Assembly: GCA_027488905.1 (NCBI GenBank)
Contig: JAIYAT010000010.1
Coordinates: 21,061-85,060 of the forward strand
DNA: 64,000 nt
Direction of reading: 5' to 3'
Source: Bacteroidota bacterium
Lineage (GTDB): Bacteria; Bacteroidota; Bacteroidia; UKL13-3
Both the position numbers and the translations under genes were made by a program. Shown here one piece after another: positions 1 to 64,000 of this stretch (position 1 is its first letter; each line of letters begins with the position of its first letter). The notes beneath the pieces were generated by a model, which saw nothing but the letters and a program-made list of their open reading frames with translations, was not told the DNA's origin and searched no databases.

Positions 1-178
1 AAAGCCTCCATCATCCTTACGAACTATGTACCAACTGCCTGTAGATTTTACTACCTGTCCATGAATCATGTTGCAATATATTAAAACTACTTTCACAAAA
101 ATTATATATTTTGCAACGGTTTGCATGCTATTCAAGCAATGGGTAATATTATTTTTTGAATATTCTAGTTTTTTCATA

Positions 179-604
179 ATGATGAAGGCATATACAAAAA
201 TGGTTGGCGATTTATTTCATTATGGACATGTAAATTTGTTTAAGCAAGTTAAAAGCTTTGCAGATTACTTAGTGGTTCAAGTAGTTGAAGATGCTAGGGT
301 ACAAGCCTATAAAAGAAAACCTATCCTAACACAACAAGAAAGAATTCTGGTTATTGAAGCTTGCAAGTTTGTAGATGAAGTTACTGCTTTTGGGCCCAAG
401 GAAATTTCTTTAGCATTTATGAAGGCGAATGGATTTGATTATTATGCCTACTCCTTTAGTTCAGAAAAGGAGCGAATAGTTAAACGAGCCGACTGTATAG
501 GTTTGCCTGAAAAGATGATTTTGGAACTGCCTTATACTTTTGGGATTTCAACCACTGAAATCATACAAAGGGTGTTGGATTATCATCGTGAAAAATTATC
601 CTAA
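179..604 (+). CDS. Cytidylyltransferase-like nucleotidyltransferase (HxGH family; TagD/ECT-like). ORF track starts at 68; first ATG with a plausible N-terminus is at 179
   Basis: HxGH motif (DLFHYGHVNLF) near N-terminus and overall similarity to glycerol-3-phosphate/phosphoalcohol cytidylyltransferases; size ~140 aa. Confidence 0.6.
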   Translation: MMKAYTKMVGDLFHYGHVNLFKQVKSFADYLVVQVVEDARVQAYKRKPILTQQERILVIEACKFVDEVTAFGPKEISLAFMKANGFDYYAYSFSSEKERIVKRADCIGLPEKMILELPYTFGISTTEIIQRVLDYHREKLS

Positions 605-623
605 CTTAAAGGCAAATCTTTAA

Positions 624-1286
624 ATGACTGAGATAAACTTTAAAGCAATTCTAAATAATTACAGAAAGCTACTTAATTGTTCTGATATAAAACAGTTTTT
701 GGGTAACAAAGGTGAGTTATGTTTAGCTACTGAAAAAATTCCAACTCAAGTTATTGAACAATTATATCATGAAGGCCATTTGTTTTTTGCAGAGAAATTT
801 GGGAATGAGTTACATGATAAGCGTCTTAATTTAGAACATTTGTCTGCTATACGTTTTAATTATTTTGGGGCTATTCAGACCAATAAGCTTAAAAAAGTCT
901 TGAATACCTGTGAGGTAATAGAAAGCATTTCAAATGAGCGTCATGCGAATAAGATAGCGGAGTTATTGGTTGGTTTGAACCAATACCCTCGTTGTTATGT
1001 GCAAGTGAATACAGGTAGAGAGCCTCAAAAGAATGGTGTTTTGCCAGAAAATGCGATGGCTTTAATCCAGTATTGTAAAGATTTGAAATTGCCTTTAGAC
1101 GGTTTGATGTGCATTCCACCGCGCGCAAAAGAGGCTAAAGAAGATTATCACTTCCTTCGAAAATTAGCTGACGATTATCGTTTGGAGCATTGTCAAATGG
1201 GTTTTTCCCATGATTATCAAATAGCAATTAATGCAGGCGCAACAGCCATTCGTATTGGTAGTTTAGTTTTTGGGAAACGGGCATGA
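624..1286 (+). CDS. yggS: YggS-family pyridoxal-phosphate homeostasis protein (alanine racemase N-terminal fold)
   Basis: C-terminal GMSHDYQIAINAGATAIRIGSLVFGKR and LMCIPP motifs typical of YggS/PROSC; ~220 aa. Confidence 0.75.
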   Translation: MTEINFKAILNNYRKLLNCSDIKQFLGNKGELCLATEKIPTQVIEQLYHEGHLFFAEKFGNELHDKRLNLEHLSAIRFNYFGAIQTNKLKKVLNTCEVIESISNERHANKIAELLVGLNQYPRCYVQVNTGREPQKNGVLPENAMALIQYCKDLKLPLDGLMCIPPRAKEAKEDYHFLRKLADDYRLEHCQMGFSHDYQIAINAGATAIRIGSLVFGKRA

Positions 1287-2236
1287 ATTATTTAAAAATA
1301 GCATATGGAATTCTCTTGAATGGTTTATCTTTTTTGCTTTCCATTTTTTTGTTATTTCGTTTCCCTATAAAATGGTTTGTATACATCTTGCCTAGTGCTA
1401 AAGAACCATCACTTGCAGCAAGGTTTCGATTTGCCTTGTTTATAAAAACTTGTGCGGCCTTTTCAAAACTTAATCAGAATTCTATATTAATAGAACTTTT
1501 ACTAGTTGCCATTAATGATTTTCCGCGTTGGCGCACTATTCATAAGTTTGGTGCAACCCAAAATAAAAAGCCAAAGTTTTTGCTTGACCCAAGCCTAAAG
1601 CTAAAGGTATTTAACGAGGCCTATACCATTTTTGAAGAGATTGGTTCAAGGCCATTTATTTGCTTTGGTTTACTTTTGGGCCATGTGCGCGAAAATGGCT
1701 TTATGAAACATGACCTAGACCTTGATTTTGGGTTTTTTTATGAAGCTGGTTTGGTCGAGAAATGCAAAGTGGCTATGGATAAGGCCAATTATAAAATTGA
1801 GATTTTTGAACCCTCACCTTGGCCTTGTAGAATTGTTGCTCTGCATAAACCAAGTGGAATCAGGTTAGACTTAGTGTTTTTTAAGCAAGAGCAGGATGTG
1901 TTTTTAACTTATACAAGGTATAAAAATCATTTGTTGATTAGGAAAAGAAAACCTTTTGAATTAGTAGAAACCAATTTCGCCAATAGATCAGTTTTAATGC
2001 CTAATTCTCCTGAACTTTTTTTGGTAGAAAACTACGGCAATTGGAAAGAAAAATCAGAGTACCACCATTGGATAGTTACTTCTCCATTAACAGATTTTTC
2101 TGAGCCTATTTTACAACCTTTATTGTTGAGCGCTATTTTTAATAACCTTTATTATCATCAATTTAAAAGCGCTAGGCAGCTTATAGATAGATGGAATAGC
2201 GCTAGGCCAAACGATAAGTTGGATTTTAGTGTTTAA
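1283..2236 (+). CDS. LicD-family phosphotransferase with N-terminal membrane segment
   Basis: LicD nucleotidyltransferase-fold motif FICFGLLLGHVRENGFMKHDLDLDFGF (GxLLGxxRxxGfipWDdDiD pattern); hydrophobic N-terminus; start overlaps yggS stop (ATGA). Confidence 0.55.
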   Translation: MNYLKIAYGILLNGLSFLLSIFLLFRFPIKWFVYILPSAKEPSLAARFRFALFIKTCAAFSKLNQNSILIELLLVAINDFPRWRTIHKFGATQNKKPKFLLDPSLKLKVFNEAYTIFEEIGSRPFICFGLLLGHVRENGFMKHDLDLDFGFFYEAGLVEKCKVAMDKANYKIEIFEPSPWPCRIVALHKPSGIRLDLVFFKQEQDVFLTYTRYKNHLLIRKRKPFELVETNFANRSVLMPNSPELFLVENYGNWKEKSEYHHWIVTSPLTDFSEPILQPLLLSAIFNNLYYHQFKSARQLIDRWNSARPNDKLDFSV

Positions 2237-2243
2237 TTTGTAA

Positions 2244-3938
2244 ATGGAATTTCGTGCCCAACTTAAAGAGGTAGCCAATGATTTTACTTTTTTCTTTAGC
2301 CGATTAGGCAAGAGTTACCTTTTACTTTTTATGTTCACGTTAATGAGTGGCCTAGCAGATGGCTTAGGAATCGCAGTACTCATACCACTCTTTAAATTTA
2401 TCTTAGAGGGCAATGGCTTTTTGCAAATTTACCCTACTACTTGGTCATGGTTGCCAGCCCAGCTTGCAAGTAAGTTTTCGGTTGAGGGTATCTCACTAAG
2501 AATGGATACTTTGTTAGGATTGGTTTTTGCATTGTTTGCCATAAAGGGCTTGTTCAATTTTAAGGGAACAAAGTATTTGCTAAACATACGGCATCGCTTT
2601 ATGAGTGGTTTGCGTGGCGAATTAATCAAGCATGTTTGCAGATTACCTTATGCAAGTTTTGTGGGTATGCAAGCCGGTAAAATAGAAAGTTTAATGAACA
2701 TGGAAGCCTCCAGAGCCACCATGGCTTTTAGAACGTTTAATGAAGCACTAAATTATTTTGTATTAGCTATTTTATATATCGTCTTAGCCACTTTTTCAGA
2801 TTATAGAATTTCAATTTTCTTGGTTGTTTCAGGTTTGTTGACTGTATTGGTGTATCGGCATTTGTTTAGGTTAACAAAGCGGTTTTCTTTAGACATTTCA
2901 ACATCCAATCATGGTTTGGCCTTTAAGCTAAATGCTTTGTTGCAACACTTTAAATACCTTAAGGCCAGTGGCCGCTTGTTTCAGTTCGAAAGGGAAGTGC
3001 TAAAGGCAGGCTCGCTTATAGAAAAAAAAGAACAATTATTGGGCAAGTATGCGGCTATTTCTGGTGCTATAAAAGAGCCACTAATTATATTAATTGTTTC
3101 TGCCTTGTTGCTTACAAACTTTCACTATTTTAAAGGAAATGGAAGTTTTGCCTTTTTTAGTTTACTTATGTTTCATAGGGCTTTTACTCATTTGTTGCAG
3201 TTTCAATCGCAATGGAACATTTACTTAAATTTTGCAGGTTCAATTCATCAAATAAGAATGTTTAATGAGGCAGCAAAGGAAGAGGTGTTTCCAGAAACTT
3301 CTAAGCAGTTTCGGTTTGAGAATCGACTTGAAATTAATAATCTTAGTTTAAAATTAAAGCAACATGAGGTATTCAATGCCTTTCAGTTAAGGATTGAAAA
3401 AGGAAGCTTTGTGCTTATCAAAGGTGCTAGTGGCAAAGGCAAAACTACCTTGTTAAATTTACTGGCGCGTTTATATTCACCTGATTCAGGAACCATCATG
3501 CTTGATGGCATCAACATCACTTCATTTGACATCGATAGTTATCGCCAAAAGGTAGCTTATATTACACAAGAAAATGTGGTTTTTGAAGATACCTTATTTA
3601 ACAATATTAGTTTTTGGGATGAGCCAAATCTAGAAAATATTCAACGCTATACACAAGCAATAGAGCAAGCCGGATTAACAGAATTAATGGCCTTGGGGGA
3701 AGTTAAATTTAAAAAGGAATCTGTGAGTGTTGGGCAGGCGCAGCGCATTGCCATTGCTAGAGAATTATATAAAGATGCCGAAATTCTTTTAATGGATGAA
3801 ATCACATCTTCACTTGATGATGCCAATGAGCAAATTATTTTAGAAACACTTGCGCAATTAAAAGGCGCTAAAACCATTATTATGGTGTCACACAAGGATA
3901 GTGTTTTGCCATTGGCAGATGTTGTTATTGAGATTTAG
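2244..3938 (+). CDS. ABC exporter, fused permease/ATP-binding protein (MsbA-like)
   Basis: Walker A GASGKGKTTLLN, ABC signature LSVGQAQRIAIAR, Walker B ILLMDEITSSLD; multiple N-terminal TM helices. Confidence 0.85.
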   Translation: MEFRAQLKEVANDFTFFFSRLGKSYLLLFMFTLMSGLADGLGIAVLIPLFKFILEGNGFLQIYPTTWSWLPAQLASKFSVEGISLRMDTLLGLVFALFAIKGLFNFKGTKYLLNIRHRFMSGLRGELIKHVCRLPYASFVGMQAGKIESLMNMEASRATMAFRTFNEALNYFVLAILYIVLATFSDYRISIFLVVSGLLTVLVYRHLFRLTKRFSLDISTSNHGLAFKLNALLQHFKYLKASGRLFQFEREVLKAGSLIEKKEQLLGKYAAISGAIKEPLIILIVSALLLTNFHYFKGNGSFAFFSLLMFHRAFTHLLQFQSQWNIYLNFAGSIHQIRMFNEAAKEEVFPETSKQFRFENRLEINNLSLKLKQHEVFNAFQLRIEKGSFVLIKGASGKGKTTLLNLLARLYSPDSGTIMLDGINITSFDIDSYRQKVAYITQENVVFEDTLFNNISFWDEPNLENIQRYTQAIEQAGLTELMALGEVKFKKESVSVGQAQRIAIARELYKDAEILLMDEITSSLDDANEQIILETLAQLKGAKTIIMVSHKDSVLPLADVVIEI

Positions 3939-3969
3939 GTTTGAACCAAAACAGTAGATTTGAAATAGT

Positions 3970-4350
3970 TTAAATTGCTAGTTCTATCCATTTTGGTATA
4001 AATATTATTAGACCTATTGCAACAGCAATAATTGCGCTTAGCAAAACTGCAGCGGCAGATAAATCTTTTACTTTTTTTATCTTATCGTTCCATTGTGGGG
4101 AAACAAAATCGCATAGATTTTCAATGGCCGAATTAAATATCTCTGCTGAAAATACTAAGCCAATCGAAAATAAAATTGCCATCCATTCATTTATGTTTAA
4201 GCCGAAATAAATAGAAAGCATCAATACTATAATCCCTATTGCTGCATGTATTCTGGCATTGTGTTCTTCTTTAAATAATATTTTGAACCCATTGAATGCA
4301 TAAGTAAAGCTCTTAAGTCTTTTGGCAATGGAAAAGTTTTGTGATTTCAT
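3970..4350 (-). CDS. dgkA: Diacylglycerol kinase (prokaryotic DgkA family)
   Basis: ~126 aa three-TM protein with DgkA-like N-terminus (FNGFKILFKEEHNARIHA) and SAEIFNSAIE motif. Confidence 0.65.
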   Translation of the reverse strand: MKSQNFSIAKRLKSFTYAFNGFKILFKEEHNARIHAAIGIIVLMLSIYFGLNINEWMAILFSIGLVFSAEIFNSAIENLCDFVSPQWNDKIKKVKDLSAAAVLLSAIIAVAIGLIIFIPKWIELAI

Positions 4351-4420
4351 ATTTTTCTATACTGGATTGAACCAAAATTTCTATTCTGCAATTCAATTCC
4401 AAAGATACTATCTTGCAAGT

Positions 4421-4786
4421 ATGAAAATTCGTATCAAAGGAAATTCAGTTCGTTACCGTTTAAGCAAGTCTGAAGTTGCTAACTTTGGCGAAGTTGGCGC
4501 GTTAACAGAAACTACAGAAACATTAGGTGAAACCTTCTGTTACCAATTGCTTCGTGCGCCAGTTGAAACTTTAACAGTGCATTTTCATCAAAATACCTTG
4601 ACGTTTTCCGTACCGCTAGCCATCGCTCAAACGTGGGTTCAAACCGAAGAAATAGGATATAGCCACAAATTGCAATTGCCCAATGGAACTGAGGTTTACT
4701 TGCTTTTAGAAAAAGACTTTGTTTGCATCGACAATACCTTTGAAGATCAAAGTGATAATTATCCAAATCCCAATGCTGCCTGTTAA
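4421..4786 (+). CDS. Hypothetical protein (start taken at MKIRIKG inside ORF 4322..4786)
   Basis: ORF only; no recognisable motif. Confidence 0.35.
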   Translation: MKIRIKGNSVRYRLSKSEVANFGEVGALTETTETLGETFCYQLLRAPVETLTVHFHQNTLTFSVPLAIAQTWVQTEEIGYSHKLQLPNGTEVYLLLEKDFVCIDNTFEDQSDNYPNPNAAC

Positions 4787-4796
4787 TCACTAATTC

Positions 4797-7103
4797 ATGA
4801 AAGAAAAGGACTCACCTAACATCCATGCAGAAAACCCTGAAGCGTTACTAAATCTTAAATTGGTAGCGCCTAAAACGGCTGCAGCGGGTTTGCCAGCAGT
4901 AGCCATTGCCATGAAGCATGTGCTAAGTGAAATGGGTCCAATACGTGGAACTAAAGCCTTGCTAAAGCTCAACCAGAAAGACGGTTTTGATTGCCCTGGA
5001 TGCGCATGGCCAGATCCTGATGATGAGCGTTCAGGAATTGCCGAGTATTGCGAGAATGGGGCTAAAGCCATCGCCGAGGAAGCCACTAGCAAGCGCCTCG
5101 ATGAACATTTCTTTGCCCAGAATTCTGTTTACGACCTTTCTTTGCTTAATGATTATGAAATTGGGAAGAAGGGTAGGGTTGCTCAACCGATGTATTTGGC
5201 CGAAAATGCTACCCATTATCAAGCGGTAACTTGGGATTTTGCTTACCAAAAAATGGCTGCGCATTTGCAAAATTTGCAAACCCCAGACGAAGCTGTTTTT
5301 TATACTTCTGGTCGTACCAGCAATGAAGCAGCCTTTTTATATCAATTATTTGTTAGGGCATTTGGTACCAACAACTTGCCTGATTGCTCAAACATGTGTC
5401 ATGAAAGCAGTGGGGTGGCACTTAATGAAAGTTTAGGCATTGGCAAAGGCTCGGTAACCTTAGAAGATTTTTATGAAGCAGAGGTAATAATCATTTTGGG
5501 GCAAAACCCTGGCACCAATCATCCACGCATGCTCACAGCATTACAAAAAGCAAGCGAAAATGGCTGCACCATTATTTCTGTTAATCCATTGCCCGAAACA
5601 GGTTTGATAGCCTTTTCAAATCCGCAAACCATTAAAGGCGCATTGGGAATCAAAGCCAAACTTACCAATATCTTTTTGCAGGTTAAAATTAACAGCGACT
5701 TAGCCTTGGTTCAAGCCATAGAGAAGAGATTGCTGCTAGAAGAGGCATTGGCACCTGGAGCGGTTCTAGATGCCCAGTTTATTGCCGAACAAACCAATGG
5801 ATTTTCAGATTTTGAAAAGCATATTTCTGCACAATCAATTGAAGCTCTTTTAACACAATGTGGCATAAGTGAGGCACAATTAGAGGAAGTTATCAATGCA
5901 ATAAAGTTTAAGAAAAAAATAATTGCTTGCTGGGCAATGGGTTTAACCCAACATAAAAATGCAGTAGATACCATTAAAGAAGTGGTAAACTTATTGCTCA
6001 TGAAAGGCAGCATTGGCAAGCCAGGCGCAGGTACTTGCCCTGTGCGCGGACACAGCAATGTGCAAGGCGATAGAACCATGGGCATTTACGAAAAGCCTTC
6101 TGAAGCATTTTTACAGCGAATAGATAATCATTATCATTTTGCCACACCCAAACACCATGGTTATGATGTGGTAGACGCCATTCATGCTATGTACCAAAAG
6201 AAGGCAAAAGTATTTATAGCCATGGGCGGTAATTTTTTAAGCGCAACGCCAGACACTACTTATACTGCCGAAGCCCTACAAAATTGTAGCCTAACTGTGC
6301 AGGTTTCTACAAAGTTAAATCGCAGCCACCTCATTACTGGAAAAGAAGCTTTGATTTTGCCTACTTATGGTCGCAGTGATAAAGACATTGTTGAAGGTGT
6401 GGAGCAGTTTATAAGCTGCGAAAACTCTATGGGTGTTGTGCAAATGAGCAAAGGAAATCTTAATCCAATTAGCAATAACTTGCGCAGTGAATCTGTCATC
6501 GTTTGTGAGCTTGCTCAGGCTGTTTTAGGAGATAAATTTGGTATTCCTTGGCATAGATATAGCCAGAATTATGATGAGATAAGAGCAGCCATTGAGGCTT
6601 GCATCCCAGGGTTTGATAATTACAATGAGCGTGTGAGAAAACCGGGCGGATTTTATTTGCCCAATAGTGCAAGAGAAAATAAATACCCAACCTTAACAGG
6701 CAAGGCAAATTTTAATATCGGTAGGGTTGAACCAAACAACTTAGCGCCTTATGAATTGATGATGATGACGATTAGGAGTCATGACCAATTTAATACCACT
6801 ATTTATGGATTAGATGACCGCTATCGCGGGGTTTTAAACGAACGCAGGGTTATCTTTATGAATGAAGAAGATATTAAGGTTAGAGGGCTTAGCAAAGGGG
6901 ATAAGGTAGACTTGTTTAATTATTATGATGGCATAGAGCGAGTGGGGCGCAACTTTATTGTGGTGCCATTTTCTATCCCAAAACAATGCACGGCAACCTA
7001 TTTCCCAGAGGCAAATGTATTAGTGCCCATAGGCAGTGTAGCGGCAAAAAGTAATACGCCCACTAGCAAATATGTGGTAATAGAAGTTAAGCCTGCAGTT
7101 TAA
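4797..7103 (+). CDS. FdhF/YdeP-family molybdopterin oxidoreductase
   Basis: 768 aa; N-terminal Cys cluster (CPGCAWPDP) and overall similarity to YdeP-type formate-dehydrogenase-like oxidoreductases. Confidence 0.85.
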   Translation: MKEKDSPNIHAENPEALLNLKLVAPKTAAAGLPAVAIAMKHVLSEMGPIRGTKALLKLNQKDGFDCPGCAWPDPDDERSGIAEYCENGAKAIAEEATSKRLDEHFFAQNSVYDLSLLNDYEIGKKGRVAQPMYLAENATHYQAVTWDFAYQKMAAHLQNLQTPDEAVFYTSGRTSNEAAFLYQLFVRAFGTNNLPDCSNMCHESSGVALNESLGIGKGSVTLEDFYEAEVIIILGQNPGTNHPRMLTALQKASENGCTIISVNPLPETGLIAFSNPQTIKGALGIKAKLTNIFLQVKINSDLALVQAIEKRLLLEEALAPGAVLDAQFIAEQTNGFSDFEKHISAQSIEALLTQCGISEAQLEEVINAIKFKKKIIACWAMGLTQHKNAVDTIKEVVNLLLMKGSIGKPGAGTCPVRGHSNVQGDRTMGIYEKPSEAFLQRIDNHYHFATPKHHGYDVVDAIHAMYQKKAKVFIAMGGNFLSATPDTTYTAEALQNCSLTVQVSTKLNRSHLITGKEALILPTYGRSDKDIVEGVEQFISCENSMGVVQMSKGNLNPISNNLRSESVIVCELAQAVLGDKFGIPWHRYSQNYDEIRAAIEACIPGFDNYNERVRKPGGFYLPNSARENKYPTLTGKANFNIGRVEPNNLAPYELMMMTIRSHDQFNTTIYGLDDRYRGVLNERRVIFMNEEDIKVRGLSKGDKVDLFNYYDGIERVGRNFIVVPFSIPKQCTATYFPEANVLVPIGSVAAKSNTPTSKYVVIEVKPAV

Positions 7104-7998
7104 AACCTCTTAAAAATTCTTCAATACGCATTCTCTTTTTAGATTCTTGTTGCACTTCAAGTAGGCTAATCCAACCATTGCTGCAAGCTATATGCAGATA
7201 AGATTTCCCATCTGTATCAATGCTGCCAATTTTTTGTTGGTGTGTTTGAGCCGAAAAGTTTGCGCTAAATACTTTTACAGTTTTATCTTGAACATGAGTA
7301 AAGGCTGCAGGATAGGGGCTCATGCCTCTAATTAGGTTATATATGTTTTCACCTGTTTGCTCCCATTTAATTTCGCATTGTGATTTAAAGATTTTGGGTG
7401 CAATTTTAGTAGAATCATTTCCTTGAGGGGTGCCAATTGTTTTCCCTTCTTCAATTAGTTTTAAAGAAGCAACAATAGTTTTAGCGCCTAGTTCCATCAA
7501 AGTGTCATGCAATTCGCCTGCATTGGTAGTTGGTAGAATTGGCGTTTTCGCTTTAAGTAAAATATCTCCAGTATCAATTTCATGTTTCAAGAAAAAGGTA
7601 CAAACACCACTTTCTATTTCACCATTAATAATAGCCCAATTTATGGGCGCTGCTCCTCGGTAATCAGGCAACAAAGAGGCATGTAAATTAATGGTTCCCA
7701 ATTTTGGCATTTGCCAAACAATCTCGGGCAACATTCTAAAAGCAATAACCACTTGTAAATCTGCTTTGAGCGCCTGTAATTCTTCAATAAACGAAGGGTC
7801 TTTTAATCGAACAGGCTGTAAAACGGTTAAGCCTTTAGATACCGCAAATTGCTTTACGGGAGATTGTTGCAGTTGCATGCCTCTTCCAGCAGGTTTATCG
7901 GGTACAGTAACAACACCCACCACATTATAGCCCGCAGCCACAATAGCAGCCAAGCTTGCCACAGCAAAGTCTGGAGTTCCTAAAAAAACAATTCGCAT
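7087..7998 (-). CDS. fmt: Methionyl-tRNA formyltransferase
   Basis: MRIVFLGTPDFAV... N-terminal formyltransferase domain, 303 aa. Confidence 0.9.
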   Translation of the reverse strand: MRIVFLGTPDFAVASLAAIVAAGYNVVGVVTVPDKPAGRGMQLQQSPVKQFAVSKGLTVLQPVRLKDPSFIEELQALKADLQVVIAFRMLPEIVWQMPKLGTINLHASLLPDYRGAAPINWAIINGEIESGVCTFFLKHEIDTGDILLKAKTPILPTTNAGELHDTLMELGAKTIVASLKLIEEGKTIGTPQGNDSTKIAPKIFKSQCEIKWEQTGENIYNLIRGMSPYPAAFTHVQDKTVKVFSANFSAQTHQQKIGSIDTDGKSYLHIACSNGWISLLEVQQESKKRMRIEEFLRGFKLQA

Positions 7999-8000
7999 GT

Positions 8001-10148
8001 TTATACTCCCATTTCGCTTAATAGATAATCTGCTTTGGCTACTTTTTTAATTACCCAAAGCACATATCTAATATCCACTGCAACCGATCGACTATAAGCT
8101 TCGTTCCAAGCATAATCGTTGATGGTGGCAGTATAGGCACGGTCAAAATTCACACCCACTAAATTTCCATCTGCATCCATAACTGGCGAGCCGCTATTGC
8201 CACCTGTAGTATCTAAGTTATAAAGGAAGTTAATTGGCAAATCGTTTAGTTCTGGATGCATGTACGGACCTAAATCCTTTGCAGCATATAATTCTTTTAC
8301 AACTGCTAATAACTCATACTCTTTGCCATCTTCTTTTTCAATAACACCTCTCAAGGTAGTAAACGGAGCATTGTATTCGCCATCATTAGGGAAATAGCCT
8401 CTTATGTAGCCATAAGTAAATCGTAAGGTAGCATTGGCATCTGGAATAAACTGTTTTTGTTTAAAGGCGCTTTTTGCATCAGCATATCTGCCAAGCAATG
8501 CATTTAAAGTGCCTTCGCGGGCTTTGTCAACTGCATCTGCATCATTAATTTCTTTGTTAAGTGGATTGGCAAAGGCTTTAAGTGGGTCTTTTAATGCAAA
8601 AATATCTCCACTGCTATCTGCTAATGCCTTGAGCATATACTCTTTTTGATTAAGTTTTGTTTTGCTAAACCAACTTTCAATTTCTTTTTGACGAGCGGCT
8701 TCTGTTGGAAATTTCTTTGCAAATTGTTGAATGGCTCTTACTTCATTTTTGCCTTCTAAGGCTAAGGCATCATTCATAAGTTTAAGTAAAGCATCTTTTT
8801 CAAATGCTGGGTCCATGCTACTTGCAATTCTGATGTACAAAGATTTTAAATTAGGAATTTGTTTTTTTAGAAAGGCAGCCTTTTCTGTTTTGTTTAAGGT
8901 TTTATACTGTGCTTCGTAATTATCTATAGCTGCTGCCATTTGTAGGGTTGGCGACACATTGTAAATAAAATCAAAAAACAAGTTTCTTGGTGCTTCATTG
9001 ATAATGGGATCATACAGCTTATTGATATTTTCTACCACATCACCAAATTGTGCTTTTAGGGCTTTGTTAGACTGAATGTATGCATTCATTTCTGCCTCTT
9101 CATCCTTCTTCTTTTGGGTTAAACCAACCCTTCTAAAACCTTGCAATTTACCTTTATAGTTTTTTGTGGTATTAGCCAATTGCTTAATTTTACCAGCATA
9201 TCTAATTTGTAAGGATTCGTTGTTTTTACTTAATTCTTCCATTTTTGCAATTTGCCAGTCAAACAAATCGCTCACATATTTAAGCATACGAGTTTCGTGG
9301 TACTCGTAGAATGCTGCAGGTTGGTTGCGGAAAGTTCTACCCGGATAACCCAATACAAACACAAAATCATTTTCTTTTACGCCAGCCACGTTAATTTTTA
9401 AGAATTTCTTGGGCTTATAGGGAACATTGTTGGGGCTATATTCTGCAGGTGAGCCATCAGGTGCCACATATGCCCTAAGGAAGGCAAAATCGCCACTATG
9501 ACGCGGCCAAACCCAGTTGTCTTTTTCACCGCCATATTCGCCAATACTGCGAGCTGGCACATAAACCAAACGCACATCTTTTAGCAGTTGATACCTAAAC
9601 AAAACATAGGTTTTACCTGTAAACATTTCAGAAACTTCACATTGCAAACCAGGATTGGCTTTGTTTTCGCGCTCTGTAATTATTTTGATATTAGTGGCAA
9701 TGATGCGCAAGCGTTCGAGCGGTTCAGATGTACTTTGTGTGCCCATTAAAACATCACTGCTCACATCTTCGTAGCTAGCGGTAATCTTGCAAACGAGTCC
9801 TTTAGCCTGCGCTTCACCATTTTTATCTTTTGCTAAGAAGCCTTTCCCTATAAAATTATTGTTGGTGTCAGAAATGGCAGCTACAAAACCAAAGGCACAA
9901 TGGTGGTTAGTAACAATAAGTCCATCATTAGAAACAAAAGAACCAGTGCAACCGCCTACGCGCACAATGGCATCTATCTGGCTAATTCCACTTGGGTTAT
10001 ACAAGGCAATGGGGTCCATGCGCAAACCCGCTTTTTTTAAATCGAGGTTTCTTAATTCAGACAAAGGAAACATGCCTTCATCTGCTTTATGGTTTGTAAA
10101 AAATAACCAAGCCACGCAGGCTGCGAAAGTAAGTAGGAGTCGCTTCAT
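8001..10148 (-). CDS. S46-family dipeptidyl-peptidase (DPP7/DPP11-like), secreted
   Basis: 715 aa, signal peptide, catalytic GGNSGSPV serine motif near C-terminus, S46 architecture. Confidence 0.85.
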   Translation of the reverse strand: MKRLLLTFAACVAWLFFTNHKADEGMFPLSELRNLDLKKAGLRMDPIALYNPSGISQIDAIVRVGGCTGSFVSNDGLIVTNHHCAFGFVAAISDTNNNFIGKGFLAKDKNGEAQAKGLVCKITASYEDVSSDVLMGTQSTSEPLERLRIIATNIKIITERENKANPGLQCEVSEMFTGKTYVLFRYQLLKDVRLVYVPARSIGEYGGEKDNWVWPRHSGDFAFLRAYVAPDGSPAEYSPNNVPYKPKKFLKINVAGVKENDFVFVLGYPGRTFRNQPAAFYEYHETRMLKYVSDLFDWQIAKMEELSKNNESLQIRYAGKIKQLANTTKNYKGKLQGFRRVGLTQKKKDEEAEMNAYIQSNKALKAQFGDVVENINKLYDPIINEAPRNLFFDFIYNVSPTLQMAAAIDNYEAQYKTLNKTEKAAFLKKQIPNLKSLYIRIASSMDPAFEKDALLKLMNDALALEGKNEVRAIQQFAKKFPTEAARQKEIESWFSKTKLNQKEYMLKALADSSGDIFALKDPLKAFANPLNKEINDADAVDKAREGTLNALLGRYADAKSAFKQKQFIPDANATLRFTYGYIRGYFPNDGEYNAPFTTLRGVIEKEDGKEYELLAVVKELYAAKDLGPYMHPELNDLPINFLYNLDTTGGNSGSPVMDADGNLVGVNFDRAYTATINDYAWNEAYSRSVAVDIRYVLWVIKKVAKADYLLSEMGV

Positions 10149-10219
10149 GGAGGCGAAGATAACAAGAATTAGGTATTTTGAAATTGCTTCCTTTAAAGGG
10201 ATTCAATTTAGCAATTCGG

Positions 10220-10957
10220 TTACTTAACTTTTTTGTAGGTTTTGAACCAAGATTTTACCTTCATGGTAAAAACGCCAAAAATAGCCTCCTTGATAATGCC
10301 TTTGCTAATTTTAGATTCTCCTTTGGTGCGATCTGTAAAGATGATTGGAACCTCTTCAATGTTGAAACCATGTTTCGAGGCAGTGAATTTCATTTCAATT
10401 TGAAAGGCATAGCCTCTAAATTTAATTTCATCCAAATTTATGTGCTGCAATACATTTCTGCGATACCCAACAAAGCCAGCAGTGGTGTCTCTAATGGTTA
10501 AACCTGTGATATACCTAACGTAGGCAGAGGCATAATAGCTCATCATCACACGCTCCATAGGCCAATTAACCACGTTTACTCCGGTTTTGTAACGAGAGCC
10601 AATAGCAACATCTGCACCCTCAAATAAACATTCAAATAAACGAGGTAGGTCATTAGGATTATGTGAAAAGTCGGCATCCATTTCAAATATAAATTCATAA
10701 TTGTTGCGCAGACACCATTTGAATCCATCTATGTAAGCAGTGCCTAAACCGTTTTTTTCTTTTCTCTCTAATAAATGGAGATTATGCCTAAACTCATGAG
10801 CAAGTAAGTTTTTAATAATATTTGCTGTGCCATCTGGTGAGTTATCATCAACTACAAGTACATCAAAACTTTGGTGCAAAGAAAAAACAGCACGAATAAT
10901 GTCTTCGATGTTTTCGCTTTCGTTATAAGTAGGAATTATGACAATCTTTTTTGACAA
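10220..10957 (-). CDS. GT2 glycosyltransferase, polyprenol-monophosphate mannose/glucose synthase-like
   Basis: IIPTYNESENI ... VVDDNSPDGT motifs of Dpm1/GtrB-like family-2 glycosyltransferases. Confidence 0.8.
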   Translation of the reverse strand: MSKKIVIIPTYNESENIEDIIRAVFSLHQSFDVLVVDDNSPDGTANIIKNLLAHEFRHNLHLLERKEKNGLGTAYIDGFKWCLRNNYEFIFEMDADFSHNPNDLPRLFECLFEGADVAIGSRYKTGVNVVNWPMERVMMSYYASAYVRYITGLTIRDTTAGFVGYRRNVLQHINLDEIKFRGYAFQIEMKFTASKHGFNIEEVPIIFTDRTKGESKISKGIIKEAIFGVFTMKVKSWFKTYKKVK

Positions 10958-11073
10958 GGAGGAAATGGTTTAATGATTATGGTTTTGGGCAAAAATAGGA
11001 GAATATGTGTTTATTTATGTTCATAAATTAATTTAAAAACTATTTTTGGAAAAACTACAATCTATCAAATCCT

Positions 11074-11580
11074 ATGAATAAGCAAACTAAGGCAGTTTTC
11101 CTCGACCGTGATGGTGTTATTAACTATGAAGTAGGTGATTATATTATGCGTTTGGAAGATTTTAAGATTTTGCCTCATGTTATCACAGGCCTTAAGAAAC
11201 TTCAAGAATTAGGATTTTTGCTTATTGTGGTTACCAATCAGGGAGGGATAGCAAAAGGCTTGTACACGCACCAAACCTTTCAAAGTATGCATGATTACTT
11301 GGATAAAGAACTCGAAAAACATCAAATTAAGATTACAGAAGTATATTATTGTCCACATCATCCTTTCTCCAGCGAATGTCTGTGTCGCAAACCAGGTTCT
11401 ATATTGGTTGAAAAGGCAATCGCCAAATATGGTATCGACCCTAGTTTGAGTTGGTTCATTGGCGACAAACAACGTGATATGGATGCTGGTGCCGCTGCAG
11501 GGGTAAAAGGAATATTAATTGAACCAAATGAGGATTGGACTAGCTATATCAATCAATTTAATACAAGTGCTAAACAGTAA
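11074..11580 (+). CDS. gmhB: HAD-IIIA phosphatase, D,D-heptose-1,7-bisphosphate phosphatase-like
   Basis: DRDGVIN HAD motif I and CPHHP...CLCRKP zinc-binding motif of GmhB/histidinol-phosphatase-like enzymes. Confidence 0.7.
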   Translation: MNKQTKAVFLDRDGVINYEVGDYIMRLEDFKILPHVITGLKKLQELGFLLIVVTNQGGIAKGLYTHQTFQSMHDYLDKELEKHQIKITEVYYCPHHPFSSECLCRKPGSILVEKAIAKYGIDPSLSWFIGDKQRDMDAGAAAGVKGILIEPNEDWTSYINQFNTSAKQ

Positions 11581-11585
11581 TTAAC

Positions 11586-12962
11586 ATGAGTAATAAGAAA
11601 TTAAATCTCCTCGATAGTTCCATGTTAGTCATGGGCTCCATGATTGGCTCTGGAATTTTTATCGTGTCTGCCGGAATGGGCAGAGACCTAGGAAACCCAG
11701 AAAACCTGCTTTTAGCATGGATTGTAACGGGTTTGCTAACTTTGTTTGCTGCCCTTAGCTATGCAGAACTTGGAGCAATGATGCCAAAAGCTGGTGGGCA
11801 ATATGTTTACCTTAAAGAGGCATATGGAAAGCTCTTTGGATTTTTGTACGGTTGGACACTTTTTACCGTAATTCAAACTGGTACCATTGCTGCCGTGGCC
11901 GTGGCTTTTGCTAGATTTACAGGAGTTTTGTTGCCCTGGTTTTCAGAGAAAAATATGTTAATTGGCAAAAGTAGTTTTGGGGTAAGCGCCGTGCAATTAT
12001 TAGGAATTGTGGTGGTTTGGCTACTCACTTTTAGCAACTTTAGGGCCGTAAAGGATAGCGCATTGGTTCAAAACATTTTTACCATTAGCAAAATTGCTGC
12101 CTTGGTTTTTGTAATTATTGCTGGCGTCTTTTTCATTTTTGCCCATCCAGAAGGAATTTATCAATTTAAGTGGGAACAGGTATGGAAAATTCCAACCACA
12201 GATGGCTTGATGCACAACCTAAGCTTTGGTGTGTTTGCTGCCGCTTTGGTGGGTTCCATATTTAGCAGTGATGCTTGGAATAACATTACTTTTACCAGCA
12301 GCGAGATTGAAAACCCTCAGAAGAATTTACCAAAAGCACTTTTAATTGGTACAGGTGGAGTTACCATTTTATACCTTTTTAGCAATTGGGTTTTTATCAA
12401 TGCCATTCCTTTCGAGAGCATTCAAAATGCGCCTTCTGATAGGGTTGGAACACTATTAATGAAAACTGTTTTTGGCAATATTGGCGAAATTTTAATGGCC
12501 TTGCTCATCATGGTTTCTACCTTTGGTTGTATAAATGGGTTAACCTTAAGTGGCTCCAGAGTTTATTATGCCATGTCTAAAGATGGCTTGTTTTTTAAGG
12601 CTGCCCAAAAACTCAACAAAAATGAAGCCCCTCAACAAGCTTTGATTTTTCAAGCTATTTGGACAAGCTTGCTCACCTTAAGCGGTTCCTATGGCGATTT
12701 ATTAGACTATGTGGTGTTCGCTGTTTTATTGTTTTATATTTTAACTGTATTTGCCTTATTCTTATTTAGGTTCAAAAAGCCAAATGAAGAAAGACCTTAT
12801 AAAGTTTGGGGCTATCCTTTTGTGCCAGCGATTTATATTTTATTGGCAAGTGCCATTTGTATTAGTTTGTTAATCTATAAACCTAATTATACTTATCCTG
12901 GTTTGGGAATTGTATTGTTAGGTGTGCCAGTTTATTATTTGTTTGCACGCAAAGGCTCATGA
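11586..12962 (+). CDS. APC-family amino acid permease
   Basis: 458 aa, ~12 predicted TM segments, N-terminal SxxxVMGSMIGSGIF motif. Confidence 0.85.
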   Translation: MSNKKLNLLDSSMLVMGSMIGSGIFIVSAGMGRDLGNPENLLLAWIVTGLLTLFAALSYAELGAMMPKAGGQYVYLKEAYGKLFGFLYGWTLFTVIQTGTIAAVAVAFARFTGVLLPWFSEKNMLIGKSSFGVSAVQLLGIVVVWLLTFSNFRAVKDSALVQNIFTISKIAALVFVIIAGVFFIFAHPEGIYQFKWEQVWKIPTTDGLMHNLSFGVFAAALVGSIFSSDAWNNITFTSSEIENPQKNLPKALLIGTGGVTILYLFSNWVFINAIPFESIQNAPSDRVGTLLMKTVFGNIGEILMALLIMVSTFGCINGLTLSGSRVYYAMSKDGLFFKAAQKLNKNEAPQQALIFQAIWTSLLTLSGSYGDLLDYVVFAVLLFYILTVFALFLFRFKKPNEERPYKVWGYPFVPAIYILLASAICISLLIYKPNYTYPGLGIVLLGVPVYYLFARKGS

Positions 12963-14047
12963 GAATTGGGCTGTTCACATTTTTCTTTTTTTTCGGTTTG
13001 AACCAAATCTTTTCGCAAACAAAACAAGTTGCATGGAGCATTGGCTTTCAACCGCAGCGGTCATTCGTTTATGCCCACACGCCTAAATTGATTCAATTTA
13101 AAGGCTCTGGCGGGTATGGGTTTCAACTGGATTTAAATAGATTGCGATTAGATTCTTTAGCCTTACAATTTGCTCATGTGCGTTTCAACAGTGGGTTTGG
13201 ATTTCAATACCTAAACTTTGAAAACGCTAGCCTAGGTTCAGCCTTTAACTTTTCCTATTTTTTAGAACCTATTTTGTGGGAAAATCAAACGCTGCAATTG
13301 CGCTTGCGTGCGGCTGGTGGCTTAAATTTAGCAAGCAAACCTTTCGATGAATTCAATAATCCTACAAATCCAGCTTATAGTTCTTTTGTCAATGGTTATT
13401 TGGGTTTGGGAATAAGTGCTTATGTTAAAATAAATGCTGCCACATGGCTTTTTGCAAATGGTACTTATAGCCATTTTTCTAACGGAAATACCTACAATCC
13501 AAATTATGGACTTAATTATCCGCATATTGGTTTGGGTGTAGATTATAAATTCAAAGAAACACAAAAGCCCATTGGTAAAACACTATTTCAAAAAGAGAAA
13601 TGGCGATTTGATATGGGCGTTTTTGGGACTAATAAATCGCTGCCGTATTTTAGAAAGATTCGATTTTGGGCATATGGCGCCTCGGTTCAAGCCAGCTATA
13701 GAACAGGTCCTATTAATGCATGGACTTTGGCCTTGGAAGGTTTTAGAGACCATAGCATGAGAATGGCCGTTGACAGCAACTCGTTAAATCCCAATAAGGA
13801 TGTAAGTATTAGTTTGGCTGGAGCAATGGTTGGACATGAATTTGTCTTCAACCGTTGTGTTTTTTCACAACAATTGGGGATGTATTTGTTTAATGAATTA
13901 CCCCCTGATTTAGTAGGAAAGTTTTACCACCGTTGGGGTTTTAATTATAAACTTAACAAACAGTTTATGGTTGGTTTGAACCTAAATGCCAATTTGCAGA
14001 AAGCTTTTTTATTTGATGCGAGGGTAATCTATAGTTTATATAAGTAA
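12959..14047 (+). CDS. Hypothetical outer-membrane beta-barrel protein (signal peptide; possibly lipid A deacylase-like)
   Basis: Signal peptide, alternating beta-strand-like pattern, aromatic C-terminus (YSLYK); family not confidently recognised. Confidence 0.4.
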   Translation: MRIGLFTFFFFFGLNQIFSQTKQVAWSIGFQPQRSFVYAHTPKLIQFKGSGGYGFQLDLNRLRLDSLALQFAHVRFNSGFGFQYLNFENASLGSAFNFSYFLEPILWENQTLQLRLRAAGGLNLASKPFDEFNNPTNPAYSSFVNGYLGLGISAYVKINAATWLFANGTYSHFSNGNTYNPNYGLNYPHIGLGVDYKFKETQKPIGKTLFQKEKWRFDMGVFGTNKSLPYFRKIRFWAYGASVQASYRTGPINAWTLALEGFRDHSMRMAVDSNSLNPNKDVSISLAGAMVGHEFVFNRCVFSQQLGMYLFNELPPDLVGKFYHRWGFNYKLNKQFMVGLNLNANLQKAFLFDARVIYSLYK

Positions 14048-14057
14048 AACAAAAAGG

Positions 14058-14639
14058 TTGTATCCTTGTGAAAATATGCAACTAGAAGAAAAGCAAAAAT
14101 TGGTTAAGCAATGGATAGAAGCTTATACTTCGAAACTCTTGCAATGGGCTAGAACAAAAAGTGGTGACGATGAATTAGCCAAGGACTTGGTTCAAGATAC
14201 TTTTATAGTTGCTTTTGAAAGTTATGAAAAGTTTAAAGGGCAAAGCACGGTGCTCACCTGGCTTTATGGCATCTTAAATAATAAACTTAAAGACCACTAT
14301 ACACGGTCAAAGAAAGTATTAATTCAACCTTTACTGGCGGAGAAATTTACTGAGGATATGTTTGAGGAAAATGGACATTGGAAAGCTGGTGCATTAGATA
14401 TTTCTTGGCATGAGAACACCGAGATTTTAGATAATCCAGCCTTTTTAAAAGTATTCAAACTTTGCCTATCAAATTTACCTCAACAGTGGCAAGATGCCTT
14501 GTTACAAAAATTTATCACTGGTACCGATGCAAAAGAAATTTGTCAGGATTTGGGTATTTCAATTACTAACTACTGGCAAATTATACACCGAGCAAAATTA
14601 ATGATGCGGGCTTGCCTTGGGAAAAATTGGAAAGAATAG
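14058..14639 (+). CDS. ECF-type RNA polymerase sigma-70 factor
   Basis: Region 2 (DLVQDTFIVAFESYEKF) and region 4 HTH near C-terminus. Confidence 0.8.
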   Translation: MYPCENMQLEEKQKLVKQWIEAYTSKLLQWARTKSGDDELAKDLVQDTFIVAFESYEKFKGQSTVLTWLYGILNNKLKDHYTRSKKVLIQPLLAEKFTEDMFEENGHWKAGALDISWHENTEILDNPAFLKVFKLCLSNLPQQWQDALLQKFITGTDAKEICQDLGISITNYWQIIHRAKLMMRACLGKNWKE

Positions 14640-14641
14640 AT

Positions 14642-14884
14642 ATGGGAATACATTTAAATTGTAAAGAAGCTACTTTATTGGTTGAAAAACGACAAGATGA
14701 AAGAATAGGAATGGTTTCTTCTTTAAAATTAAACTTCCATTTTTACATTTGTAAGGCATGCAGTGCTTATGATAAACAAAGCACAATTATTTCTCAATTA
14801 TTGAAACGTGGATTTGAATCAAATGCAAATTCCACTGACGACGAGGCGCTAAAAGCACAGATAAAATCTAAACTTGATTTATAG
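14642..14884 (+). CDS. Putative small zinc-finger anti-sigma factor
   Basis: Immediately downstream of ECF sigma; HLNCKEATLL...CKAC pattern resembling zf-HC2 anti-sigma N-termini; ORF track gives 14612 start, ATG at 14642 preferred. Confidence 0.4.
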   Translation: MGIHLNCKEATLLVEKRQDERIGMVSSLKLNFHFYICKACSAYDKQSTIISQLLKRGFESNANSTDDEALKAQIKSKLDL

Positions 14885-14979
14885 CAAACATTAGGTTGAA
14901 TTGCTATTAACTAGTGTTTTAGCTTTTTTTCGAAAAGTTTTTTTAAATCATTGTCAGGATAGCCAGAAAATAAGCACTC

Positions 14980-15468
14980 ATGTTAAAATACAATAACATG
15001 AAATATTTATTTTCTCTGATTACTTTAATTTGTTTATATGGGAGTCTAAAAGCTCAAACCACGCTGGCAGAGCGAAAAGCAATTTTTAACATCGATAAAT
15101 ATGGCGTTGCCATTCAGGGGTACGACCCTGTCAGCTATTTTGAAGGGAAAGCACAAAAGGGTTCTTCTTCTATTTACCATTTTCATAAAGGTATCAGATA
15201 TGAATTTGTTTCAGAAAAGCACAAGGAAACCTTTAAGGCAAGTCCAGATAAATATGAACCTCAATACGGCGGTTGGTGCGCTTATGCCATGGGTGCAAAT
15301 GGCGAGAAAGTAGAGATTGACCCAACAAAATTTAAAGTTTTAGACGGAAAGCTTTACCTGTTTTATTACAGCATTATCAATAATACCTTAAACAAATGGA
15401 ATTTAGACGAGGCCTCTTTGAAGGCTAAAGCAGATATCAATTGGAAAAAATTAAATCAAAGCAAATGA
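14980..15468 (+). CDS. YHS-domain protein, secreted
   Basis: Signal peptide; GYDPVSY motif characteristic of the YHS domain. Confidence 0.6.
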   Translation: MLKYNNMKYLFSLITLICLYGSLKAQTTLAERKAIFNIDKYGVAIQGYDPVSYFEGKAQKGSSSIYHFHKGIRYEFVSEKHKETFKASPDKYEPQYGGWCAYAMGANGEKVEIDPTKFKVLDGKLYLFYYSIINNTLNKWNLDEASLKAKADINWKKLNQSK

Positions 15469-16451
15469 AAAGAATAATTTTAATGGTTTTGGTTCTAGGA
15501 ACCATCCAAATGGCCAATGCGCAAGTAACAAGGAAAATTGTTGTAGAACATTTTACAAACACCTTTTGTAGCGTTTGTGCAAGCAGAAACCCTGGTTTTT
15601 TCACAAACTTGGAAACACAAAAAGATGTTTTGCAATTGTCAATACATCCAAGTTCACCTTATAGTCAGTGTTATTTTAACAAACAAAACAAGGCTGAAAA
15701 TGATGCAAGAACAAATTACCATGGGGTGTATGGCTCAACACCAAGATTGGTAATAAATGGCGTGGTTTTAAACTCCTCAACAAACTATAGCAGCTCGGCA
15801 ATTTTTGATGCCTATAAATCACAAACCAGTGATTTTTCAATTACTGTAAAAGGTAAATATGTTGGCGATTCTGTTGAAGTTGAAACAGTTGTAAAAGCTG
15901 TTGTGAACAATACGCTAGGAAACGCTAATTTATTTGTAGCCTTGGCCAATGCAAGGGTAAATTATGCTGCTGGAAATGGTGAACAATTGCACCATAATGT
16001 GTTTAGAAAAAGTATTTATAACACAGGTGGTTTAGCTATTACTTTGCCTGCTAAAGCTGGTGATTCGCTGGTGTTAATTTCTAAAGTTAAGAAGGAGGCT
16101 ATTTGGGGTACAAATGACTTATTTGCGCTAGCAATTTTAAACAACGCTGCAAACAAAAATCTCATCCAAGCTGAACAATCTGCTACCATTTCTTTGGCAA
16201 GCGGACTAGAAGTTATCAGTGCATCAAGTTTTAAGTTATTTCCAAATCCAGTGCAAGACTTTTTGCAGTTTGAACATGAACAATACCAATGGCAGCAGTA
16301 TAAAGTGTATACCATACAAGGAAGTTTGGTGTATTCGGGCAAATTAGATTCACAAGTTGGCCTTACAGTTTCTGGTTTGAACCAAGGGATTTACCTTCTT
16401 GAGTTATCAAATGAGCAATATATTTTTAAAGGAAAATTTATTAAACAATAA
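15465..16451 (+). CDS. T9SS C-terminal-sorting-domain protein (Omp28-related N-terminal region)
   Basis: Signal peptide; C-terminal ~80 aa match the type A sorting-domain pattern (KLFPNP...LLELSNEQYIFKGKFIK); ATG at 15465 overlaps upstream stop (ATGA). Confidence 0.65.
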   Translation: MKRIILMVLVLGTIQMANAQVTRKIVVEHFTNTFCSVCASRNPGFFTNLETQKDVLQLSIHPSSPYSQCYFNKQNKAENDARTNYHGVYGSTPRLVINGVVLNSSTNYSSSAIFDAYKSQTSDFSITVKGKYVGDSVEVETVVKAVVNNTLGNANLFVALANARVNYAAGNGEQLHHNVFRKSIYNTGGLAITLPAKAGDSLVLISKVKKEAIWGTNDLFALAILNNAANKNLIQAEQSATISLASGLEVISASSFKLFPNPVQDFLQFEHEQYQWQQYKVYTIQGSLVYSGKLDSQVGLTVSGLNQGIYLLELSNEQYIFKGKFIKQ

Positions 16452-16456
16452 TCACT

Positions 16457-16843
16457 ATGAAAAACAAAATAGATCTAGTAGTAAGAATAGCAGTAGCTTT
16501 AATTTTAGTACAAACTTTATACTTTAAGTTTAGTGGCGCTGCTGAGTCGGTATATATTTTTAGCACTTTGGGAATTGAGCCTGTAGGTAGAATTGGTTCA
16601 GGAATTGCAGAATTAATTGCAGCCGTTTTACTCCTTATCCCCAATTTGGTATGGTTGGGTGCAGGCCTCGCATTAGGTGTTATTTCTGGTGCCATCCTGA
16701 GTCACTTAACTGTTTTGGGAATAGTTATTATGGATGATGGCGGTACCTTGTTTATTCTTGCGCTTTTAGTTTTCTTTGGTTCTGCATTCCTGCTTTGGAA
16801 AAGGAAAAAGCAAATTCCAATTATTGAAAAATTTTTTAAATGA
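16457..16843 (+). CDS. DoxX-family membrane protein
   Basis: 128 aa, four TM helices, DoxX-like composition. Confidence 0.65.
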   Translation: MKNKIDLVVRIAVALILVQTLYFKFSGAAESVYIFSTLGIEPVGRIGSGIAELIAAVLLLIPNLVWLGAGLALGVISGAILSHLTVLGIVIMDDGGTLFILALLVFFGSAFLLWKRKKQIPIIEKFFK

Positions 16844-17574
16844 AAAGCATCAAATTAGTATTAATTTTTGGGTCAGCTATCTTGCCTTTTATGGCTTGCG
16901 GACAATATTTTACTAAAGGTAACCATGCAGACTTGAGCCTTTCAACTAATTTTTCTCAAAGTGCGATTGCAATTTCTACTTTCCATCTCCATCAATTGGG
17001 CAAAAGTAAAAAATTTAGATTGGGTTATGGTATTAGGTACACGGGTAACTTTGGTTCAAACAGTAATTTTATAACTGCGCCAGCTAAATTTACTTCTGGA
17101 AATACGGGTTTAGGTGTGATTTTCTCAGAAATTTTAGTTAATAATTTAGATACCCTTAGTTTTGCTAAACACCAAGTAAATAGCCTTAATTTAGCAGTGT
17201 ATTTAGGTCTTCAGGTTAGTAAGAAAATTGGTTTAGAGTTTAACATAGATGCTGTTGGGTTTTCTTTTGGTTCAAACCAAACTGCAGAGTACAATACTAG
17301 CAAACGTGCACAGTCTCCAAATAAAAATTCAAAGCAAGCAGCAAAAGTTACTGGTTTTAATGCTTTGCTTACAAGCGATAATGATTTAGGGAGTTTAAAT
17401 TCAGAATTACTCCTTCGTTACCAGATTTCAAATAAGTTGAAGCTTAAATTTGGTGCTACATTTGTTTTTACTGAATTTACAACTGATAATAAGCTGTTTC
17501 TGGATAATGATCGGTTCAGAAATAAGTCCTTACAACCCATGTTAGGATTGAGTTATTCATTTAATAATTATTAA
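16840..17574 (+). CDS. Hypothetical outer-membrane beta-barrel protein
   Basis: Signal peptide, beta-strand-rich, C-terminal aromatic (FNNY). Confidence 0.4.
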   Translation: MKSIKLVLIFGSAILPFMACGQYFTKGNHADLSLSTNFSQSAIAISTFHLHQLGKSKKFRLGYGIRYTGNFGSNSNFITAPAKFTSGNTGLGVIFSEILVNNLDTLSFAKHQVNSLNLAVYLGLQVSKKIGLEFNIDAVGFSFGSNQTAEYNTSKRAQSPNKNSKQAAKVTGFNALLTSDNDLGSLNSELLLRYQISNKLKLKFGATFVFTEFTTDNKLFLDNDRFRNKSLQPMLGLSYSFNNY

Positions 17575-17585
17575 GTAGCTTCTCC

Positions 17586-18695
17586 TTGCGCCATTGCCTA
17601 ATTACATACAGCTTAAAAAAAACACTTTTAGGATTTTTTATAATCTTGAATTTTACAGAATTATTAGCTAATGATGTTGATTCAACTTCCTCTAGGTTAA
17701 ACGCCTTCAAGATAATCCCATTGGTCTATTTTACCACCGAAACCAAAGTTATTGCAGAGTTGTTCAGCTACTTATCTTTTAAAATGGACAAACAAAGCAA
17801 TCTTTCTAATATTAGATTGTCGGCCAACTATACACAAGAAAAGCAATATTCTGTGCTATGCCCCTTTCAAATATTATTGGGGAAAAACAATTTTTTCATA
17901 AACGGAAAACTAGAATTCATACATTTTCCAGAATACTTTTATGGTATAGGAAATAACACCGTGGAAAGCAATAGATCTAAGTATTTATTCGACACTTTCC
18001 TCTTGCAAATTAAAGCGCTTAAACTTATTAAAAGGAAAAACTATTTCGGAATTAATTTAAGCAGGCAAGTCTTAAAAACAGCTTACAATGAAAATTTAGA
18101 ATTGTTCAAGGATTCGAAAAAAATCCATGGCATAGATGGTTTCAGTTACTTCAGTTTTGGCCCTTCATACATGTATGATTCAAGAGATGATTTAATAACA
18201 TCTCGAAAAGGTGTTTATTTTGAGGTCAATTTTACTTTGGCTAGAGGTATTAACACTAATCAAGGGTTGTTAAATTACACTAATTTCAATATTGATTTTA
18301 GAAAATTTGTTGATTTTAAAACAAAAGGTGTTTTGGCATTTCAAGGATTAACAGATCTTTCTTTTGGGAGCATACCATATAGGGCAATGCCCACTTTAGG
18401 AGGGCAAAAACTGTTACGTGGTTATTACTTTGGAAGATTTAGAGATAAACAACTCCTTCTATCAAACCTTGAGTATCGGTCACCACTATACAGAAGAATT
18501 GGTTTAGCGGCTTTTCTGGGAACAGGAAAAGTTGGCCCTAATCTTAAAGAGTTGGGAAGTAATCTATTTCATTTGTCTTTTGGTGCTGGACTTCGTTATC
18601 AAATTAGTAAAAAGGATAGGGCTACCATAAGGGCTGATTTTGCAAAAGGAAGAGACTCATACGGTATTTATTTATTTTTTGCAGAAGCCTTTTAA
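17586..18695 (+). CDS. Omp85/BamA-superfamily beta-barrel protein (no obvious POTRA)
   Basis: C-terminal bacterial-surface-antigen-like pattern (LLRGYYFGRF...LEYRSPLY...GTGKVG) and terminal F. Confidence 0.5.
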   Translation: MRHCLITYSLKKTLLGFFIILNFTELLANDVDSTSSRLNAFKIIPLVYFTTETKVIAELFSYLSFKMDKQSNLSNIRLSANYTQEKQYSVLCPFQILLGKNNFFINGKLEFIHFPEYFYGIGNNTVESNRSKYLFDTFLLQIKALKLIKRKNYFGINLSRQVLKTAYNENLELFKDSKKIHGIDGFSYFSFGPSYMYDSRDDLITSRKGVYFEVNFTLARGINTNQGLLNYTNFNIDFRKFVDFKTKGVLAFQGLTDLSFGSIPYRAMPTLGGQKLLRGYYFGRFRDKQLLLSNLEYRSPLYRRIGLAAFLGTGKVGPNLKELGSNLFHLSFGAGLRYQISKKDRATIRADFAKGRDSYGIYLFFAEAF

Positions 18696-18704
18696 AATTA
18701 TATC

Positions 18705-19241
18705 ATGAGCAAACAAAGAAATATTCTATTTATTATATTGTTAATTTCTTCAATAGGATTAAGTGGTCAAATACTAACTTCTATAGTTAAATCTGAGATC
18801 AAGTTTTCCATTCAGAATGCTGGCTTAACAGTAAATGGCAATTTAGGGCCAGCGTCTGGGTTGATTGTGTTAAATCCTGAAAAAATTGCAGCTTCCAACT
18901 TGGAGTTAAATGTTTCGGCTGCTAGCATTAATACTGGAATTTCAATGCGGGATACTCATCTCAAGAAAAAGGACTATTTTGATGTAGCTGCCTTTCCTAA
19001 TATTTTTTTGAAGTCTAAGTTTTTTGGAAAACAAGGAGATGTATTTAAAGGATATTTTTTACTTTCTTTGAAGGGTGTAACAAAAGATGTGACAATTCCA
19101 TTTACCTTATCAAAGGAAGGAGAATTAACAGTTGCTGAGGGTAGTTTTATGATAAATCGGTTAGATTATGGTGTTGGTTCAAAAAGTTTAGTTATGGGTA
19201 ATGAAGTAAGAATTTCAGTTAAAGTTTATTTAAATCTATGA
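18705..19241 (+). CDS. YceI-family periplasmic protein
   Basis: Signal peptide plus YceI-like lipid-binding barrel pattern (GNLGPASG...SMRDTHLKKKDYFD). Confidence 0.75.
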   Translation: MSKQRNILFIILLISSIGLSGQILTSIVKSEIKFSIQNAGLTVNGNLGPASGLIVLNPEKIAASNLELNVSAASINTGISMRDTHLKKKDYFDVAAFPNIFLKSKFFGKQGDVFKGYFLLSLKGVTKDVTIPFTLSKEGELTVAEGSFMINRLDYGVGSKSLVMGNEVRISVKVYLNL

Positions 19242-19771
19242 GTATAAAATTGCTTTGTAAAAGTTCAAACACTATCCTTAATCAACTTAACGATTTTGTA
19301 TCTCAGTTAGACAAGGAGGTTTATTGTAAAACGTTGCCACTATTAAGTGGAAATAGTCTTGGTAAACATATAAGGCATATCTTAGAATTGTATCAAGAAT
19401 TGTTTAATGGTTTACCAAAAGGTAAGATATCGTATGATGATCGGCAACGTGATATTTTAATAGAGCAGAACCCCAAAGTAGCGCTAGAATTAATTAGTGA
19501 ATTGCTTCAGAAAACGGGTGAGCTAAGCATTGAAATTGACTTAAATTTAGGGGTGGATTATGGTGATGAAGAAGTTATTGTTGGTTCAACCCTTAGCAGA
19601 GAACTAGCCTATAACATTGAACATGCCATACACCACATGGCTATCATCCAGATATGTGTTAAACATTCTTTTCCAGCTGTGCAACTTTCAGAAGATTTTG
19701 GGTTGGCATATTCTACTATTAAATATAACAAATCTAATGTGCACGCTAACCTATCTGCCACTAGCGAATAA
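19238..19771 (+). CDS. DinB/YfiT-like metal-dependent hydrolase superfamily protein
   Basis: Spaced His residues (HIRHILE ... EHAIHHMAIIQ) typical of DinB_2 four-helix-bundle proteins. Confidence 0.45.
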   Translation: MSIKLLCKSSNTILNQLNDFVSQLDKEVYCKTLPLLSGNSLGKHIRHILELYQELFNGLPKGKISYDDRQRDILIEQNPKVALELISELLQKTGELSIEIDLNLGVDYGDEEVIVGSTLSRELAYNIEHAIHHMAIIQICVKHSFPAVQLSEDFGLAYSTIKYNKSNVHANLSATSE

Positions 19772-20459
19772 TTCCTTTTTGCTTACTTCTAACCGCGATG
19801 AAAAACTGCATCGCAGTCTCGCATTGCCGCCAAAGGTTTATGAGCATAATGGAAGATTATTGTTATATCCGAAGGACCCACAAGGAAATGGCTCTTGGCT
19901 TGCAGTTTCGCCAAATGGAAGTGTTGCCTGTTTATTAAATGGTGGATTTGCACTGCATACTCCAACGCCTCCCTATAAAATGAGCAGAGGTTTGGTTTTG
20001 TTAAGTGTATTTGATTATCCCAACATTCCTGATTTTGTAACTCAATCTAATTTCGACAATATTGAGCCTTTTACCTTAATTGTTTTTGCAGACCACGTGT
20101 TGCATGAAATCAGGTGGACTGGCACTGACGTTCAACACCAAATTAAAGATAAATACCAAGCCCATATTTGGTCGTCTGTAACCTTATACACCCCTGAGAT
20201 TATTAAACAAAGAGAGCAGTTCTATTTAGAATACCTAAATACCTTAACACCTGAAAATGCGGCCGATAGAATGATGGAATTTCATCAATTTAAAGGAGAT
20301 GCTCGCTTTCCACATGGCATTAGACTTGAAAGAGATAATGGTACAAAAACTGTTAGCATTAGCCAGATTTTGATGGAAGAAGAAGCGCTTAGCTTTAATT
20401 ATTACGACATGTTGCAAGACAAACATTTTATGCAAAGCATGCCTACTGTTTCTTTATAA
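19737..20459 (+). CDS. NRDE-family (TANGO2-like) protein
   Basis: N-terminus MCTLTYLPLANNSFLLTSNRDE matches the MC(T)...NRDE signature; start overlaps upstream gene by 35 nt in another frame. Confidence 0.65.
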   Translation: MCTLTYLPLANNSFLLTSNRDEKLHRSLALPPKVYEHNGRLLLYPKDPQGNGSWLAVSPNGSVACLLNGGFALHTPTPPYKMSRGLVLLSVFDYPNIPDFVTQSNFDNIEPFTLIVFADHVLHEIRWTGTDVQHQIKDKYQAHIWSSVTLYTPEIIKQREQFYLEYLNTLTPENAADRMMEFHQFKGDARFPHGIRLERDNGTKTVSISQILMEEEALSFNYYDMLQDKHFMQSMPTVSL

Positions 20460-20470
20460 AGCTCATATAA

Positions 20471-21493
20471 ATGCCAAATGTTAAGCCTTCTTTTTTTAAG
20501 CGTTTTGCCTTTGAATATTGGCCTACTTGGTTATTATACTTTCCTGTATATGCGATTTTCCCTTATTGGTATTTGAGGTTCCGCTCATTTTCATTAATCA
20601 CCTTAGCAAACCCTGGCTTCTATTTAGGTGGCATTAAAAACGAAAACAAATACAATATTCTTAAGCATATTCCTGATCGGTTCAAACCGAAAACACTTGC
20701 CTTTTCTAGCCATGCAGCTTATGAAAGCATAGTAAAAGAGATGCAGGTTCAACAGTTAACTTTTCCTATCATCATTAAACCCCAGATAGGAGAAAGAGGC
20801 AATGGAGTAGAAAAACTAACAAATGAAACTGAGTTAAAGGTTTATTTAAAGGGAAATACCCTCGATTTTATGCTCCAAGAGTTCATTGATTGGCCAGAAG
20901 AATTTGGTGTACTTTGGTACCATATTCCTGATAAAGAATTTGGCATTAGTTCTTTGGTTCAGAAATCTTTTTTGACTTTGACAGGCGATGGCATACAGAC
21001 CGTTCAAGCACTGCTCCTTCAAGCAGAAAGAGCCCAAGATAGATTGCCTTATTTGCTAGAAAAACACCAAGCACATCTCAATAGTGTCCCTGCATTGGGA
21101 GAAAAGATTTTACTAGAACCCATTGGCAACCATTGTCGAGGTACTAAGTTTATCAATGCTAATGCAATAATCAATAACAAGCTTGTTGGCTCTATGGAAG
21201 AAATAGCTTCCCATGTACCTGGTTTTTATATTGGTAGGTTTGATGTTAAAGCAGCTAGTCTGGAGGATTTAATGGAAGGTAAAAACATCAAAATTATGGA
21301 GCTCAATGGCATCACCTCAGAACCTGGGCACATTTACCACCCCGGCCGAGGAGCTTTAAAGGGATGGAGAGATTTGTTTCATCATTGGCACTTGGTGTTT
21401 AAGATTGGAGCCGCAAATCGGGCAAAGGGATTGAAAACGCCTGGGACTTTTTATGTCTTAAGAAATTTGAATTCAAAAGAAACATTTCAATAA
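20471..21493 (+). CDS. Hypothetical ATP-grasp-like protein
   Basis: PIIIKPQIGERGNGVEKL resembles ATP-grasp phosphate-binding segment; otherwise unassigned. Confidence 0.4.
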   Translation: MPNVKPSFFKRFAFEYWPTWLLYFPVYAIFPYWYLRFRSFSLITLANPGFYLGGIKNENKYNILKHIPDRFKPKTLAFSSHAAYESIVKEMQVQQLTFPIIIKPQIGERGNGVEKLTNETELKVYLKGNTLDFMLQEFIDWPEEFGVLWYHIPDKEFGISSLVQKSFLTLTGDGIQTVQALLLQAERAQDRLPYLLEKHQAHLNSVPALGEKILLEPIGNHCRGTKFINANAIINNKLVGSMEEIASHVPGFYIGRFDVKAASLEDLMEGKNIKIMELNGITSEPGHIYHPGRGALKGWRDLFHHWHLVFKIGAANRAKGLKTPGTFYVLRNLNSKETFQ

Positions 21494-22119
21494 TGCTTGC
21501 CCTGATTTTTTTGCTTTTTGCAGTCATAAGTTTTATCGGTTCATTACAACCTGGTCCAGTAAACCTCGGGGTGGTTTATTATACTTTGCATCAAGAAAAA
21601 AGAAAGGCTGTTTTACTCGCCATTGGCGGCTCCTTGCCAGAAATTTTGTATGTAGTGTTGGCCGTCAAACTGGTTTCTTTTACGAGTGTCAAACAAGATT
21701 ATATTCGCATTATTTCAATACTAGCCTCATTTGTATTGATAGGTTTAGGCGCATACTTATGGTTTTATAAAGCCTCAAAAAGGGGTTCCCAAGATAAACC
21801 TCCAAAAGGCAGTTTTTGGAGTGGCTTGGCTTTGGGATTATTAAACCCGCAATTGCTAGTGTTTTGGGCCGGAATAATTTGGTACTTACAAAATACCTTC
21901 GAGGGTATTAATTTAATGGAAACAAAATATTTAATAGCCTCAGCAGTTGGTGCAGGTATTGGTGCATTTCTATTGCATGTTTTCTATATCGGTTTGATCC
22001 AAAAATATCAACAGTTTATTTTATTAAGATGGTTGCGAACACATCCTGAAAAAAGCATTGGTTTAATACTTTTCCTCTTGGGTTTATTTGGTATACTTCA
22101 TACCAGCTTCTATCCTTAA
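21493..22119 (+). CDS. LysE/RhtB-family amino-acid exporter
   Basis: 208 aa, six TM helices, N-terminal SLQPGPVN motif. Confidence 0.75.
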   Translation: MLALIFLLFAVISFIGSLQPGPVNLGVVYYTLHQEKRKAVLLAIGGSLPEILYVVLAVKLVSFTSVKQDYIRIISILASFVLIGLGAYLWFYKASKRGSQDKPPKGSFWSGLALGLLNPQLLVFWAGIIWYLQNTFEGINLMETKYLIASAVGAGIGAFLLHVFYIGLIQKYQQFILLRWLRTHPEKSIGLILFLLGLFGILHTSFYP

Positions 22120-22698
22120 ACTTAAGTTGTTTTCTTTGGGCGGAATTGGACAGGTATACGCTTCATTGTAGGCGCAATATGGATTGTATGCCAAATTAAA
22201 ATCAAGCCAAACTTCCTTGACATCGCTTTTTTCAAGGTCTAAATATCGCCCTGCACCATAGGTTTCTTTGCCTGTAGTTTCATCCGTAAAAGGCACAATT
22301 AAATAGTTTTCGTACCCGGGCTTTTTAATTTCTTGCTCTAATACCAATAATTCAAATGCTTTACCTTCGAGTTCAAATTTTAATTTGCCATATTGCTTGT
22401 AGGGCTTTGTTTTTTGATGCGAATGCGGCAACTCAAAGACAATGGCATTTTCTATTAAAGTTAACTGCGCCTTAACCTTATACTTCTCTTGAATAGGAAA
22501 GAATTTTAAACCTTTCCAAGTATAAAAACTCGTGCTGTCTAAAGGCGACTCAGCAGGGTCAAAAAACTGTTCATTTAAAGCTGCACGGTGATTAGCAATT
22601 TCTGCACGGTATTTTGGGTCTTCTTGGGGGCCGCAAGCGCTCAATATTAGCAATGCAGCTAATAAAATTGTAGTAAATTTATTGCTTAGCTTAAGCAT
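22084..22698 (-). CDS. DUF1684-domain lipoprotein
   Basis: Lipoprotein signal (LSAC) and DUF1684-like conserved core (GAGRYLD...YNPYCAYN). Confidence 0.65.
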   Translation of the reverse strand: MLKLSNKFTTILLAALLILSACGPQEDPKYRAEIANHRAALNEQFFDPAESPLDSTSFYTWKGLKFFPIQEKYKVKAQLTLIENAIVFELPHSHQKTKPYKQYGKLKFELEGKAFELLVLEQEIKKPGYENYLIVPFTDETTGKETYGAGRYLDLEKSDVKEVWLDFNLAYNPYCAYNEAYTCPIPPKENNLSLRIEAGMKYTK

Positions 22699-22702
22699 AA
22701 TT

Positions 22703-23599
22703 CTATTGAACCTTTACACTGGTAGAATGAATGATTTCTTTTTGAGTAACATCTTTATTTACAAATACCAAAACCTCTAAGTTTACAGGATTCCAAAGAC
22801 CTCTTTTATAACGATAGGTTTTAATAAATACCCTACCAGGAGTATATTCTGCTTTTAACAAATCTCCAAAGAAACTACTTGCCATGGCTCTTAATACATG
22901 GGTGTGTTTGTATTCTTTATCATAGATTGAACTCCCAAATTCGTCTCTACTTTCTTGCACATCTTTTATATCATTTTCTAAAATCGCTACTGATAAATAA
23001 TTTGAGTCGCTTACGGCACTAGTATAAGTTACCGTAACTCTTATCTCAACTTCTTCTCCAATGTTTTTTGCAGTTACCGCAAGGTTTAATGGTGTTGGTT
23101 TTGATAACTCTGCATTCGAATAAGCACTCCATTTTTGGTATTCAATATTTGGAGAAATCTCACCTTCAAATTTCATGCGATTTACATTTCCAATGGGTAA
23201 ACTGTTGTTAATGCCAACCATTTCAAATATGAGTGCTCCTGCTAAAGTTCTAAAATCATATTTACTGGTATATTTATCTCCTCTATTTTCATCAAAAGGC
23301 GAGGTTAATTGATTTAACTTATTTAATGGATGAAGCGTAATGATATTTACCCTGCCAGGGTTGTTGTTAGAAATAACTTTTGCTTCTGTCTGAGCTGCAG
23401 GGCAATTAGGGCATCTTACACCTGTTACTTCTTCAATTACAATTTGCCTTGGTTGCGGAGTTGGAATCTCAGTTGAAACATAAGTGGTGTCTTCCACAAC
23501 AGATTCAGGTTCAAAATTTATATAAGGCGGAATTTCTTCGCAGCTGCTTAAAAATGCAATGCTTACAACTAAACTAAATGCAAAAATTATCTTTTTCAT
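22703..23599 (-). CDS. Hypothetical lipoprotein (Omp28-related, CxxC)
   Basis: Lipobox SSC; CPNCP motif; no firm family call. Confidence 0.4.
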   Translation of the reverse strand: MKKIIFAFSLVVSIAFLSSCEEIPPYINFEPESVVEDTTYVSTEIPTPQPRQIVIEEVTGVRCPNCPAAQTEAKVISNNNPGRVNIITLHPLNKLNQLTSPFDENRGDKYTSKYDFRTLAGALIFEMVGINNSLPIGNVNRMKFEGEISPNIEYQKWSAYSNAELSKPTPLNLAVTAKNIGEEVEIRVTVTYTSAVSDSNYLSVAILENDIKDVQESRDEFGSSIYDKEYKHTHVLRAMASSFFGDLLKAEYTPGRVFIKTYRYKRGLWNPVNLEVLVFVNKDVTQKEIIHSTSVKVQ

Positions 23600-23603
23600 G
23601 TTC

Positions 23604-25283
23604 TTAGAAATTAGTGGTCATGGTTAATCTTACTCCCGAAAAGGCAGGCTCTACACGGCAAACACCTCCCGCACAATTTACCCCTTCTACTTGTTTAATA
23701 TACCCTCCAGTAAGGCGTGTGTTCTTTTTAGTATAAGCTCCAAATACATTCCAATAATGTATCAGTTCAAATTCATTGCCAGCTGCAGGTTTATTTCTTG
23801 CGCCTGGTTTAACATTCACCATATCTCCTGCACTAAACGAATAATGCGGTGCGATGTTCAGTTCTATCAAACCATTTACAAAACTTCCCAAATCGGCATC
23901 TGTTTTTAAATATTGTGCTTCTAATCTTAATGATTTTTTGCTGCTCAATTTATACGTGGCTTCTCCAAAAATAGTATTAGCAATTACATAAGGTACACCT
24001 GGTTTGGCCTCAAACAATTGTTGGTTATAGTTTATTAACTGATAACCTAATTGTGCTTTAAACTTCTTGGTAAATTTGTGTTGAATTTCAAAATAGTATT
24101 CACGGAAGTAGCGATTAGAGTCGGCTTCAAAGTTTACCGGACTCACCGTTGCTCCCTTAAAACTACCAATGGGTGTAGCCAAAGATGTATTAAAGTTAAA
24201 TTGAGTTTGGTGCTTCTTTAAAAATTTTGGCTTCCAAGTTAGGTCGAGTTGTAAACCTTCTTCTGCAAATTCTTGGGTAAAGGCATTGTAACGAGCCAAT
24301 AGTCTATACACATTTTGCCTAGTGATACTTGGCAAATACGCAATCATTCCTAAGTTTTGGTTTTCTAAAGGCGAGGTACGAAAAGAAAATTTATCAATGT
24401 ATCTATACTGTGCCGTTACCCCAAAACCTCTGGTAGAATAAGACAAATTGGTAAGTAGTACTTTACCCTCATGCAATTCCATTTGATTGTTAACTGGGTT
24501 AATAATGGCTTCTTGTGTTTTTCCTGCATATTCTGCATACCAGCTAAAATCCTTGTATCGCATGGTATTGTAAACATTATAAACAAATACATTGTACTTT
24601 GGGTAAAACCTTTGTTCTAAATCGTAATTGTTAATGGTACTTGCAATTACATTCATGGTGCCTTGGTCGATTGTTCTATTCACTAAACTGGCACCAGGTT
24701 CCATGCTAAAACTTTCACTAATGTCAAAATGATGATCGGCATTAATACCTTTAATTACCACGGGTCTTAGGTCGAACCTAAACTTTTGCAATCCTGTAAA
24801 GGCTTTTACTGTTGTATTTTCAGTGGGTGTATATTTTACATGTGCTCCTTGTATGGCAAAGTCTAAGCCTAGGTTTCTGTCTTCGTAAGACCTAAACACC
24901 ATCCCACTGGCAAATTGGTCATAAAAGTAACCCACAGTGATGGTGGCTTTTTCTAACTTTTTGCTAACACTCCAAAATCCTAAACCACTTTTGGTATAAG
25001 CTTCTTGTGGGTTGAGTAGGGGAGAGTTGTTAAACAAATCAAAACGAGCCGTAAAGGTGTAGCCATTTTTTTTATAGTTGAGCCAAAGCCAAGCATCAGT
25101 AGATGATAATTCCTTTTCATATTGTGTGGTGGTTGCCCCAATGGCGCTATCTCTCACATAAAACTGATTGGTAGTTTGAAAATTTCCTGAAAACTCGCCT
25201 TTTTCTTCTTTTTTTTCTTCTTGGGCTTTAGCGAGTCCTGCAAACAATAAGGCGAGTAAAGTGAGTGTGTATATTTTTTTCAT
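23604..25283 (-). CDS. Hypothetical outer-membrane beta-barrel protein (start at MKKIY)
   Basis: Signal peptide, long beta-rich sequence ending in C-terminal F; ORF track start 25331 trimmed to first M preceding the signal peptide. Confidence 0.5.
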   Translation of the reverse strand: MKKIYTLTLLALLFAGLAKAQEEKKEEKGEFSGNFQTTNQFYVRDSAIGATTTQYEKELSSTDAWLWLNYKKNGYTFTARFDLFNNSPLLNPQEAYTKSGLGFWSVSKKLEKATITVGYFYDQFASGMVFRSYEDRNLGLDFAIQGAHVKYTPTENTTVKAFTGLQKFRFDLRPVVIKGINADHHFDISESFSMEPGASLVNRTIDQGTMNVIASTINNYDLEQRFYPKYNVFVYNVYNTMRYKDFSWYAEYAGKTQEAIINPVNNQMELHEGKVLLTNLSYSTRGFGVTAQYRYIDKFSFRTSPLENQNLGMIAYLPSITRQNVYRLLARYNAFTQEFAEEGLQLDLTWKPKFLKKHQTQFNFNTSLATPIGSFKGATVSPVNFEADSNRYFREYYFEIQHKFTKKFKAQLGYQLINYNQQLFEAKPGVPYVIANTIFGEATYKLSSKKSLRLEAQYLKTDADLGSFVNGLIELNIAPHYSFSAGDMVNVKPGARNKPAAGNEFELIHYWNVFGAYTKKNTRLTGGYIKQVEGVNCAGGVCRVEPAFSGVRLTMTTNF

Positions 25284-25299
25284 ACTAGGTTCAAAACAA

Positions 25300-25806
25300 T
25301 TATTTTCCTTTAAATGGCACTTCAATGGCATCTCCCCAAAGTTGTTCTATGCCATAAAATTCTCTTTTTTCTTCTTGAAATACATGTGCAACCACATTAA
25401 AGTAGTCAACTAAAATCCATTCAAGGTTCTCATATCCTTCGCGGTGTAACGGATTTTCGTTTAATTTCTTTTTCACTTCATCCTCAACACTTTTGGCAAT
25501 AGCCTCTACTTTTTTATCATTATCTGCTGATGAAATCACAAAGAAATCTGCTGGGGCACTCGCAATTTTGCGCATATCCCAAATTCTTATATTTTCTGCC
25601 TTTTTCTCATACATACCTTGGGCCACTGTAATTGCCAAAAGTGTGGCTGGGTCCATAATGCTAACAATCTTAGGGTTCTTTTCAGCAACTGCTTTTTTAG
25701 CACTTACTTTTTTAGCAACTGCTTTCTTAGCGGTTACTTTTTTAGCTGCGGCCTTTTTTGGGGCAGCCTTTTTTGCGGATACTTTTTTCGCTGGTGTTTT
25801 TGCCAT
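25300..25806 (-). CDS. rsfS: Ribosome silencing factor RsfS with lysine/alanine-rich histone-H1-like N-terminal extension
   Basis: C-terminal Iojap/RsfS domain (...ILVDYFNVVAHVFQEEKREFYGIEQLW); N-terminal (A/V)KK(A/V) repeats encoded by tandem DNA repeats; start at MAKT. Confidence 0.75.
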   Translation of the reverse strand: MAKTPAKKVSAKKAAPKKAAAKKVTAKKAVAKKVSAKKAVAEKNPKIVSIMDPATLLAITVAQGMYEKKAENIRIWDMRKIASAPADFFVISSADNDKKVEAIAKSVEDEVKKKLNENPLHREGYENLEWILVDYFNVVAHVFQEEKREFYGIEQLWGDAIEVPFKGK

Positions 25807-25851
25807 CTCGAATCTACGGGTAAATTTGACGCAAAATAAGACTTTTTTTAA

Positions 25852-26607
25852 TTGGCACAGCAAATACCTCAAATTGGGCAATATTCCCTATTTTTAGAAG
25901 AAACAGATTCAACCAATTCTGCCCTCAAATTATGGCTCGAACGTGAGTCGCTGCCCGAAGGCGCAATGGTTTACACCCACTACCAAACTGCAGGGCGTGG
26001 GCAAGAAAATAGCCAATGGGAATCGCTACCCGGCCAAAATTTATTGCTGAGCATTTTGCTGTATCCGAGTTTCTTAAATATCGATGAACAAGTTTGGCTC
26101 AACCTATGTGCCTGCTTGGCAGTTCAAAAAACCGTAAAAGAACTCTCGGGTCAAACCACCTTTATCAAATGGCCCAATGATATTTTTGTAGATCACCACA
26201 AAATTGCTGGCATTCTCATCGAAAATGTGCTGCAGGGCACCAAAATTAAGTACAGTATTGTTGGGGTTGGTTTGAACCTAAACCAAATGCAGTTTAGCTT
26301 TCCGCAAGCCAGCTCTGTTAAAAATGTTTCTGGTTTGAACCAAGATTTGGCTGAAGCCCGCGCTGTTTTAGGCAAACATTTTACTGAAACTTATCGCATG
26401 CTCAAAGGAAAACAATGGAGCTATTTTTGGGATACTTATCATGCAAACCTTTACGCCAAAGGGCAACTGGCACTTTTTGAGGCCAATGGAAAACAATTTG
26501 AAGGAGAAGTGATGGGCATTGATAAAAAGGGAAGGTTACATATTTATACCAATGACGAAGTGCGGAGTTTCGCCAATAAAGAAGTAAAATTGATACATCT
26601 AATTTAG
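25852..26607 (+). CDS. birA: Biotin--[acetyl-CoA-carboxylase] ligase (group I, no HTH)
   Basis: YTHYQTAGRGQENSQWESLPGQNLLLSILL biotin-protein-ligase motif. Confidence 0.8.
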   Translation: MAQQIPQIGQYSLFLEETDSTNSALKLWLERESLPEGAMVYTHYQTAGRGQENSQWESLPGQNLLLSILLYPSFLNIDEQVWLNLCACLAVQKTVKELSGQTTFIKWPNDIFVDHHKIAGILIENVLQGTKIKYSIVGVGLNLNQMQFSFPQASSVKNVSGLNQDLAEARAVLGKHFTETYRMLKGKQWSYFWDTYHANLYAKGQLALFEANGKQFEGEVMGIDKKGRLHIYTNDEVRSFANKEVKLIHLI

Positions 26608-26615
26608 GTTCAAAA

Positions 26616-27341
26616 ATGCAATATCAACTTGTAATAGATGCTGGCAATACCCTCATGAAATTTGCCTATTTCAAAGGAGATTTGCTGCAAGAAGCTTTTA
26701 CTTGGGACAAATCTTCGGAAAGTGATTTACATTCATTTCTTTTTGAAAAAACCTTTGACAAGATTTTATTGAGCGATGTTTCGGGTCAAGCTTTAGCCAT
26801 CCTTAGTCCCTATTTTAAAAATGCCAAAATTCAAATCCTTGGTTCAAACCTTCATTTGCCTTTTAAAAATTTATACGCCACCCCACATACTTTAGGAGCC
26901 GACAGAATTGCTTTGGTGGCAGGTGCTTTGGCTAAATTCCCGGCAGAAAATTGCTTGGTAATTGATGCTGGCACTTGTGTTACCTATGATTTGCTCACCC
27001 AACATGGAGAATATTTAGGTGGAAATATAACACCGGGCTTATTGATGCGTTTAAAGGCCATGCATACATTTACAGGAAAACTCCCAGAACCTGAATTTAT
27101 TTTTCCAGAGGCAGTATTGGGTCAAAATACCAAAGAATGCTTAATCTCTGGTGCATACCATGGTTTAGTGGGAGAAATAGCGTGGTTGGTTCAACAATAT
27201 GCTGCCGATTTCTCTGGTTTAAAAGTTTTACTTACAGGCGGTGATGCTCATTTGTTGGCAAAGCGGCTTAAAACTAACATATTTGCAGAACCACAGCTTT
27301 TGCTGCATGGATTAAATAAAATAGCTAGTATCAATGATTAA
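26616..27341 (+). CDS. coaX: Type III pantothenate kinase
   Basis: N-terminal LVIDAGNT motif; 241 aa. Confidence 0.85.
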   Translation: MQYQLVIDAGNTLMKFAYFKGDLLQEAFTWDKSSESDLHSFLFEKTFDKILLSDVSGQALAILSPYFKNAKIQILGSNLHLPFKNLYATPHTLGADRIALVAGALAKFPAENCLVIDAGTCVTYDLLTQHGEYLGGNITPGLLMRLKAMHTFTGKLPEPEFIFPEAVLGQNTKECLISGAYHGLVGEIAWLVQQYAADFSGLKVLLTGGDAHLLAKRLKTNIFAEPQLLLHGLNKIASIND

Positions 27342-28644
27342 ATTTGCCAATAAGGCCTTGTTTTTTGCCATGCTCTATGCTTGTTCTTTTGGAGCACAGG
27401 CCCAGAATATTACTAAATCACCCTATTCTATTATTGGTTTAGGAGAGTTAGTTTATACGGGTAATGCGCAAACCTATTCTTTGGGTCAGGCCAACCAAGG
27501 CTATCGCTCACCCTTTTCAGTTAACTACCTCAACCCTGCTTCCTATTCAGCATTTTTAACTACCAATATAGAGGCAGGTGCAACCTACAGCTCTGCAGTA
27601 ATTAGCGGTGCCACCAATAGTTCTGAGGTTAGCAATAGCTGGATTTCTAATATTAATTTTGGTATTCCACTATCCACTAAACGCGGCATAGGCTTTAGTT
27701 TTGGCGCTGCACCTTATACCAGCGTGGGCTATAACATTAAATCTGATGTGATTATTCCTCAAGACCCACAAGATACTTTTTCTATTTTGGCTCAAAACAA
27801 TTTTATAGGTAGAGGCGGTTTAACTAAATTTTATTTGGGATATGGCATGAGGCTTCATCGAATGGTTTCGGTGGGAGTTAATGCCAATTACGTGTATGGC
27901 GAAGTTAATAATTCTACACAATTACTAATTCCTGCTAAATATAATATGTTTAACACCAACGAAGACAATTCTTATTTTGTTAAAGGGTGGTTAATGGAAT
28001 TTGGCACACAGGTGCATGATAGTTTTTCTGTCATGAAGAAAAATGATCGCATTGAGTATGATTGGATTGTTGGAGCAACAATTACCCCTCAAAGCAATTT
28101 TAGTGGAGAACAAACCTACCTTTTAAGAAATTTACCTATTGGTTCAGGTACAGGCATAAAAGATACAATATTTAAAGAGGAAGTGGCTTCGGGAAATGTG
28201 CTTTCTCCAATGGCTTGGAAATTTGGTGTTAGCTTTGCTCGTAAAGATAAATGGAGTGTGTTGGCAGATATTAAGGGTACTAATTGGAGCGATTTTGTAG
28301 CTTTAGGTAGGAAGGATTCTTTAAGAAATAGTTTATCTTATCATTTGGGCTTTTCTTACATTCCAGATTATAAAAACAAAAATATATTAGGTAGAATTGA
28401 GTACCGCATTGGAGGCAGATATGAAAGGAGCAATTTAGAAGTATTTGGCACTGGCGTAGATGTAAGGGCTTTTACACTTGGTATGGGCATCCCAATGGGG
28501 AGAACCCGTTCAAGGTTGAATTTAGGTGCTGAATGGATGCAAAGAGGAACCACAAGCAATGGTTTGATCCAAGAGGATTATTTTAAAGTTTTTATAGGAA
28601 TAACTTTTGCAGATAAATGGTTTTATCGTTATCGCTATGATTAG
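27334..28644 (+). CDS. Hypothetical outer-membrane protein (porin/FadL-like beta-barrel)
   Basis: Signal peptide, beta-rich, ends in aromatic residues; conserved position between coaX and lptC-like gene. Confidence 0.45.
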   Translation: MIKFANKALFFAMLYACSFGAQAQNITKSPYSIIGLGELVYTGNAQTYSLGQANQGYRSPFSVNYLNPASYSAFLTTNIEAGATYSSAVISGATNSSEVSNSWISNINFGIPLSTKRGIGFSFGAAPYTSVGYNIKSDVIIPQDPQDTFSILAQNNFIGRGGLTKFYLGYGMRLHRMVSVGVNANYVYGEVNNSTQLLIPAKYNMFNTNEDNSYFVKGWLMEFGTQVHDSFSVMKKNDRIEYDWIVGATITPQSNFSGEQTYLLRNLPIGSGTGIKDTIFKEEVASGNVLSPMAWKFGVSFARKDKWSVLADIKGTNWSDFVALGRKDSLRNSLSYHLGFSYIPDYKNKNILGRIEYRIGGRYERSNLEVFGTGVDVRAFTLGMGIPMGRTRSRLNLGAEWMQRGTTSNGLIQEDYFKVFIGITFADKWFYRYRYD

Positions 28645-29182
28645 AATTAAGCAACTTGTTCTGTTAATAACTGCGCTCTCTTTAATTGCTTGTGGTGGCA
28701 AAAAGATAGATAAAGTGAAAATTGCAGCAAGTGCAAAAGAACTACCCATTGAAGTGGGGAGTAATATTTCTATCAGTTATACAGACAGTGGCTACTTAAA
28801 AGCTAAGGTATTTGCGCCACTTTTGGAGCGCTACAGTTCTGATGCTAGAATGGAAACAGAGATGCGGCAAGGGATTACAGCTTACTTCTATGACAACAAT
28901 GGTAAGATTAGCTCATACATTAAAAGTAAGTATGCCATAAGAGATGAGAATGCAAGGGTTTTAACTGCCAGACAAGATGTTTTTGTGGTTAATAACAAAG
29001 GAGACACCTTGCGAACAGAGGAGTTGATTTGGGATGAGAAAGCAGACAGAATTTACTCAGAGCAATTTGTTAAAATCACTTCTCCAGAAAGAATTATTTT
29101 AGGAAGCGGATTAGAATCTAATACCGCATTTACAAAGTTTAGGGTATTAAACATCACTGGTATAATTAGTTTAAAGCAGTAA
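28637..29182 (+). CDS. lptC: LptC-like LPS-export periplasmic protein
   Basis: N-terminal membrane anchor followed by LptC-like beta-jellyroll sequence; genomic context downstream of coaX as in many Bacteroidetes. Confidence 0.5.
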   Translation: MIRIKQLVLLITALSLIACGGKKIDKVKIAASAKELPIEVGSNISISYTDSGYLKAKVFAPLLERYSSDARMETEMRQGITAYFYDNNGKISSYIKSKYAIRDENARVLTARQDVFVVNNKGDTLRTEELIWDEKADRIYSEQFVKITSPERIILGSGLESNTAFTKFRVLNITGIISLKQ

Positions 29183-29349
29183 TGGAAAAGTGGATTTTAA
29201 GAAACTGGCTTATCTTGGCCATAGCTTCTTTGGTGGTAGGTTTTTGGGTAGCCTTTATAGAAGACTTTGTTAAAGGAAAAGCCTATATGTTCTTTTTCTT
29301 GTTTTTGATATTTATGTTTACTTGGTTGAGAAAGAGCGGGAAGTTGTAA
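29182..29349 (+). CDS. Small hypothetical membrane protein (55 aa; not in ORF track)
   Basis: ATG at 29182 to TAA at 29347, two hydrophobic segments. Confidence 0.25.
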   Translation: MEKWILRNWLILAIASLVVGFWVAFIEDFVKGKAYMFFFLFLIFMFTWLRKSGKL

Positions 29350-29806
29350 GCAGTTTTTGATAATCATACTGCAAGTCTTCGTGTAGTTTACTAATTTCTT
29401 TATTTATCTTTTTGATTTGAGCATCATAAAGGTTTGAAAGGGCCAAACTGTGCTCAATTGCAATTGGCATACCTTGGAATTCTTCTATAAAATGTAGCAA
29501 TAACTCAATACTGGTTTGGGGCTTGCCAGAATACTTGATGTACTTATTAATGCTGCGTAGAATTTTGCGGATACTTTTTTTGGCATAGTAAACATTTGAA
29601 TAATTGATGGCATTAAAATCCAAAGAAATTTCATCCTTTATGTTTTTGATATAATTTTCTTCATCTGCTTCTTCAAATAATATGTAATGCAACAATTCTT
29701 TGTTTTCTTTTTTGAACTTCCCCAAGCGCAGCAGGGTATCCACCAATTGTGTTGGCGGGAGCGTTTGCAATTCTTTTTTAAGCTGTGCTAAGCTATTAGA
29801 TTTCAT
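29318..29806 (-). CDS. Hypothetical protein
   Basis: ORF only. Confidence 0.4.
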   Translation of the reverse strand: MKSNSLAQLKKELQTLPPTQLVDTLLRLGKFKKENKELLHYILFEEADEENYIKNIKDEISLDFNAINYSNVYYAKKSIRKILRSINKYIKYSGKPQTSIELLLHFIEEFQGMPIAIEHSLALSNLYDAQIKKINKEISKLHEDLQYDYQKLLTTSRSFSTK

Positions 29807-29982
29807 GGATAAATACTTTATGCGTTAAGCATGCTAATTGGGGAGCAATTTACACTAATTTGAAGAGGCTACTTGTTATTGAATGTTGGGAATCGGCCAT
29901 TGGGCTTGCTAATCATAATATTAATTTAATTAAAAGTTGGTTGAAAAATATATTTTTGAATTCAACGATAAAAATATTAAAA

Positions 29983-30777
29983 ATGAAGCAATTTGGAGTT
30001 TTACTCTATTTTTTCTGCTATTTAGTAAGCCCAATGATTGCCCAAAATCCTAACCTTAAAGTAGGGGAAATTGTAAAGGATTGGTGCAATGGTACCATAG
30101 CACATTTAAAGGAAGATGGCGCAGGATTGGTATATCAAAATGGTAGTGATGCCGATTTATTAACTAGAAATAAAGTGAAGCTTTTCCCATTTAATTCGCT
30201 CATGAAAGTTGGAGAAGCTTTGGACATTAAATTTGCTGGAAAGGACATTCTATACATCGCTACCTATGAAAATGCAGGTAAAATATTCTTATTATTCATT
30301 CAGAGTATAAAGGATAATGCATATTTAACAAGGATTGAATTAAACAGTGCTTATAAAGAAATTGCGCGAGCAGAAATACTACAAATCCCTAATTGGAAGT
30401 TTGACCCTAGAGCCATTGTGGTAAATTGGAATACTGAGAAATCAGCTTTGACCATTTCCTCTCATTCAGAATTAATTGCAATATCAAAGAATTTTGGCAA
30501 GGATGAAGATTGGATTAAGAGCCATCATGTTATTTTAGTAAATTCGAGTTTTACAAAAGCTAGCACATATGAATACAGTGCTTTGCATATTTTAGAGTTA
30601 AACCCAAATACTTATCAGTCAAAGGTGACAGAGATTGGATATAAAGATTCAAAAAATAGAATTACACAACCTGCAAAGCAAATTGGTTTGCCACTGGAAA
30701 AGATTGGTAAATTGGTATTTACAGGAAGCAAAGATTATAACTTTTCAGTAGGTTCATATAAAATTCAAATACCTTAA
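29983..30777 (+). CDS. Hypothetical secreted protein (start at MKQFGV signal peptide)
   Basis: Signal peptide at internal ATG 29983; no family recognised. Confidence 0.4.
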   Translation: MKQFGVLLYFFCYLVSPMIAQNPNLKVGEIVKDWCNGTIAHLKEDGAGLVYQNGSDADLLTRNKVKLFPFNSLMKVGEALDIKFAGKDILYIATYENAGKIFLLFIQSIKDNAYLTRIELNSAYKEIARAEILQIPNWKFDPRAIVVNWNTEKSALTISSHSELIAISKNFGKDEDWIKSHHVILVNSSFTKASTYEYSALHILELNPNTYQSKVTEIGYKDSKNRITQPAKQIGLPLEKIGKLVFTGSKDYNFSVGSYKIQIP

Positions 30778-30783
30778 CAATTC

Positions 30784-31488
30784 ATGAAAAAAGCACTATT
30801 TATCATTCTTTTTGTTTTGCCAAATATAGTTTTGAGCCAAAGCTTTATTTTTTGTCCAGAAATCCAAACCAAAGAAAAGGATGGATTTAAGGAAGTAGAA
30901 ATCTCTTTTGTATTTGAGGATGCAAGATTATACGATAAGAAAAAAAAGGAAAAATGCACTAAAGAGGAAATATTTGAAAAGTTTGTGGAATGTATTAAAC
31001 AAACCTACCCAAATATGAAGGTAAAAGTACTTGATAATAAGAAGTTTTATGAACCTCCAGCAAAAGGAGTTATTACAGTAAAAATAGAATTAACTAAATA
31101 TGATGCCACATTTAATACTGGAATGTATCGGTCAAATACTGTTTATAAAGTAAAGATGTTTGATTTAAGAAATAACAAAGAAAATATAATAGAGCAAGTT
31201 ATATCTGGGGAAGGCAAGCAATTTAATGCATTAGGGTTTACAAGCGCTAAAATAGCCTCTAATATAAGTTTTAGAGCAGCATTTGATAATTTTGAGGTTC
31301 TGTTTGATAAGTTTTCAAAAATGCTTAATGTTCAAATTGTTGAAGAAAACAAAGTTCAACCATCAATTGCTACACCAAAATCAAAGGCGGAGAGATTAAG
31401 GGAACTCAAGCAACTTTTGGAAGAAAAGATTCTTACGCAAGAGGAATTTGATCTTGAGAAGAAAAAAATCCTAGATGAAAAGGAATAG
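30784..31488 (+). CDS. Secreted protein with C-terminal SHOCT domain
   Basis: Signal peptide; C-terminal KAERLRELKQLLEEKILTQEEFDLEKKKIL matches SHOCT pattern. Confidence 0.5.
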   Translation: MKKALFIILFVLPNIVLSQSFIFCPEIQTKEKDGFKEVEISFVFEDARLYDKKKKEKCTKEEIFEKFVECIKQTYPNMKVKVLDNKKFYEPPAKGVITVKIELTKYDATFNTGMYRSNTVYKVKMFDLRNNKENIIEQVISGEGKQFNALGFTSAKIASNISFRAAFDNFEVLFDKFSKMLNVQIVEENKVQPSIATPKSKAERLRELKQLLEEKILTQEEFDLEKKKILDEKE

Positions 31489-31639
31489 GTTGTAGTACTT
31501 TTGGTTTAGTCATGCATTTAGATTTGTAAGCTAAGCAATTTAGTTGTGATTTGCTTTCAGATTTAGTTCTTTCTATAATTACAACATGAGAATCTGCTGA
31601 TGTTTTATGTTCATCACTTTAACTTTTCAATTTTTTGTA

Positions 31640-31947
31640 ATTCTTCTACATCCATTTTATCTTTTATTCTTTCATTAGAAATTTTTGATAATATTAAATG
31701 GTTTAGATGTAATACTGGAATTTTTAGACCATTTATTTCCCCTAATACTTTTTGTTGGTAAGCTTCTTCAAATGAAATCCCTGTTATTTTTGTTAAAAAA
31801 TCTACTCGTATTGGAACTTCTCCAAAACTAAAGGCCTATTAAACCCATGATAATTTACAGCATATCCACCGATAAGTAGATACTCGGCCTCAAAATCTTG
31901 AAGAATTTTTAACAATTCTATATGTGGCTCGTAGAAAATATTCATTA
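31640..31947 (-). pseudogene. Degraded minimal nucleotidyltransferase (MntA/DUF6036-like) with at least two frameshifts
   Basis: Minus-strand translation MNIFYEPHIELLKILQDFEAEYLLIGGYAVNYHGFNRP then stop; downstream frames continue with ...ISFEEAYQQKVLGEINGLKIPVLHLNHLIL. Confidence 0.35.
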
Positions 31948-32202
31948 GTGAATTGTGATATTTCTTCCAAAATCTTTCAATAATTCAGTAGCTATTCCAA
32001 AAGCATTTAAGTTTAATTGATGCAGGTATTTCCATCTTTCTACCGGCTTTAAACTTAAAGAATAACTTCTGTTTTCTGCTTCTAAAGACTCAAATGAAGT
32101 AATGCGCAAAGAATTAGGATTATAGCTTTCCTTTGGCTGATATAGGCCATCTGGCTCATTTGCCATTTCAATAGAATCCAAATCAGCTTGATTTTCTAAC
32201 AT
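31945..32202 (-). CDS. Hypothetical 85-aa protein, upstream partner of the degraded nucleotidyltransferase
   Basis: ORF whose stop overlaps downstream ATG (TAATG). Confidence 0.3.
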   Translation of the reverse strand: MLENQADLDSIEMANEPDGLYQPKESYNPNSLRITSFESLEAENRSYSLSLKPVERWKYLHQLNLNAFGIATELLKDFGRNITIH

Positions 32203-32515
32203 GCGATTTTGCTTTTTTACAATTTCCTAAAATGTCAACTCAAAGGTAAATATTTGAAGCTAAATCCCAATGATTTAAGTAAGGTAAAAAAGGTTTCATA
32301 TAAAAGTTTTAAAGCAGTTTCGGGTTGAACCAAGATGGAATGTAGGGCGTAAGATGTGTTTTTAAAAGCTCCATCGGAGCATCCTGTTTGTAGGAAATGA
32401 TTTGTGTTTAAACAAAGCTCCGTAGGAGCGTTCTGTTGTTGAATAAAATAGATGTGCGTTCCAGATTATTCCAATACCCTTATTGCCGCCAATCGTCTGT
32501 TAGGCACAGTACAGA

Positions 32516-32685
32516 CTATCCTGCAACAAATTTCTTGCGAGCGATTCTCGGCTTTCTTGTTATTTTACTTTCAGGTTTATTCTTCTTATTTCTTAAATAC
32601 TCGCTGATAGAAAACTCTTCCTCTTTTGTTAGTGGACTTAACCCTCCAATTACATCCACATCTAATAATTTTGTTTTAGCTTTCA
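32516..32685 (-). CDS. Small hypothetical cassette ORF (56 aa), followed by attC remnant
   Basis: ATG 32685 to stop 32516; GCCTAAC-agacg-attGGCGG motif immediately downstream on the minus strand (plus coordinates 32463-32509). Confidence 0.2.
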
Positions 32686-32691
32686 TTTTTA

Positions 32692-33215
32692 CTAATTTCT
32701 AAAATACTTATTCATTAATTTTAATGCTGAAATAGTTTCTATAATCATCAACCTGCCTCCAAAATGTTTTGCCCCTAATGTTTCCTCGTAGTGACTTATC
32801 AAAACTGTTTTGGATACAAATGATACATTTCCTTCATTTCCTCGTTGAAATGACAATTTGCATGCAAATGCTACTAAATTTCTTGCTACGCCGGCATACA
32901 TTTTATTCTTACCCTTATTAAATGGTGAATTCTCTACTAAATGCATGTATACATGGTCGCTTTTAACTTCTAAACTTATTAATCCTTGAACTATTCTTGG
33001 ATTGCCTTGTATGGTAAGTTTGTAAACTTCTCTTAAGGGATTTTTTTATTCTTCTTTCCAATCAAATAACCATTTTTCTCGTTTAGAAACTAACTTTAAT
33101 TCACTCTTTTCTAATATCAATACCTCCGTCGCGAAACTGTCTCCTGTTATTATATTCTCGATTGAATTAGTTAATTTATCTACCTCAAAGTCTAATCCGA
33201 TTCTTGACTCTTTTT
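32692..33215 (-). pseudogene. GNAT N-acetyltransferase, frameshifted in a T7/A7 homopolymer (~33043-33049)
   Basis: Downstream frame carries GNAT motif A (NKMYAGVARNLVAFACKLSFQRGNEGNVSF); upstream frame (VKKESRIGLDFEV...WLFDWKEE*) supplies the N-terminal half. Confidence 0.5.
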
Positions 33216-33280
33216 TCACTCCACTAATTTACAAAGTTTTAGCTAAAACTCCAACTTTACTGCAATTCTTATTGTATTGT

Positions 33281-33412
33281 GCCTAACGGTTTGAAGATTT
33301 GCGAATTGGCGGATTTGGAACTTCAACCTGTCGACTTGCAACAAAGGTAAGATTGGAAACGGAACGTACAAGTACCTCTTCAACCCGCCATTTTGCAAAT
33401 GTGCTGTTAGGC
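33281..33412. repeat. attC-like recombination site (family C)
   Basis: GCCTAAC at 33281-33287, GTTAGGC at 33406-33412, paired inner boxes TTTGCGAATTGGCGGATT / AACCCGCCATTTTGCAAA, asymmetric 10/6-nt internal loop. Confidence 0.6.
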
Positions 33413-33487
33413 ACAGTTTTTTGTCTTACTTCTTCAATTATTTTTCGTATTATTTATGTCTATTGAAGTTGAAATTAAGTAAAAAAG

Positions 33488-34261
33488 TCAACCTTTATAA
33501 TTCATCTTATTCCTTACGATGTCTATAAAGCCTTTAAATACTAACACAAAAGGATTATAACCAGCAAAACCTGAGGTCACTCCGTACTTCACCTTTTCTT
33601 TTTCAGATTCGTATGTACCAAAAATTTTATCCCAAATAATTAATGTTCCACCAAAGTTCTTGTCAATATAAATGTCGTTTGATCCGTGGTGTACTCGATG
33701 GTTGGATGGTGTGTCAATAATATTTTCTAAAAACCCCAACTTGCCTACCGCTTCGGTATGTAGGAAAAATTGATACAATAAATTAAAAGAATAGCATAGA
33801 ACTATAAAGTCAAGTGGCAGTCCCAAGAAAGCAAGTGGAATGTAAAACACAGGGCTTATCAAAGCACCCAACCAATTAAGTCTGTAAGAAACAGTGAGGT
33901 TATAAAATTGACTTGAATGATGTACCAAATGAAAAGCCCAAAAAAACTTTACCATATGAGAGCATCTGTGAAACCAATAGTAGCAAAAATCTACACCTAA
34001 AAAAGTAATTAAAAACATAAGTGTCGATTCTTCAAAGGTAAACAACCGAAACTGGTAAAAGAGACCAAAAATCCATAACTGATACCCTGCAAAAAGGAAT
34101 TTGGATAGTTGAAATCCTGCAAAAATACTAAGGTTGGCAAGGGTGTCTTTTACACCATAAGCCTTTTTATCTTTACGCCAACTCCAAATAATTTCGGCTG
34201 CAATTAAACCAAAAATAAAAAGGAGGGCGTACAACTTGTATTGTCCAAATTCAAATTCCAT
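33488..34261 (-). CDS. Sterol desaturase / fatty-acid hydroxylase superfamily membrane enzyme
   Basis: Histidine boxes HRCSH, HLVHH, HRVHHG. Confidence 0.75.
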   Translation of the reverse strand: MEFEFGQYKLYALLFIFGLIAAEIIWSWRKDKKAYGVKDTLANLSIFAGFQLSKFLFAGYQLWIFGLFYQFRLFTFEESTLMFLITFLGVDFCYYWFHRCSHMVKFFWAFHLVHHSSQFYNLTVSYRLNWLGALISPVFYIPLAFLGLPLDFIVLCYSFNLLYQFFLHTEAVGKLGFLENIIDTPSNHRVHHGSNDIYIDKNFGGTLIIWDKIFGTYESEKEKVKYGVTSGFAGYNPFVLVFKGFIDIVRNKMNYKG

Positions 34262-34290
34262 AAGATTACTTTGTTTAGATTATTTTTGCA

Positions 34291-34593
34291 TTAATTGGTT
34301 TTCGTCCAAACTATTTCTTTTTTCATCATTCCTTTTTTTACCACAAATCTGATTTTATTTCCTTCTAAATAGGCTTCACAATTTGCGGATGTGTTTTTCT
34401 TCGGATTGCTCAAAATACCTTGCCACTTGCCATCGGTAAATGTTAAATTATTGAGCACCAACACATCTTTTCCTTGTGGTTTTCCAATAAATGCTAAACC
34501 CGATTTGTTTATTTCAATTATGGCACCTTCGGCAGTTTTCCATTGACCCGTAAAATTGTCAGTAGATTTTTGTGCCATTGCAAATACAGTCAT
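34291..34593 (-). CDS. DUF2147-like small secreted protein (start uncertain)
   Basis: GQWKTAEGAIIEI... pattern; upstream in-frame hydrophobic stretch has no ATG; A16 tract immediately 5'. Confidence 0.4.
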   Translation of the reverse strand: MTVFAMAQKSTDNFTGQWKTAEGAIIEINKSGLAFIGKPQGKDVLVLNNLTFTDGKWQGILSNPKKNTSANCEAYLEGNKIRFVVKKGMMKKEIVWTKTN

Positions 34594-34618
34594 TAATAGA
34601 GCTATAAGAAGCGAAATA

Positions 34619-34634
34619 TTTTTTTTTTTTTTTT
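34619..34634. repeat. Homopolymeric T16 (A16 on coding strand) tract
   Basis: Read directly from sequence at 34619-34634, just upstream of the DUF2147-like ORF. Confidence 0.9.
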
Positions 34635-34714
34635 AAAAATTACATAAATTAATGATGCAAATTTATACTCCCAAAGAGGATAAACTCATTAACAAAAGAT
34701 AATAAAGGTTATGA

Positions 34715-35260
34715 TTAATATTTTTTCTTTGAAATACGTTGTCTAATCCTACTCAAAGAAACAGGTGTAATGCCTAACACATTAGCAATGTACTTGTCGG
34801 GTACACGGTTAATCATATTTGGGTAATCTTTAAGATATTGTTGGTATCTCTTTTCAGGGGAGAGAAAAACAAAGGAATCAATTCTTTGAAAAGCTTGTTT
34901 CAAAATTTGTCGACCAAAAATCCTGCTGTCCATTTTTTGAAAGTCTAAATTGTCAGAACTTAAATCTTGAAAAGTTTTTACATCTGTAAAGTACACTTTT
35001 GTTTTCTCCAAAGTTTCAAAGGTAAACTTGGAAGGTTCATCAAATAAAATGGTATGAACATTTCCAAATAGTTGCTTCTCGGCAAACAACTGAAAAGTAA
35101 TTTCCTCACCTTTGTCATTTATCAAAAAACTACGAACCAACCCTTTTCGGATATAGAAGACATTATTTGTTTTATCGCCTTCTTTTATTATACTCTCTCC
35201 TTTATCAAATGTTTTTGAGTTAAGATTTCGTAATAATTTAAAAAGGAATTTTATGTTCAT
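34715..35260 (-). CDS. Crp/Fnr-family transcriptional regulator (start at MNIKF)
   Basis: cNMP-binding-like N-domain and C-terminal HTH (YIANVLGITPVSLSRIRQRI). Confidence 0.65.
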   Translation of the reverse strand: MNIKFLFKLLRNLNSKTFDKGESIIKEGDKTNNVFYIRKGLVRSFLINDKGEEITFQLFAEKQLFGNVHTILFDEPSKFTFETLEKTKVYFTDVKTFQDLSSDNLDFQKMDSRIFGRQILKQAFQRIDSFVFLSPEKRYQQYLKDYPNMINRVPDKYIANVLGITPVSLSRIRQRISKKKY

Positions 35261-35289
35261 TCGTTTTTTTGTTTCTGCGGTAAAATTGT

Positions 35290-35422
35290 GCCTAACGTTT
35301 TGCGGCTTGGCGTAGTGGCGGATTTTTAGCACTAATGCTCATACGAAGAACTGCACTTGAACCTACCACAAAACTGTCATACGAGGCACAGAACTCGCCA
35401 TTACGCCAAACCGCTGTTAGCC
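35290..35422. repeat. attC-like recombination site (family C)
   Basis: GCCTAAC 35290-35296, GTTAGCC 35416-35422; stems TTGGCGTAGTGGCG / CGCCATTACGCCAA; 10/6 asymmetric loop. Confidence 0.6.
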
Positions 35423-35431
35423 ACAGTTATT

Positions 35432-36349
35432 CTAATTCAAATTTCGGAATTCTGTCGGACTTAATCCTACTTTTTTCCTAAACAAACTACTGAAGTAGTG
35501 TGAGTGTTCAAAGCCCAAGGAATAGGCAATTTCTTTTATAGAGTCATCACTACCTAGCAATCGGTCTTTGGCAATTTCCAGAAGGTGAAAGTGAATATGT
35601 TCTTGAGTGGTTTTTCCTGTTTCTTTACGAAGTAAATCACTTAAATAATTGGGGGAAAGATTAACTTGATCCGCACATTGTAATGCTGTCGGAAGCCCTT
35701 TTTCGGGAAGGTTAGCTGAATCAAAGTAGTTTTTTAAATAAGTATTGATAGTATCAATCACCGAATTATTTTCATTTGCTCTGGTAATAAATTGTCGGTC
35801 ATAAAAACGATTACAGTGATTCAATAAATATTCTATTGCGGATATCAATACGTTCTTGGTGTGCTTGTCGATGGGTCGATTGAGTTCAGTTTCTATTGTA
35901 TTGATGATTGACGAAAGGCACACTTTTTCATCTTCGGACAAATGCAATGCTTCGTTCGTGGTGTATTTAAAGAATGAGTATTCAGTAATTTTGTTAAACA
36001 GAGGAGTACCATAAATCAAATCGGGATGAAAGTATAGACCCCAATTATACCTACACTCTTCGAAAACAGGATTTTGAATGGTACTTACTTGTTCAGGTAA
36101 AGAAAAGAACAAGCTACCTTCCTGAAAATCTATTTGCTTTCTGCCATATTGCAAGCTTCCTGACTTCAGATGTTTTAATGTAATTACATAAAACGATGAA
36201 GCCACTTGTAAACCAGTGTGTTGAGATTCCTTCTGATGGTTATCTAATTTTGAAAAATCAATGACACTCACCAAAGGATGCTTCGGTGGGGGGATTTGAA
36301 ACATGTTATGCAACATGCTAATACTTTCGATCCTGATAATATCCTTCAT
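35432..36349 (-). CDS. AraC-family transcriptional regulator
   Basis: C-terminal double HTH (YLSDLLRKETGKT...IAYSLGFEHSHYFSSLFRKKVGLSPTEFR). Confidence 0.8.
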   Translation of the reverse strand: MKDIIRIESISMLHNMFQIPPPKHPLVSVIDFSKLDNHQKESQHTGLQVASSFYVITLKHLKSGSLQYGRKQIDFQEGSLFFSLPEQVSTIQNPVFEECRYNWGLYFHPDLIYGTPLFNKITEYSFFKYTTNEALHLSEDEKVCLSSIINTIETELNRPIDKHTKNVLISAIEYLLNHCNRFYDRQFITRANENNSVIDTINTYLKNYFDSANLPEKGLPTALQCADQVNLSPNYLSDLLRKETGKTTQEHIHFHLLEIAKDRLLGSDDSIKEIAYSLGFEHSHYFSSLFRKKVGLSPTEFRNLN

Positions 36350-36352
36350 TGT

Positions 36353-36838
36353 TTATAAGTTGGATAGTTTTTCAAAATAAGTGTCTATTGATTTTTTTGA
36401 AACGCTTTCAATAATCAGGTTTCCAACCGAAAATATGACCAATGAAAACAGTATTCCTTTTACCAATTCTTTATCAATAAAGAGATTTATAAGCAATGAA
36501 ACAATGATTAATATAACAAGCACAATTTGAATTTTAGGGTGGTTATTTACCACCTTTGCCATTCGTTCCTTTTCTTTTTGATGAAACGTTGCCGAACTTT
36601 CCTTGTATAACAAGGTTTGATTTTTTAGTAATTTTTCTTCTGTCATTTTATACCCAATGCCACTAACAGATGAGAATAATCCAAATATAATCAAACCAAT
36701 TTTCAATCCAATTAATACTGCATTCGACCCGGAAAAATGAATCAGGACAGCCAAAAGTAGCATTATAAAACCCAAAGCCAACATATAGTTGGCAATTGTT
36801 TTTTGGGCGTTAATGTATATTTCCAATTGTTCAAGCAT
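36353..36838 (-). CDS. Hypothetical membrane protein
   Basis: Four hydrophobic segments; no family. Confidence 0.4.
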   Translation of the reverse strand: MLEQLEIYINAQKTIANYMLALGFIMLLLAVLIHFSGSNAVLIGLKIGLIIFGLFSSVSGIGYKMTEEKLLKNQTLLYKESSATFHQKEKERMAKVVNNHPKIQIVLVILIIVSLLINLFIDKELVKGILFSLVIFSVGNLIIESVSKKSIDTYFEKLSNL

Positions 36839-36876
36839 AATTTATTTTTTTAATTTTCGAAGACTGCTGTCCATTC

Positions 36877-37707
36877 TTATTTTATGGATGCGCCCGGCAA
36901 AATTTGGTCTATCAAACCATAACCAAACCATCTTTTCATAAACTTACCCAATTTGCCATCAGCGTTAGGTGCGTATCTTCTTTTTGGAGAACCGCTCTTA
37001 GCTGCATGTAATACGGCTTTTGCAATCGTGTCAGACGAAGCTCCATTTTGGCAACCTTTACTCCAATTTTTCCTGAAATTTTTCATCTGCTCCTTATACG
37101 GTCCGGCATTGGGGTGTTTTTCACACTTATCCAAGTAGGGCAAACTGGCAGTGGGAATATCAGTATTGATGTAGCCCGGCTCGATGAGTGACACTTTAAT
37201 ACCAAATTCTTTGACTTCCATACGTAATCCATCCCCGACACCCTGCTGTGCATGCTTGGTAGCGGGATACCATGCCATACCGGGAGAGCCCATATGCCCC
37301 GCAACTGAGGAAGTAATGATGATTCTACCCGATTTTTGTTTTCTCATGTGGGGTAGCACAGCGGTAAATGCCCGGGCATTGCCTAACACATTGACATCAA
37401 ATTGGTATCTGACATCTTCAATGCTTTGCAACTCTACCGGACCCAAGAGGCAAAACCCGGCATTGGCGAAAAGCACATCGATTCTACCATCATCCTTGAT
37501 AATGGTATCAACTACCTTCTGAATGTCTTCATCCTTTGTTACATCACAAGGCATAACTACTGCTCCCAACACTTCTAAATCTTTCATTAAATGAGTTCTT
37601 CTTGCGGTGGCATATACCTTGAAACCGTTTGCTAATAACATCTTTGCAGATGCGTGACCAATACCGGTTGAAGCTCCAGTAATAAATGCGATTTTTTTAT
37701 TTTCCAT
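36877..37707 (-). CDS. SDR-family short-chain dehydrogenase/reductase
   Basis: TGASTGIG Rossmann motif, catalytic YxxxK (YPATKHA). Confidence 0.85.
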   Translation of the reverse strand: MENKKIAFITGASTGIGHASAKMLLANGFKVYATARRTHLMKDLEVLGAVVMPCDVTKDEDIQKVVDTIIKDDGRIDVLFANAGFCLLGPVELQSIEDVRYQFDVNVLGNARAFTAVLPHMRKQKSGRIIITSSVAGHMGSPGMAWYPATKHAQQGVGDGLRMEVKEFGIKVSLIEPGYINTDIPTASLPYLDKCEKHPNAGPYKEQMKNFRKNWSKGCQNGASSDTIAKAVLHAAKSGSPKRRYAPNADGKLGKFMKRWFGYGLIDQILPGASIK

Positions 37708-37850
37708 TATCTTATCTTTTTTGACGTTTAATAATGGTGCAAATTTAAAATGTCAACCTGTATTACAGATTACACAAATCTCGGATAAGCATTCATTTTT
37801 CTTAGATTGTCTAATAGAGTCTGGTTATTGCGGGTCGCTTTCATAATTGT

Positions 37851-38024
37851 GGCTAACGTTTCGGCGCTTGGCGCAGTAAGGGAATGGTTAGCACAAATTT
37901 TGCCAAGGCACTTTACTCCAAAAATAAACTTTTCTGCCTTTTCTTTTTCCTTTTATTCTAATGCCCTTATTTCGCCAAACGCATTTTATAAGCCGTTTTT
38001 CTTTTCCTTAAAACAGGTGTTAAT
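37851..38024. repeat. attC-like site (family A, long variant with conserved ~100-bp internal segment)
   Basis: Left GGCTAACGTTTCGGCGCTTGGCGCAGTAAGG; internal ccaaaaataaacttttctgcc...ttttattc...gcccttatt; right ...gccaaacgc...; four similar copies in the array. Confidence 0.45.
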
Positions 38025-38538
38025 CAATTTTTTTCAAGCTGTCATTTCCATAATAGTTTTTCTCCCACTCAGAAATATCAACTTTTTCAATTTCTTTTTG
38101 CCTTTTTTTTTCATAATCATTTGCATTAATAACCCCAAATAGAATCCAAAATGTCGTCCCGCCTAAAAGCAAAAAAAGTCGTTGATTAAATTTCTTTTGA
38201 TAGTTCTCCTTTTTAAGTTCACTTAATGAAAGACCAACTGTCCACTGTCTTGCTAGAATAAATGGAGCCATAAGAAAAATATAAATCATTTTTTCTATTG
38301 TATAGCTTTCGGTCTCGTTTTGTTCTAATTTTTTTTGATAAGCTAATTCTAATTTTTCAGCTTTCTTTTTCCATCTGTCTAAAGTCTTATCTTGGTCGTA
38401 TCGGGTAACTTTCCGTTTGTTTAGTTCGTCCTTTGCTTGGTCTATTGCGTCTTGTTGCCAATCATCAATTGTTCCATTTGCAATTGCAATTAGTTCTTCA
38501 GTGTCACGCCTTGAAATTGGTGGATTAAACTCTATCAC
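38020..38538 (-). CDS. Hypothetical membrane protein (cassette ORF)
   Basis: ORF with two central TM helices. Confidence 0.35.
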   Translation of the reverse strand: MIEFNPPISRRDTEELIAIANGTIDDWQQDAIDQAKDELNKRKVTRYDQDKTLDRWKKKAEKLELAYQKKLEQNETESYTIEKMIYIFLMAPFILARQWTVGLSLSELKKENYQKKFNQRLFLLLGGTTFWILFGVINANDYEKKRQKEIEKVDISEWEKNYYGNDSLKKID

Positions 38539-38570
38539 TATGGTATCTTTTAAAATAGCTTAAAACGTTT

Positions 38571-38692
38571 GCCAGCTACGAGAAGTTGGAGCCTGTCAGC
38601 ACAAATATAGTTGCCCAGAACCAATTTCAATTAACCACAAATGTGTCAGCGTAGCGCTGAACCGCCAATTTGTTGTTGGTGCTGTTTTAGGC
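38571..38692. repeat. attC-like site (family C2; left arm degenerate)
   Basis: Right arm aaccacaaatgtgtcagcgtagcgctgaaccgccaatttg...GTTTTAGGC nearly identical to the 43290 copy. Confidence 0.4.
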
Positions 38693-38725
38693 TGTTATTT
38701 TTCATGAAATCATTTGGTCATGTTA

Positions 38726-39238
38726 CTAAATATAATGTACCGATATTCCTTTTGCACTAGATAATTGTCTTAAAATTGTATAAAGTTTATTTTTCTCAAA
38801 ATCGTTGTGGAGATAGATATTCATTTGGTAAGTTTCATTTTTAGAATCGATTATTGAAATCACATTCTTTCTGCCGCTATTAAAAGCACCTAGAACTATT
38901 AGAGTGGAGTTGTTTTCACCAAAGCAACCATCAAAGTGAAAGATTATTTGTTTTGGTTTTATTGTTTTTTTTATATGTGTTAATGTTTCAATTTCAATTT
39001 CATCACTATAAAGATTAATCTGTCCAGTTTTATGTTTGTCCTGAAAAAAAAATCTTAAGAATTTAAGTAATATTATGATAACGAATGTAAATGGACCTAA
39101 AACATAAAAATATTTTTCAACCAAATTTAAATGAAATGATAATAAAATTAGTCCAATACTAAAAAAGCCGATACTAAAAGACCAAATGTTATACTTTATG
39201 TCCTTAGGATTTACGATGTCAAATGTTGCTTTATACAT
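38726..39238 (-). CDS. Hypothetical membrane protein (cassette ORF)
   Basis: ORF, N-terminal TM helices. Confidence 0.35.
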   Translation of the reverse strand: MYKATFDIVNPKDIKYNIWSFSIGFFSIGLILLSFHLNLVEKYFYVLGPFTFVIIILLKFLRFFFQDKHKTGQINLYSDEIEIETLTHIKKTIKPKQIIFHFDGCFGENNSTLIVLGAFNSGRKNVISIIDSKNETYQMNIYLHNDFEKNKLYTILRQLSSAKGISVHYI

Positions 39239-39242
39239 AATA

Positions 39243-39388
39243 GCCTATAACGTTTATACGCTTGGCGCAGTAAAGGAATCGTTGGCTCTTTTTCTCCTCA
39301 ATATGTTACTCCAAAAATAAACTTTTCTGCCGTTTCTTTTCCCTTAAAATCCTCAAGCCGTTATTGCATCCAAACGCGTGTTAGCGGC
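39243..39388. repeat. attC-like site (family A)
   Basis: GCCTATAACgtttatacgcTTGGCGCAGTAAAGG ... CCAAACGCGTGTTAGCGGC; arms pair with 10/6 loop. Confidence 0.5.
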
Positions 39389-39407
39389 TGCTCCTTTTGC
39401 TCAGTGG

Positions 39408-40079
39408 CTATAAGTACATTTTCAAATTTTCGTTTTCATCTGTCTGATACAATTCATTAAGTAATACTTTCATCTGGTCATTATTTTTGAAGTTGTTGCC
39501 TGTAAATTGTTTAATTCTATTTATTACTTCTTCTGAATCCCATGATGCAATATTACTAGCAAATCTTACTACCATCCCATTGCAGCGCATATCAATTGTT
39601 CCACCCTCGGTGACGTATTGAAGTTGTTGTTCTGTAACCCCCAAACCTGTAATGTCAACAGTTCCGTTATCTAAGGGGTGTTTTGTGTAATTATTTTGAC
39701 TGGCAATTTCTAAACTCGAGACTTCGGATATTGAGAATGATTTTGTCTTAATTGATCCAAATTGTTTGTTAATAATAGTAATCTGGTCTTTCGATATTTC
39801 AAGTGATTCCCTATTCAATACTTTCTTTAGATATTCTCTACCAGCAAGTACATATACCACGCATAATGCAATAATTATTATGGCAGCAATGGGAATGTCT
39901 GCAATTAACCTTATTGTAACACTAGTAAGAAATAGTGCGGTAGCGATTAATAATACTCCTTGGAAAATTAGACCAAACTTTATGATTGGACTTACTGATG
40001 GATAAATCTCTATTTTTAGTTTGTCTTTACTTTCAGTAAACTTTAGGGTTTCTTTCATTTTTGATTTAGTAGTGGGCAT
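39408..40079 (-). CDS. Hypothetical membrane protein (cassette ORF; start at MPTTK, ORF track gives 40139)
   Basis: ORF with two TM helices; trimmed so as not to run into the attC-like site. Confidence 0.35.
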   Translation of the reverse strand: MPTTKSKMKETLKFTESKDKLKIEIYPSVSPIIKFGLIFQGVLLIATALFLTSVTIRLIADIPIAAIIIIALCVVYVLAGREYLKKVLNRESLEISKDQITIINKQFGSIKTKSFSISEVSSLEIASQNNYTKHPLDNGTVDITGLGVTEQQLQYVTEGGTIDMRCNGMVVRFASNIASWDSEEVINRIKQFTGNNFKNNDQMKVLLNELYQTDENENLKMYL

Positions 40080-40111
40080 AAACAATGGTTGCACATGGAG
40101 TTGCAGATATC

Positions 40112-40233
40112 GTTTGACAGCTAATCGCAGATGGCCCAATTGCGGACCATTCTTCGTGATAGCAGCTTATCAAATATAGAAAAATTTCGCCTAAGAACAA
40201 CTAGGGCCATTTGTATTTAGGTGATGTTATGCC
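40112..40233. repeat. attC-like site (family B, left end truncated)
   Basis: ...AGCTAATCGCAGATGGCCCAATTGCGGACC ... GGGCCATTTGTATTTAGGTGATGTTATGCC; near-identical to copy at 41599. Confidence 0.4.
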
Positions 40234-40243
40234 TAGTTAATTT

Positions 40244-40915
40244 TTAAAGAATCATTGGTGCCATATTGAAATTTGTGTCTAATTTTTTATTTCCAATGGA
40301 GTCAAACATTTGGAATTTCCCGTTTAATAATGAACCGCCACCTACTTTATTATTATAATAAGGTTTCTTATACAATTTCCAGTTTTCTATAGTATTAATT
40401 TTCCCATTTTTAAAGTAACTTTTAAGGACACCTGATGGCAACCCCGTATTGTAATTATTCAACCGAATATATGTGCCCTCAAACCAAATATTTCCGTTCT
40501 CATATGGTACTTTTACATAGACACTATCCTCGTATATAATGATACCTTTCAGAGCAAATGCTTTAGTATAGTATGGATGAGTGTTGTTAAAATATTCTGG
40601 AATAACTGACCATTGTATCTTGCCATTTTTAAAAAGAGCTAATGAAACTAATTTGTTCTTTTGTGAGAAATGGAATATTTTGGAAATACTATCTAGCTCA
40701 TTGTCTTTATAAAATACTTCTCTGATTTCATTATTTAAAGAGTCATTTATTTTCCATAATCCTTGTTTTAATCCTTTTTCATCTATAAAGTTAATTTCAG
40801 TCTTTATTTTAATATTACTTATTGAATCGGCAATTGGAATTTGTTGATTTTTAGCGTCCTTTCCTTGGTTAAAACAAGAGGAAATGAATAATATTATTAT
40901 GTAATGAAATTTCAT
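40244..40915 (-). CDS. Lipoprotein with MORN-variant (YwqK-like) repeats
   Basis: Lipobox SSC; repeated ...KNGKI...G.W..Y..NG units. Confidence 0.45.
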   Translation of the reverse strand: MKFHYIIILFISSCFNQGKDAKNQQIPIADSISNIKIKTEINFIDEKGLKQGLWKINDSLNNEIREVFYKDNELDSISKIFHFSQKNKLVSLALFKNGKIQWSVIPEYFNNTHPYYTKAFALKGIIIYEDSVYVKVPYENGNIWFEGTYIRLNNYNTGLPSGVLKSYFKNGKINTIENWKLYKKPYYNNKVGGGSLLNGKFQMFDSIGNKKLDTNFNMAPMIL

Positions 40916-40924
40916 CTTATAAAT

Positions 40925-41080
40925 TGGGCATTACGCTGTTTGTGTTCTTGGCGCAGTAAGGGAATGGTTACCACAAATTCGCTCAAGCACTTTACCCCAA
41001 AAATAAACTTTTCTGCCGTTACTTTTTCCTTTTATTCCAATGCCCTTATTGTGTCAAACGTGTCTTATGTGCTGTTATTT
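40925..41080. repeat. attC-like site (family A)
   Basis: gggcattacgctgtttgtgttcTTGGCGCAGTAAGG ... internal conserved block ... gtcaaacgtgtcttatgtgctgtt. Confidence 0.45.
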
Positions 41081-41578
41081 TTGCATGATTACATTTCTTT
41101 CTAGCTCTTTAAATAATGTCCACATATTTGTGACTTTGTTATAAAAGAACTTAGTTACTCGAACGTCCATTAAGGCTTGAGTTTGAAACAAAAAGTCCGA
41201 ATAAATGTCTTCTCTCCATTGAACAATATCTCCACTAATTATGACTTCTATTGTGTCGGTTTTTAGTACTTTGCGATAAATATTGTAAATGTATCTGCCG
41301 CTGTCCGCATTGTCTCCTTGGCATATGGCTTGTCTTGGTGTCTGATGTGCAATGAACCTAAAATGGTTTTGCCCGACTTTTCCATTTAGTAAAGTGGAAT
41401 CCAAGTCTGTCCGCATAATAATATAGCCATACCTCTTTTGGTCTTGATGGATAGATGAGTCAGAAAAATATTTTCTAATTGTCATATTATAAAGTCTTGA
41501 CAAATCTTTTTCAGTAGGCTTTTGACCAAAAGAAATTGTTGCCAACAAGATTGCTAGAATTAACATAAATTTAGGCAT
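41075..41578 (-). CDS. Hypothetical secreted protein (cassette ORF)
   Basis: Signal peptide MPKFMLILAILLATISFG. Confidence 0.35.
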   Translation of the reverse strand: MPKFMLILAILLATISFGQKPTEKDLSRLYNMTIRKYFSDSSIHQDQKRYGYIIMRTDLDSTLLNGKVGQNHFRFIAHQTPRQAICQGDNADSGRYIYNIYRKVLKTDTIEVIISGDIVQWREDIYSDFLFQTQALMDVRVTKFFYNKVTNMWTLFKELERNVIMQK

Positions 41579-41598
41579 ATTTTGTCGTCATTATAATA

Positions 41599-41732
41599 GC
41601 CACTAACGTTTAATTGCTAACCGCAGATGGCCCAATTGCGGACCATTCTTCATGATAGCAGCTTATCAAATATAGAAAATTATTCATAGCGAACAACCGA
41701 AGGGCCATTTGCGGTTAGGTGTTGTTAGCGGC
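41599..41732. repeat. attC-like site (family B, complete)
   Basis: GCCACTAACgtttaattGCTAACCGCAGATGGCC ... GGCCATTTGCGGTTAGGtgttGTTAGCGGC, clear inverted arms. Confidence 0.5.
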
Positions 41733-41780
41733 TGTTTTTTCTTTATTCCGAAGGTGTGTTGTTGAATGCACACACATAGT

Positions 41781-42368
41781 TTATTCAATGTTTGATAAAT
41801 CTAAATAATCTCCGCTGTCATGCCCTATGGCTACAAATAATTTCTCATTGCTTGTCAAAAAGAGTTTCCTGTTGAGTTTCGTTCTGATAATTTCATCAAA
41901 TGTCAACGAACAATAAGCTAGCGGTAAAATCCAGTCGAGGAATTCATAATTGTCTTTGTCAGTTCTTGCTATGTCTTCAATTTGTTGTAGCAAAGTTGGC
42001 TGAGCATAACTATTCTCTGGAACATAAATTGGGTCTAAAGCCCAATCTAAATCATCCTTTTCATACTTGTCCGCACCTGCTAAATAAATTGTTGGAATTT
42101 CTTTTTCATTATCCTCAAATTTTATAATACCTATCCAAAGCGCAACAACACTGCTTGGAAGCGGCGAGATTGTTACAAGATTTTGAAGCCATTCAAGAAT
42201 ATCTGCTTGTTCTTTGTCAATATCTAAATTTCGCAAGGCAGTCCAGTAAGGTTTAGGATTTGTGCTTTCGTGATTGTCAATAAAACTATTCCAAGCATCT
42301 TTTGCAGTTAGTTTTGCAGCGAAAATCGATGTCAAGCTATCCCAAGATTTGTCATGTTGAAATTCCAT
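41781..42368 (-). CDS. Hypothetical cytoplasmic protein (cassette ORF)
   Basis: ORF only. Confidence 0.35.
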   Translation of the reverse strand: MEFQHDKSWDSLTSIFAAKLTAKDAWNSFIDNHESTNPKPYWTALRNLDIDKEQADILEWLQNLVTISPLPSSVVALWIGIIKFEDNEKEIPTIYLAGADKYEKDDLDWALDPIYVPENSYAQPTLLQQIEDIARTDKDNYEFLDWILPLAYCSLTFDEIIRTKLNRKLFLTSNEKLFVAIGHDSGDYLDLSNIE

Positions 42369-42418
42369 ATCAGTTTTTTTCTGCTATCAGTTTAATGTTT
42401 GCACGATGATCCTATAAT

Positions 42419-42565
42419 AGCCGCCAATGTTTGTGTTCTTGGCGCAGTAAGGGAATGATTAGCACAAATTTCGCTCTTGCGCTTTAAGCCAAAAATAAAC
42501 TTTTCTGCCTTTTCTTTTTCCTTTTATTCTTAAGCCCTTATTGCCGCCAAACGCGTGTCGGCAGT
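42419..42565. repeat. attC-like site (family A)
   Basis: tagccgccaatgtttgtgttcTTGGCGCAGTAAGG ... gccgccaaacgcgtgtcggcag. Confidence 0.45.
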
Positions 42566-42573
42566 AGTGCTTA

Positions 42574-42993
42574 TTAGTCGGGTTTATTATTTTCCCAATA
42601 TTCTTTTGGTGTTACAATTTTGGTCTTTTTATAGGTCGAAAATGTAAAGTCATTTGTATTTCCAGTAATAACAAAGTTGGCTATGCTTTCGTCAGCAAGT
42701 TCCAAAATTTTATTATCATCAACATCAGAAATCAAGTCAAGTTTTATTCTCGGATGAAATTTAGTTGCCCTACTTTCAATATCCACAAGAAGAGATTCTG
42801 CCCGTATAAAAAAGTCTTGAAATTTCGCAAACTTTGGTCGAGCTAACACCTCATAATACTCGGCCATTAATTCTTCAGAAATACATAGTTGGAACTTGTT
42901 CTCCAGAAAAAGGTCGTTAATAATCTGGTTTGGATAACTTTTTTGAATTAAAGCTGAAACAATAACATTCGTGTCAATTACGATTTTTTGCAT
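42574..42993 (-). CDS. vapC: PIN-domain toxin (VapC-like)
   Basis: N-terminal IVIDTNVIVSAL with acidic residues spaced as in PIN domains; 139 aa. Confidence 0.7.
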   Translation of the reverse strand: MQKIVIDTNVIVSALIQKSYPNQIINDLFLENKFQLCISEELMAEYYEVLARPKFAKFQDFFIRAESLLVDIESRATKFHPRIKLDLISDVDDNKILELADESIANFVITGNTNDFTFSTYKKTKIVTPKEYWENNKPD

Positions 42994-43225
42994 TATGTCT
43001 AACAGCTTTTACTTCATTTGTTATTTCGTCAATATCCATATTAGAAAGACCATATTTTTCAGCGAGCTGAATGCATTTGTTTAGATTTTGACGAGTCAAT
43101 TCTTTACTCACAAGGTCGATAAAGTCTGTAAAATTTAGGTTGTCGTTTTTAATGCCGAATTTACTATACTCAAGGTCGGATATTGAAATATTCAAGGTTC
43201 TCATTTTTTTTATATCTATATTCAA
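42974..43225 (-). CDS. Putative antitoxin partner of the PIN toxin
   Basis: 83-aa ORF overlapping the PIN gene start by 20 nt. Confidence 0.45.
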   Translation of the reverse strand: MNIDIKKMRTLNISISDLEYSKFGIKNDNLNFTDFIDLVSKELTRQNLNKCIQLAEKYGLSNMDIDEITNEVKAVRHNAKNRN

Positions 43226-43289
43226 AAATAAGAAAAAATATTTGGGTTTAAGAAGGTCTTATTTTTTTGCAAATTTAAATAGCATTACT

Positions 43290-43419
43290 GCCAACGTTTT
43301 CGGGCTTGGCGAAGGTGGCGATTTTCACCACAAATGTTGATGCGGAAAACCAAACTTTGATTAACCACAAATGTGTCTGCGGAGCACTGAACCGCCACTT
43401 TTGCCAAACCCGTGTTACC
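43290..43419. repeat. attC-like site (family C2)
   Basis: GCCAACgttttcgggcTTGGCGAAGGTGGCG ... CGCCACTTTTGCCAAacccgtGTTACCT; 10/6 loop. Confidence 0.5.
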
Positions 43420-43429
43420 TGCTGCCCTT

Positions 43430-44248
43430 TTAGTTTTCATTCGTTATAAGTGAAAATTTTCCGTTGTTTAGTAAGGTCTTGATGTTGTCTAAAATTTGGT
43501 TGGGTGCGTAATAGTTTGGATGACTTTGAAAAATAGCAGCGTCATTCATTATAGCTTCTATTTCTTGTTTTGTCTGCTCTACTTGTCCCTTGTCGGCAAA
43601 TTTAAGGGAATTGGGTTTGAACCAATCCACTTCAATACAATAGTTGATTTGCTTTGAACAACGACAAGGATTTTTGGGGTCATAAATACCACATTGTTTT
43701 GCCATAAAAGCCCTTATTTGTTGTCGTGCTAAGGAAAGTCTTTTTCTGAACGTTGTTGGTTCAATGTCAAGAATGTATGCCCCTTCATTACTGTCAAACT
43801 CCAAGATTTCTCCAACCAAATATGCCAAACGTAACGTTCTCGACACACAAATTAGCATACTAGTACTACAAGCAATTTTTACTTCTTCTTCCAATAAGTT
43901 TGCATCGGCTTTTTCGTAGGCTGGGTAAGTTGCACCAACTTTAAGATGGTACTCGCCTTCTTCAAAGGTGAGGTTTTCAATTTCGGTTCTTTTCATATTC
44001 AGCAAATAGTTAGTTGCTACCCTATACACCCAGGTGGTAAAGCTACTTTCACCTTTGAATTTGGAAAGGTTGGTCAACACCTTCAAAAGAATTTCTTGTG
44101 TAGCATCTTCCGCATCCATCGGATTCCAGAGGTAACGAACAGATAAATTGTATACATTTCGCTGAATGCACCTTATCAGTATTTCAATGGATTTTTTATC
44201 ACCATTCAGGCAATTCTCTATGAGTTCTATGTAGTTTATTTTTTCCAT
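43430..44248 (-). CDS. Sigma-70-family (ECF-like) sigma factor with ~90-aa Cys-containing C-terminal extension
   Basis: Region 2 (DAEDATQEILLKVLTNLSKFKGESSFTTWVYRVATNYLLN), region 4 HTH, then CGIYDPKNPCRCSKQINYC extension. Confidence 0.65.
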   Translation of the reverse strand: MEKINYIELIENCLNGDKKSIEILIRCIQRNVYNLSVRYLWNPMDAEDATQEILLKVLTNLSKFKGESSFTTWVYRVATNYLLNMKRTEIENLTFEEGEYHLKVGATYPAYEKADANLLEEEVKIACSTSMLICVSRTLRLAYLVGEILEFDSNEGAYILDIEPTTFRKRLSLARQQIRAFMAKQCGIYDPKNPCRCSKQINYCIEVDWFKPNSLKFADKGQVEQTKQEIEAIMNDAAIFQSHPNYYAPNQILDNIKTLLNNGKFSLITNEN

Positions 44249-44278
44249 TCTCCGAACCAGTACTTATTAAATACAAAA

Positions 44279-44629
44279 CTAAGTAGCATAATAGAATTTT
44301 TCTTTCACTATCAAACCATTTTCCCAATGTCTTACTGCTACTTCAGGATAAATAATTTTTTCGCTCTGCTCATTGGTATAATCAAAAAGGACTTCCTGAA
44401 TGCTCAGATTTTCACCATACGCCACGCTTAAAACTTTGAGTTTTAAGTCGGGAAATGCCTCTACAAAACCACCACACTGTTCACGATTGAAGTATTTGCC
44501 CACTCGTGGTTCGGTTTCGTTTTCCTGCATCGTTATATTTTCAGCATAGAAAAGCTCAAATGCTTCCATTGCTTTACCTTGCTCAATCATTGTGTTGAGC
44601 TGCTCATTGTTGTGTTTAAAATTACTCAT
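44279..44629 (-). CDS. NTF2/SnoaL-like small protein
   Basis: 116 aa, composition and C-terminal W..G.I.KE.FYY pattern typical of SnoaL-like folds. Confidence 0.4.
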   Translation of the reverse strand: MSNFKHNNEQLNTMIEQGKAMEAFELFYAENITMQENETEPRVGKYFNREQCGGFVEAFPDLKLKVLSVAYGENLSIQEVLFDYTNEQSEKIIYPEVAVRHWENGLIVKEKFYYAT

Positions 44630-44649
44630 TTTTTAAAATTTCGATGTGA

Positions 44650-45300
44650 TTAATTAAAAGTTTTTCGCAGAAATAAACCAGCATTCGGGTTGAATGTTGT
44701 TTCCAATTCATTGCTAACAGGGTTTCTAAATGTCGGTATTTGCGTGTCGCACCCAATGCCAAACTGAAATCCTTTATGCTCAAGTCCGAGCCTTATTTGC
44801 TGAAAACTGAAGTTGTGTTGCTGGAAATTAAAGTTAGTGCTAAAAGTGAGTTGAGAAAAGAATTTCAGTTTTTTAGTCAATTTAGGGTTATACACTAAAA
44901 GTCCAAACATTTCGTAGTTTGGTTTATTGGTCAATTCAATGGTCGGGAAAACATTAAGGTACAAGTCTCCTTTTTCATTGAAGTATTGCAAAGAAATTGC
45001 TGCAATTGGAACAAAGCCTTGATTTGTCATATACCCCCCCGTTGCAACACCAACGTATTGATTAAAATTAAACGTTGCAACAGAGTAAATAAATGGGTCA
45101 ACTGTTGACCTATCCTTGTAGTCAACAGTAAAATAAGTCAGGTTAAAAAAGCTGACGATACCAAGAGAGTCAATGGGTTTAGAAATAAGGATTTCGTGTT
45201 GAGCCTTTTTGTGTCCGCCAAAGACTTCGCCATAAATGATTTGTGCTTGCAAGGTCTGGCTTAGAAATGCCAAAATGAGAATTAAGAAAATTTGCTTCAT
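44650..45300 (-). CDS. Hypothetical outer-membrane beta-barrel protein (start at MKQIF; ORF track gives 45492)
   Basis: Signal peptide then beta-rich sequence ending in F. Confidence 0.4.
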   Translation of the reverse strand: MKQIFLILILAFLSQTLQAQIIYGEVFGGHKKAQHEILISKPIDSLGIVSFFNLTYFTVDYKDRSTVDPFIYSVATFNFNQYVGVATGGYMTNQGFVPIAAISLQYFNEKGDLYLNVFPTIELTNKPNYEMFGLLVYNPKLTKKLKFFSQLTFSTNFNFQQHNFSFQQIRLGLEHKGFQFGIGCDTQIPTFRNPVSNELETTFNPNAGLFLRKTFN

Positions 45301-45519
45301 ACTTGTCTGAATAAACTGTTTTGTCCATTTGACACAATTCAACCTACAAGTGTGAAGTGAAATTTGAAATTTTTTTGAGGTTTGTCGTTTAGGGTTGCAG
45401 GTAACTCTTTTACTTGCGAAGCAAAATACTAAATTAAGGTTAATTATTGTGAAATTGCCGATGGAAATTATCGTTTTATTGAAAGTTAGCAATTGATTAA
45501 TTTAGGTTCAGAAAGGCTC

Positions 45520-45756
45520 CTAACTCTCCAATACACCCGCACTCACACCCACACTCTTGCTCACACTCACACTCTTGCTTTTCACTCTTTCTCTTCCCTC
45601 TTTCTCTTCCCTCTTTTTCTTCCCTCTTGCTCCATACTGCTTATGTACCCCGCAATCAGTTTGGAGTGTGAGTCTTGAGCAAGAGTTTACGCACTTAATG
45701 AGAGTCTTCCAAAGCACTCTTTCTCCTCCCTCTTGCTCCATACTGCTTAGGTACCC
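45520..45756. repeat. Polypyrimidine (CT / CA-CT) low-complexity tract with ~45-bp internal direct repeat
   Basis: cactcacacccacactcttgctcacactcacactc... ctctttctcttccct units; ctcttgctccatactgctta(t/g)gtacccc occurs twice. Confidence 0.8.
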
Positions 45757-45758
45757 CC

Positions 45759-46022
45759 TTGGATTATCGTGATTACCCCCTTGGATTAACATGGACACCC
45801 GCTTGGATTAACATGGTTACCCCCTTGGATTAACATGGTTACCCCCTTGGATTAACATGGGTACCCGCTTGGATTAACATAGGTACCCGCTTGGATTAAC
45901 ATGGGTACCTGCTTGGATTAACATGGGTACCCCCTTGGATTAACATGGGTACCTGCTTGGATTAACATAGGTACCCGCTTGGAGCATCGTGGGTACCCCC
46001 TTGGTGTAACATATATAAGAAG
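45759..46022. repeat. 22-bp tandem direct repeat, ~12 copies (consensus TTGGATTAACATGGGTACCCSC), iteron-like
   Basis: Units begin at 45759, 45781, 45803 ... 46001 with exact 22-bp phasing; terminal copies degenerate. Confidence 0.9.
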
Positions 46023-46065
46023 GGGAAGCATAAAGTAGATTGTGTAAACTTGTGTAAGATTTGGT

Positions 46066-46100
46066 ACAAAAAAAGTCATCCCCGAAACTGGAGATGACTT
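46066..46100 (-). terminator. Rho-independent terminator for the 46126..46962 gene
   Basis: AAGTCATCCCC / GGAGATGACTT stem (one mismatch) with 6-nt loop, followed on the minus strand by a T7 run. Confidence 0.5.
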
Positions 46101-46125
46101 GCTAAGGGTTGATAACTAAGCTTAT

Positions 46126-46962
46126 TTATAAGCCGATTTTACTGAAAAATTTAAATGGTATTACCTGATGATGTTCTGAACTGGTTCTGCCAAATGTACC
46201 ACGGATATTTGCTTTCACTTGGCGGCCTAATATGATGATTCCGTTTTCTTCATTATAAAATAGTACATCGCGTTTGTGACGCGCATAGGTTAGGGTATTC
46301 TCTAAAGCATTTACCTCATCATTTATCTGCTCCAATTTTAACTGATAGGCTTTTAGGGCTGCTATCTCGAGTTCGCTTTGGTTGGGTTTATAATTGGGTA
46401 TCATTTCTAGAAACTCAATAAACTGCAAAAAGTCTTCTGCTCTTTTTTCTAAGGTAAGATAGGCTCCTATGTGTTTGCTTGGTTTAGACTCACCTGTTTC
46501 AGCGGGTGCCGATTGCTTTTTGTTATAGCCCTTAATTTGTTTAACCACCAAGTATAGGTCATGGTAAAGGCTTTTGTCTACCCCCTGCGATTGCAGCATG
46601 TCTAGTATCCTACTGAGCATCTGGTTTTGGTCCTTGAATAGGTTCAACCTACGCGTAGTGGCATTTAAATAATCCGTTTCTGCATCACTTACCTTTTTAA
46701 TGGCCATTCGACTCTGTGAAAGGAAGTCTTCCAGAGTGGCTAGGCTTAGGTTGGGGTTAGAAGGGTTGTAGGCGGTACCGAATTTCTTCACTACATCAAT
46801 CAAACCAGAGAAATTGTTCATTTTAGCTGTAAAGCTAGATAGATTGTGCTTGTTCATATTTTTATGTATTAATAATGACACTGCAAGTATTGACATAAAA
46901 GGCTGAACAGTAAAGGCTAAATAGTTTGATATTACGCAGATACAAGCTATGTTCTTGCGCAA
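46126..46962 (-). CDS. Hypothetical protein adjacent to the 22-bp repeat array (start uncertain)
   Basis: ORF only; no tyrosine-recombinase or Rep motifs recognised. Confidence 0.4.
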   Translation of the reverse strand: MRKNIACICVISNYLAFTVQPFMSILAVSLLIHKNMNKHNLSSFTAKMNNFSGLIDVVKKFGTAYNPSNPNLSLATLEDFLSQSRMAIKKVSDAETDYLNATTRRLNLFKDQNQMLSRILDMLQSQGVDKSLYHDLYLVVKQIKGYNKKQSAPAETGESKPSKHIGAYLTLEKRAEDFLQFIEFLEMIPNYKPNQSELEIAALKAYQLKLEQINDEVNALENTLTYARHKRDVLFYNEENGIIILGRQVKANIRGTFGRTSSEHHQVIPFKFFSKIGL

Positions 46963-47145
46963 ATTGCATATGCAAGGACAATATCCTAGGCAAACACCCT
47001 TTCATTTGCATATTTCGCAAATAAACCAGCACTTAATTTGCACTACACCCAAATGGAAAGTAATTTTTTTACACCAAATGCAATTTTATTTTGGGCAAAT
47101 TGGGGAGTTGAAGCAGACCATGGTCCATCGACAATGGTCCATGGT

Positions 47146-47685
47146 CTACTCCAACTCCCTTTTCTCAGCTGCCCTTTTTATTTCAAACAAACCTTCCTCA
47201 AAACCAGCCTCAGTTGATTTAATCTTGGAAGGGAGCATAAACCTAAAAATTGGGTTATAACCCACATCGCCAGAATCTACCCAAATTAGGTGCGTTTTAT
47301 TGGCCACAGGCTTAAAGTAAAAAGTAGCTTCGGAATGCATGGTGCCTTCATTGATGCTTAAATCATAATGAATCATTTCATTTTGTTGGCTCTTAGTTAT
47401 TTTAAACCTTCCAATCCCTACTAGGCCACCTCTAAAATACTGGGCCGCCCCTTGGCCGCTCTTCACTTTGCTATAAAAGCTAACCATAGAACTGTCTAGT
47501 TGGGTATTCCACGGACTCCAATCGGCCCAATTGCGAATGCTGTTCATGTAGGCATAAGTTTCATATACAGGCTTGTTAATAACCGTGCTGCGCTCTATAC
47601 GGTAGGTTTTAGGAAAAAGCAAGGAAACCAAAAACACCAATCCAACTAATCCTAAGATGGCCGCAAATATTCCAAATAATTTCAT
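47146..47685 (-). CDS. SRPBCC-superfamily (polyketide-cyclase-like) protein with N-terminal anchor
   Basis: N-terminal TM helix plus SRPBCC-like length and pattern. Confidence 0.5.
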   Translation of the reverse strand: MKLFGIFAAILGLVGLVFLVSLLFPKTYRIERSTVINKPVYETYAYMNSIRNWADWSPWNTQLDSSMVSFYSKVKSGQGAAQYFRGGLVGIGRFKITKSQQNEMIHYDLSINEGTMHSEATFYFKPVANKTHLIWVDSGDVGYNPIFRFMLPSKIKSTEAGFEEGLFEIKRAAEKRELE

Positions 47686-47845
47686 TTTGTATTAATTCTA
47701 ACTGGCGACGAAATTACATAAATCATTCAGATTTGAGTTCATCGCTTTTTTTAGTAGTTTCGTCTACAAATGTTTTGTAAACAGCCTCAGGCAGTTTAAC
47801 ATTGTATGGGTGATGGTACCTTTGACCTAAGATAATAATATAAAA

Positions 47846-48583
47846 ATGAAAAACGCAGGTAATATACATCCAGATCCACAACGCTCAAGAATTCTTGGAG
47901 GCATTATCCTTATCCTTATTGGGGTATTGTTTTTTGCAAGAAAATTAGGCATCGAGATGCCAGATTGGTTGTTTACTTGGCCCATGTTTTTAATTGGTTT
48001 AGGATTGTACATCAGTGCCAAGCATAATTTTAGAAATCCAGGTGGATACATTTTGATGCTGATAGGGGGCGTTTTCTTAAGCGAACGCTTTTATCCAGAA
48101 ATTCAAATTCATGAATTCTTTTGGCCTACTTTTCTAATTGTTATGGGAATCGTTTTGTTGTTTAAACCCAGAAGAAACAAAAATGCCGATTTTATGGCTT
48201 GGGATAGCAAAAACAATTGTATGGTGGCTACCGATTCTACAGACCAAACCATAGAAGTAAACAGTATCTTAGCAGGGGTAAAAAGAAACATCTTAACCAA
48301 AGATTTTAAAGGAGGAGAGGTTAATTGCATTATGGGTGGTGCAGAACTCAATTTTGCACATGCAGCCATTACGGGTACAGCAGTATTAGAAATGAACCAA
48401 GTTTTTGGTGGAGCCAAAATTATTGTTCCTGCCAATTGGGAAATTATCTCAGAAATTACAGTCGTTTTAGGTGGGGTAGAAGATAAAAGACAAGTTATCG
48501 GTAACTTCAACCAAGAACAAAAATCAGTGCTTATTCTTAAGGGAGTTTGCGTGTTTGGAGGAATTGATATCAGAAGTTATTAA
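47846..48583 (+). CDS. LiaF-like cell-envelope stress protein (membrane N-domain plus beta-rich C-domain)
   Basis: Four N-terminal TM segments, C-terminal LiaF-like repeat region (GGAELNFAHAAITG...FGGAKIIVPANW); sits upstream of a LytS/LytTR pair. Confidence 0.55.
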   Translation: MKNAGNIHPDPQRSRILGGIILILIGVLFFARKLGIEMPDWLFTWPMFLIGLGLYISAKHNFRNPGGYILMLIGGVFLSERFYPEIQIHEFFWPTFLIVMGIVLLFKPRRNKNADFMAWDSKNNCMVATDSTDQTIEVNSILAGVKRNILTKDFKGGEVNCIMGGAELNFAHAAITGTAVLEMNQVFGGAKIIVPANWEIISEITVVLGGVEDKRQVIGNFNQEQKSVLILKGVCVFGGIDIRSY

Positions 48584-48603
48584 TTATATAAACCAAGGCC
48601 TAT

Positions 48604-48969
48604 ATGAAGTTATTTCTAGCAAAAATCATCTATAAGATCGTAAAACCCTTTGAGGAAGGGTTTGAGCAATTTGATGAACAACTTTGTTTTGTAAATGCCC
48701 GCGATTTACATGAAGCCTTTTTTAAGGCCAGGATGTTAGGTGTTAAAAATGAAGATGAGGTAAAGCACGAAAGTGGTTCTTCCATCCTTTGGAAATTCAT
48801 TGATGTTCCCTTTCTCAAAGAAATTACCTCTTTCGAAGACGGCTTAGAGTTACATTCTGCAGTTCTAGAGAAAGAGGCCTCAGAGTTTTATGAAAAGTTT
48901 ATAAAGGCAAGGGCCTCAGAGTTGCAATCCTCAATAGAATTAGGCTTGCAACCTTTATTGTCGTCGTGA
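48604..48969 (+). CDS. Hypothetical protein
   Basis: ORF only. Confidence 0.35.
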   Translation: MKLFLAKIIYKIVKPFEEGFEQFDEQLCFVNARDLHEAFFKARMLGVKNEDEVKHESGSSILWKFIDVPFLKEITSFEDGLELHSAVLEKEASEFYEKFIKARASELQSSIELGLQPLLSS

Positions 48970-49997
48970 TACTTGAGATATCCTTAAAACGAGGCCTCAT
49001 TGGCTTTAGCAGCTTTTGGCTACTATGGCTATTTATCCATTTTTATGTATTAATGGATTTTGAAATTCCTATTGGCATTGCCTTTACAGATGCCTTGGTT
49101 TCGCAAAGTTTTTTTCTGCTCATTGCCAGCATTTTATTTCTTACCCTAAAATACTATCAACCTACAGAAGGTAATTTCTTTTACCTGCGCATTTGGTCCT
49201 TACTTTTAGCTACTGGTGCTACTGCAGGCAGCTATGAAATTTTAAAGTTTCGGTTTGAACCAAACACCCTTTACACCAAATTTTTATACGACTCTGTCAC
49301 CATTCGATTCTTGTTTCAAGTATTAATGGTAGGCATGGTTACTGTTTTACTTTGGTTAGTAAATTTTCATAGACAAGATAAAAGCCTAAACGAGCGAAAA
49401 CAAATGCTAGAAGATGCAGCCAAAGATGCAGAGTTATATAATTTACGCCAACAGCTACAACCTCATTTTTTGTTTAATAGCCTTAATTCAATAAGCGCAT
49501 TGGCAGGCTCCAAGCCTGAGTTAGCAAGGTCTATGATTCAACAACTCTCAGAATTTTTGAGGCATACCTTAAACAAAGACGATAAGCAATTGGTGAGCCT
49601 AAAAGAAGAGTTGCACCAACTCAATTTATATTTACAAATAGAAAAGGTAAGGTTTGGACATCGCCTACTTACCTCGGTTCAAACCGACCCAAACTGCGAA
49701 GGCCTTATGCTGCCTGTTTTGGTGTTGCAGCCTTTGGTAGAAAATGCCATTAAGTTTGGTTTATATGATACCTTATATGAAGTTTTAATTGCAGTGAAGG
49801 CTAGTTGCAACGAGGGCAAATTAGTAGTGGAAATAACTAATCCATTCGACCCTGCAAGTTCTAAGGCTGCTGCAGGTACGGGTTTTGGTTTAGCTTCCAT
49901 TCGCCGAAGATTATACCTTATTTATGCGCGTAATGATTTGGTTGAAACCTTTGCACAAGACAACCTATATGTCGCTAGAATTACCATTCCACAATGA
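48966..49997 (+). CDS. Sensor histidine kinase (LytS/2TM type)
   Basis: N-terminal TM helices; H-box LQPHFLFNSLNSI; HATPase region (VENAIKFG). Confidence 0.8.
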   Translation: MILEISLKRGLIGFSSFWLLWLFIHFYVLMDFEIPIGIAFTDALVSQSFFLLIASILFLTLKYYQPTEGNFFYLRIWSLLLATGATAGSYEILKFRFEPNTLYTKFLYDSVTIRFLFQVLMVGMVTVLLWLVNFHRQDKSLNERKQMLEDAAKDAELYNLRQQLQPHFLFNSLNSISALAGSKPELARSMIQQLSEFLRHTLNKDDKQLVSLKEELHQLNLYLQIEKVRFGHRLLTSVQTDPNCEGLMLPVLVLQPLVENAIKFGLYDTLYEVLIAVKASCNEGKLVVEITNPFDPASSKAAAGTGFGLASIRRRLYLIYARNDLVETFAQDNLYVARITIPQ

Positions 49998-50734
49998 TGA
50001 AAAAATATACCTGCTTAGTTATTGATGATGAACCCTTGGCCAGAATATTGGTATTGGAATACCTTCAAAGTTTTGAAAACATAGAAGTGCTTGCAGAGTG
50101 CAATGATGGTTTTGAAGGCATGAAGGCCATTGCTACCTTAAAGCCAGATTTCATTTTCTTAGACATTCAAATGCCAAAAATCAATGGCTTTGAGCTCTTA
50201 GAGTTACTCGAAGAACCTCCTGCGGTGATATTCACTACAGCATTTGATGATTATGCCATGAAGGCATTTGAAGCCAATGCAATCGATTACCTGCTCAAGC
50301 CATTTAGCAAAGATAGATTTGAAAAGGCTGTTACAAAAGTGCTGACGCAATTAGGTTCAAGCCAACAAAACACAGCCTTAACGGCGGTAACAGAAGACTA
50401 CCTAGAGAAGCAAGATACATTAACAAGGATAGTAGTAAAACACAACCATGTAGTAAGAATATTAGCCTTGCAAGAGCTGCTTTACTTAGAAGCCTATGGT
50501 GATTACATTAAATTACACACAGCAGAAGGTGTATTCCTTAAGAAGAAAACCATGAGTTTTTTTGAGACACACCTCAGCGAAAAAGAATTCATACGCGTGC
50601 ACCGCAGTTATATTATTCCAACGCAGGCAATTGTAAAAATAGACCCACCCGATTTTGTCATCTTAAAAGGTGGAAGTAAAATCCCTATTAGTAAAACTGG
50701 TTATGTTAAATTAAAGCAAGTCCTAGGTATGTAG
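49994..50734 (+). CDS. LytTR-family response regulator
   Basis: REC domain (LVIDDEP...DIQMP) plus C-terminal LytTR DNA-binding domain. Confidence 0.85.
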   Translation: MMKKYTCLVIDDEPLARILVLEYLQSFENIEVLAECNDGFEGMKAIATLKPDFIFLDIQMPKINGFELLELLEEPPAVIFTTAFDDYAMKAFEANAIDYLLKPFSKDRFEKAVTKVLTQLGSSQQNTALTAVTEDYLEKQDTLTRIVVKHNHVVRILALQELLYLEAYGDYIKLHTAEGVFLKKKTMSFFETHLSEKEFIRVHRSYIIPTQAIVKIDPPDFVILKGGSKIPISKTGYVKLKQVLGM

Positions 50735-53464
50735 TTAGATGTCAAAAGCCTTATCCATAATGGCTTGTTGTTCTTTCGCATGTACTTTGCTATAGCCAGT
50801 TGCAGGGGAAGCACTCGATTCTCTAGAAATTCTTTTTAGCTTTAAGTTTTGATCCCAACGCAATAAGTATAACCAAGCGCCCATGTTTTTAGGTTCTTCT
50901 TGTACCCAACAAATTTCTGCTTTAGCATATTTTGCATACAAATCTGCCAATTGGTTTTCTGGCATTGGATACAATTGTTCTAACCTTACAATAGCCACAT
51001 CTTTGCGTTGGTCTTTTTGTTGGCGCTCTAAAAGCTCATAGTATATTTTTCCAGTGCATAACAATACACGTTTTACCTTCTTGGTATCCACAAAGGTGTC
51101 GTCTATTAACTCTTGAAAATGTCCTTGGGTAAAATCTTCCAATTTACTCACACAACCCGGATGGCGCAACAAGCTCTTTGGAGACATCACTACCAAAGGC
51201 AAGCGAATGTCTTTGTGTTTTACTTGTCTTCTTAAGGCATGAAAATAATTAGCAGGCGTGGTGATGTTACAAACTTGCATGTTCCAATTGGCACACAGTT
51301 GTAAGAATCTTTCTAACCTAGCAGAAGAGTGTTCTGGTCCTTGACCTTCGTAACCATGCGGCAGCAATAATGTAAGTCCGCTAAAGGTTTTCCATTTAGT
51401 GGCAGCACTTGCTAGGTATTGGTCGATGATGATTTGCGCACCATTGGCAAAATCGCCAAACTGGGCTTCCCAAATGGTAAGGTCATTAGGTCTAATCATG
51501 CTAAAGCCATATTCAAAACCAAGCACAGCATATTCACTCAACAAAGAGTTATAGAACTTAACACCAGCATTGTTTAAGTCTCCAAGGTTATCAAAGATAT
51601 TGAAGCTTTTTTCTGAGTCTTCTTGTTTAATGATTGCATGTCTATGGCTAAAAGTACCACGCTCACAATCTTGACCAGTCATGCGCACATGATGTCCTTC
51701 ATGGGTAAGGGTTGCATAAGCCATTAGCTCGCCCATGGCCCAATCATAATTGTCGTTAGCAATCATGTTTTTGCGGTCTTTAAACAATTTTTCAATCTTG
51801 TTAAAGGCCTTGAACCCATCAGGAATATTGGTAAGAAGATTTGCAAGGTTTAGGAAGTTATCTTTAGCCACAGCAGTGCCATCAGATTTTAAGAAATCTT
51901 CTTGGTTAGCAGGTCTAAAGCCATCCCATAAGTTTTGCAAGAAATTTTTAGGTTTAGAAGGTTCAGCTCCTTTTGCGCTTTCTAGTTTCTCTTGTAATAA
52001 CTTCCTAAAAGAGCTTTCCATTTCCTTTGCTAGTTCGGCTTCTACACTCCCATTGGCCAGCAATTTTTGGTTGTAAAGTTCTCTTGGATTCGCATGCGTT
52101 GAAATGGCTTTGTACAAAACAGGTTGTGTAAACCTAGGTTCATCGCCTTCGTTATGGCCATATTTTCTATAGCCTAATAAATCTATGAATACATCGCTAT
52201 TAAACTCTTGGCGGTATTCCATGGCCAATTTAACGGTAAACACTACAGCTTCTACGTCATCTGCATTTACATGAAACACAGGGCATAAAGTAGTTTTGGC
52301 TACATCTGTGCAATAGGTAGAAGTTCTGGCATCGATGTAATTGGTGGTAAAACCAATTTGGTTATTGGCAACAATATGAATGCAGCCACCTACCGAGTAG
52401 GCTTTTAATCCGGCCATTTGTAATACTTCATACACAATGCCTTGGCCGGCAACAGAAGCATCTCCATGAATAAGAATTGGTGCAATTTTATCTTCATCAC
52501 TTTGGTGGGCAAATTCCATTTTAGCCCTAGTTATTCCTTTTACAACAGGATTAACGGTTTCTAAGTGTGAAGGATTAGGACTTAAACTCAAATGAACTTT
52601 TTTACCATTGCTGGTAGTAATATCCGATGTATACCCTAAGTGGTATTTCACATCGCCTTCAAAAATGCCTTCGTCTTCGGCGGCTTTTCCTTCAAATTCT
52701 TTAAAAATATCTTCATAGGTTTTACCTAGAATATTCGCCAAAACATTTAAACGACCACGATGCGCCATACCGAGCACAAATTCTTCAACGCCAAGGTCGG
52801 CACCATATTCTATCACAGAATCAAGTGCAGGAATTAAGGTTTCCAAACCTTCTAAGCTAAAACGTTTTTGGCCCACAAATTTTGTGTGCAAGAAGTTTTC
52901 AAAAACAGAAGCTTGATTGAGTTTAGAAAGCACATTTCTTTTTTGGTCGATAGAAAGTTGAGGAGTGTTGCGACTACTTTCCATTTTCTGTTTGAGCCAA
53001 GAGATTTTTTTAGGCTCACGCACATACATAAACTCTGCGCCAATGCTTTGGCAATAGGTTTGTTGTAGAAGCGCTATAATATCTTTAAGTTTGGCTGAAC
53101 CTAATCCTACTTCTGTTCCCGCATTAAAAGCCTTTTCTAAATCGGCTTGGTTCAAACCGAAATTTTCTATGGCCAAAGTTGGCTCATATTTTCTGCGCTC
53201 GCGCACTGGGTTTGTTTTGGTAAAAAGATGGCCTCTACTTCTGTATCCTTGAATAAGGTTAAGTACATTTATTTCTTTCAATACATCCTCAGAAACTGCA
53301 GTACCTTGTTTGCCATTGCTATATTTTTGGTTATACCCAAAATCAAAACCTTCGAAAAACTTCTTCCAACCAAAATCTACAGATTCTGGGTCATTCAGGT
53401 ATTGTTGATGTAAATTGTCAATGGCAGAAACGTCTGCATTTGAGAGGTAAGAGAATTGGTCCAT
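50735..53464 (-). CDS. sucA: 2-oxoglutarate dehydrogenase E1 component
   Basis: 909 aa; N-terminus MDQFSYLSNADVSAIDNLHQQYLNDPESVDFGWKKFFEGFDF characteristic of SucA; TPP-binding region. Confidence 0.9.
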   Translation of the reverse strand: MDQFSYLSNADVSAIDNLHQQYLNDPESVDFGWKKFFEGFDFGYNQKYSNGKQGTAVSEDVLKEINVLNLIQGYRSRGHLFTKTNPVRERRKYEPTLAIENFGLNQADLEKAFNAGTEVGLGSAKLKDIIALLQQTYCQSIGAEFMYVREPKKISWLKQKMESSRNTPQLSIDQKRNVLSKLNQASVFENFLHTKFVGQKRFSLEGLETLIPALDSVIEYGADLGVEEFVLGMAHRGRLNVLANILGKTYEDIFKEFEGKAAEDEGIFEGDVKYHLGYTSDITTSNGKKVHLSLSPNPSHLETVNPVVKGITRAKMEFAHQSDEDKIAPILIHGDASVAGQGIVYEVLQMAGLKAYSVGGCIHIVANNQIGFTTNYIDARTSTYCTDVAKTTLCPVFHVNADDVEAVVFTVKLAMEYRQEFNSDVFIDLLGYRKYGHNEGDEPRFTQPVLYKAISTHANPRELYNQKLLANGSVEAELAKEMESSFRKLLQEKLESAKGAEPSKPKNFLQNLWDGFRPANQEDFLKSDGTAVAKDNFLNLANLLTNIPDGFKAFNKIEKLFKDRKNMIANDNYDWAMGELMAYATLTHEGHHVRMTGQDCERGTFSHRHAIIKQEDSEKSFNIFDNLGDLNNAGVKFYNSLLSEYAVLGFEYGFSMIRPNDLTIWEAQFGDFANGAQIIIDQYLASAATKWKTFSGLTLLLPHGYEGQGPEHSSARLERFLQLCANWNMQVCNITTPANYFHALRRQVKHKDIRLPLVVMSPKSLLRHPGCVSKLEDFTQGHFQELIDDTFVDTKKVKRVLLCTGKIYYELLERQQKDQRKDVAIVRLEQLYPMPENQLADLYAKYAKAEICWVQEEPKNMGAWLYLLRWDQNLKLKRISRESSASPATGYSKVHAKEQQAIMDKAFDI

Positions 53465-53545
53465 ACTTTATGGTTTGGTAAACGAACCGCGAAGATAGAA
53501 AAATCATGCATTTAAAGCAGTTTCTCTAAGAAATTACAAAGAATG

Positions 53546-54868
53546 CTAATTTGCTGAAAGCCAATCTATCAAATCTTTTATGAAATAATCTGGAATGTTT
53601 CCAATCATAAAATATTCTGAATAAGTGGATTCTGCGCCACCCGAATAAAAGAGGTGGTTAAGTTTTGGGTAGTTTTTAATGGTTACGTTAGACTGTTTGC
53701 CTAATTCTTTTTTCCAGCCAGCAAGATTTTCCATATTTACTTGGTAATCTCTATCACCATGCATGATGAGTATGGGTATTTTTAGTTTTTTAGCCATTTC
53801 AACATGTGGGTATTTATTTAGCCAAATCCAATAGGTGGCTTGCACCTCATAAGGCATTTTATAATGCTCTGTTAGCGGGTTCAGTTTTTTATTCATGCTA
53901 TACAAAGCCTTTTCTTTTTGTTCTATAAATTCTTCTTTTTTGTCTGGTGTAACATAAGATAAATAATCATATTGGTCCATCATCATTTCCTGTGTGCGTT
54001 TGTAATTAGTGCCTAGCATTGCAATCCCTTTTACTTCTTTTCTTTCCTTGGCAACTAATGGTAAAAGCATTCCACCTTGCCCATGGCCTAATAAGTAAAT
54101 TCTACTAGGGTCAACCTCCGAAAAAGTGAGCAAGGTGTCTATTGCTTTGTAGAGGTCATCTAAATATTCTTCCCTGCAAGTGTAATTTTCATAGGCATTT
54201 TTTGCGGTAAGTAATATGTTTTGGTAATGGAGTGAGCGTTTGTCGTACCTAAAAGTACAATATCCATTGCTTGCCACGGCATTAGCTAAATCACGGTAAG
54301 GTTTATTTTCGCCATAGCTACCATCTCTGTCGGTTGGACCAGATTCTGGTAAAATAATTACCAATGGATGTTTGCCTGGGTTATTAGGTGCAGTAAAAAT
54401 ACTTGGTAACTCAAAGATGCCATTATTTATTTTAAAATGCCTTTCGGTATATTTTGACACATCTACATATTCCGGTGAGACATACACTTTATGTGCAGGA
54501 ATAAAACCAATCATAACAATTTTTCTATCCGGGTTAAACCCTAAGTTTAAGACATACGGAAGGGATTCAAAACTTAGTTTATAACTAATAAAATGAGAAC
54601 CTTGGTAATTGCCGTAAAATATAGGCCTAACACTTTCTAACTTACCATAGGTGCCTACAAGTTCGTTCCAATCTCCTTCAAAAGTTATGGCATTGTAGCT
54701 ATTCAAATAAATAGTATCTCTTGCATCACTAATTTTTTGAAACTGATTAGTTTTAAAATACTCAATAATGGTTTTGCCCAAAGAATCTGCCATTTCGAAG
54801 TCGCGCGATTGGGCAATGCTTAATTTGCTAAAAGCAACAAGAATTAGTAGCCATAAGAATTTTCTCAT
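53546..54868 (-). CDS. Secreted alpha/beta-hydrolase (S9/dienelactone-hydrolase-like)
   Basis: Signal peptide; nucleophile-elbow-like LLGHGQGG; C-terminal catalytic His context. Confidence 0.55.
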   Translation of the reverse strand: MRKFLWLLILVAFSKLSIAQSRDFEMADSLGKTIIEYFKTNQFQKISDARDTIYLNSYNAITFEGDWNELVGTYGKLESVRPIFYGNYQGSHFISYKLSFESLPYVLNLGFNPDRKIVMIGFIPAHKVYVSPEYVDVSKYTERHFKINNGIFELPSIFTAPNNPGKHPLVIILPESGPTDRDGSYGENKPYRDLANAVASNGYCTFRYDKRSLHYQNILLTAKNAYENYTCREEYLDDLYKAIDTLLTFSEVDPSRIYLLGHGQGGMLLPLVAKERKEVKGIAMLGTNYKRTQEMMMDQYDYLSYVTPDKKEEFIEQKEKALYSMNKKLNPLTEHYKMPYEVQATYWIWLNKYPHVEMAKKLKIPILIMHGDRDYQVNMENLAGWKKELGKQSNVTIKNYPKLNHLFYSGGAESTYSEYFMIGNIPDYFIKDLIDWLSAN

Positions 54869-54890
54869 GACACAAAGGTAGGGAGCTAGT

Positions 54891-55649
54891 TTATAAATTA
54901 TTATTTAATAATGCAGCTTCGCACACTTTTTGGTAAACCTTATTTTGATGCACTTCTTGCAATAATTCTTGGTGCTTAATGTTGTGAGTGTCTGAACCTA
55001 CCAAGTCAACTAAATTGTTGTTGACCAAATAAATTGCCGCATCTTGAACGGGTTTTGAATAATAGCCAAGGCAAGAAAGCATGTTCATTTGCAATAAAAT
55101 TCCTTGGTCTTTTAAATCATGAAACCTACTGCGGTCATCATTGTAATATAGATATCTTTCTGGATGAGCCAATACAGGTGTGAACCCTGCAATCTGCAAT
55201 TCAAATAAACATGAAGCTAGATTCCTTGGCTCATTCATAAAAGGTAATTCTACCAAAACATGTTTACCAGTTGGACCAAATGTTAGTAATTCGCCCTTTT
55301 CAATTTTCTTTTCAAAGCCGTCGTCAATCAAGTATTCTGCTGCGCAGTCTAATTCTAACTCAATATTATTTTCTTTGAGTCTTTTCCTGATTTCATCTCT
55401 GATTGGAAAGAGATTTTCCTTGCTGTTTTTGTAAAAATCACTCATGATATGCGGCGTGGTGATTACCTTACGCATACCGAGCTTTGCAAAACCTTCTAAT
55501 ATTTCTAGGCTTTGCTCTATGGTTTCACAGCCATCATCCACACCAAAAATGAGATGTGAGTGAAACTCTACTTGTATGGGATTAACAAAAGGTGCAGCAT
55601 TTCTATCTGCACCTTTTGTTCCGCTAAATAATTTGCTAAAAAATGACAA
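54891..55649 (-). CDS. cpsB: PHP-domain tyrosine-protein phosphatase (CpsB/YwqE-like)
   Basis: EFHSHLIFGVDDG metal-binding motif and PHP-like length. Confidence 0.65.
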   Translation of the reverse strand: MSFFSKLFSGTKGADRNAAPFVNPIQVEFHSHLIFGVDDGCETIEQSLEILEGFAKLGMRKVITTPHIMSDFYKNSKENLFPIRDEIRKRLKENNIELELDCAAEYLIDDGFEKKIEKGELLTFGPTGKHVLVELPFMNEPRNLASCLFELQIAGFTPVLAHPERYLYYNDDRSRFHDLKDQGILLQMNMLSCLGYYSKPVQDAAIYLVNNNLVDLVGSDTHNIKHQELLQEVHQNKVYQKVCEAALLNNNL

Positions 55650-55651
55650 GG

Positions 55652-56629
55652 TTATACGTTTTCTAAAAACTCTTTTAATGACGCGATATTTGGAACATTG
55701 AGTGAATCAACACGTCTATGATCTGCTACTAGTAGACTCAACCAGTCAAGTCTGTGAATGGTTTGATAAACAGAAGCAAAATTAAATTGCTCAACACCCA
55801 TTTCTATTACTTTATGGTTTTCAACTTCTAATAAGCCATTCAAGAATTCGAATCTTGAACCAACTCTTGGATTGCTGTTAGAATTTAAGAAAAAGAACAC
55901 GGTATCCAATGTGCCATAATAGCTTTCAATTACATTGTGATTATGTTCAGGAAGCACATGAGTAAAACATTCGTGCTTTGCATTTTCTTGCACCTGTTGC
56001 GCAAAACGAGTGGCAACTGCTTCAAATTGAGCATCACTTAACACAACATATTTTGAGTTTACTTTGCTTTTGATGGCTTCAAAAACTTCTTCTGCATCTT
56101 GTTGGTAAGGGTCGCAATTGTCGAATAAGCTTGAAACTTTTTTCATTTCTTCGCGTGCATCTCTTCCTATAAGTTCTGCAAAAATTAACACCAAGTAGCT
56201 CAAAGAGTAGCCTAAAGCCATTCTAGGTTGAACACCAGGTTCTATGAAGTAACTTTTTAAATTGTTCTCTTTAACTAGATTGCCCAATTTACCACCACTA
56301 GTCAAGACCAACATTTGGCTTCCTCTTTTCTTAACTTCGTCAAACATGGCCAAGGTTTCTTCTGTATTGCCGCTGTATGAGCCAAGAATTACCAATGTTT
56401 TTTCATTCACGTAGGCTGGTAAGGTATAATCAGCGATTACCTCAACAGGCAATGGAAATTCATCCATGAATAGGGTTTTAACAATGCGACCACCAATGCC
56501 GCTGCCACCTAAACCACCAATTAATATATTTGAAAACTGATTGGCTGCTAAGCCATGATTGCTAAAATTTTCTACAGCAAAGTTAATTTGATAACCAAAT
56601 TTCCTCAATGCTTCGTGTTGTGGATTCAT
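55652..56629 (-). CDS. SIS-domain sugar-phosphate isomerase (bifunctional PGI/PMI-like)
   Basis: SIS motifs (IGGLGGSGIGGR; ILGSYSGNTEETL; LTSGGKL). Confidence 0.5.
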   Translation of the reverse strand: MNPQHEALRKFGYQINFAVENFSNHGLAANQFSNILIGGLGGSGIGGRIVKTLFMDEFPLPVEVIADYTLPAYVNEKTLVILGSYSGNTEETLAMFDEVKKRGSQMLVLTSGGKLGNLVKENNLKSYFIEPGVQPRMALGYSLSYLVLIFAELIGRDAREEMKKVSSLFDNCDPYQQDAEEVFEAIKSKVNSKYVVLSDAQFEAVATRFAQQVQENAKHECFTHVLPEHNHNVIESYYGTLDTVFFFLNSNSNPRVGSRFEFLNGLLEVENHKVIEMGVEQFNFASVYQTIHRLDWLSLLVADHRRVDSLNVPNIASLKEFLENV

Positions 56630-56653
56630 ATTTGTATTTCCTAAGTTTAAAAA

Positions 56654-57520
56654 TTAATGATTATTTAACAATCCTAAAAGGTATTTGCCATAGCCACTTT
56701 TCAGGTATTTTTTGCCTTCTCTTTCCAATCCAGCTATGTCTAACCAACCCATGCGAAAGGCTACTTCTTCAATGCAACCAATCTTCCAACCTTGGCGGTC
56801 TTCAATAACTTGCACAAACTGCCCAGCTTGCATCAACGATTCAAAAGTACCCGTATCTAACCAAGCAGTACCTCTGCGCAAAACGCCTACTTTTAGTAAG
56901 CCTCTTTCAAGGTAATATTTATTTATATCGGTAATTTCTAACTCGCCACGAGGCGAAGGTTTAATGTTTTTTGCCACTTCCACCACCGAATTATCATAGA
57001 AATAAAGTCCTGGTACAGCGTAATTTGATTTAGGTTCAGTTGGTTTTTCCTCAATGCTTAAGGCTTTCATGTCTTTGTCAAATTCCACTACCCCATAGCG
57101 TTCTGGGTCGTTTACATGGTAGGCAAAAACCACCCCACCTTCAGGGTCATTATTGCTTTGTAGGAGCTCGCTCAAACCTGCGCTATAAAAAATATTATCG
57201 CCTAAAACCAATGCAACTTTATCGTCGCCAATAAACTTTTCGCCTATGATAAACGCCTGAGCCAAACCATCTGGCGAGGGTTGTACCGCATATTCAAACC
57301 TGCACCCAATTTGAGAGCCATCCCCTAAAAGTTTAACAAACCCATCTTGGTCGTGAGGGGTTGTAATAATTAAGATTTCTCTAATTCCAGCAAGCATCAA
57401 AGTGCTTAGCGGGTAGTAAATCATAGGTTTGTCATAAACAGGCATCAATTGCTTACTAACTGCAATTGTAAGTGGATGCAAGCGAGTTCCGCTGCCTCCT
57501 GCTAAAATTATTCCTTTCAT
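56654..57520 (-). CDS. rfbA: Glucose-1-phosphate thymidylyltransferase (start at MKGII; ORF track extends to 57619)
   Basis: [18 protein letters not shown]...; 288 aa from the internal ATG, matching RmlA length. Confidence 0.85.
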
Positions 57521-57860
57521 TATTGGGTCAACTGAGCGCGCAATATAGACGATATTCCTATTTTGGCAAAACGCTAGTTCGCTTTTGGTGGTTGGCTTTT
57601 GGCGATTTGCTTCTGGCAACTAGCATTTAGCTTCGGGCAGTTGGCTAGTGGCAAAAGAAACTGCTAGGGAATTTAGCTGCTCATACTGACCCGGAGGGGT
57701 CGCACATTGATTTGGGTGTGGGATTGTTGGTATGGAATAGTTTCAATTGACATTTAGTTCATCAATAAACTAAAATTGTTGATATTCCTTAATATCAGTT
57801 ACCCAGCAAAAAACTAAAAATATCCTTTTTTGCGTTATTCTACCACCAAACCTTATTCCC

Positions 57861-60800
57861 ATGAAACAGTTTAAAGTGCTTTTGTTAAGTCTCCTTTTTG
57901 GTAAAATCCTTTTCGCTCAGACTTCAATTTCGGTTCAACCCGCCATAAAAATTAAAGGAAAGGTTGTTTCTGATATTTTAGTGCCAGGCCACGAGTTTGT
58001 TTATTTGTTTACCAATTACGAGTTACACAATAAAGATTCTGCCCTCATACAATTTGATAGCACTTTTGAATTTTCCATTGCCAATTCTTCTATGCCATTG
58101 GCATTTTCTGTGTCCTATAAAAATAGCGTTTCTTGTGCACTTTTGCCTAAAATAGGGGAGATAAACCTGCAAGTTGTCAAACAAGAATACCCTGTGAAAG
58201 ATGATAAGAGGAAAGTGGTTTCTCAAAATGATTATCAATTTTATCACCTAGAAAACTTGGTAAAACTTCCCATGACTTTGGTAGAAAACAAGAGTTTTGC
58301 CTTACTCGATTCGGTTGATTTTAATAAGGATTTGCAGCATTTGCTAGATTCGGCCACCAATGTTTTGCGCATTTACCAAGATTCTTTGCATCCTTTGGTT
58401 TATAAAGAATTTGAACGTTGGCTAAATCTAAATTCGCAAATTGCATATCTGGATTTTGCCTTATTAAAAAGGCTTCATCAAAAAGAGAAAACCTTTGATA
58501 GGGTGTCTATAGATTATACCAAAGCAGCTAGGCGATTATTGTTAGACAGCAATCAATTGAGCTTTGCCAAATGGGCACGAATCATGCTAAATGTGAGGGT
58601 TCAAGCCTTAGAAGCGATAGACTTTCAAACGTCTCGGTTCAACCCATTTGAATACCAATGCGAACAAATTAACATGGAAGTTTTGCGCAAGGCTTCTCCA
58701 CAATCAGATGGTTTAAACTGTGACTATGGCTTGGTGGGTGCGGTAAGTTTTTATTTAATCCAAGAACAATATCAATCGGGTTGGCTCATACCACCTAGGT
58801 TCGAAAAATTGAGTTATTTCTCTAATAAGTATGCCATTGTGGTTTATAATGGTAGGGTAGGCGTGATAGATGCTTGCCAGAATTTTACGGTTCAGCCCAA
58901 TTACAGTGTATTAAAAGAGTTTAAGGTTTATAAAAACGACTCTTTACCGCCTTTGTACATTTTTAGAGGCGCTAAAAACTATGGATTATTAGACCATACG
59001 GGCAGGCAGTTGTTAGAAGAAAACTATGATTATCTTTTTCAGTTAGATGCCGCTAGATTGGCATATCGACCTATCAACGGCAATAAATTTGGGATGATGG
59101 ATACCAATGGAAAAATAATAATGACACCAAAGTATGATATATTTTACTCTGGTAACATGATGCCAGGATATTTTAAAGTATCTAACCAACATCCGTTTCT
59201 AAAAGTGAAAAGGCGTTTGGATGGTGAGCGTTTTTTTAAACCTGCCGAGTTAATTGGCTTAATAGATTCGCTAGGCAATGAAATTGTAAAGCCAGGCTGG
59301 AATGATTTTAATTATATGTATATGTCATACGGCTTAGCAGATGGCATAAATTGGATTGGGAAGAAGTATCATGTATTGAGTAGAACCCTTAGCACTAAGA
59401 AGTTTGGATACATTAGTAGCAATGGCTTTTTTATACTTAAACCTATTTATAAAAATATTTTTTCTGCCACCAAGAGTGGTCAATACGTAGTTGCAAAAAA
59501 GGCTAAGAAGTACTATATTTATTTTCATCATCAGCCTAGCAAAGCACCTATAAAAGTAGATTATTTTTCGAAACAGTTTCACGGAAACGCAACTTTTAGA
59601 ATGGATAATAAGTTTTACTTAATAGATAGTGCAGGCAATTTTGAAAAATATGGCTCATTTGATTCGTTTCGATTATCGTTTGAAATAGAGGGTGACAAGA
59701 GTGTAGTACTTTTGGTACGCTCAGGGAAATGGGGTTTGTTTTCTATGCAAAAAATGGATTGGGTGTTGGCTCCACAATGGGAGAGAATGAGTGCCAATTG
59801 GAAAGGCTTTTATGCAGAAAAAGAGGGTAAGATGGGATTTATAGATGCCAGGAGTTTAAAGCAACCTGCTGCTTATTATGATACCGTTTTTCAGCGTTCA
59901 ATGGGTTATTATGAAGCGCGATTAGGCAATCAAAAAATTATTTTAGACAGCAATGGTAACAAGATTTTTGAAAGTGATGCCGATGAAGTGTATCATTTGA
60001 ATACAGGCTATTTTGGAGACAGTAATTTTGTAGTAAAACGAGGCAAGCAATTATTTACCACAAATGGCATACAAGAAACGCCTTTGGTTTCGGATAGGGT
60101 AAGTTTGTATTATTTATTCAGTACAAGAAACAATCTTGGTACTTTGGTAAGCAAAAAGGGCTATATCCTTGGGTCCACCGATAGTAAAGACATAGGTAAC
60201 CGAGATTATGATTATGATGATGAAGTCCAGCAAAATCCAGATTTAGGAAATGGAAATTGGCTTATTTATAGCAATGGTTTTGAGATGGTGATTGATGAAG
60301 AAGCTAATGTTAAAATTCCCAATAATTATAGATCTATTGTGCCCTATATTTCTGTGTTTGGCAACTATCAACAAGTGGCAGATTTTAATGTAAATTTAGA
60401 AGATTCACTCAAGGAGAGAAGGTATCTGGTAAGAAGTAAAACCTATTATCAAGGCTTATACGATGCCCAGTTTAATTTGGTTTTAGATACCCTTTATTGG
60501 GACATTAACTTTAGGAAAAGTTTGGTAATGGCTAGCCTTAAAAAGGGATTGTATATTAAAGACTCAAATTTTAGGGACATTACATTTATTAAAGATGGAA
60601 GGGCCTCTACAGACCTTCAAGGTGATAGAGTTACGGTCATATTTGACAATAGCAAAAGGGGAGTTTATCAACTATCCAAAGGTCTTATTTTAAAACCTAA
60701 TTATGAGGAAATTATTATGGAGCCAAATGGGATAATACTAGCTGCTAAAAATTCTAATAACTATGATCAACCTTTGGTTCAAATATTTGATGCTAAGGGC

Positions 60801-61589
60801 AAGCGATTGTCTAGAAAACGTTATACTTTCGAAAGTCAGGGTTTAGGAATTACTACCTTAACATTAGACGATAACTTTAGCTATTTGATTGCATCCAATG
60901 GCAAGCAGATTTTAATGAGCCAAAAATATAATACTGTCAGCGCTCGCGTGCCCCAGTTTACAAGCTATCTTAGTCAAACCGACACCTTAAATTATTACCG
61001 ATTAATAGATATAGGTAGTATCTTAAATACAGTTAAATTTACCAAAATAGATGAAAGCGATTTTTCTGTAAAAGTAGTTAACGATAATAGACTTTCAGAC
61101 GCAAACAAAGATGTTATCAACCAAATACTCTACGAAACCAGAAATCTCAAGAACATGGATATCACCGTATTTGATACCTCTATTTCTAAAATACAAGTGC
61201 AAGTTGAAGCCACAGACAACTGGGGTCAAAACACCTATCTGCGTCATAAAACTTATTATTTTAGTGCCGACAGTATATATCGAATTAATGCTTTCGATCT
61301 CATTTTGGAAAGCACTCAAATTACTTTTGCCACCAATTTTGTAAGCGAGATTACCAAGGATAAAAATGTGAAATGGAATGCTTGCGTAAAACCCGAAAGG
61401 TTGTTTTCACACTTGCGATTTGATGTAGATTTTAATGCACAAGGAATGCGCTTTTTAACCTATAGTTTTGAAGACATCAATGGAAGTCCTTCTAAAAAAG
61501 AAGTTTTTTACACTTGGCAAGAACTAGCGCCTTACCTCAATAAAGACTATGTTCTCACAAAAAGATTTCTCGGTTTGAACCAAAAGTGA
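57861..61589 (+). CDS. Large secreted WG-repeat protein (1242 aa)
   Basis: Signal peptide; many ~35-aa units of the type K(W/Y)G(L/F)(I/M)D..G..(V/I)I.P.YD. Confidence 0.55.
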   Translation: MKQFKVLLLSLLFGKILFAQTSISVQPAIKIKGKVVSDILVPGHEFVYLFTNYELHNKDSALIQFDSTFEFSIANSSMPLAFSVSYKNSVSCALLPKIGEINLQVVKQEYPVKDDKRKVVSQNDYQFYHLENLVKLPMTLVENKSFALLDSVDFNKDLQHLLDSATNVLRIYQDSLHPLVYKEFERWLNLNSQIAYLDFALLKRLHQKEKTFDRVSIDYTKAARRLLLDSNQLSFAKWARIMLNVRVQALEAIDFQTSRFNPFEYQCEQINMEVLRKASPQSDGLNCDYGLVGAVSFYLIQEQYQSGWLIPPRFEKLSYFSNKYAIVVYNGRVGVIDACQNFTVQPNYSVLKEFKVYKNDSLPPLYIFRGAKNYGLLDHTGRQLLEENYDYLFQLDAARLAYRPINGNKFGMMDTNGKIIMTPKYDIFYSGNMMPGYFKVSNQHPFLKVKRRLDGERFFKPAELIGLIDSLGNEIVKPGWNDFNYMYMSYGLADGINWIGKKYHVLSRTLSTKKFGYISSNGFFILKPIYKNIFSATKSGQYVVAKKAKKYYIYFHHQPSKAPIKVDYFSKQFHGNATFRMDNKFYLIDSAGNFEKYGSFDSFRLSFEIEGDKSVVLLVRSGKWGLFSMQKMDWVLAPQWERMSANWKGFYAEKEGKMGFIDARSLKQPAAYYDTVFQRSMGYYEARLGNQKIILDSNGNKIFESDADEVYHLNTGYFGDSNFVVKRGKQLFTTNGIQETPLVSDRVSLYYLFSTRNNLGTLVSKKGYILGSTDSKDIGNRDYDYDDEVQQNPDLGNGNWLIYSNGFEMVIDEEANVKIPNNYRSIVPYISVFGNYQQVADFNVNLEDSLKERRYLVRSKTYYQGLYDAQFNLVLDTLYWDINFRKSLVMASLKKGLYIKDSNFRDITFIKDGRASTDLQGDRVTVIFDNSKRGVYQLSKGLILKPNYEEIIMEPNGIILAAKNSNNYDQPLVQIFDAKGKRLSRKRYTFESQGLGITTLTLDDNFSYLIASNGKQILMSQKYNTVSARVPQFTSYLSQTDTLNYYRLIDIGSILNTVKFTKIDESDFSVKVVNDNRLSDANKDVINQILYETRNLKNMDITVFDTSISKIQVQVEATDNWGQNTYLRHKTYYFSADSIYRINAFDLILESTQITFATNFVSEITKDKNVKWNACVKPERLFSHLRFDVDFNAQGMRFLTYSFEDINGSPSKKEVFYTWQELAPYLNKDYVLTKRFLGLNQK

Positions 61590-61641
61590 TTGCTAAGTTT
61601 TGCTGAATCCTTAGATTTGAACTTATCCAACTTAATGGCCA

Positions 61642-64000
61642 ATGAAAACTTTTAAACTTATAGTTCTTATTTTCTTATGCTCTTTTCAATTATTTGCACA
61701 AGAATCAATCATCAAAGGCAAAATAGCAGCTTCTGGCATTATTGCTGGGAGAGGTAAGGTTATTTTATCTATTACACATAATGGTAATACCACTTATGAT
61801 TCTTGCTTATTTGGTCTCGACAGCAGCTATATTTTTAAAGCCAAATTAAAAGGATTTTCATTAATAGAAATGCGTTATGAGCCTGGTGCTCATTACCTCG
61901 ACAGTTATTTACTCCTTCCTGGTGAAAGCCTCAACCTTCATGAAAATACCACTGAGGCGGAAAGTGAATTTGCTGCAAAAGTCTTGTCTAGGGGCAACAA
62001 CCTATTTAATGCCCTAGAAGCTTTTGAAGAATTTGATAACGCCTATAATTATGGCTTATTAGACTCAATTGCTTTCAATGAAAAATTACTTGCTGCAAAA
62101 GAAATTGCTATTGAAGCCATAAAAAATGGGCAAGACACTTTGCCGCCCAACTTGTTGCAGCTTGCCTTAAATTCCATTGAATTAAAGTCGGCAGAAATCT
62201 ATTTGAACTATGCTTATTTAGGTCGGTTTCAACAAAAAACTAAAACTTTAAATGCCGTTTCACCCTGGTTTATTGAACCCATTAAGCAGGTCTCCAAATT
62301 AGATGCTTTCCCCAATACCGAATTCCATGAAATCAAAACGAAGATAAATGATAGGCTTGCCGAATTGGTTAAGGTAAACTTTGAAACAGAAAAGTTAAGT
62401 CCGGCTTACAAAATATTAAATCATTCTTTTGGGATGGAGGTTGCCTTGGTCATGCACCAAGTATTTCCAAAGTCGGATGGACCTAATTGCAACTATGGCT
62501 ATGCGGCTGCGGCACAAGGTATTTTCATTCATAATGATTTTTATGAGGAAGGAAGTTCTGCCCCAGAAGGATGGCTAATTTCTCCTCAATTCGAACGTGC
62601 ATTTGAATTTAAAAAAGATGGTTATGCCATTGTGTTAGATGGTATGCATTATAAACTCATCAATGTCTTGGGTCAAACCGTGCTACAAAACGGCTTTGAG
62701 GATTTAATTTACTATGATTCTGGAATCTACATTGCCAGAAAATATGATAAGTACGGACTGATTTATGCCGATGGTAAAGCAATCATAGACTATCAATACC
62801 AAGCTTTAAATCCACTTGGCAATGATTTGTTCGCGTTCAGGTTTACGGGCAGTCCGTTTATGGGCATGATAGACATCAAAGGAAATGAAATTGTTAAACC
62901 AAAATATGGCTATATCAAACCTTTCGATGGCAGAGAATATGCAATAACTGTTGTGTTTGATGATAAGAAATGGACACCCAATCGTATCAATGGCAATAAA
63001 TTGAAAATGCCAGGGGAGAAGTTTGGGGTCATCGATAGAAATGGCAAAGAAATAATGCAACCAGGTTGGTATAGCATTGTGCCGCAATCACATAGTCAAG
63101 TCCAAAACTTTCCTTTGGTTGTATACAAGCGCACGTATAACAGCTTGTTTCGCAAATTTAGGATTGCAAACGACTTTCAAATGTTGGCTCAAACCGGAAC
63201 CCTATATGCTTGGAACAAGCGTTACCCATCCCTAAATCTGCCTGGTAAACAGTATTACTTTGCTTCTAATTTAAGCGAATCTGTTTTGCGTAAAACAGAT
63301 GGTTCTGTACAAAGCAAACCTTTTCGCTTAGATTATAACGGACTCAGCTCAATTGGTGATGATTACTTTATTGTGAGAATCCAAGATAAGTATGACCTTT
63401 TGCTAAAAGATGCATCAGGTGCTTTGCAAATAGATACCTTTCAAAGTATTGAACAAATTGAAAACAACTATGATTATGAATACAATGAAAATAACGCTAA
63501 CAACTCTTTGTTTAGGCTAATAAAAGACAATTGTCAAGGAATCATTAATTCAAATGGTAAAGTTGTATTGCCAAGCATTTATGATGATATTGAAAGTTTT
63601 GACTCATTGCTAGTGGTGAGTTTTAAGGATAAGTTTGCTGTTTTTGATACAACAGGTAAGCAGCTAACACCATTTGCTTATGATAAAGTGTATATATATT
63701 CTGATGTGCTAGGATTACTAGCCTTTGAAAAAGAGGGAAGCACTCAAATTTGTGATAGAAGCTTTAAGGTAATTTTTGAAGCGCCAGCTAAGGACATTTG
63801 GCTGGATGGAGCTTCATCGCTTGAAATTTGCAATTGGAGCTATTTAAAAGATGGCTTGCTTTGGCAATACAATAGACAAGAACATGTATTGCCTTTCAAG
63901 GATACATTGCATTATAGGTATTTAACCATGGGAGGAAGCTTAAGCACCCATATCGTAAATAAAAACGGTAGGTGGTTAGGAACTAGGGAATTTGAAGAAA
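61642..64000 (+). CDS. Large secreted WG-repeat protein, paralogue of the upstream gene (runs off window end)
   Basis: ATG 61642 with signal peptide MKTFKLIVLIFLCSFQLFAQE; open to the window end; shares the ...SDG(P/L)NC(N/D)YG...GWLI(S/P)P(Q/R)FE... block with the upstream gene. Confidence 0.5.
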   Translation, partial: MKTFKLIVLIFLCSFQLFAQESIIKGKIAASGIIAGRGKVILSITHNGNTTYDSCLFGLDSSYIFKAKLKGFSLIEMRYEPGAHYLDSYLLLPGESLNLHENTTEAESEFAAKVLSRGNNLFNALEAFEEFDNAYNYGLLDSIAFNEKLLAAKEIAIEAIKNGQDTLPPNLLQLALNSIELKSAEIYLNYAYLGRFQQKTKTLNAVSPWFIEPIKQVSKLDAFPNTEFHEIKTKINDRLAELVKVNFETEKLSPAYKILNHSFGMEVALVMHQVFPKSDGPNCNYGYAAAAQGIFIHNDFYEEGSSAPEGWLISPQFERAFEFKKDGYAIVLDGMHYKLINVLGQTVLQNGFEDLIYYDSGIYIARKYDKYGLIYADGKAIIDYQYQALNPLGNDLFAFRFTGSPFMGMIDIKGNEIVKPKYGYIKPFDGREYAITVVFDDKKWTPNRINGNKLKMPGEKFGVIDRNGKEIMQPGWYSIVPQSHSQVQNFPLVVYKRTYNSLFRKFRIANDFQMLAQTGTLYAWNKRYPSLNLPGKQYYFASNLSESVLRKTDGSVQSKPFRLDYNGLSSIGDDYFIVRIQDKYDLLLKDASGALQIDTFQSIEQIENNYDYEYNENNANNSLFRLIKDNCQGIINSNGKVVLPSIYDDIESFDSLLVVSFKDKFAVFDTTGKQLTPFAYDKVYIYSDVLGLLAFEKEGSTQICDRSFKVIFEAPAKDIWLDGASSLEICNWSYLKDGLLWQYNRQEHVLPFKDTLHYRYLTMGGSLSTHIVNKNGRWLGTREFEE

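Follow-up and report, generated by a model that had tools for sequence, protein, structure and literature searches.

The window analysed here, i.e. the whole stretch of 64,000 nucleotides, lies in a region of about 36% G+C that carries genes typical of Bacteroidota, including a LytTR two-component pair, an ECF sigma factor and sucA. Within it, a minus-strand gene designated p278 occupies positions 46126–46857 and encodes a protein of 243 aa, whose start (MNKHN) is set by homologues; the 278-aa open reading frame listed for this gene (46126–46962, minus strand) begins at a TTG upstream of the MNKHN start. The gene is followed by an intrinsic terminator (46073–46100), formed by an 11-bp stem and then a T-run, on the minus strand only, which is kept in the Bacteroidota relatives and stands between the gene and an array of 22-bp direct repeats at 45750–46012. 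Further along lies an array of gene cassettes. The initial annotation had placed the repeat between the terminator of the minus-strand gene and the head of the cassette array, and this position is confirmed.

Tandem Repeats Finder, applied to the 64-kb window, reports 12.0 head-to-tail units with a period of 22 at 45750–46012 (86% matches, 0% indels, score 358; consensus GGTACCCCCTTGGATTAACATG), and the same array, to which no strand is assigned, is recovered by pattern search, by stacking of the units and by autocorrelation (z=22 at lag 22). An array of about 12 copies had been described initially at 45759–46022, which is the same array in another register, and the accompanying claim of exact phasing at about two helical turns is likewise borne out by the period of 22 and the lack of indels. 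The core unit type is GTACCC(C/G)CTTGGATTAACATGG, the palindrome GGGTACCC is present within every unit, and the units are nearly identical, with at most about five variable positions; the degenerate ones, as seen in the stacked units, are the first and the last two. Nine central phased units match the pattern TTGGATTAACATGGGTACC with two mismatches or fewer each, and allowing up to 3 mismatches yields zero further copies across the 64-kb window; the chance expectation for such matches is 0.02, and nine were reached in none of 100 shuffles. The AT content at the array is 0.48–0.56 vs about 0.64 for the genome, i.e. the array is GC-richer than the genome.

A coding repeat was considered and rejected: 22 is not a multiple of 3 and each unit contains TAA, so the array is non-coding. 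Open frames that run across 21-bp arrays in related loci, such as L029 (see below), are compositional and not coding. Matches to a sigma-70 promoter inside the array (TTAACA-17-TAACAT, eight times) were disregarded as a by-product of the repeat, and the Bacteroidota consensus differs from them. By eye, each unit of some variants could form a GGTAC-N7-GTACC hairpin, which is disrupted in GGATT, the variant that dominates in the window.

The same unit occurs elsewhere. A scan of the GTDB representative genomes for the unit identified true arrays in two MAGs: H1_MAG_00011 (Bacteroidetes), with two loci (L002 and L007), and MsE-30jul19-124, with five (L001, L003, L004, L006 and L008). The dispersed copies hold 4–14 units each, and those of MsE-30jul19-124 adjoin coaE, rpsP/rimM, an aconitase gene and a glyoxalase gene; three of them are located at contig ends, as is expected of repeated DNA. 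Two single units, one in a Pseudomonas MAG (L005) and one that was the sole metagenome match for the unit (L009), were set aside as chance occurrences and not arrays, and a pattern scan of the viral contigs of IMG/VR returned 0 matches to the unit. Among the first eight loci, tblastn finds p278 beside the array only in L002, where the orthologous array has 11 units; around the arrays of MsE-30jul19-124, of which there are at least five, no p278 gene is found in the DNA examined, so the array can persist and spread without a cis-linked gene. A further locus, L010, is a metagenome contig from a sister strain that is 95–97% identical to the window over 45840–52718 and has the same gene, terminator, tail and leader, with 8 units vs 12 in the window; the terminal units are kept and the interior ones are rearranged. 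These strain differences in unit number, together with the dispersal, indicate that the array is a fast-evolving VNTR that is dispersed in multiple copies in at least one genome.

Comparison of the copies indicates that the array forms the variable interior of an element with defined limits, at about 45685–46050, in which a left motif, a CT-rich leader, the 22-bp units and a tail follow each other between 9-bp inverted ends (AGTTTACAC/GTGTAAACT). The left end motif, GTTTACGCACTTAATGAGAG (45685–45704, plus strand), which occurs as (A)GTTTACACACTTAATGRGAC one to three times per element copy, was recognised from this comparison, and the 9 bp at its outer edge, (A)GTTTACNCAC, recur at the right end as their inverted complement. 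The leader, CTCTTTCTCCTCCCTCTTGCTCCATACTGCTTAGGTACCCC (45717–45757, plus strand), ends in ..CTCTTGCTCCATACTGYTTRGGTACCCCC, runs straight into the first unit and is kept 5' of the array in all related copies. The right end, or tail, motif TAGATTGTGTAAAC(T) (46036–46050, plus strand) is an inverted repeat of the left end, terminates in TAGAYTGTGTAAAC(T) and is kept in L001, L002, L004, L006, L008, L010 and L017; in several element copies a T-run lies 3' of the tail. The terminal inverted repeats read (A)GTTTACAC on the left and GTGTAAAC(T) on the right, and the flanks diverge right outside both. The order and polarity of leader, array and tail are common to the window, L001, L002, L004, L006, L008 and L010, and the complete set of parts is present in the window, L001, L002, L004, L008 and L010, the remaining copies being without an end or running off the contig. 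To the left, the element is adjoined by a low-complexity tract (45533–45651, plus strand), CA-rich at 45533–45579 and then CT-rich, with a 13-bp period repeated 4.7 times at 45572–45632, which closes with a second, orphan copy of the leader; this copy (45611–45651) and the leader itself (45717–45757) form a duplicated unit of 41 nt with 93% identity. The tract and a duplicated unit of its own had been noted initially, and both are real, the length of the unit being 41 nt and not the 45 bp then given. A unit of 60 nt (45654–45713) follows the tract and is triplicated in L002.

These features raise the question of a purely selfish or neutral element, i.e. a MITE of the BrickBuilt type with an internal minisatellite and no dedicated protein partner, whose 9-bp inverted ends would be mobilised by a transposase acting in trans, whose units would be expanded by slippage, and whose place beside p278 would stem from common ancestry or a hotspot for insertion. 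The leader, the spacer-less repeats of about 22–23 nt, the tail and the short inverted ends are arranged as in BrickBuilt (PMC4596501); one MAG has five or more copies, next to housekeeping-type loci such as those listed above; the copies differ from 4 to 14 units, and between strains with flanks 95–97% identical from 12 to 8; and interior units turn over with the edge units retained. In addition, synteny between the window and the sister strain breaks exactly at the end of the element, at the outer edge of the left motif, a loss that fits repeated DNA serving as a recombination substrate. Against such an origin, no target-site duplication is visible outside the element ends, and no transposase or insertion sequence with ends matching those of the element was found in the DNA examined; a further objection, which arises from the distant relatives of p278, is given below, and on balance we regard this explanation as rather unlikely. 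The initial annotation had itself named two findings that would speak against a binding array, a repeat whose copy number varies randomly as in a simple VNTR and a dispersed satellite with no protein partner, and each is found in part, the first as the 12 vs 8 units of the two strains and the second as the five or more dispersed copies in one related genome. Whichever the origin, the array is the exact point of synteny loss between close strains, at the head of a chromosomal integron, and assemblies break at it, which bears on how variable islands are built and mis-assembled.

The cassette array mentioned initially is a genuine integron-type array. Ten attC-type sites of about 140 nt each are present at 33276–43426 on the minus strand, each 3' of a minus-strand ORF, with ends of the form ..GCTAAC.. 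and ..AAACGTTAGC.. and compensatory changes in 11 of the 13 consensus stem pairs; it is the attC ends, the stem covariation and the number of sites that establish the array as real. A covariance model built from eight of the elements recovers the ten sites of the window and also finds sites in related loci. The cassettes of the window include a PIN/VapB cassette. At the head of the array lies an attI-like segment (45405–45514, minus strand) that is 94% identical to L007; the window and L007 diverge just past the GTTA of ..AAAAGAGTTACC.. on the minus strand, at about 45400–45405, the last stretch shared before the divergence being ..AAAGAGTTA.., and we infer a crossover at G|TT, about 45404/45405. 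There is no integrase gene in the window, and tblastn with the two halves of the L002 integrase detected none there or in the other loci; in L002, the array is separated from an attI-like site by a tyrosine recombinase gene split over two ORFs (Phage_integrase, E 4e-26). Beyond the left motif, L010 has a terminator and an unrelated convergent gene, and no attI, attC or cassettes, while L016 and L017, two further loci with arrays, have no convincing attC. The integron is separable from the element, since the sister strain has the repeat without the integron. A role of the repeat in the control of cassette expression, one of the functions initially suggested and one favoured by its place ahead of a genuine cassette array, upstream of the attI-like site, is unlikely for the same reasons: the array occurs without an integron in L010, L016 and L017, and an integrase gene intervenes in L002.

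The protein encoded by p278 is basic and all-alpha, and is formed by two homologous halves with a YNPxN loop in each. Two AlphaFold models confidently predict elongated two-module all-alpha bundles, with a pLDDT of 84 (from 11 sequences) and of 89 (from 64 sequences, pTM 0.79); in shape they come nearest to the helical bimodular sensor domain of McpS/PilJ, with a TM score of about 0.5. Foldseek searches of the models against PDB and BFVD give no match below E 0.04, and against PDB none below E 0.08, with no Rep among the top 50. The models contain no recognised DNA- or RNA-binding motif and no beta wing, and have no similarity to Rep, ParB, RHH, HTH, winged-helix, Nop or ToxN-like proteins; the sequence has no match in Pfam, NCBIfam, PHROGs or PADLOC, and a profile search against PDB sequences returned coiled-coil noise only. 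The family is large. A profile search identified 2,382 clusters at 50% identity with E≤1e-3, 529 of them with E≤1e-30; the members are about 240 aa long, all unnamed, and basic (median pI of 9.3 across 248 members), and some are labelled by NCBI as Pyrinomonadaceae (Acidobacteriota). The protein of the close clade has 0 matches in viral contigs.

Twelve direct copies with a 22-bp period beside a gene are what would be expected if an integrated plasmid or phage had left its iterons or centromere here for a protein of the Rep or ParB type to bind, and in plasmids such as P1 (incA) and F, iteron control loci are found downstream of rep genes. A relic origin of replication or partition site was accordingly proposed in the initial annotation, together with a check of the adjacent protein for a Rep, ParB or winged-helix fold; that check returned the all-alpha bundle described above, with no such similarity and no RHH fold, and the proposal finds no support in the DNA. 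Blastn of 45600–46110 against 72,556 plasmids and 50,697 phages gives no match, and tblastn gives nothing either, whether the plasmids are searched with p278 and the family members P0060 and P0184 or the phages with P0060; the absence of p278 homologues from these collections indicates that the module is chromosomal. No DnaA box (TTATCCACA-like, one mismatch allowed) is found in 44500–47000, i.e. about 1 kb on each side, no AT-rich unwinding tract lies beside the array, which is GC-richer than the genome, and no NTPase gene of the ParA, ParM or TubZ type is present beside p278 in any annotated locus. Whether worded as iterons, as a centromere or as a cassette-control array, this explanation is very improbable.

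An unexpected finding comes from the relatives of p278. An array with a period of 21 or 22 bp is present 3' of the gene in all 11 p278-family loci that have at least 220 bp of 3' flank. The close loci counted are the window, L010, L002, L016, L017 and L018, with 76–98% amino acid identity and a period of 22; the distant ones are L024, L025, L026/27, L028 and L029, with 25–35% identity, a period of 21 and a super-period of 42 bp. These six close and five distant members are a sample from about 2,400 clusters; the protein of L026/27 carries the NCBI label Pyrinomonadaceae, Acidobacteriota, and L028 and L029 are IMG/VR contigs. The arrays hold 7–15 units and are downstream of the gene in all loci, and the gap between stop codon and array is 55–190 bp in ten of the 11; the exception is L018, in which a gap of 942 bp contains an array of 87-bp repeats. 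In the close homologues L016, L017 and L018, which are 76–82% identical to p278, the unit sequences have drifted, being GTACCCCCTCCGTACAACATGT (x12.4), GTACCTGCTTGGTATCAAATGG (x7.1) and CACCATTTGTGTACCCCCTTCA (x14.9), respectively, all with a 22-bp period, and, with respect to the gene, the arrays run in the opposite direction to those of the window group.

In the distant members, the 21-bp periodicity starts 55–128 bp past the stop codon and is evident at both lag 21 and lag 42: z values are 7.9 and 5.5 in L024, with degenerate units; 9.2 and 11.5 in L025, with alternating 21-bp A and B units; 8.0 and 12.7 in L026/27, with 14 units and a core of CCCGGGTG..; 7.7 and 9.2 in L028, with a core of ATAGTAT..GTGCAC; and 11.9 and 10.8 in L029, with a core of AAAGTAAAT. 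The unit sequences are unrelated between distant members and the period is retained, each family of units having a conserved core of 7–9 nt and looser positions. As a control, every 250-bp segment of all the DNA examined (267,651 bases) was scanned for 21/22-bp periodicity, and the scan flagged only the family arrays and those solo copies whose retrieval had itself relied on the repeat pattern.

No other neighbouring gene is conserved across the annotated p278-family loci, the flanks of which include tRNAs, IS elements, RhuM, type I R-M, a giant adhesin and the integron; for example, an IS element is found at L016, RhuM at L017, the giant adhesin and type I R-M at L018, and a methylase and GAPS4 at L025. 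In L013–L015 (78% identity) the contig ends in other repeats or satellites before any 22-bp array, in L023 it ends at the gene, and L022 has lost the 3' half of p278 to an IS110 insertion, the array being absent and cassettes present. Within the close clade, the association could in part reflect shared ancestry of the locus. An origin of the element as a selfish MITE leaves unexplained why sequence-unrelated 21-bp arrays lie at the same distance downstream of distant p278-family genes and nowhere else in the 268 kb scanned. The idea that the adjacent gene encodes the partner of the repeat, put forward initially, is backed by this comparative genomics, with arrays of 21- or 22-bp period at every family locus with enough 3' flank and across phyla; the Rep, ParB or winged-helix fold that was to be looked for in that partner does not stand.

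The partner could in principle be engaged by RNA. Transcription from the leader would then yield an RNA that is either processed to units of 21/22 nt or serves as a multi-site sponge that binds p278; analogues are the TIGR arrays with their Tas proteins and, among type III toxin-antitoxin systems, the ToxI repeats. A single gene with an array of 7–15 units, often in variable or defence-rich surroundings (R-M in L018, RhuM in L017, methylase/GAPS4 in L025), would suit such systems, as would the neighbourhood in the window of an integron with toxin-antitoxin cassettes, the constant position of the leader 5' of the array in one polarity, the T-run after the tail in several copies, and the conserved core of 7–9 nt that alternates with variable positions in L028 and L029. 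TIGR arrays, moreover, lie up- or downstream of a gene for a small all-alpha protein, and repeat finders had missed them (PMC12045711; bioRxiv 10.64898/2026.09.09.750476). On the opposite side, the protein has neither a Nop domain nor a ToxN-like fold, and the nearly identical units of the window leave no room for guide-like spacers. Neither strand of the array folds into an RNA more stable than shuffled sequences (z of -1.6 and -0.3); Rfam at the gathering threshold, applied to the window and seven loci, detects tRNAs in two loci only, and an E-value search of 45300–46200 gives noise only; and no Bacteroidota-type promoter is recognised by eye in the leader. An RNA function for the array is improbable in our judgement.

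The preferred explanation, which we put at about an even chance of being correct, treats the array as the version at this locus of a phased set of direct repeats found alongside p278-family genes, and as the cognate, predicted binding array of the p278 protein. A cognate platform is the simplest account because the gene–array pair keeps its period and its placement while the repeat sequence changes. The basic character of the family and the lack of any other conserved neighbouring gene also speak for it. The observed array, with its boundaries, its varying unit number, its dispersal and its association with the gene, would be brought together as follows. The p278 protein would recognise the conserved core of each unit; as a period of 21/22 bp corresponds to two turns of B-DNA, successive sites would be presented on one face of the helix, and 7–15 protein units would assemble side by side into one nucleoprotein complex just downstream of their own gene. 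DNA is favoured over RNA as the likely target because the period equals two turns, the orientation flips between loci, and the strands fold no better than shuffled ones. The number of units shifts fast, probably by slippage or unequal exchange, and one genome or more shows the element dispersed over further intergenic sites, in the manner of a BrickBuilt-type MITE. Points against a cognate array include a fold with no precedent for binding, the strong terminator between gene and array, and the five or more arrays of MsE-30jul19-124 with no p278 gene in the DNA examined. The MITE-like packaging and dispersal are compatible with it, for arrays could escape from their gene, and are equally the main support for a selfish element.

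A broader proposal, which we put forward tentatively and consider somewhat more doubtful than not, is that the p278 family and its downstream 21/22-bp arrays form an undescribed and widespread two-component system, found in Bacteroidota, Acidobacteriota and other lineages. In such a system, a novel all-alpha nucleic-acid-binding fold would polymerise on the array DNA or would load array-derived RNA units, and arrays would at times escape and spread as MITE-like satellites; elements of the BrickBuilt type might be orphaned arrays of p278-like systems. If the link between gene and array is functional, it would provide the first handle on a large family that has no annotation in Pfam, NCBIfam, PHROGs or PADLOC, a new fold would join the proteins that work with a tandem array of their own (Rep/iterons, ParR/parC, ToxN/ToxI and Tas/TIGR), and an origin would be suggested for minisatellite-bearing MITEs such as BrickBuilt.

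Several known systems resemble the locus in part. Plasmid iterons, e.g. the seven 22-bp iterons of R6K or those of P1 incA downstream of repA, are likewise direct repeats about two turns apart, in several to about a dozen copies, with a conserved core and looser positions, beside the gene of the presumed binder. Unlike plasmid iterons, the module described here is chromosomal and occurs in more than one lineage, no DnaA box or AT-rich unwinding element lies beside the array, the p278 family is absent from 72,556 plasmids, and p278 is not a winged-helix Rep. In type III toxin-antitoxin systems, a single gene is associated with a spacer-less array, with a terminator between the two, often in mobile or defence contexts. 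The ToxI-type repeats of these systems are 34–45 nt long, are present in 2–5.5 copies and lie upstream of the toxin gene, and the toxins are alpha/beta endoribonucleases; the p278 array, on the other hand, is downstream and can point either way, and its gene encodes an all-alpha protein without a match in PADLOC or Pfam. Dispersed short repeats that co-vary with one protein gene, itself flanked by the repeats, are also known from REP/BIME sequences and their link with RAYT genes, which encode HUH nucleases. The fold of p278 is not nuclease-like, and REP elements are single palindromes and not phased tandem arrays (PMC3733652).

TIGR-Tas systems have units of 36 nt with two variable spacers of 8–9 nt, edge and loop repeats, and Tas proteins with a Nop domain (Faure et al. 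2025, PMC12045711). As in the p278 loci, the gene of a compact all-alpha protein is accompanied by an array of 5–15 units, up- or downstream, the geometry of which is kept while the sequences differ, and a two-part super-period is seen in both, formed by the edge and loop repeats in TIGR and by the alternating 21-bp A and B units in p278-family arrays. They differ in that the units of the p278 family measure 21–22 nt and are almost invariant in the window, and in the protein: Pfam Nop has no match even at E≤10 among 13 p278-family members, and no Nop, Prp31 or Tas is present among the Foldseek matches in PDB.

The closest published description of the element is BrickBuilt of Porphyromonas gingivalis, in which spacer-less repeats of 23 nt form 19 intergenic copies with 1–22.8 units (Klein et al. 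2015, Mob DNA 6:18; PMC4596501), bounded by a leader and a tail with short inverted ends. Both are found in Bacteroidota, and both are intergenic, multi-copy and variable in unit number, with repeats of about 22–23 nt that combine conserved and variable positions. When the ends are compared, by motif only, those of BrickBuilt (GAGACCTTTGCA) match the IS5 family, whereas no parent is known for those of the present element (AGTTTACAC). No protein family has been reported to be linked to BrickBuilt, whereas here a p278-family gene adjoins the array in every lineage examined, also where the arrays are unrelated in sequence. What is new, as these comparisons suggest, is a testable association between a phased array that is BrickBuilt-like in its packaging and iteron-like in its spacing and a large orphan protein family.

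The gene for p278, a 243-aa protein of a large uncharacterised family, and the adjoining 22-bp array are not tied to a single neighbourhood. Synteny between the window and L002, a locus of the Bacteroidetes MAG H1_MAG_00011, stops approximately 100 bp upstream of p278 (window 47074-47159; L002 6895-7099), beyond which come two tRNA genes in L002 and, in the window, an SRPBCC gene together with a 26-nt inverted repeat at 47103-47159. The gene and array therefore occupy differing chromosomal contexts among related genomes.

The repeat element itself (leader, 22-bp units and tail) may be carried inside a larger repeated unit in the genome of MAG MsE-30jul19-124, because in three of its copies a separate dispersed repeat (GTGAAAATCTGTGGCATCTGTGAGA..GGGTGGCTYACAGATAKCACAGATAA) lies directly against the element tail (L001 1000-1105, L006 160-260 and L008 6000-6110), and because a left flank of approximately 180 bp, with a terminator at its end, is nearly identical between L001 and L008. 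Another MsE copy, L003, has a second leader and one further unit after the main array (4795-4860), and at 45611-45651 the window contains a comparable orphan leader, so that blocks of leader plus array are duplicated as higher-order units. At window 45533-45632 a CA-rich tract (CACACCCACACTC..) gives way to a mirror-like polypyrimidine tract (CTCTTTCTCTTCC, 4.7 copies), and tracts resembling these are found ahead of the L007, L017 and L025 arrays. These tracts may form triplex DNA or may instead be a component of the leader.

Other repeats are also present. A second tandem family, with 87-bp units (..GGTGGCTGAGCTTAGTCGAAGCC..) in up to 7.6 copies, separates p278 homologues from their 22-bp arrays (L018 8343-9007; L013 11180-11740; L019; L020), and L013 additionally contains heptamer satellites (AACTTAA, nine copies; AACCCAA, ten copies). 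In the window, 15-bp and 30-bp tandem repeats (TTTTTAGCAACTACT, 4.5 copies) at 25679-25778 fall within or beside the ORFs 25300-25881 and 25852-26607.

Comparison with L022, a locus carrying a p278 orthologue, delimits a variable island at approximately 29870-46634 of the window, and an integron-type cassette array lies on the minus strand at 33276-45514. It is formed by an attI-like head (45405-45514, minus strand) and ten attC-like sites, also on the minus strand (33276, 35285, 37846, 38555, 39240, 40100, 40930, 41596, 42417 and 43284), whose consensus stem shows covariation. No integrase gene was found in the 64-kb window carrying this array. In L002, a tyrosine recombinase broken into two ORFs (4080-4972, minus strand), with a SAM-like N-terminal domain and a C-terminal Phage_integrase domain (E 4e-26), separates the repeat element from an attI-like site (..AGAGAATAGTTACCTGCAAG) and is oriented like the cassettes; it is possibly a decayed integron integrase in this Bacteroidota MAG. 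In L022 (region 10358-12799), an IS110-family transposase gene interrupts the p278 orthologue, and the first attC is immediately preceded by a 401-aa protein that carries an HNH domain at its C-terminus, in the position expected for an integrase. The first ‘cassette’ of the window (43430 to approximately 45400) comprises three genes (OMP-like, SnoaL-like and ECF sigma factor), and a single cassette at 42574-43225 encodes a 139-aa PIN-domain toxin with an overlapping upstream VapB-like ORF of 83 aa, a toxin cassette typical of sedentary chromosomal integrons.
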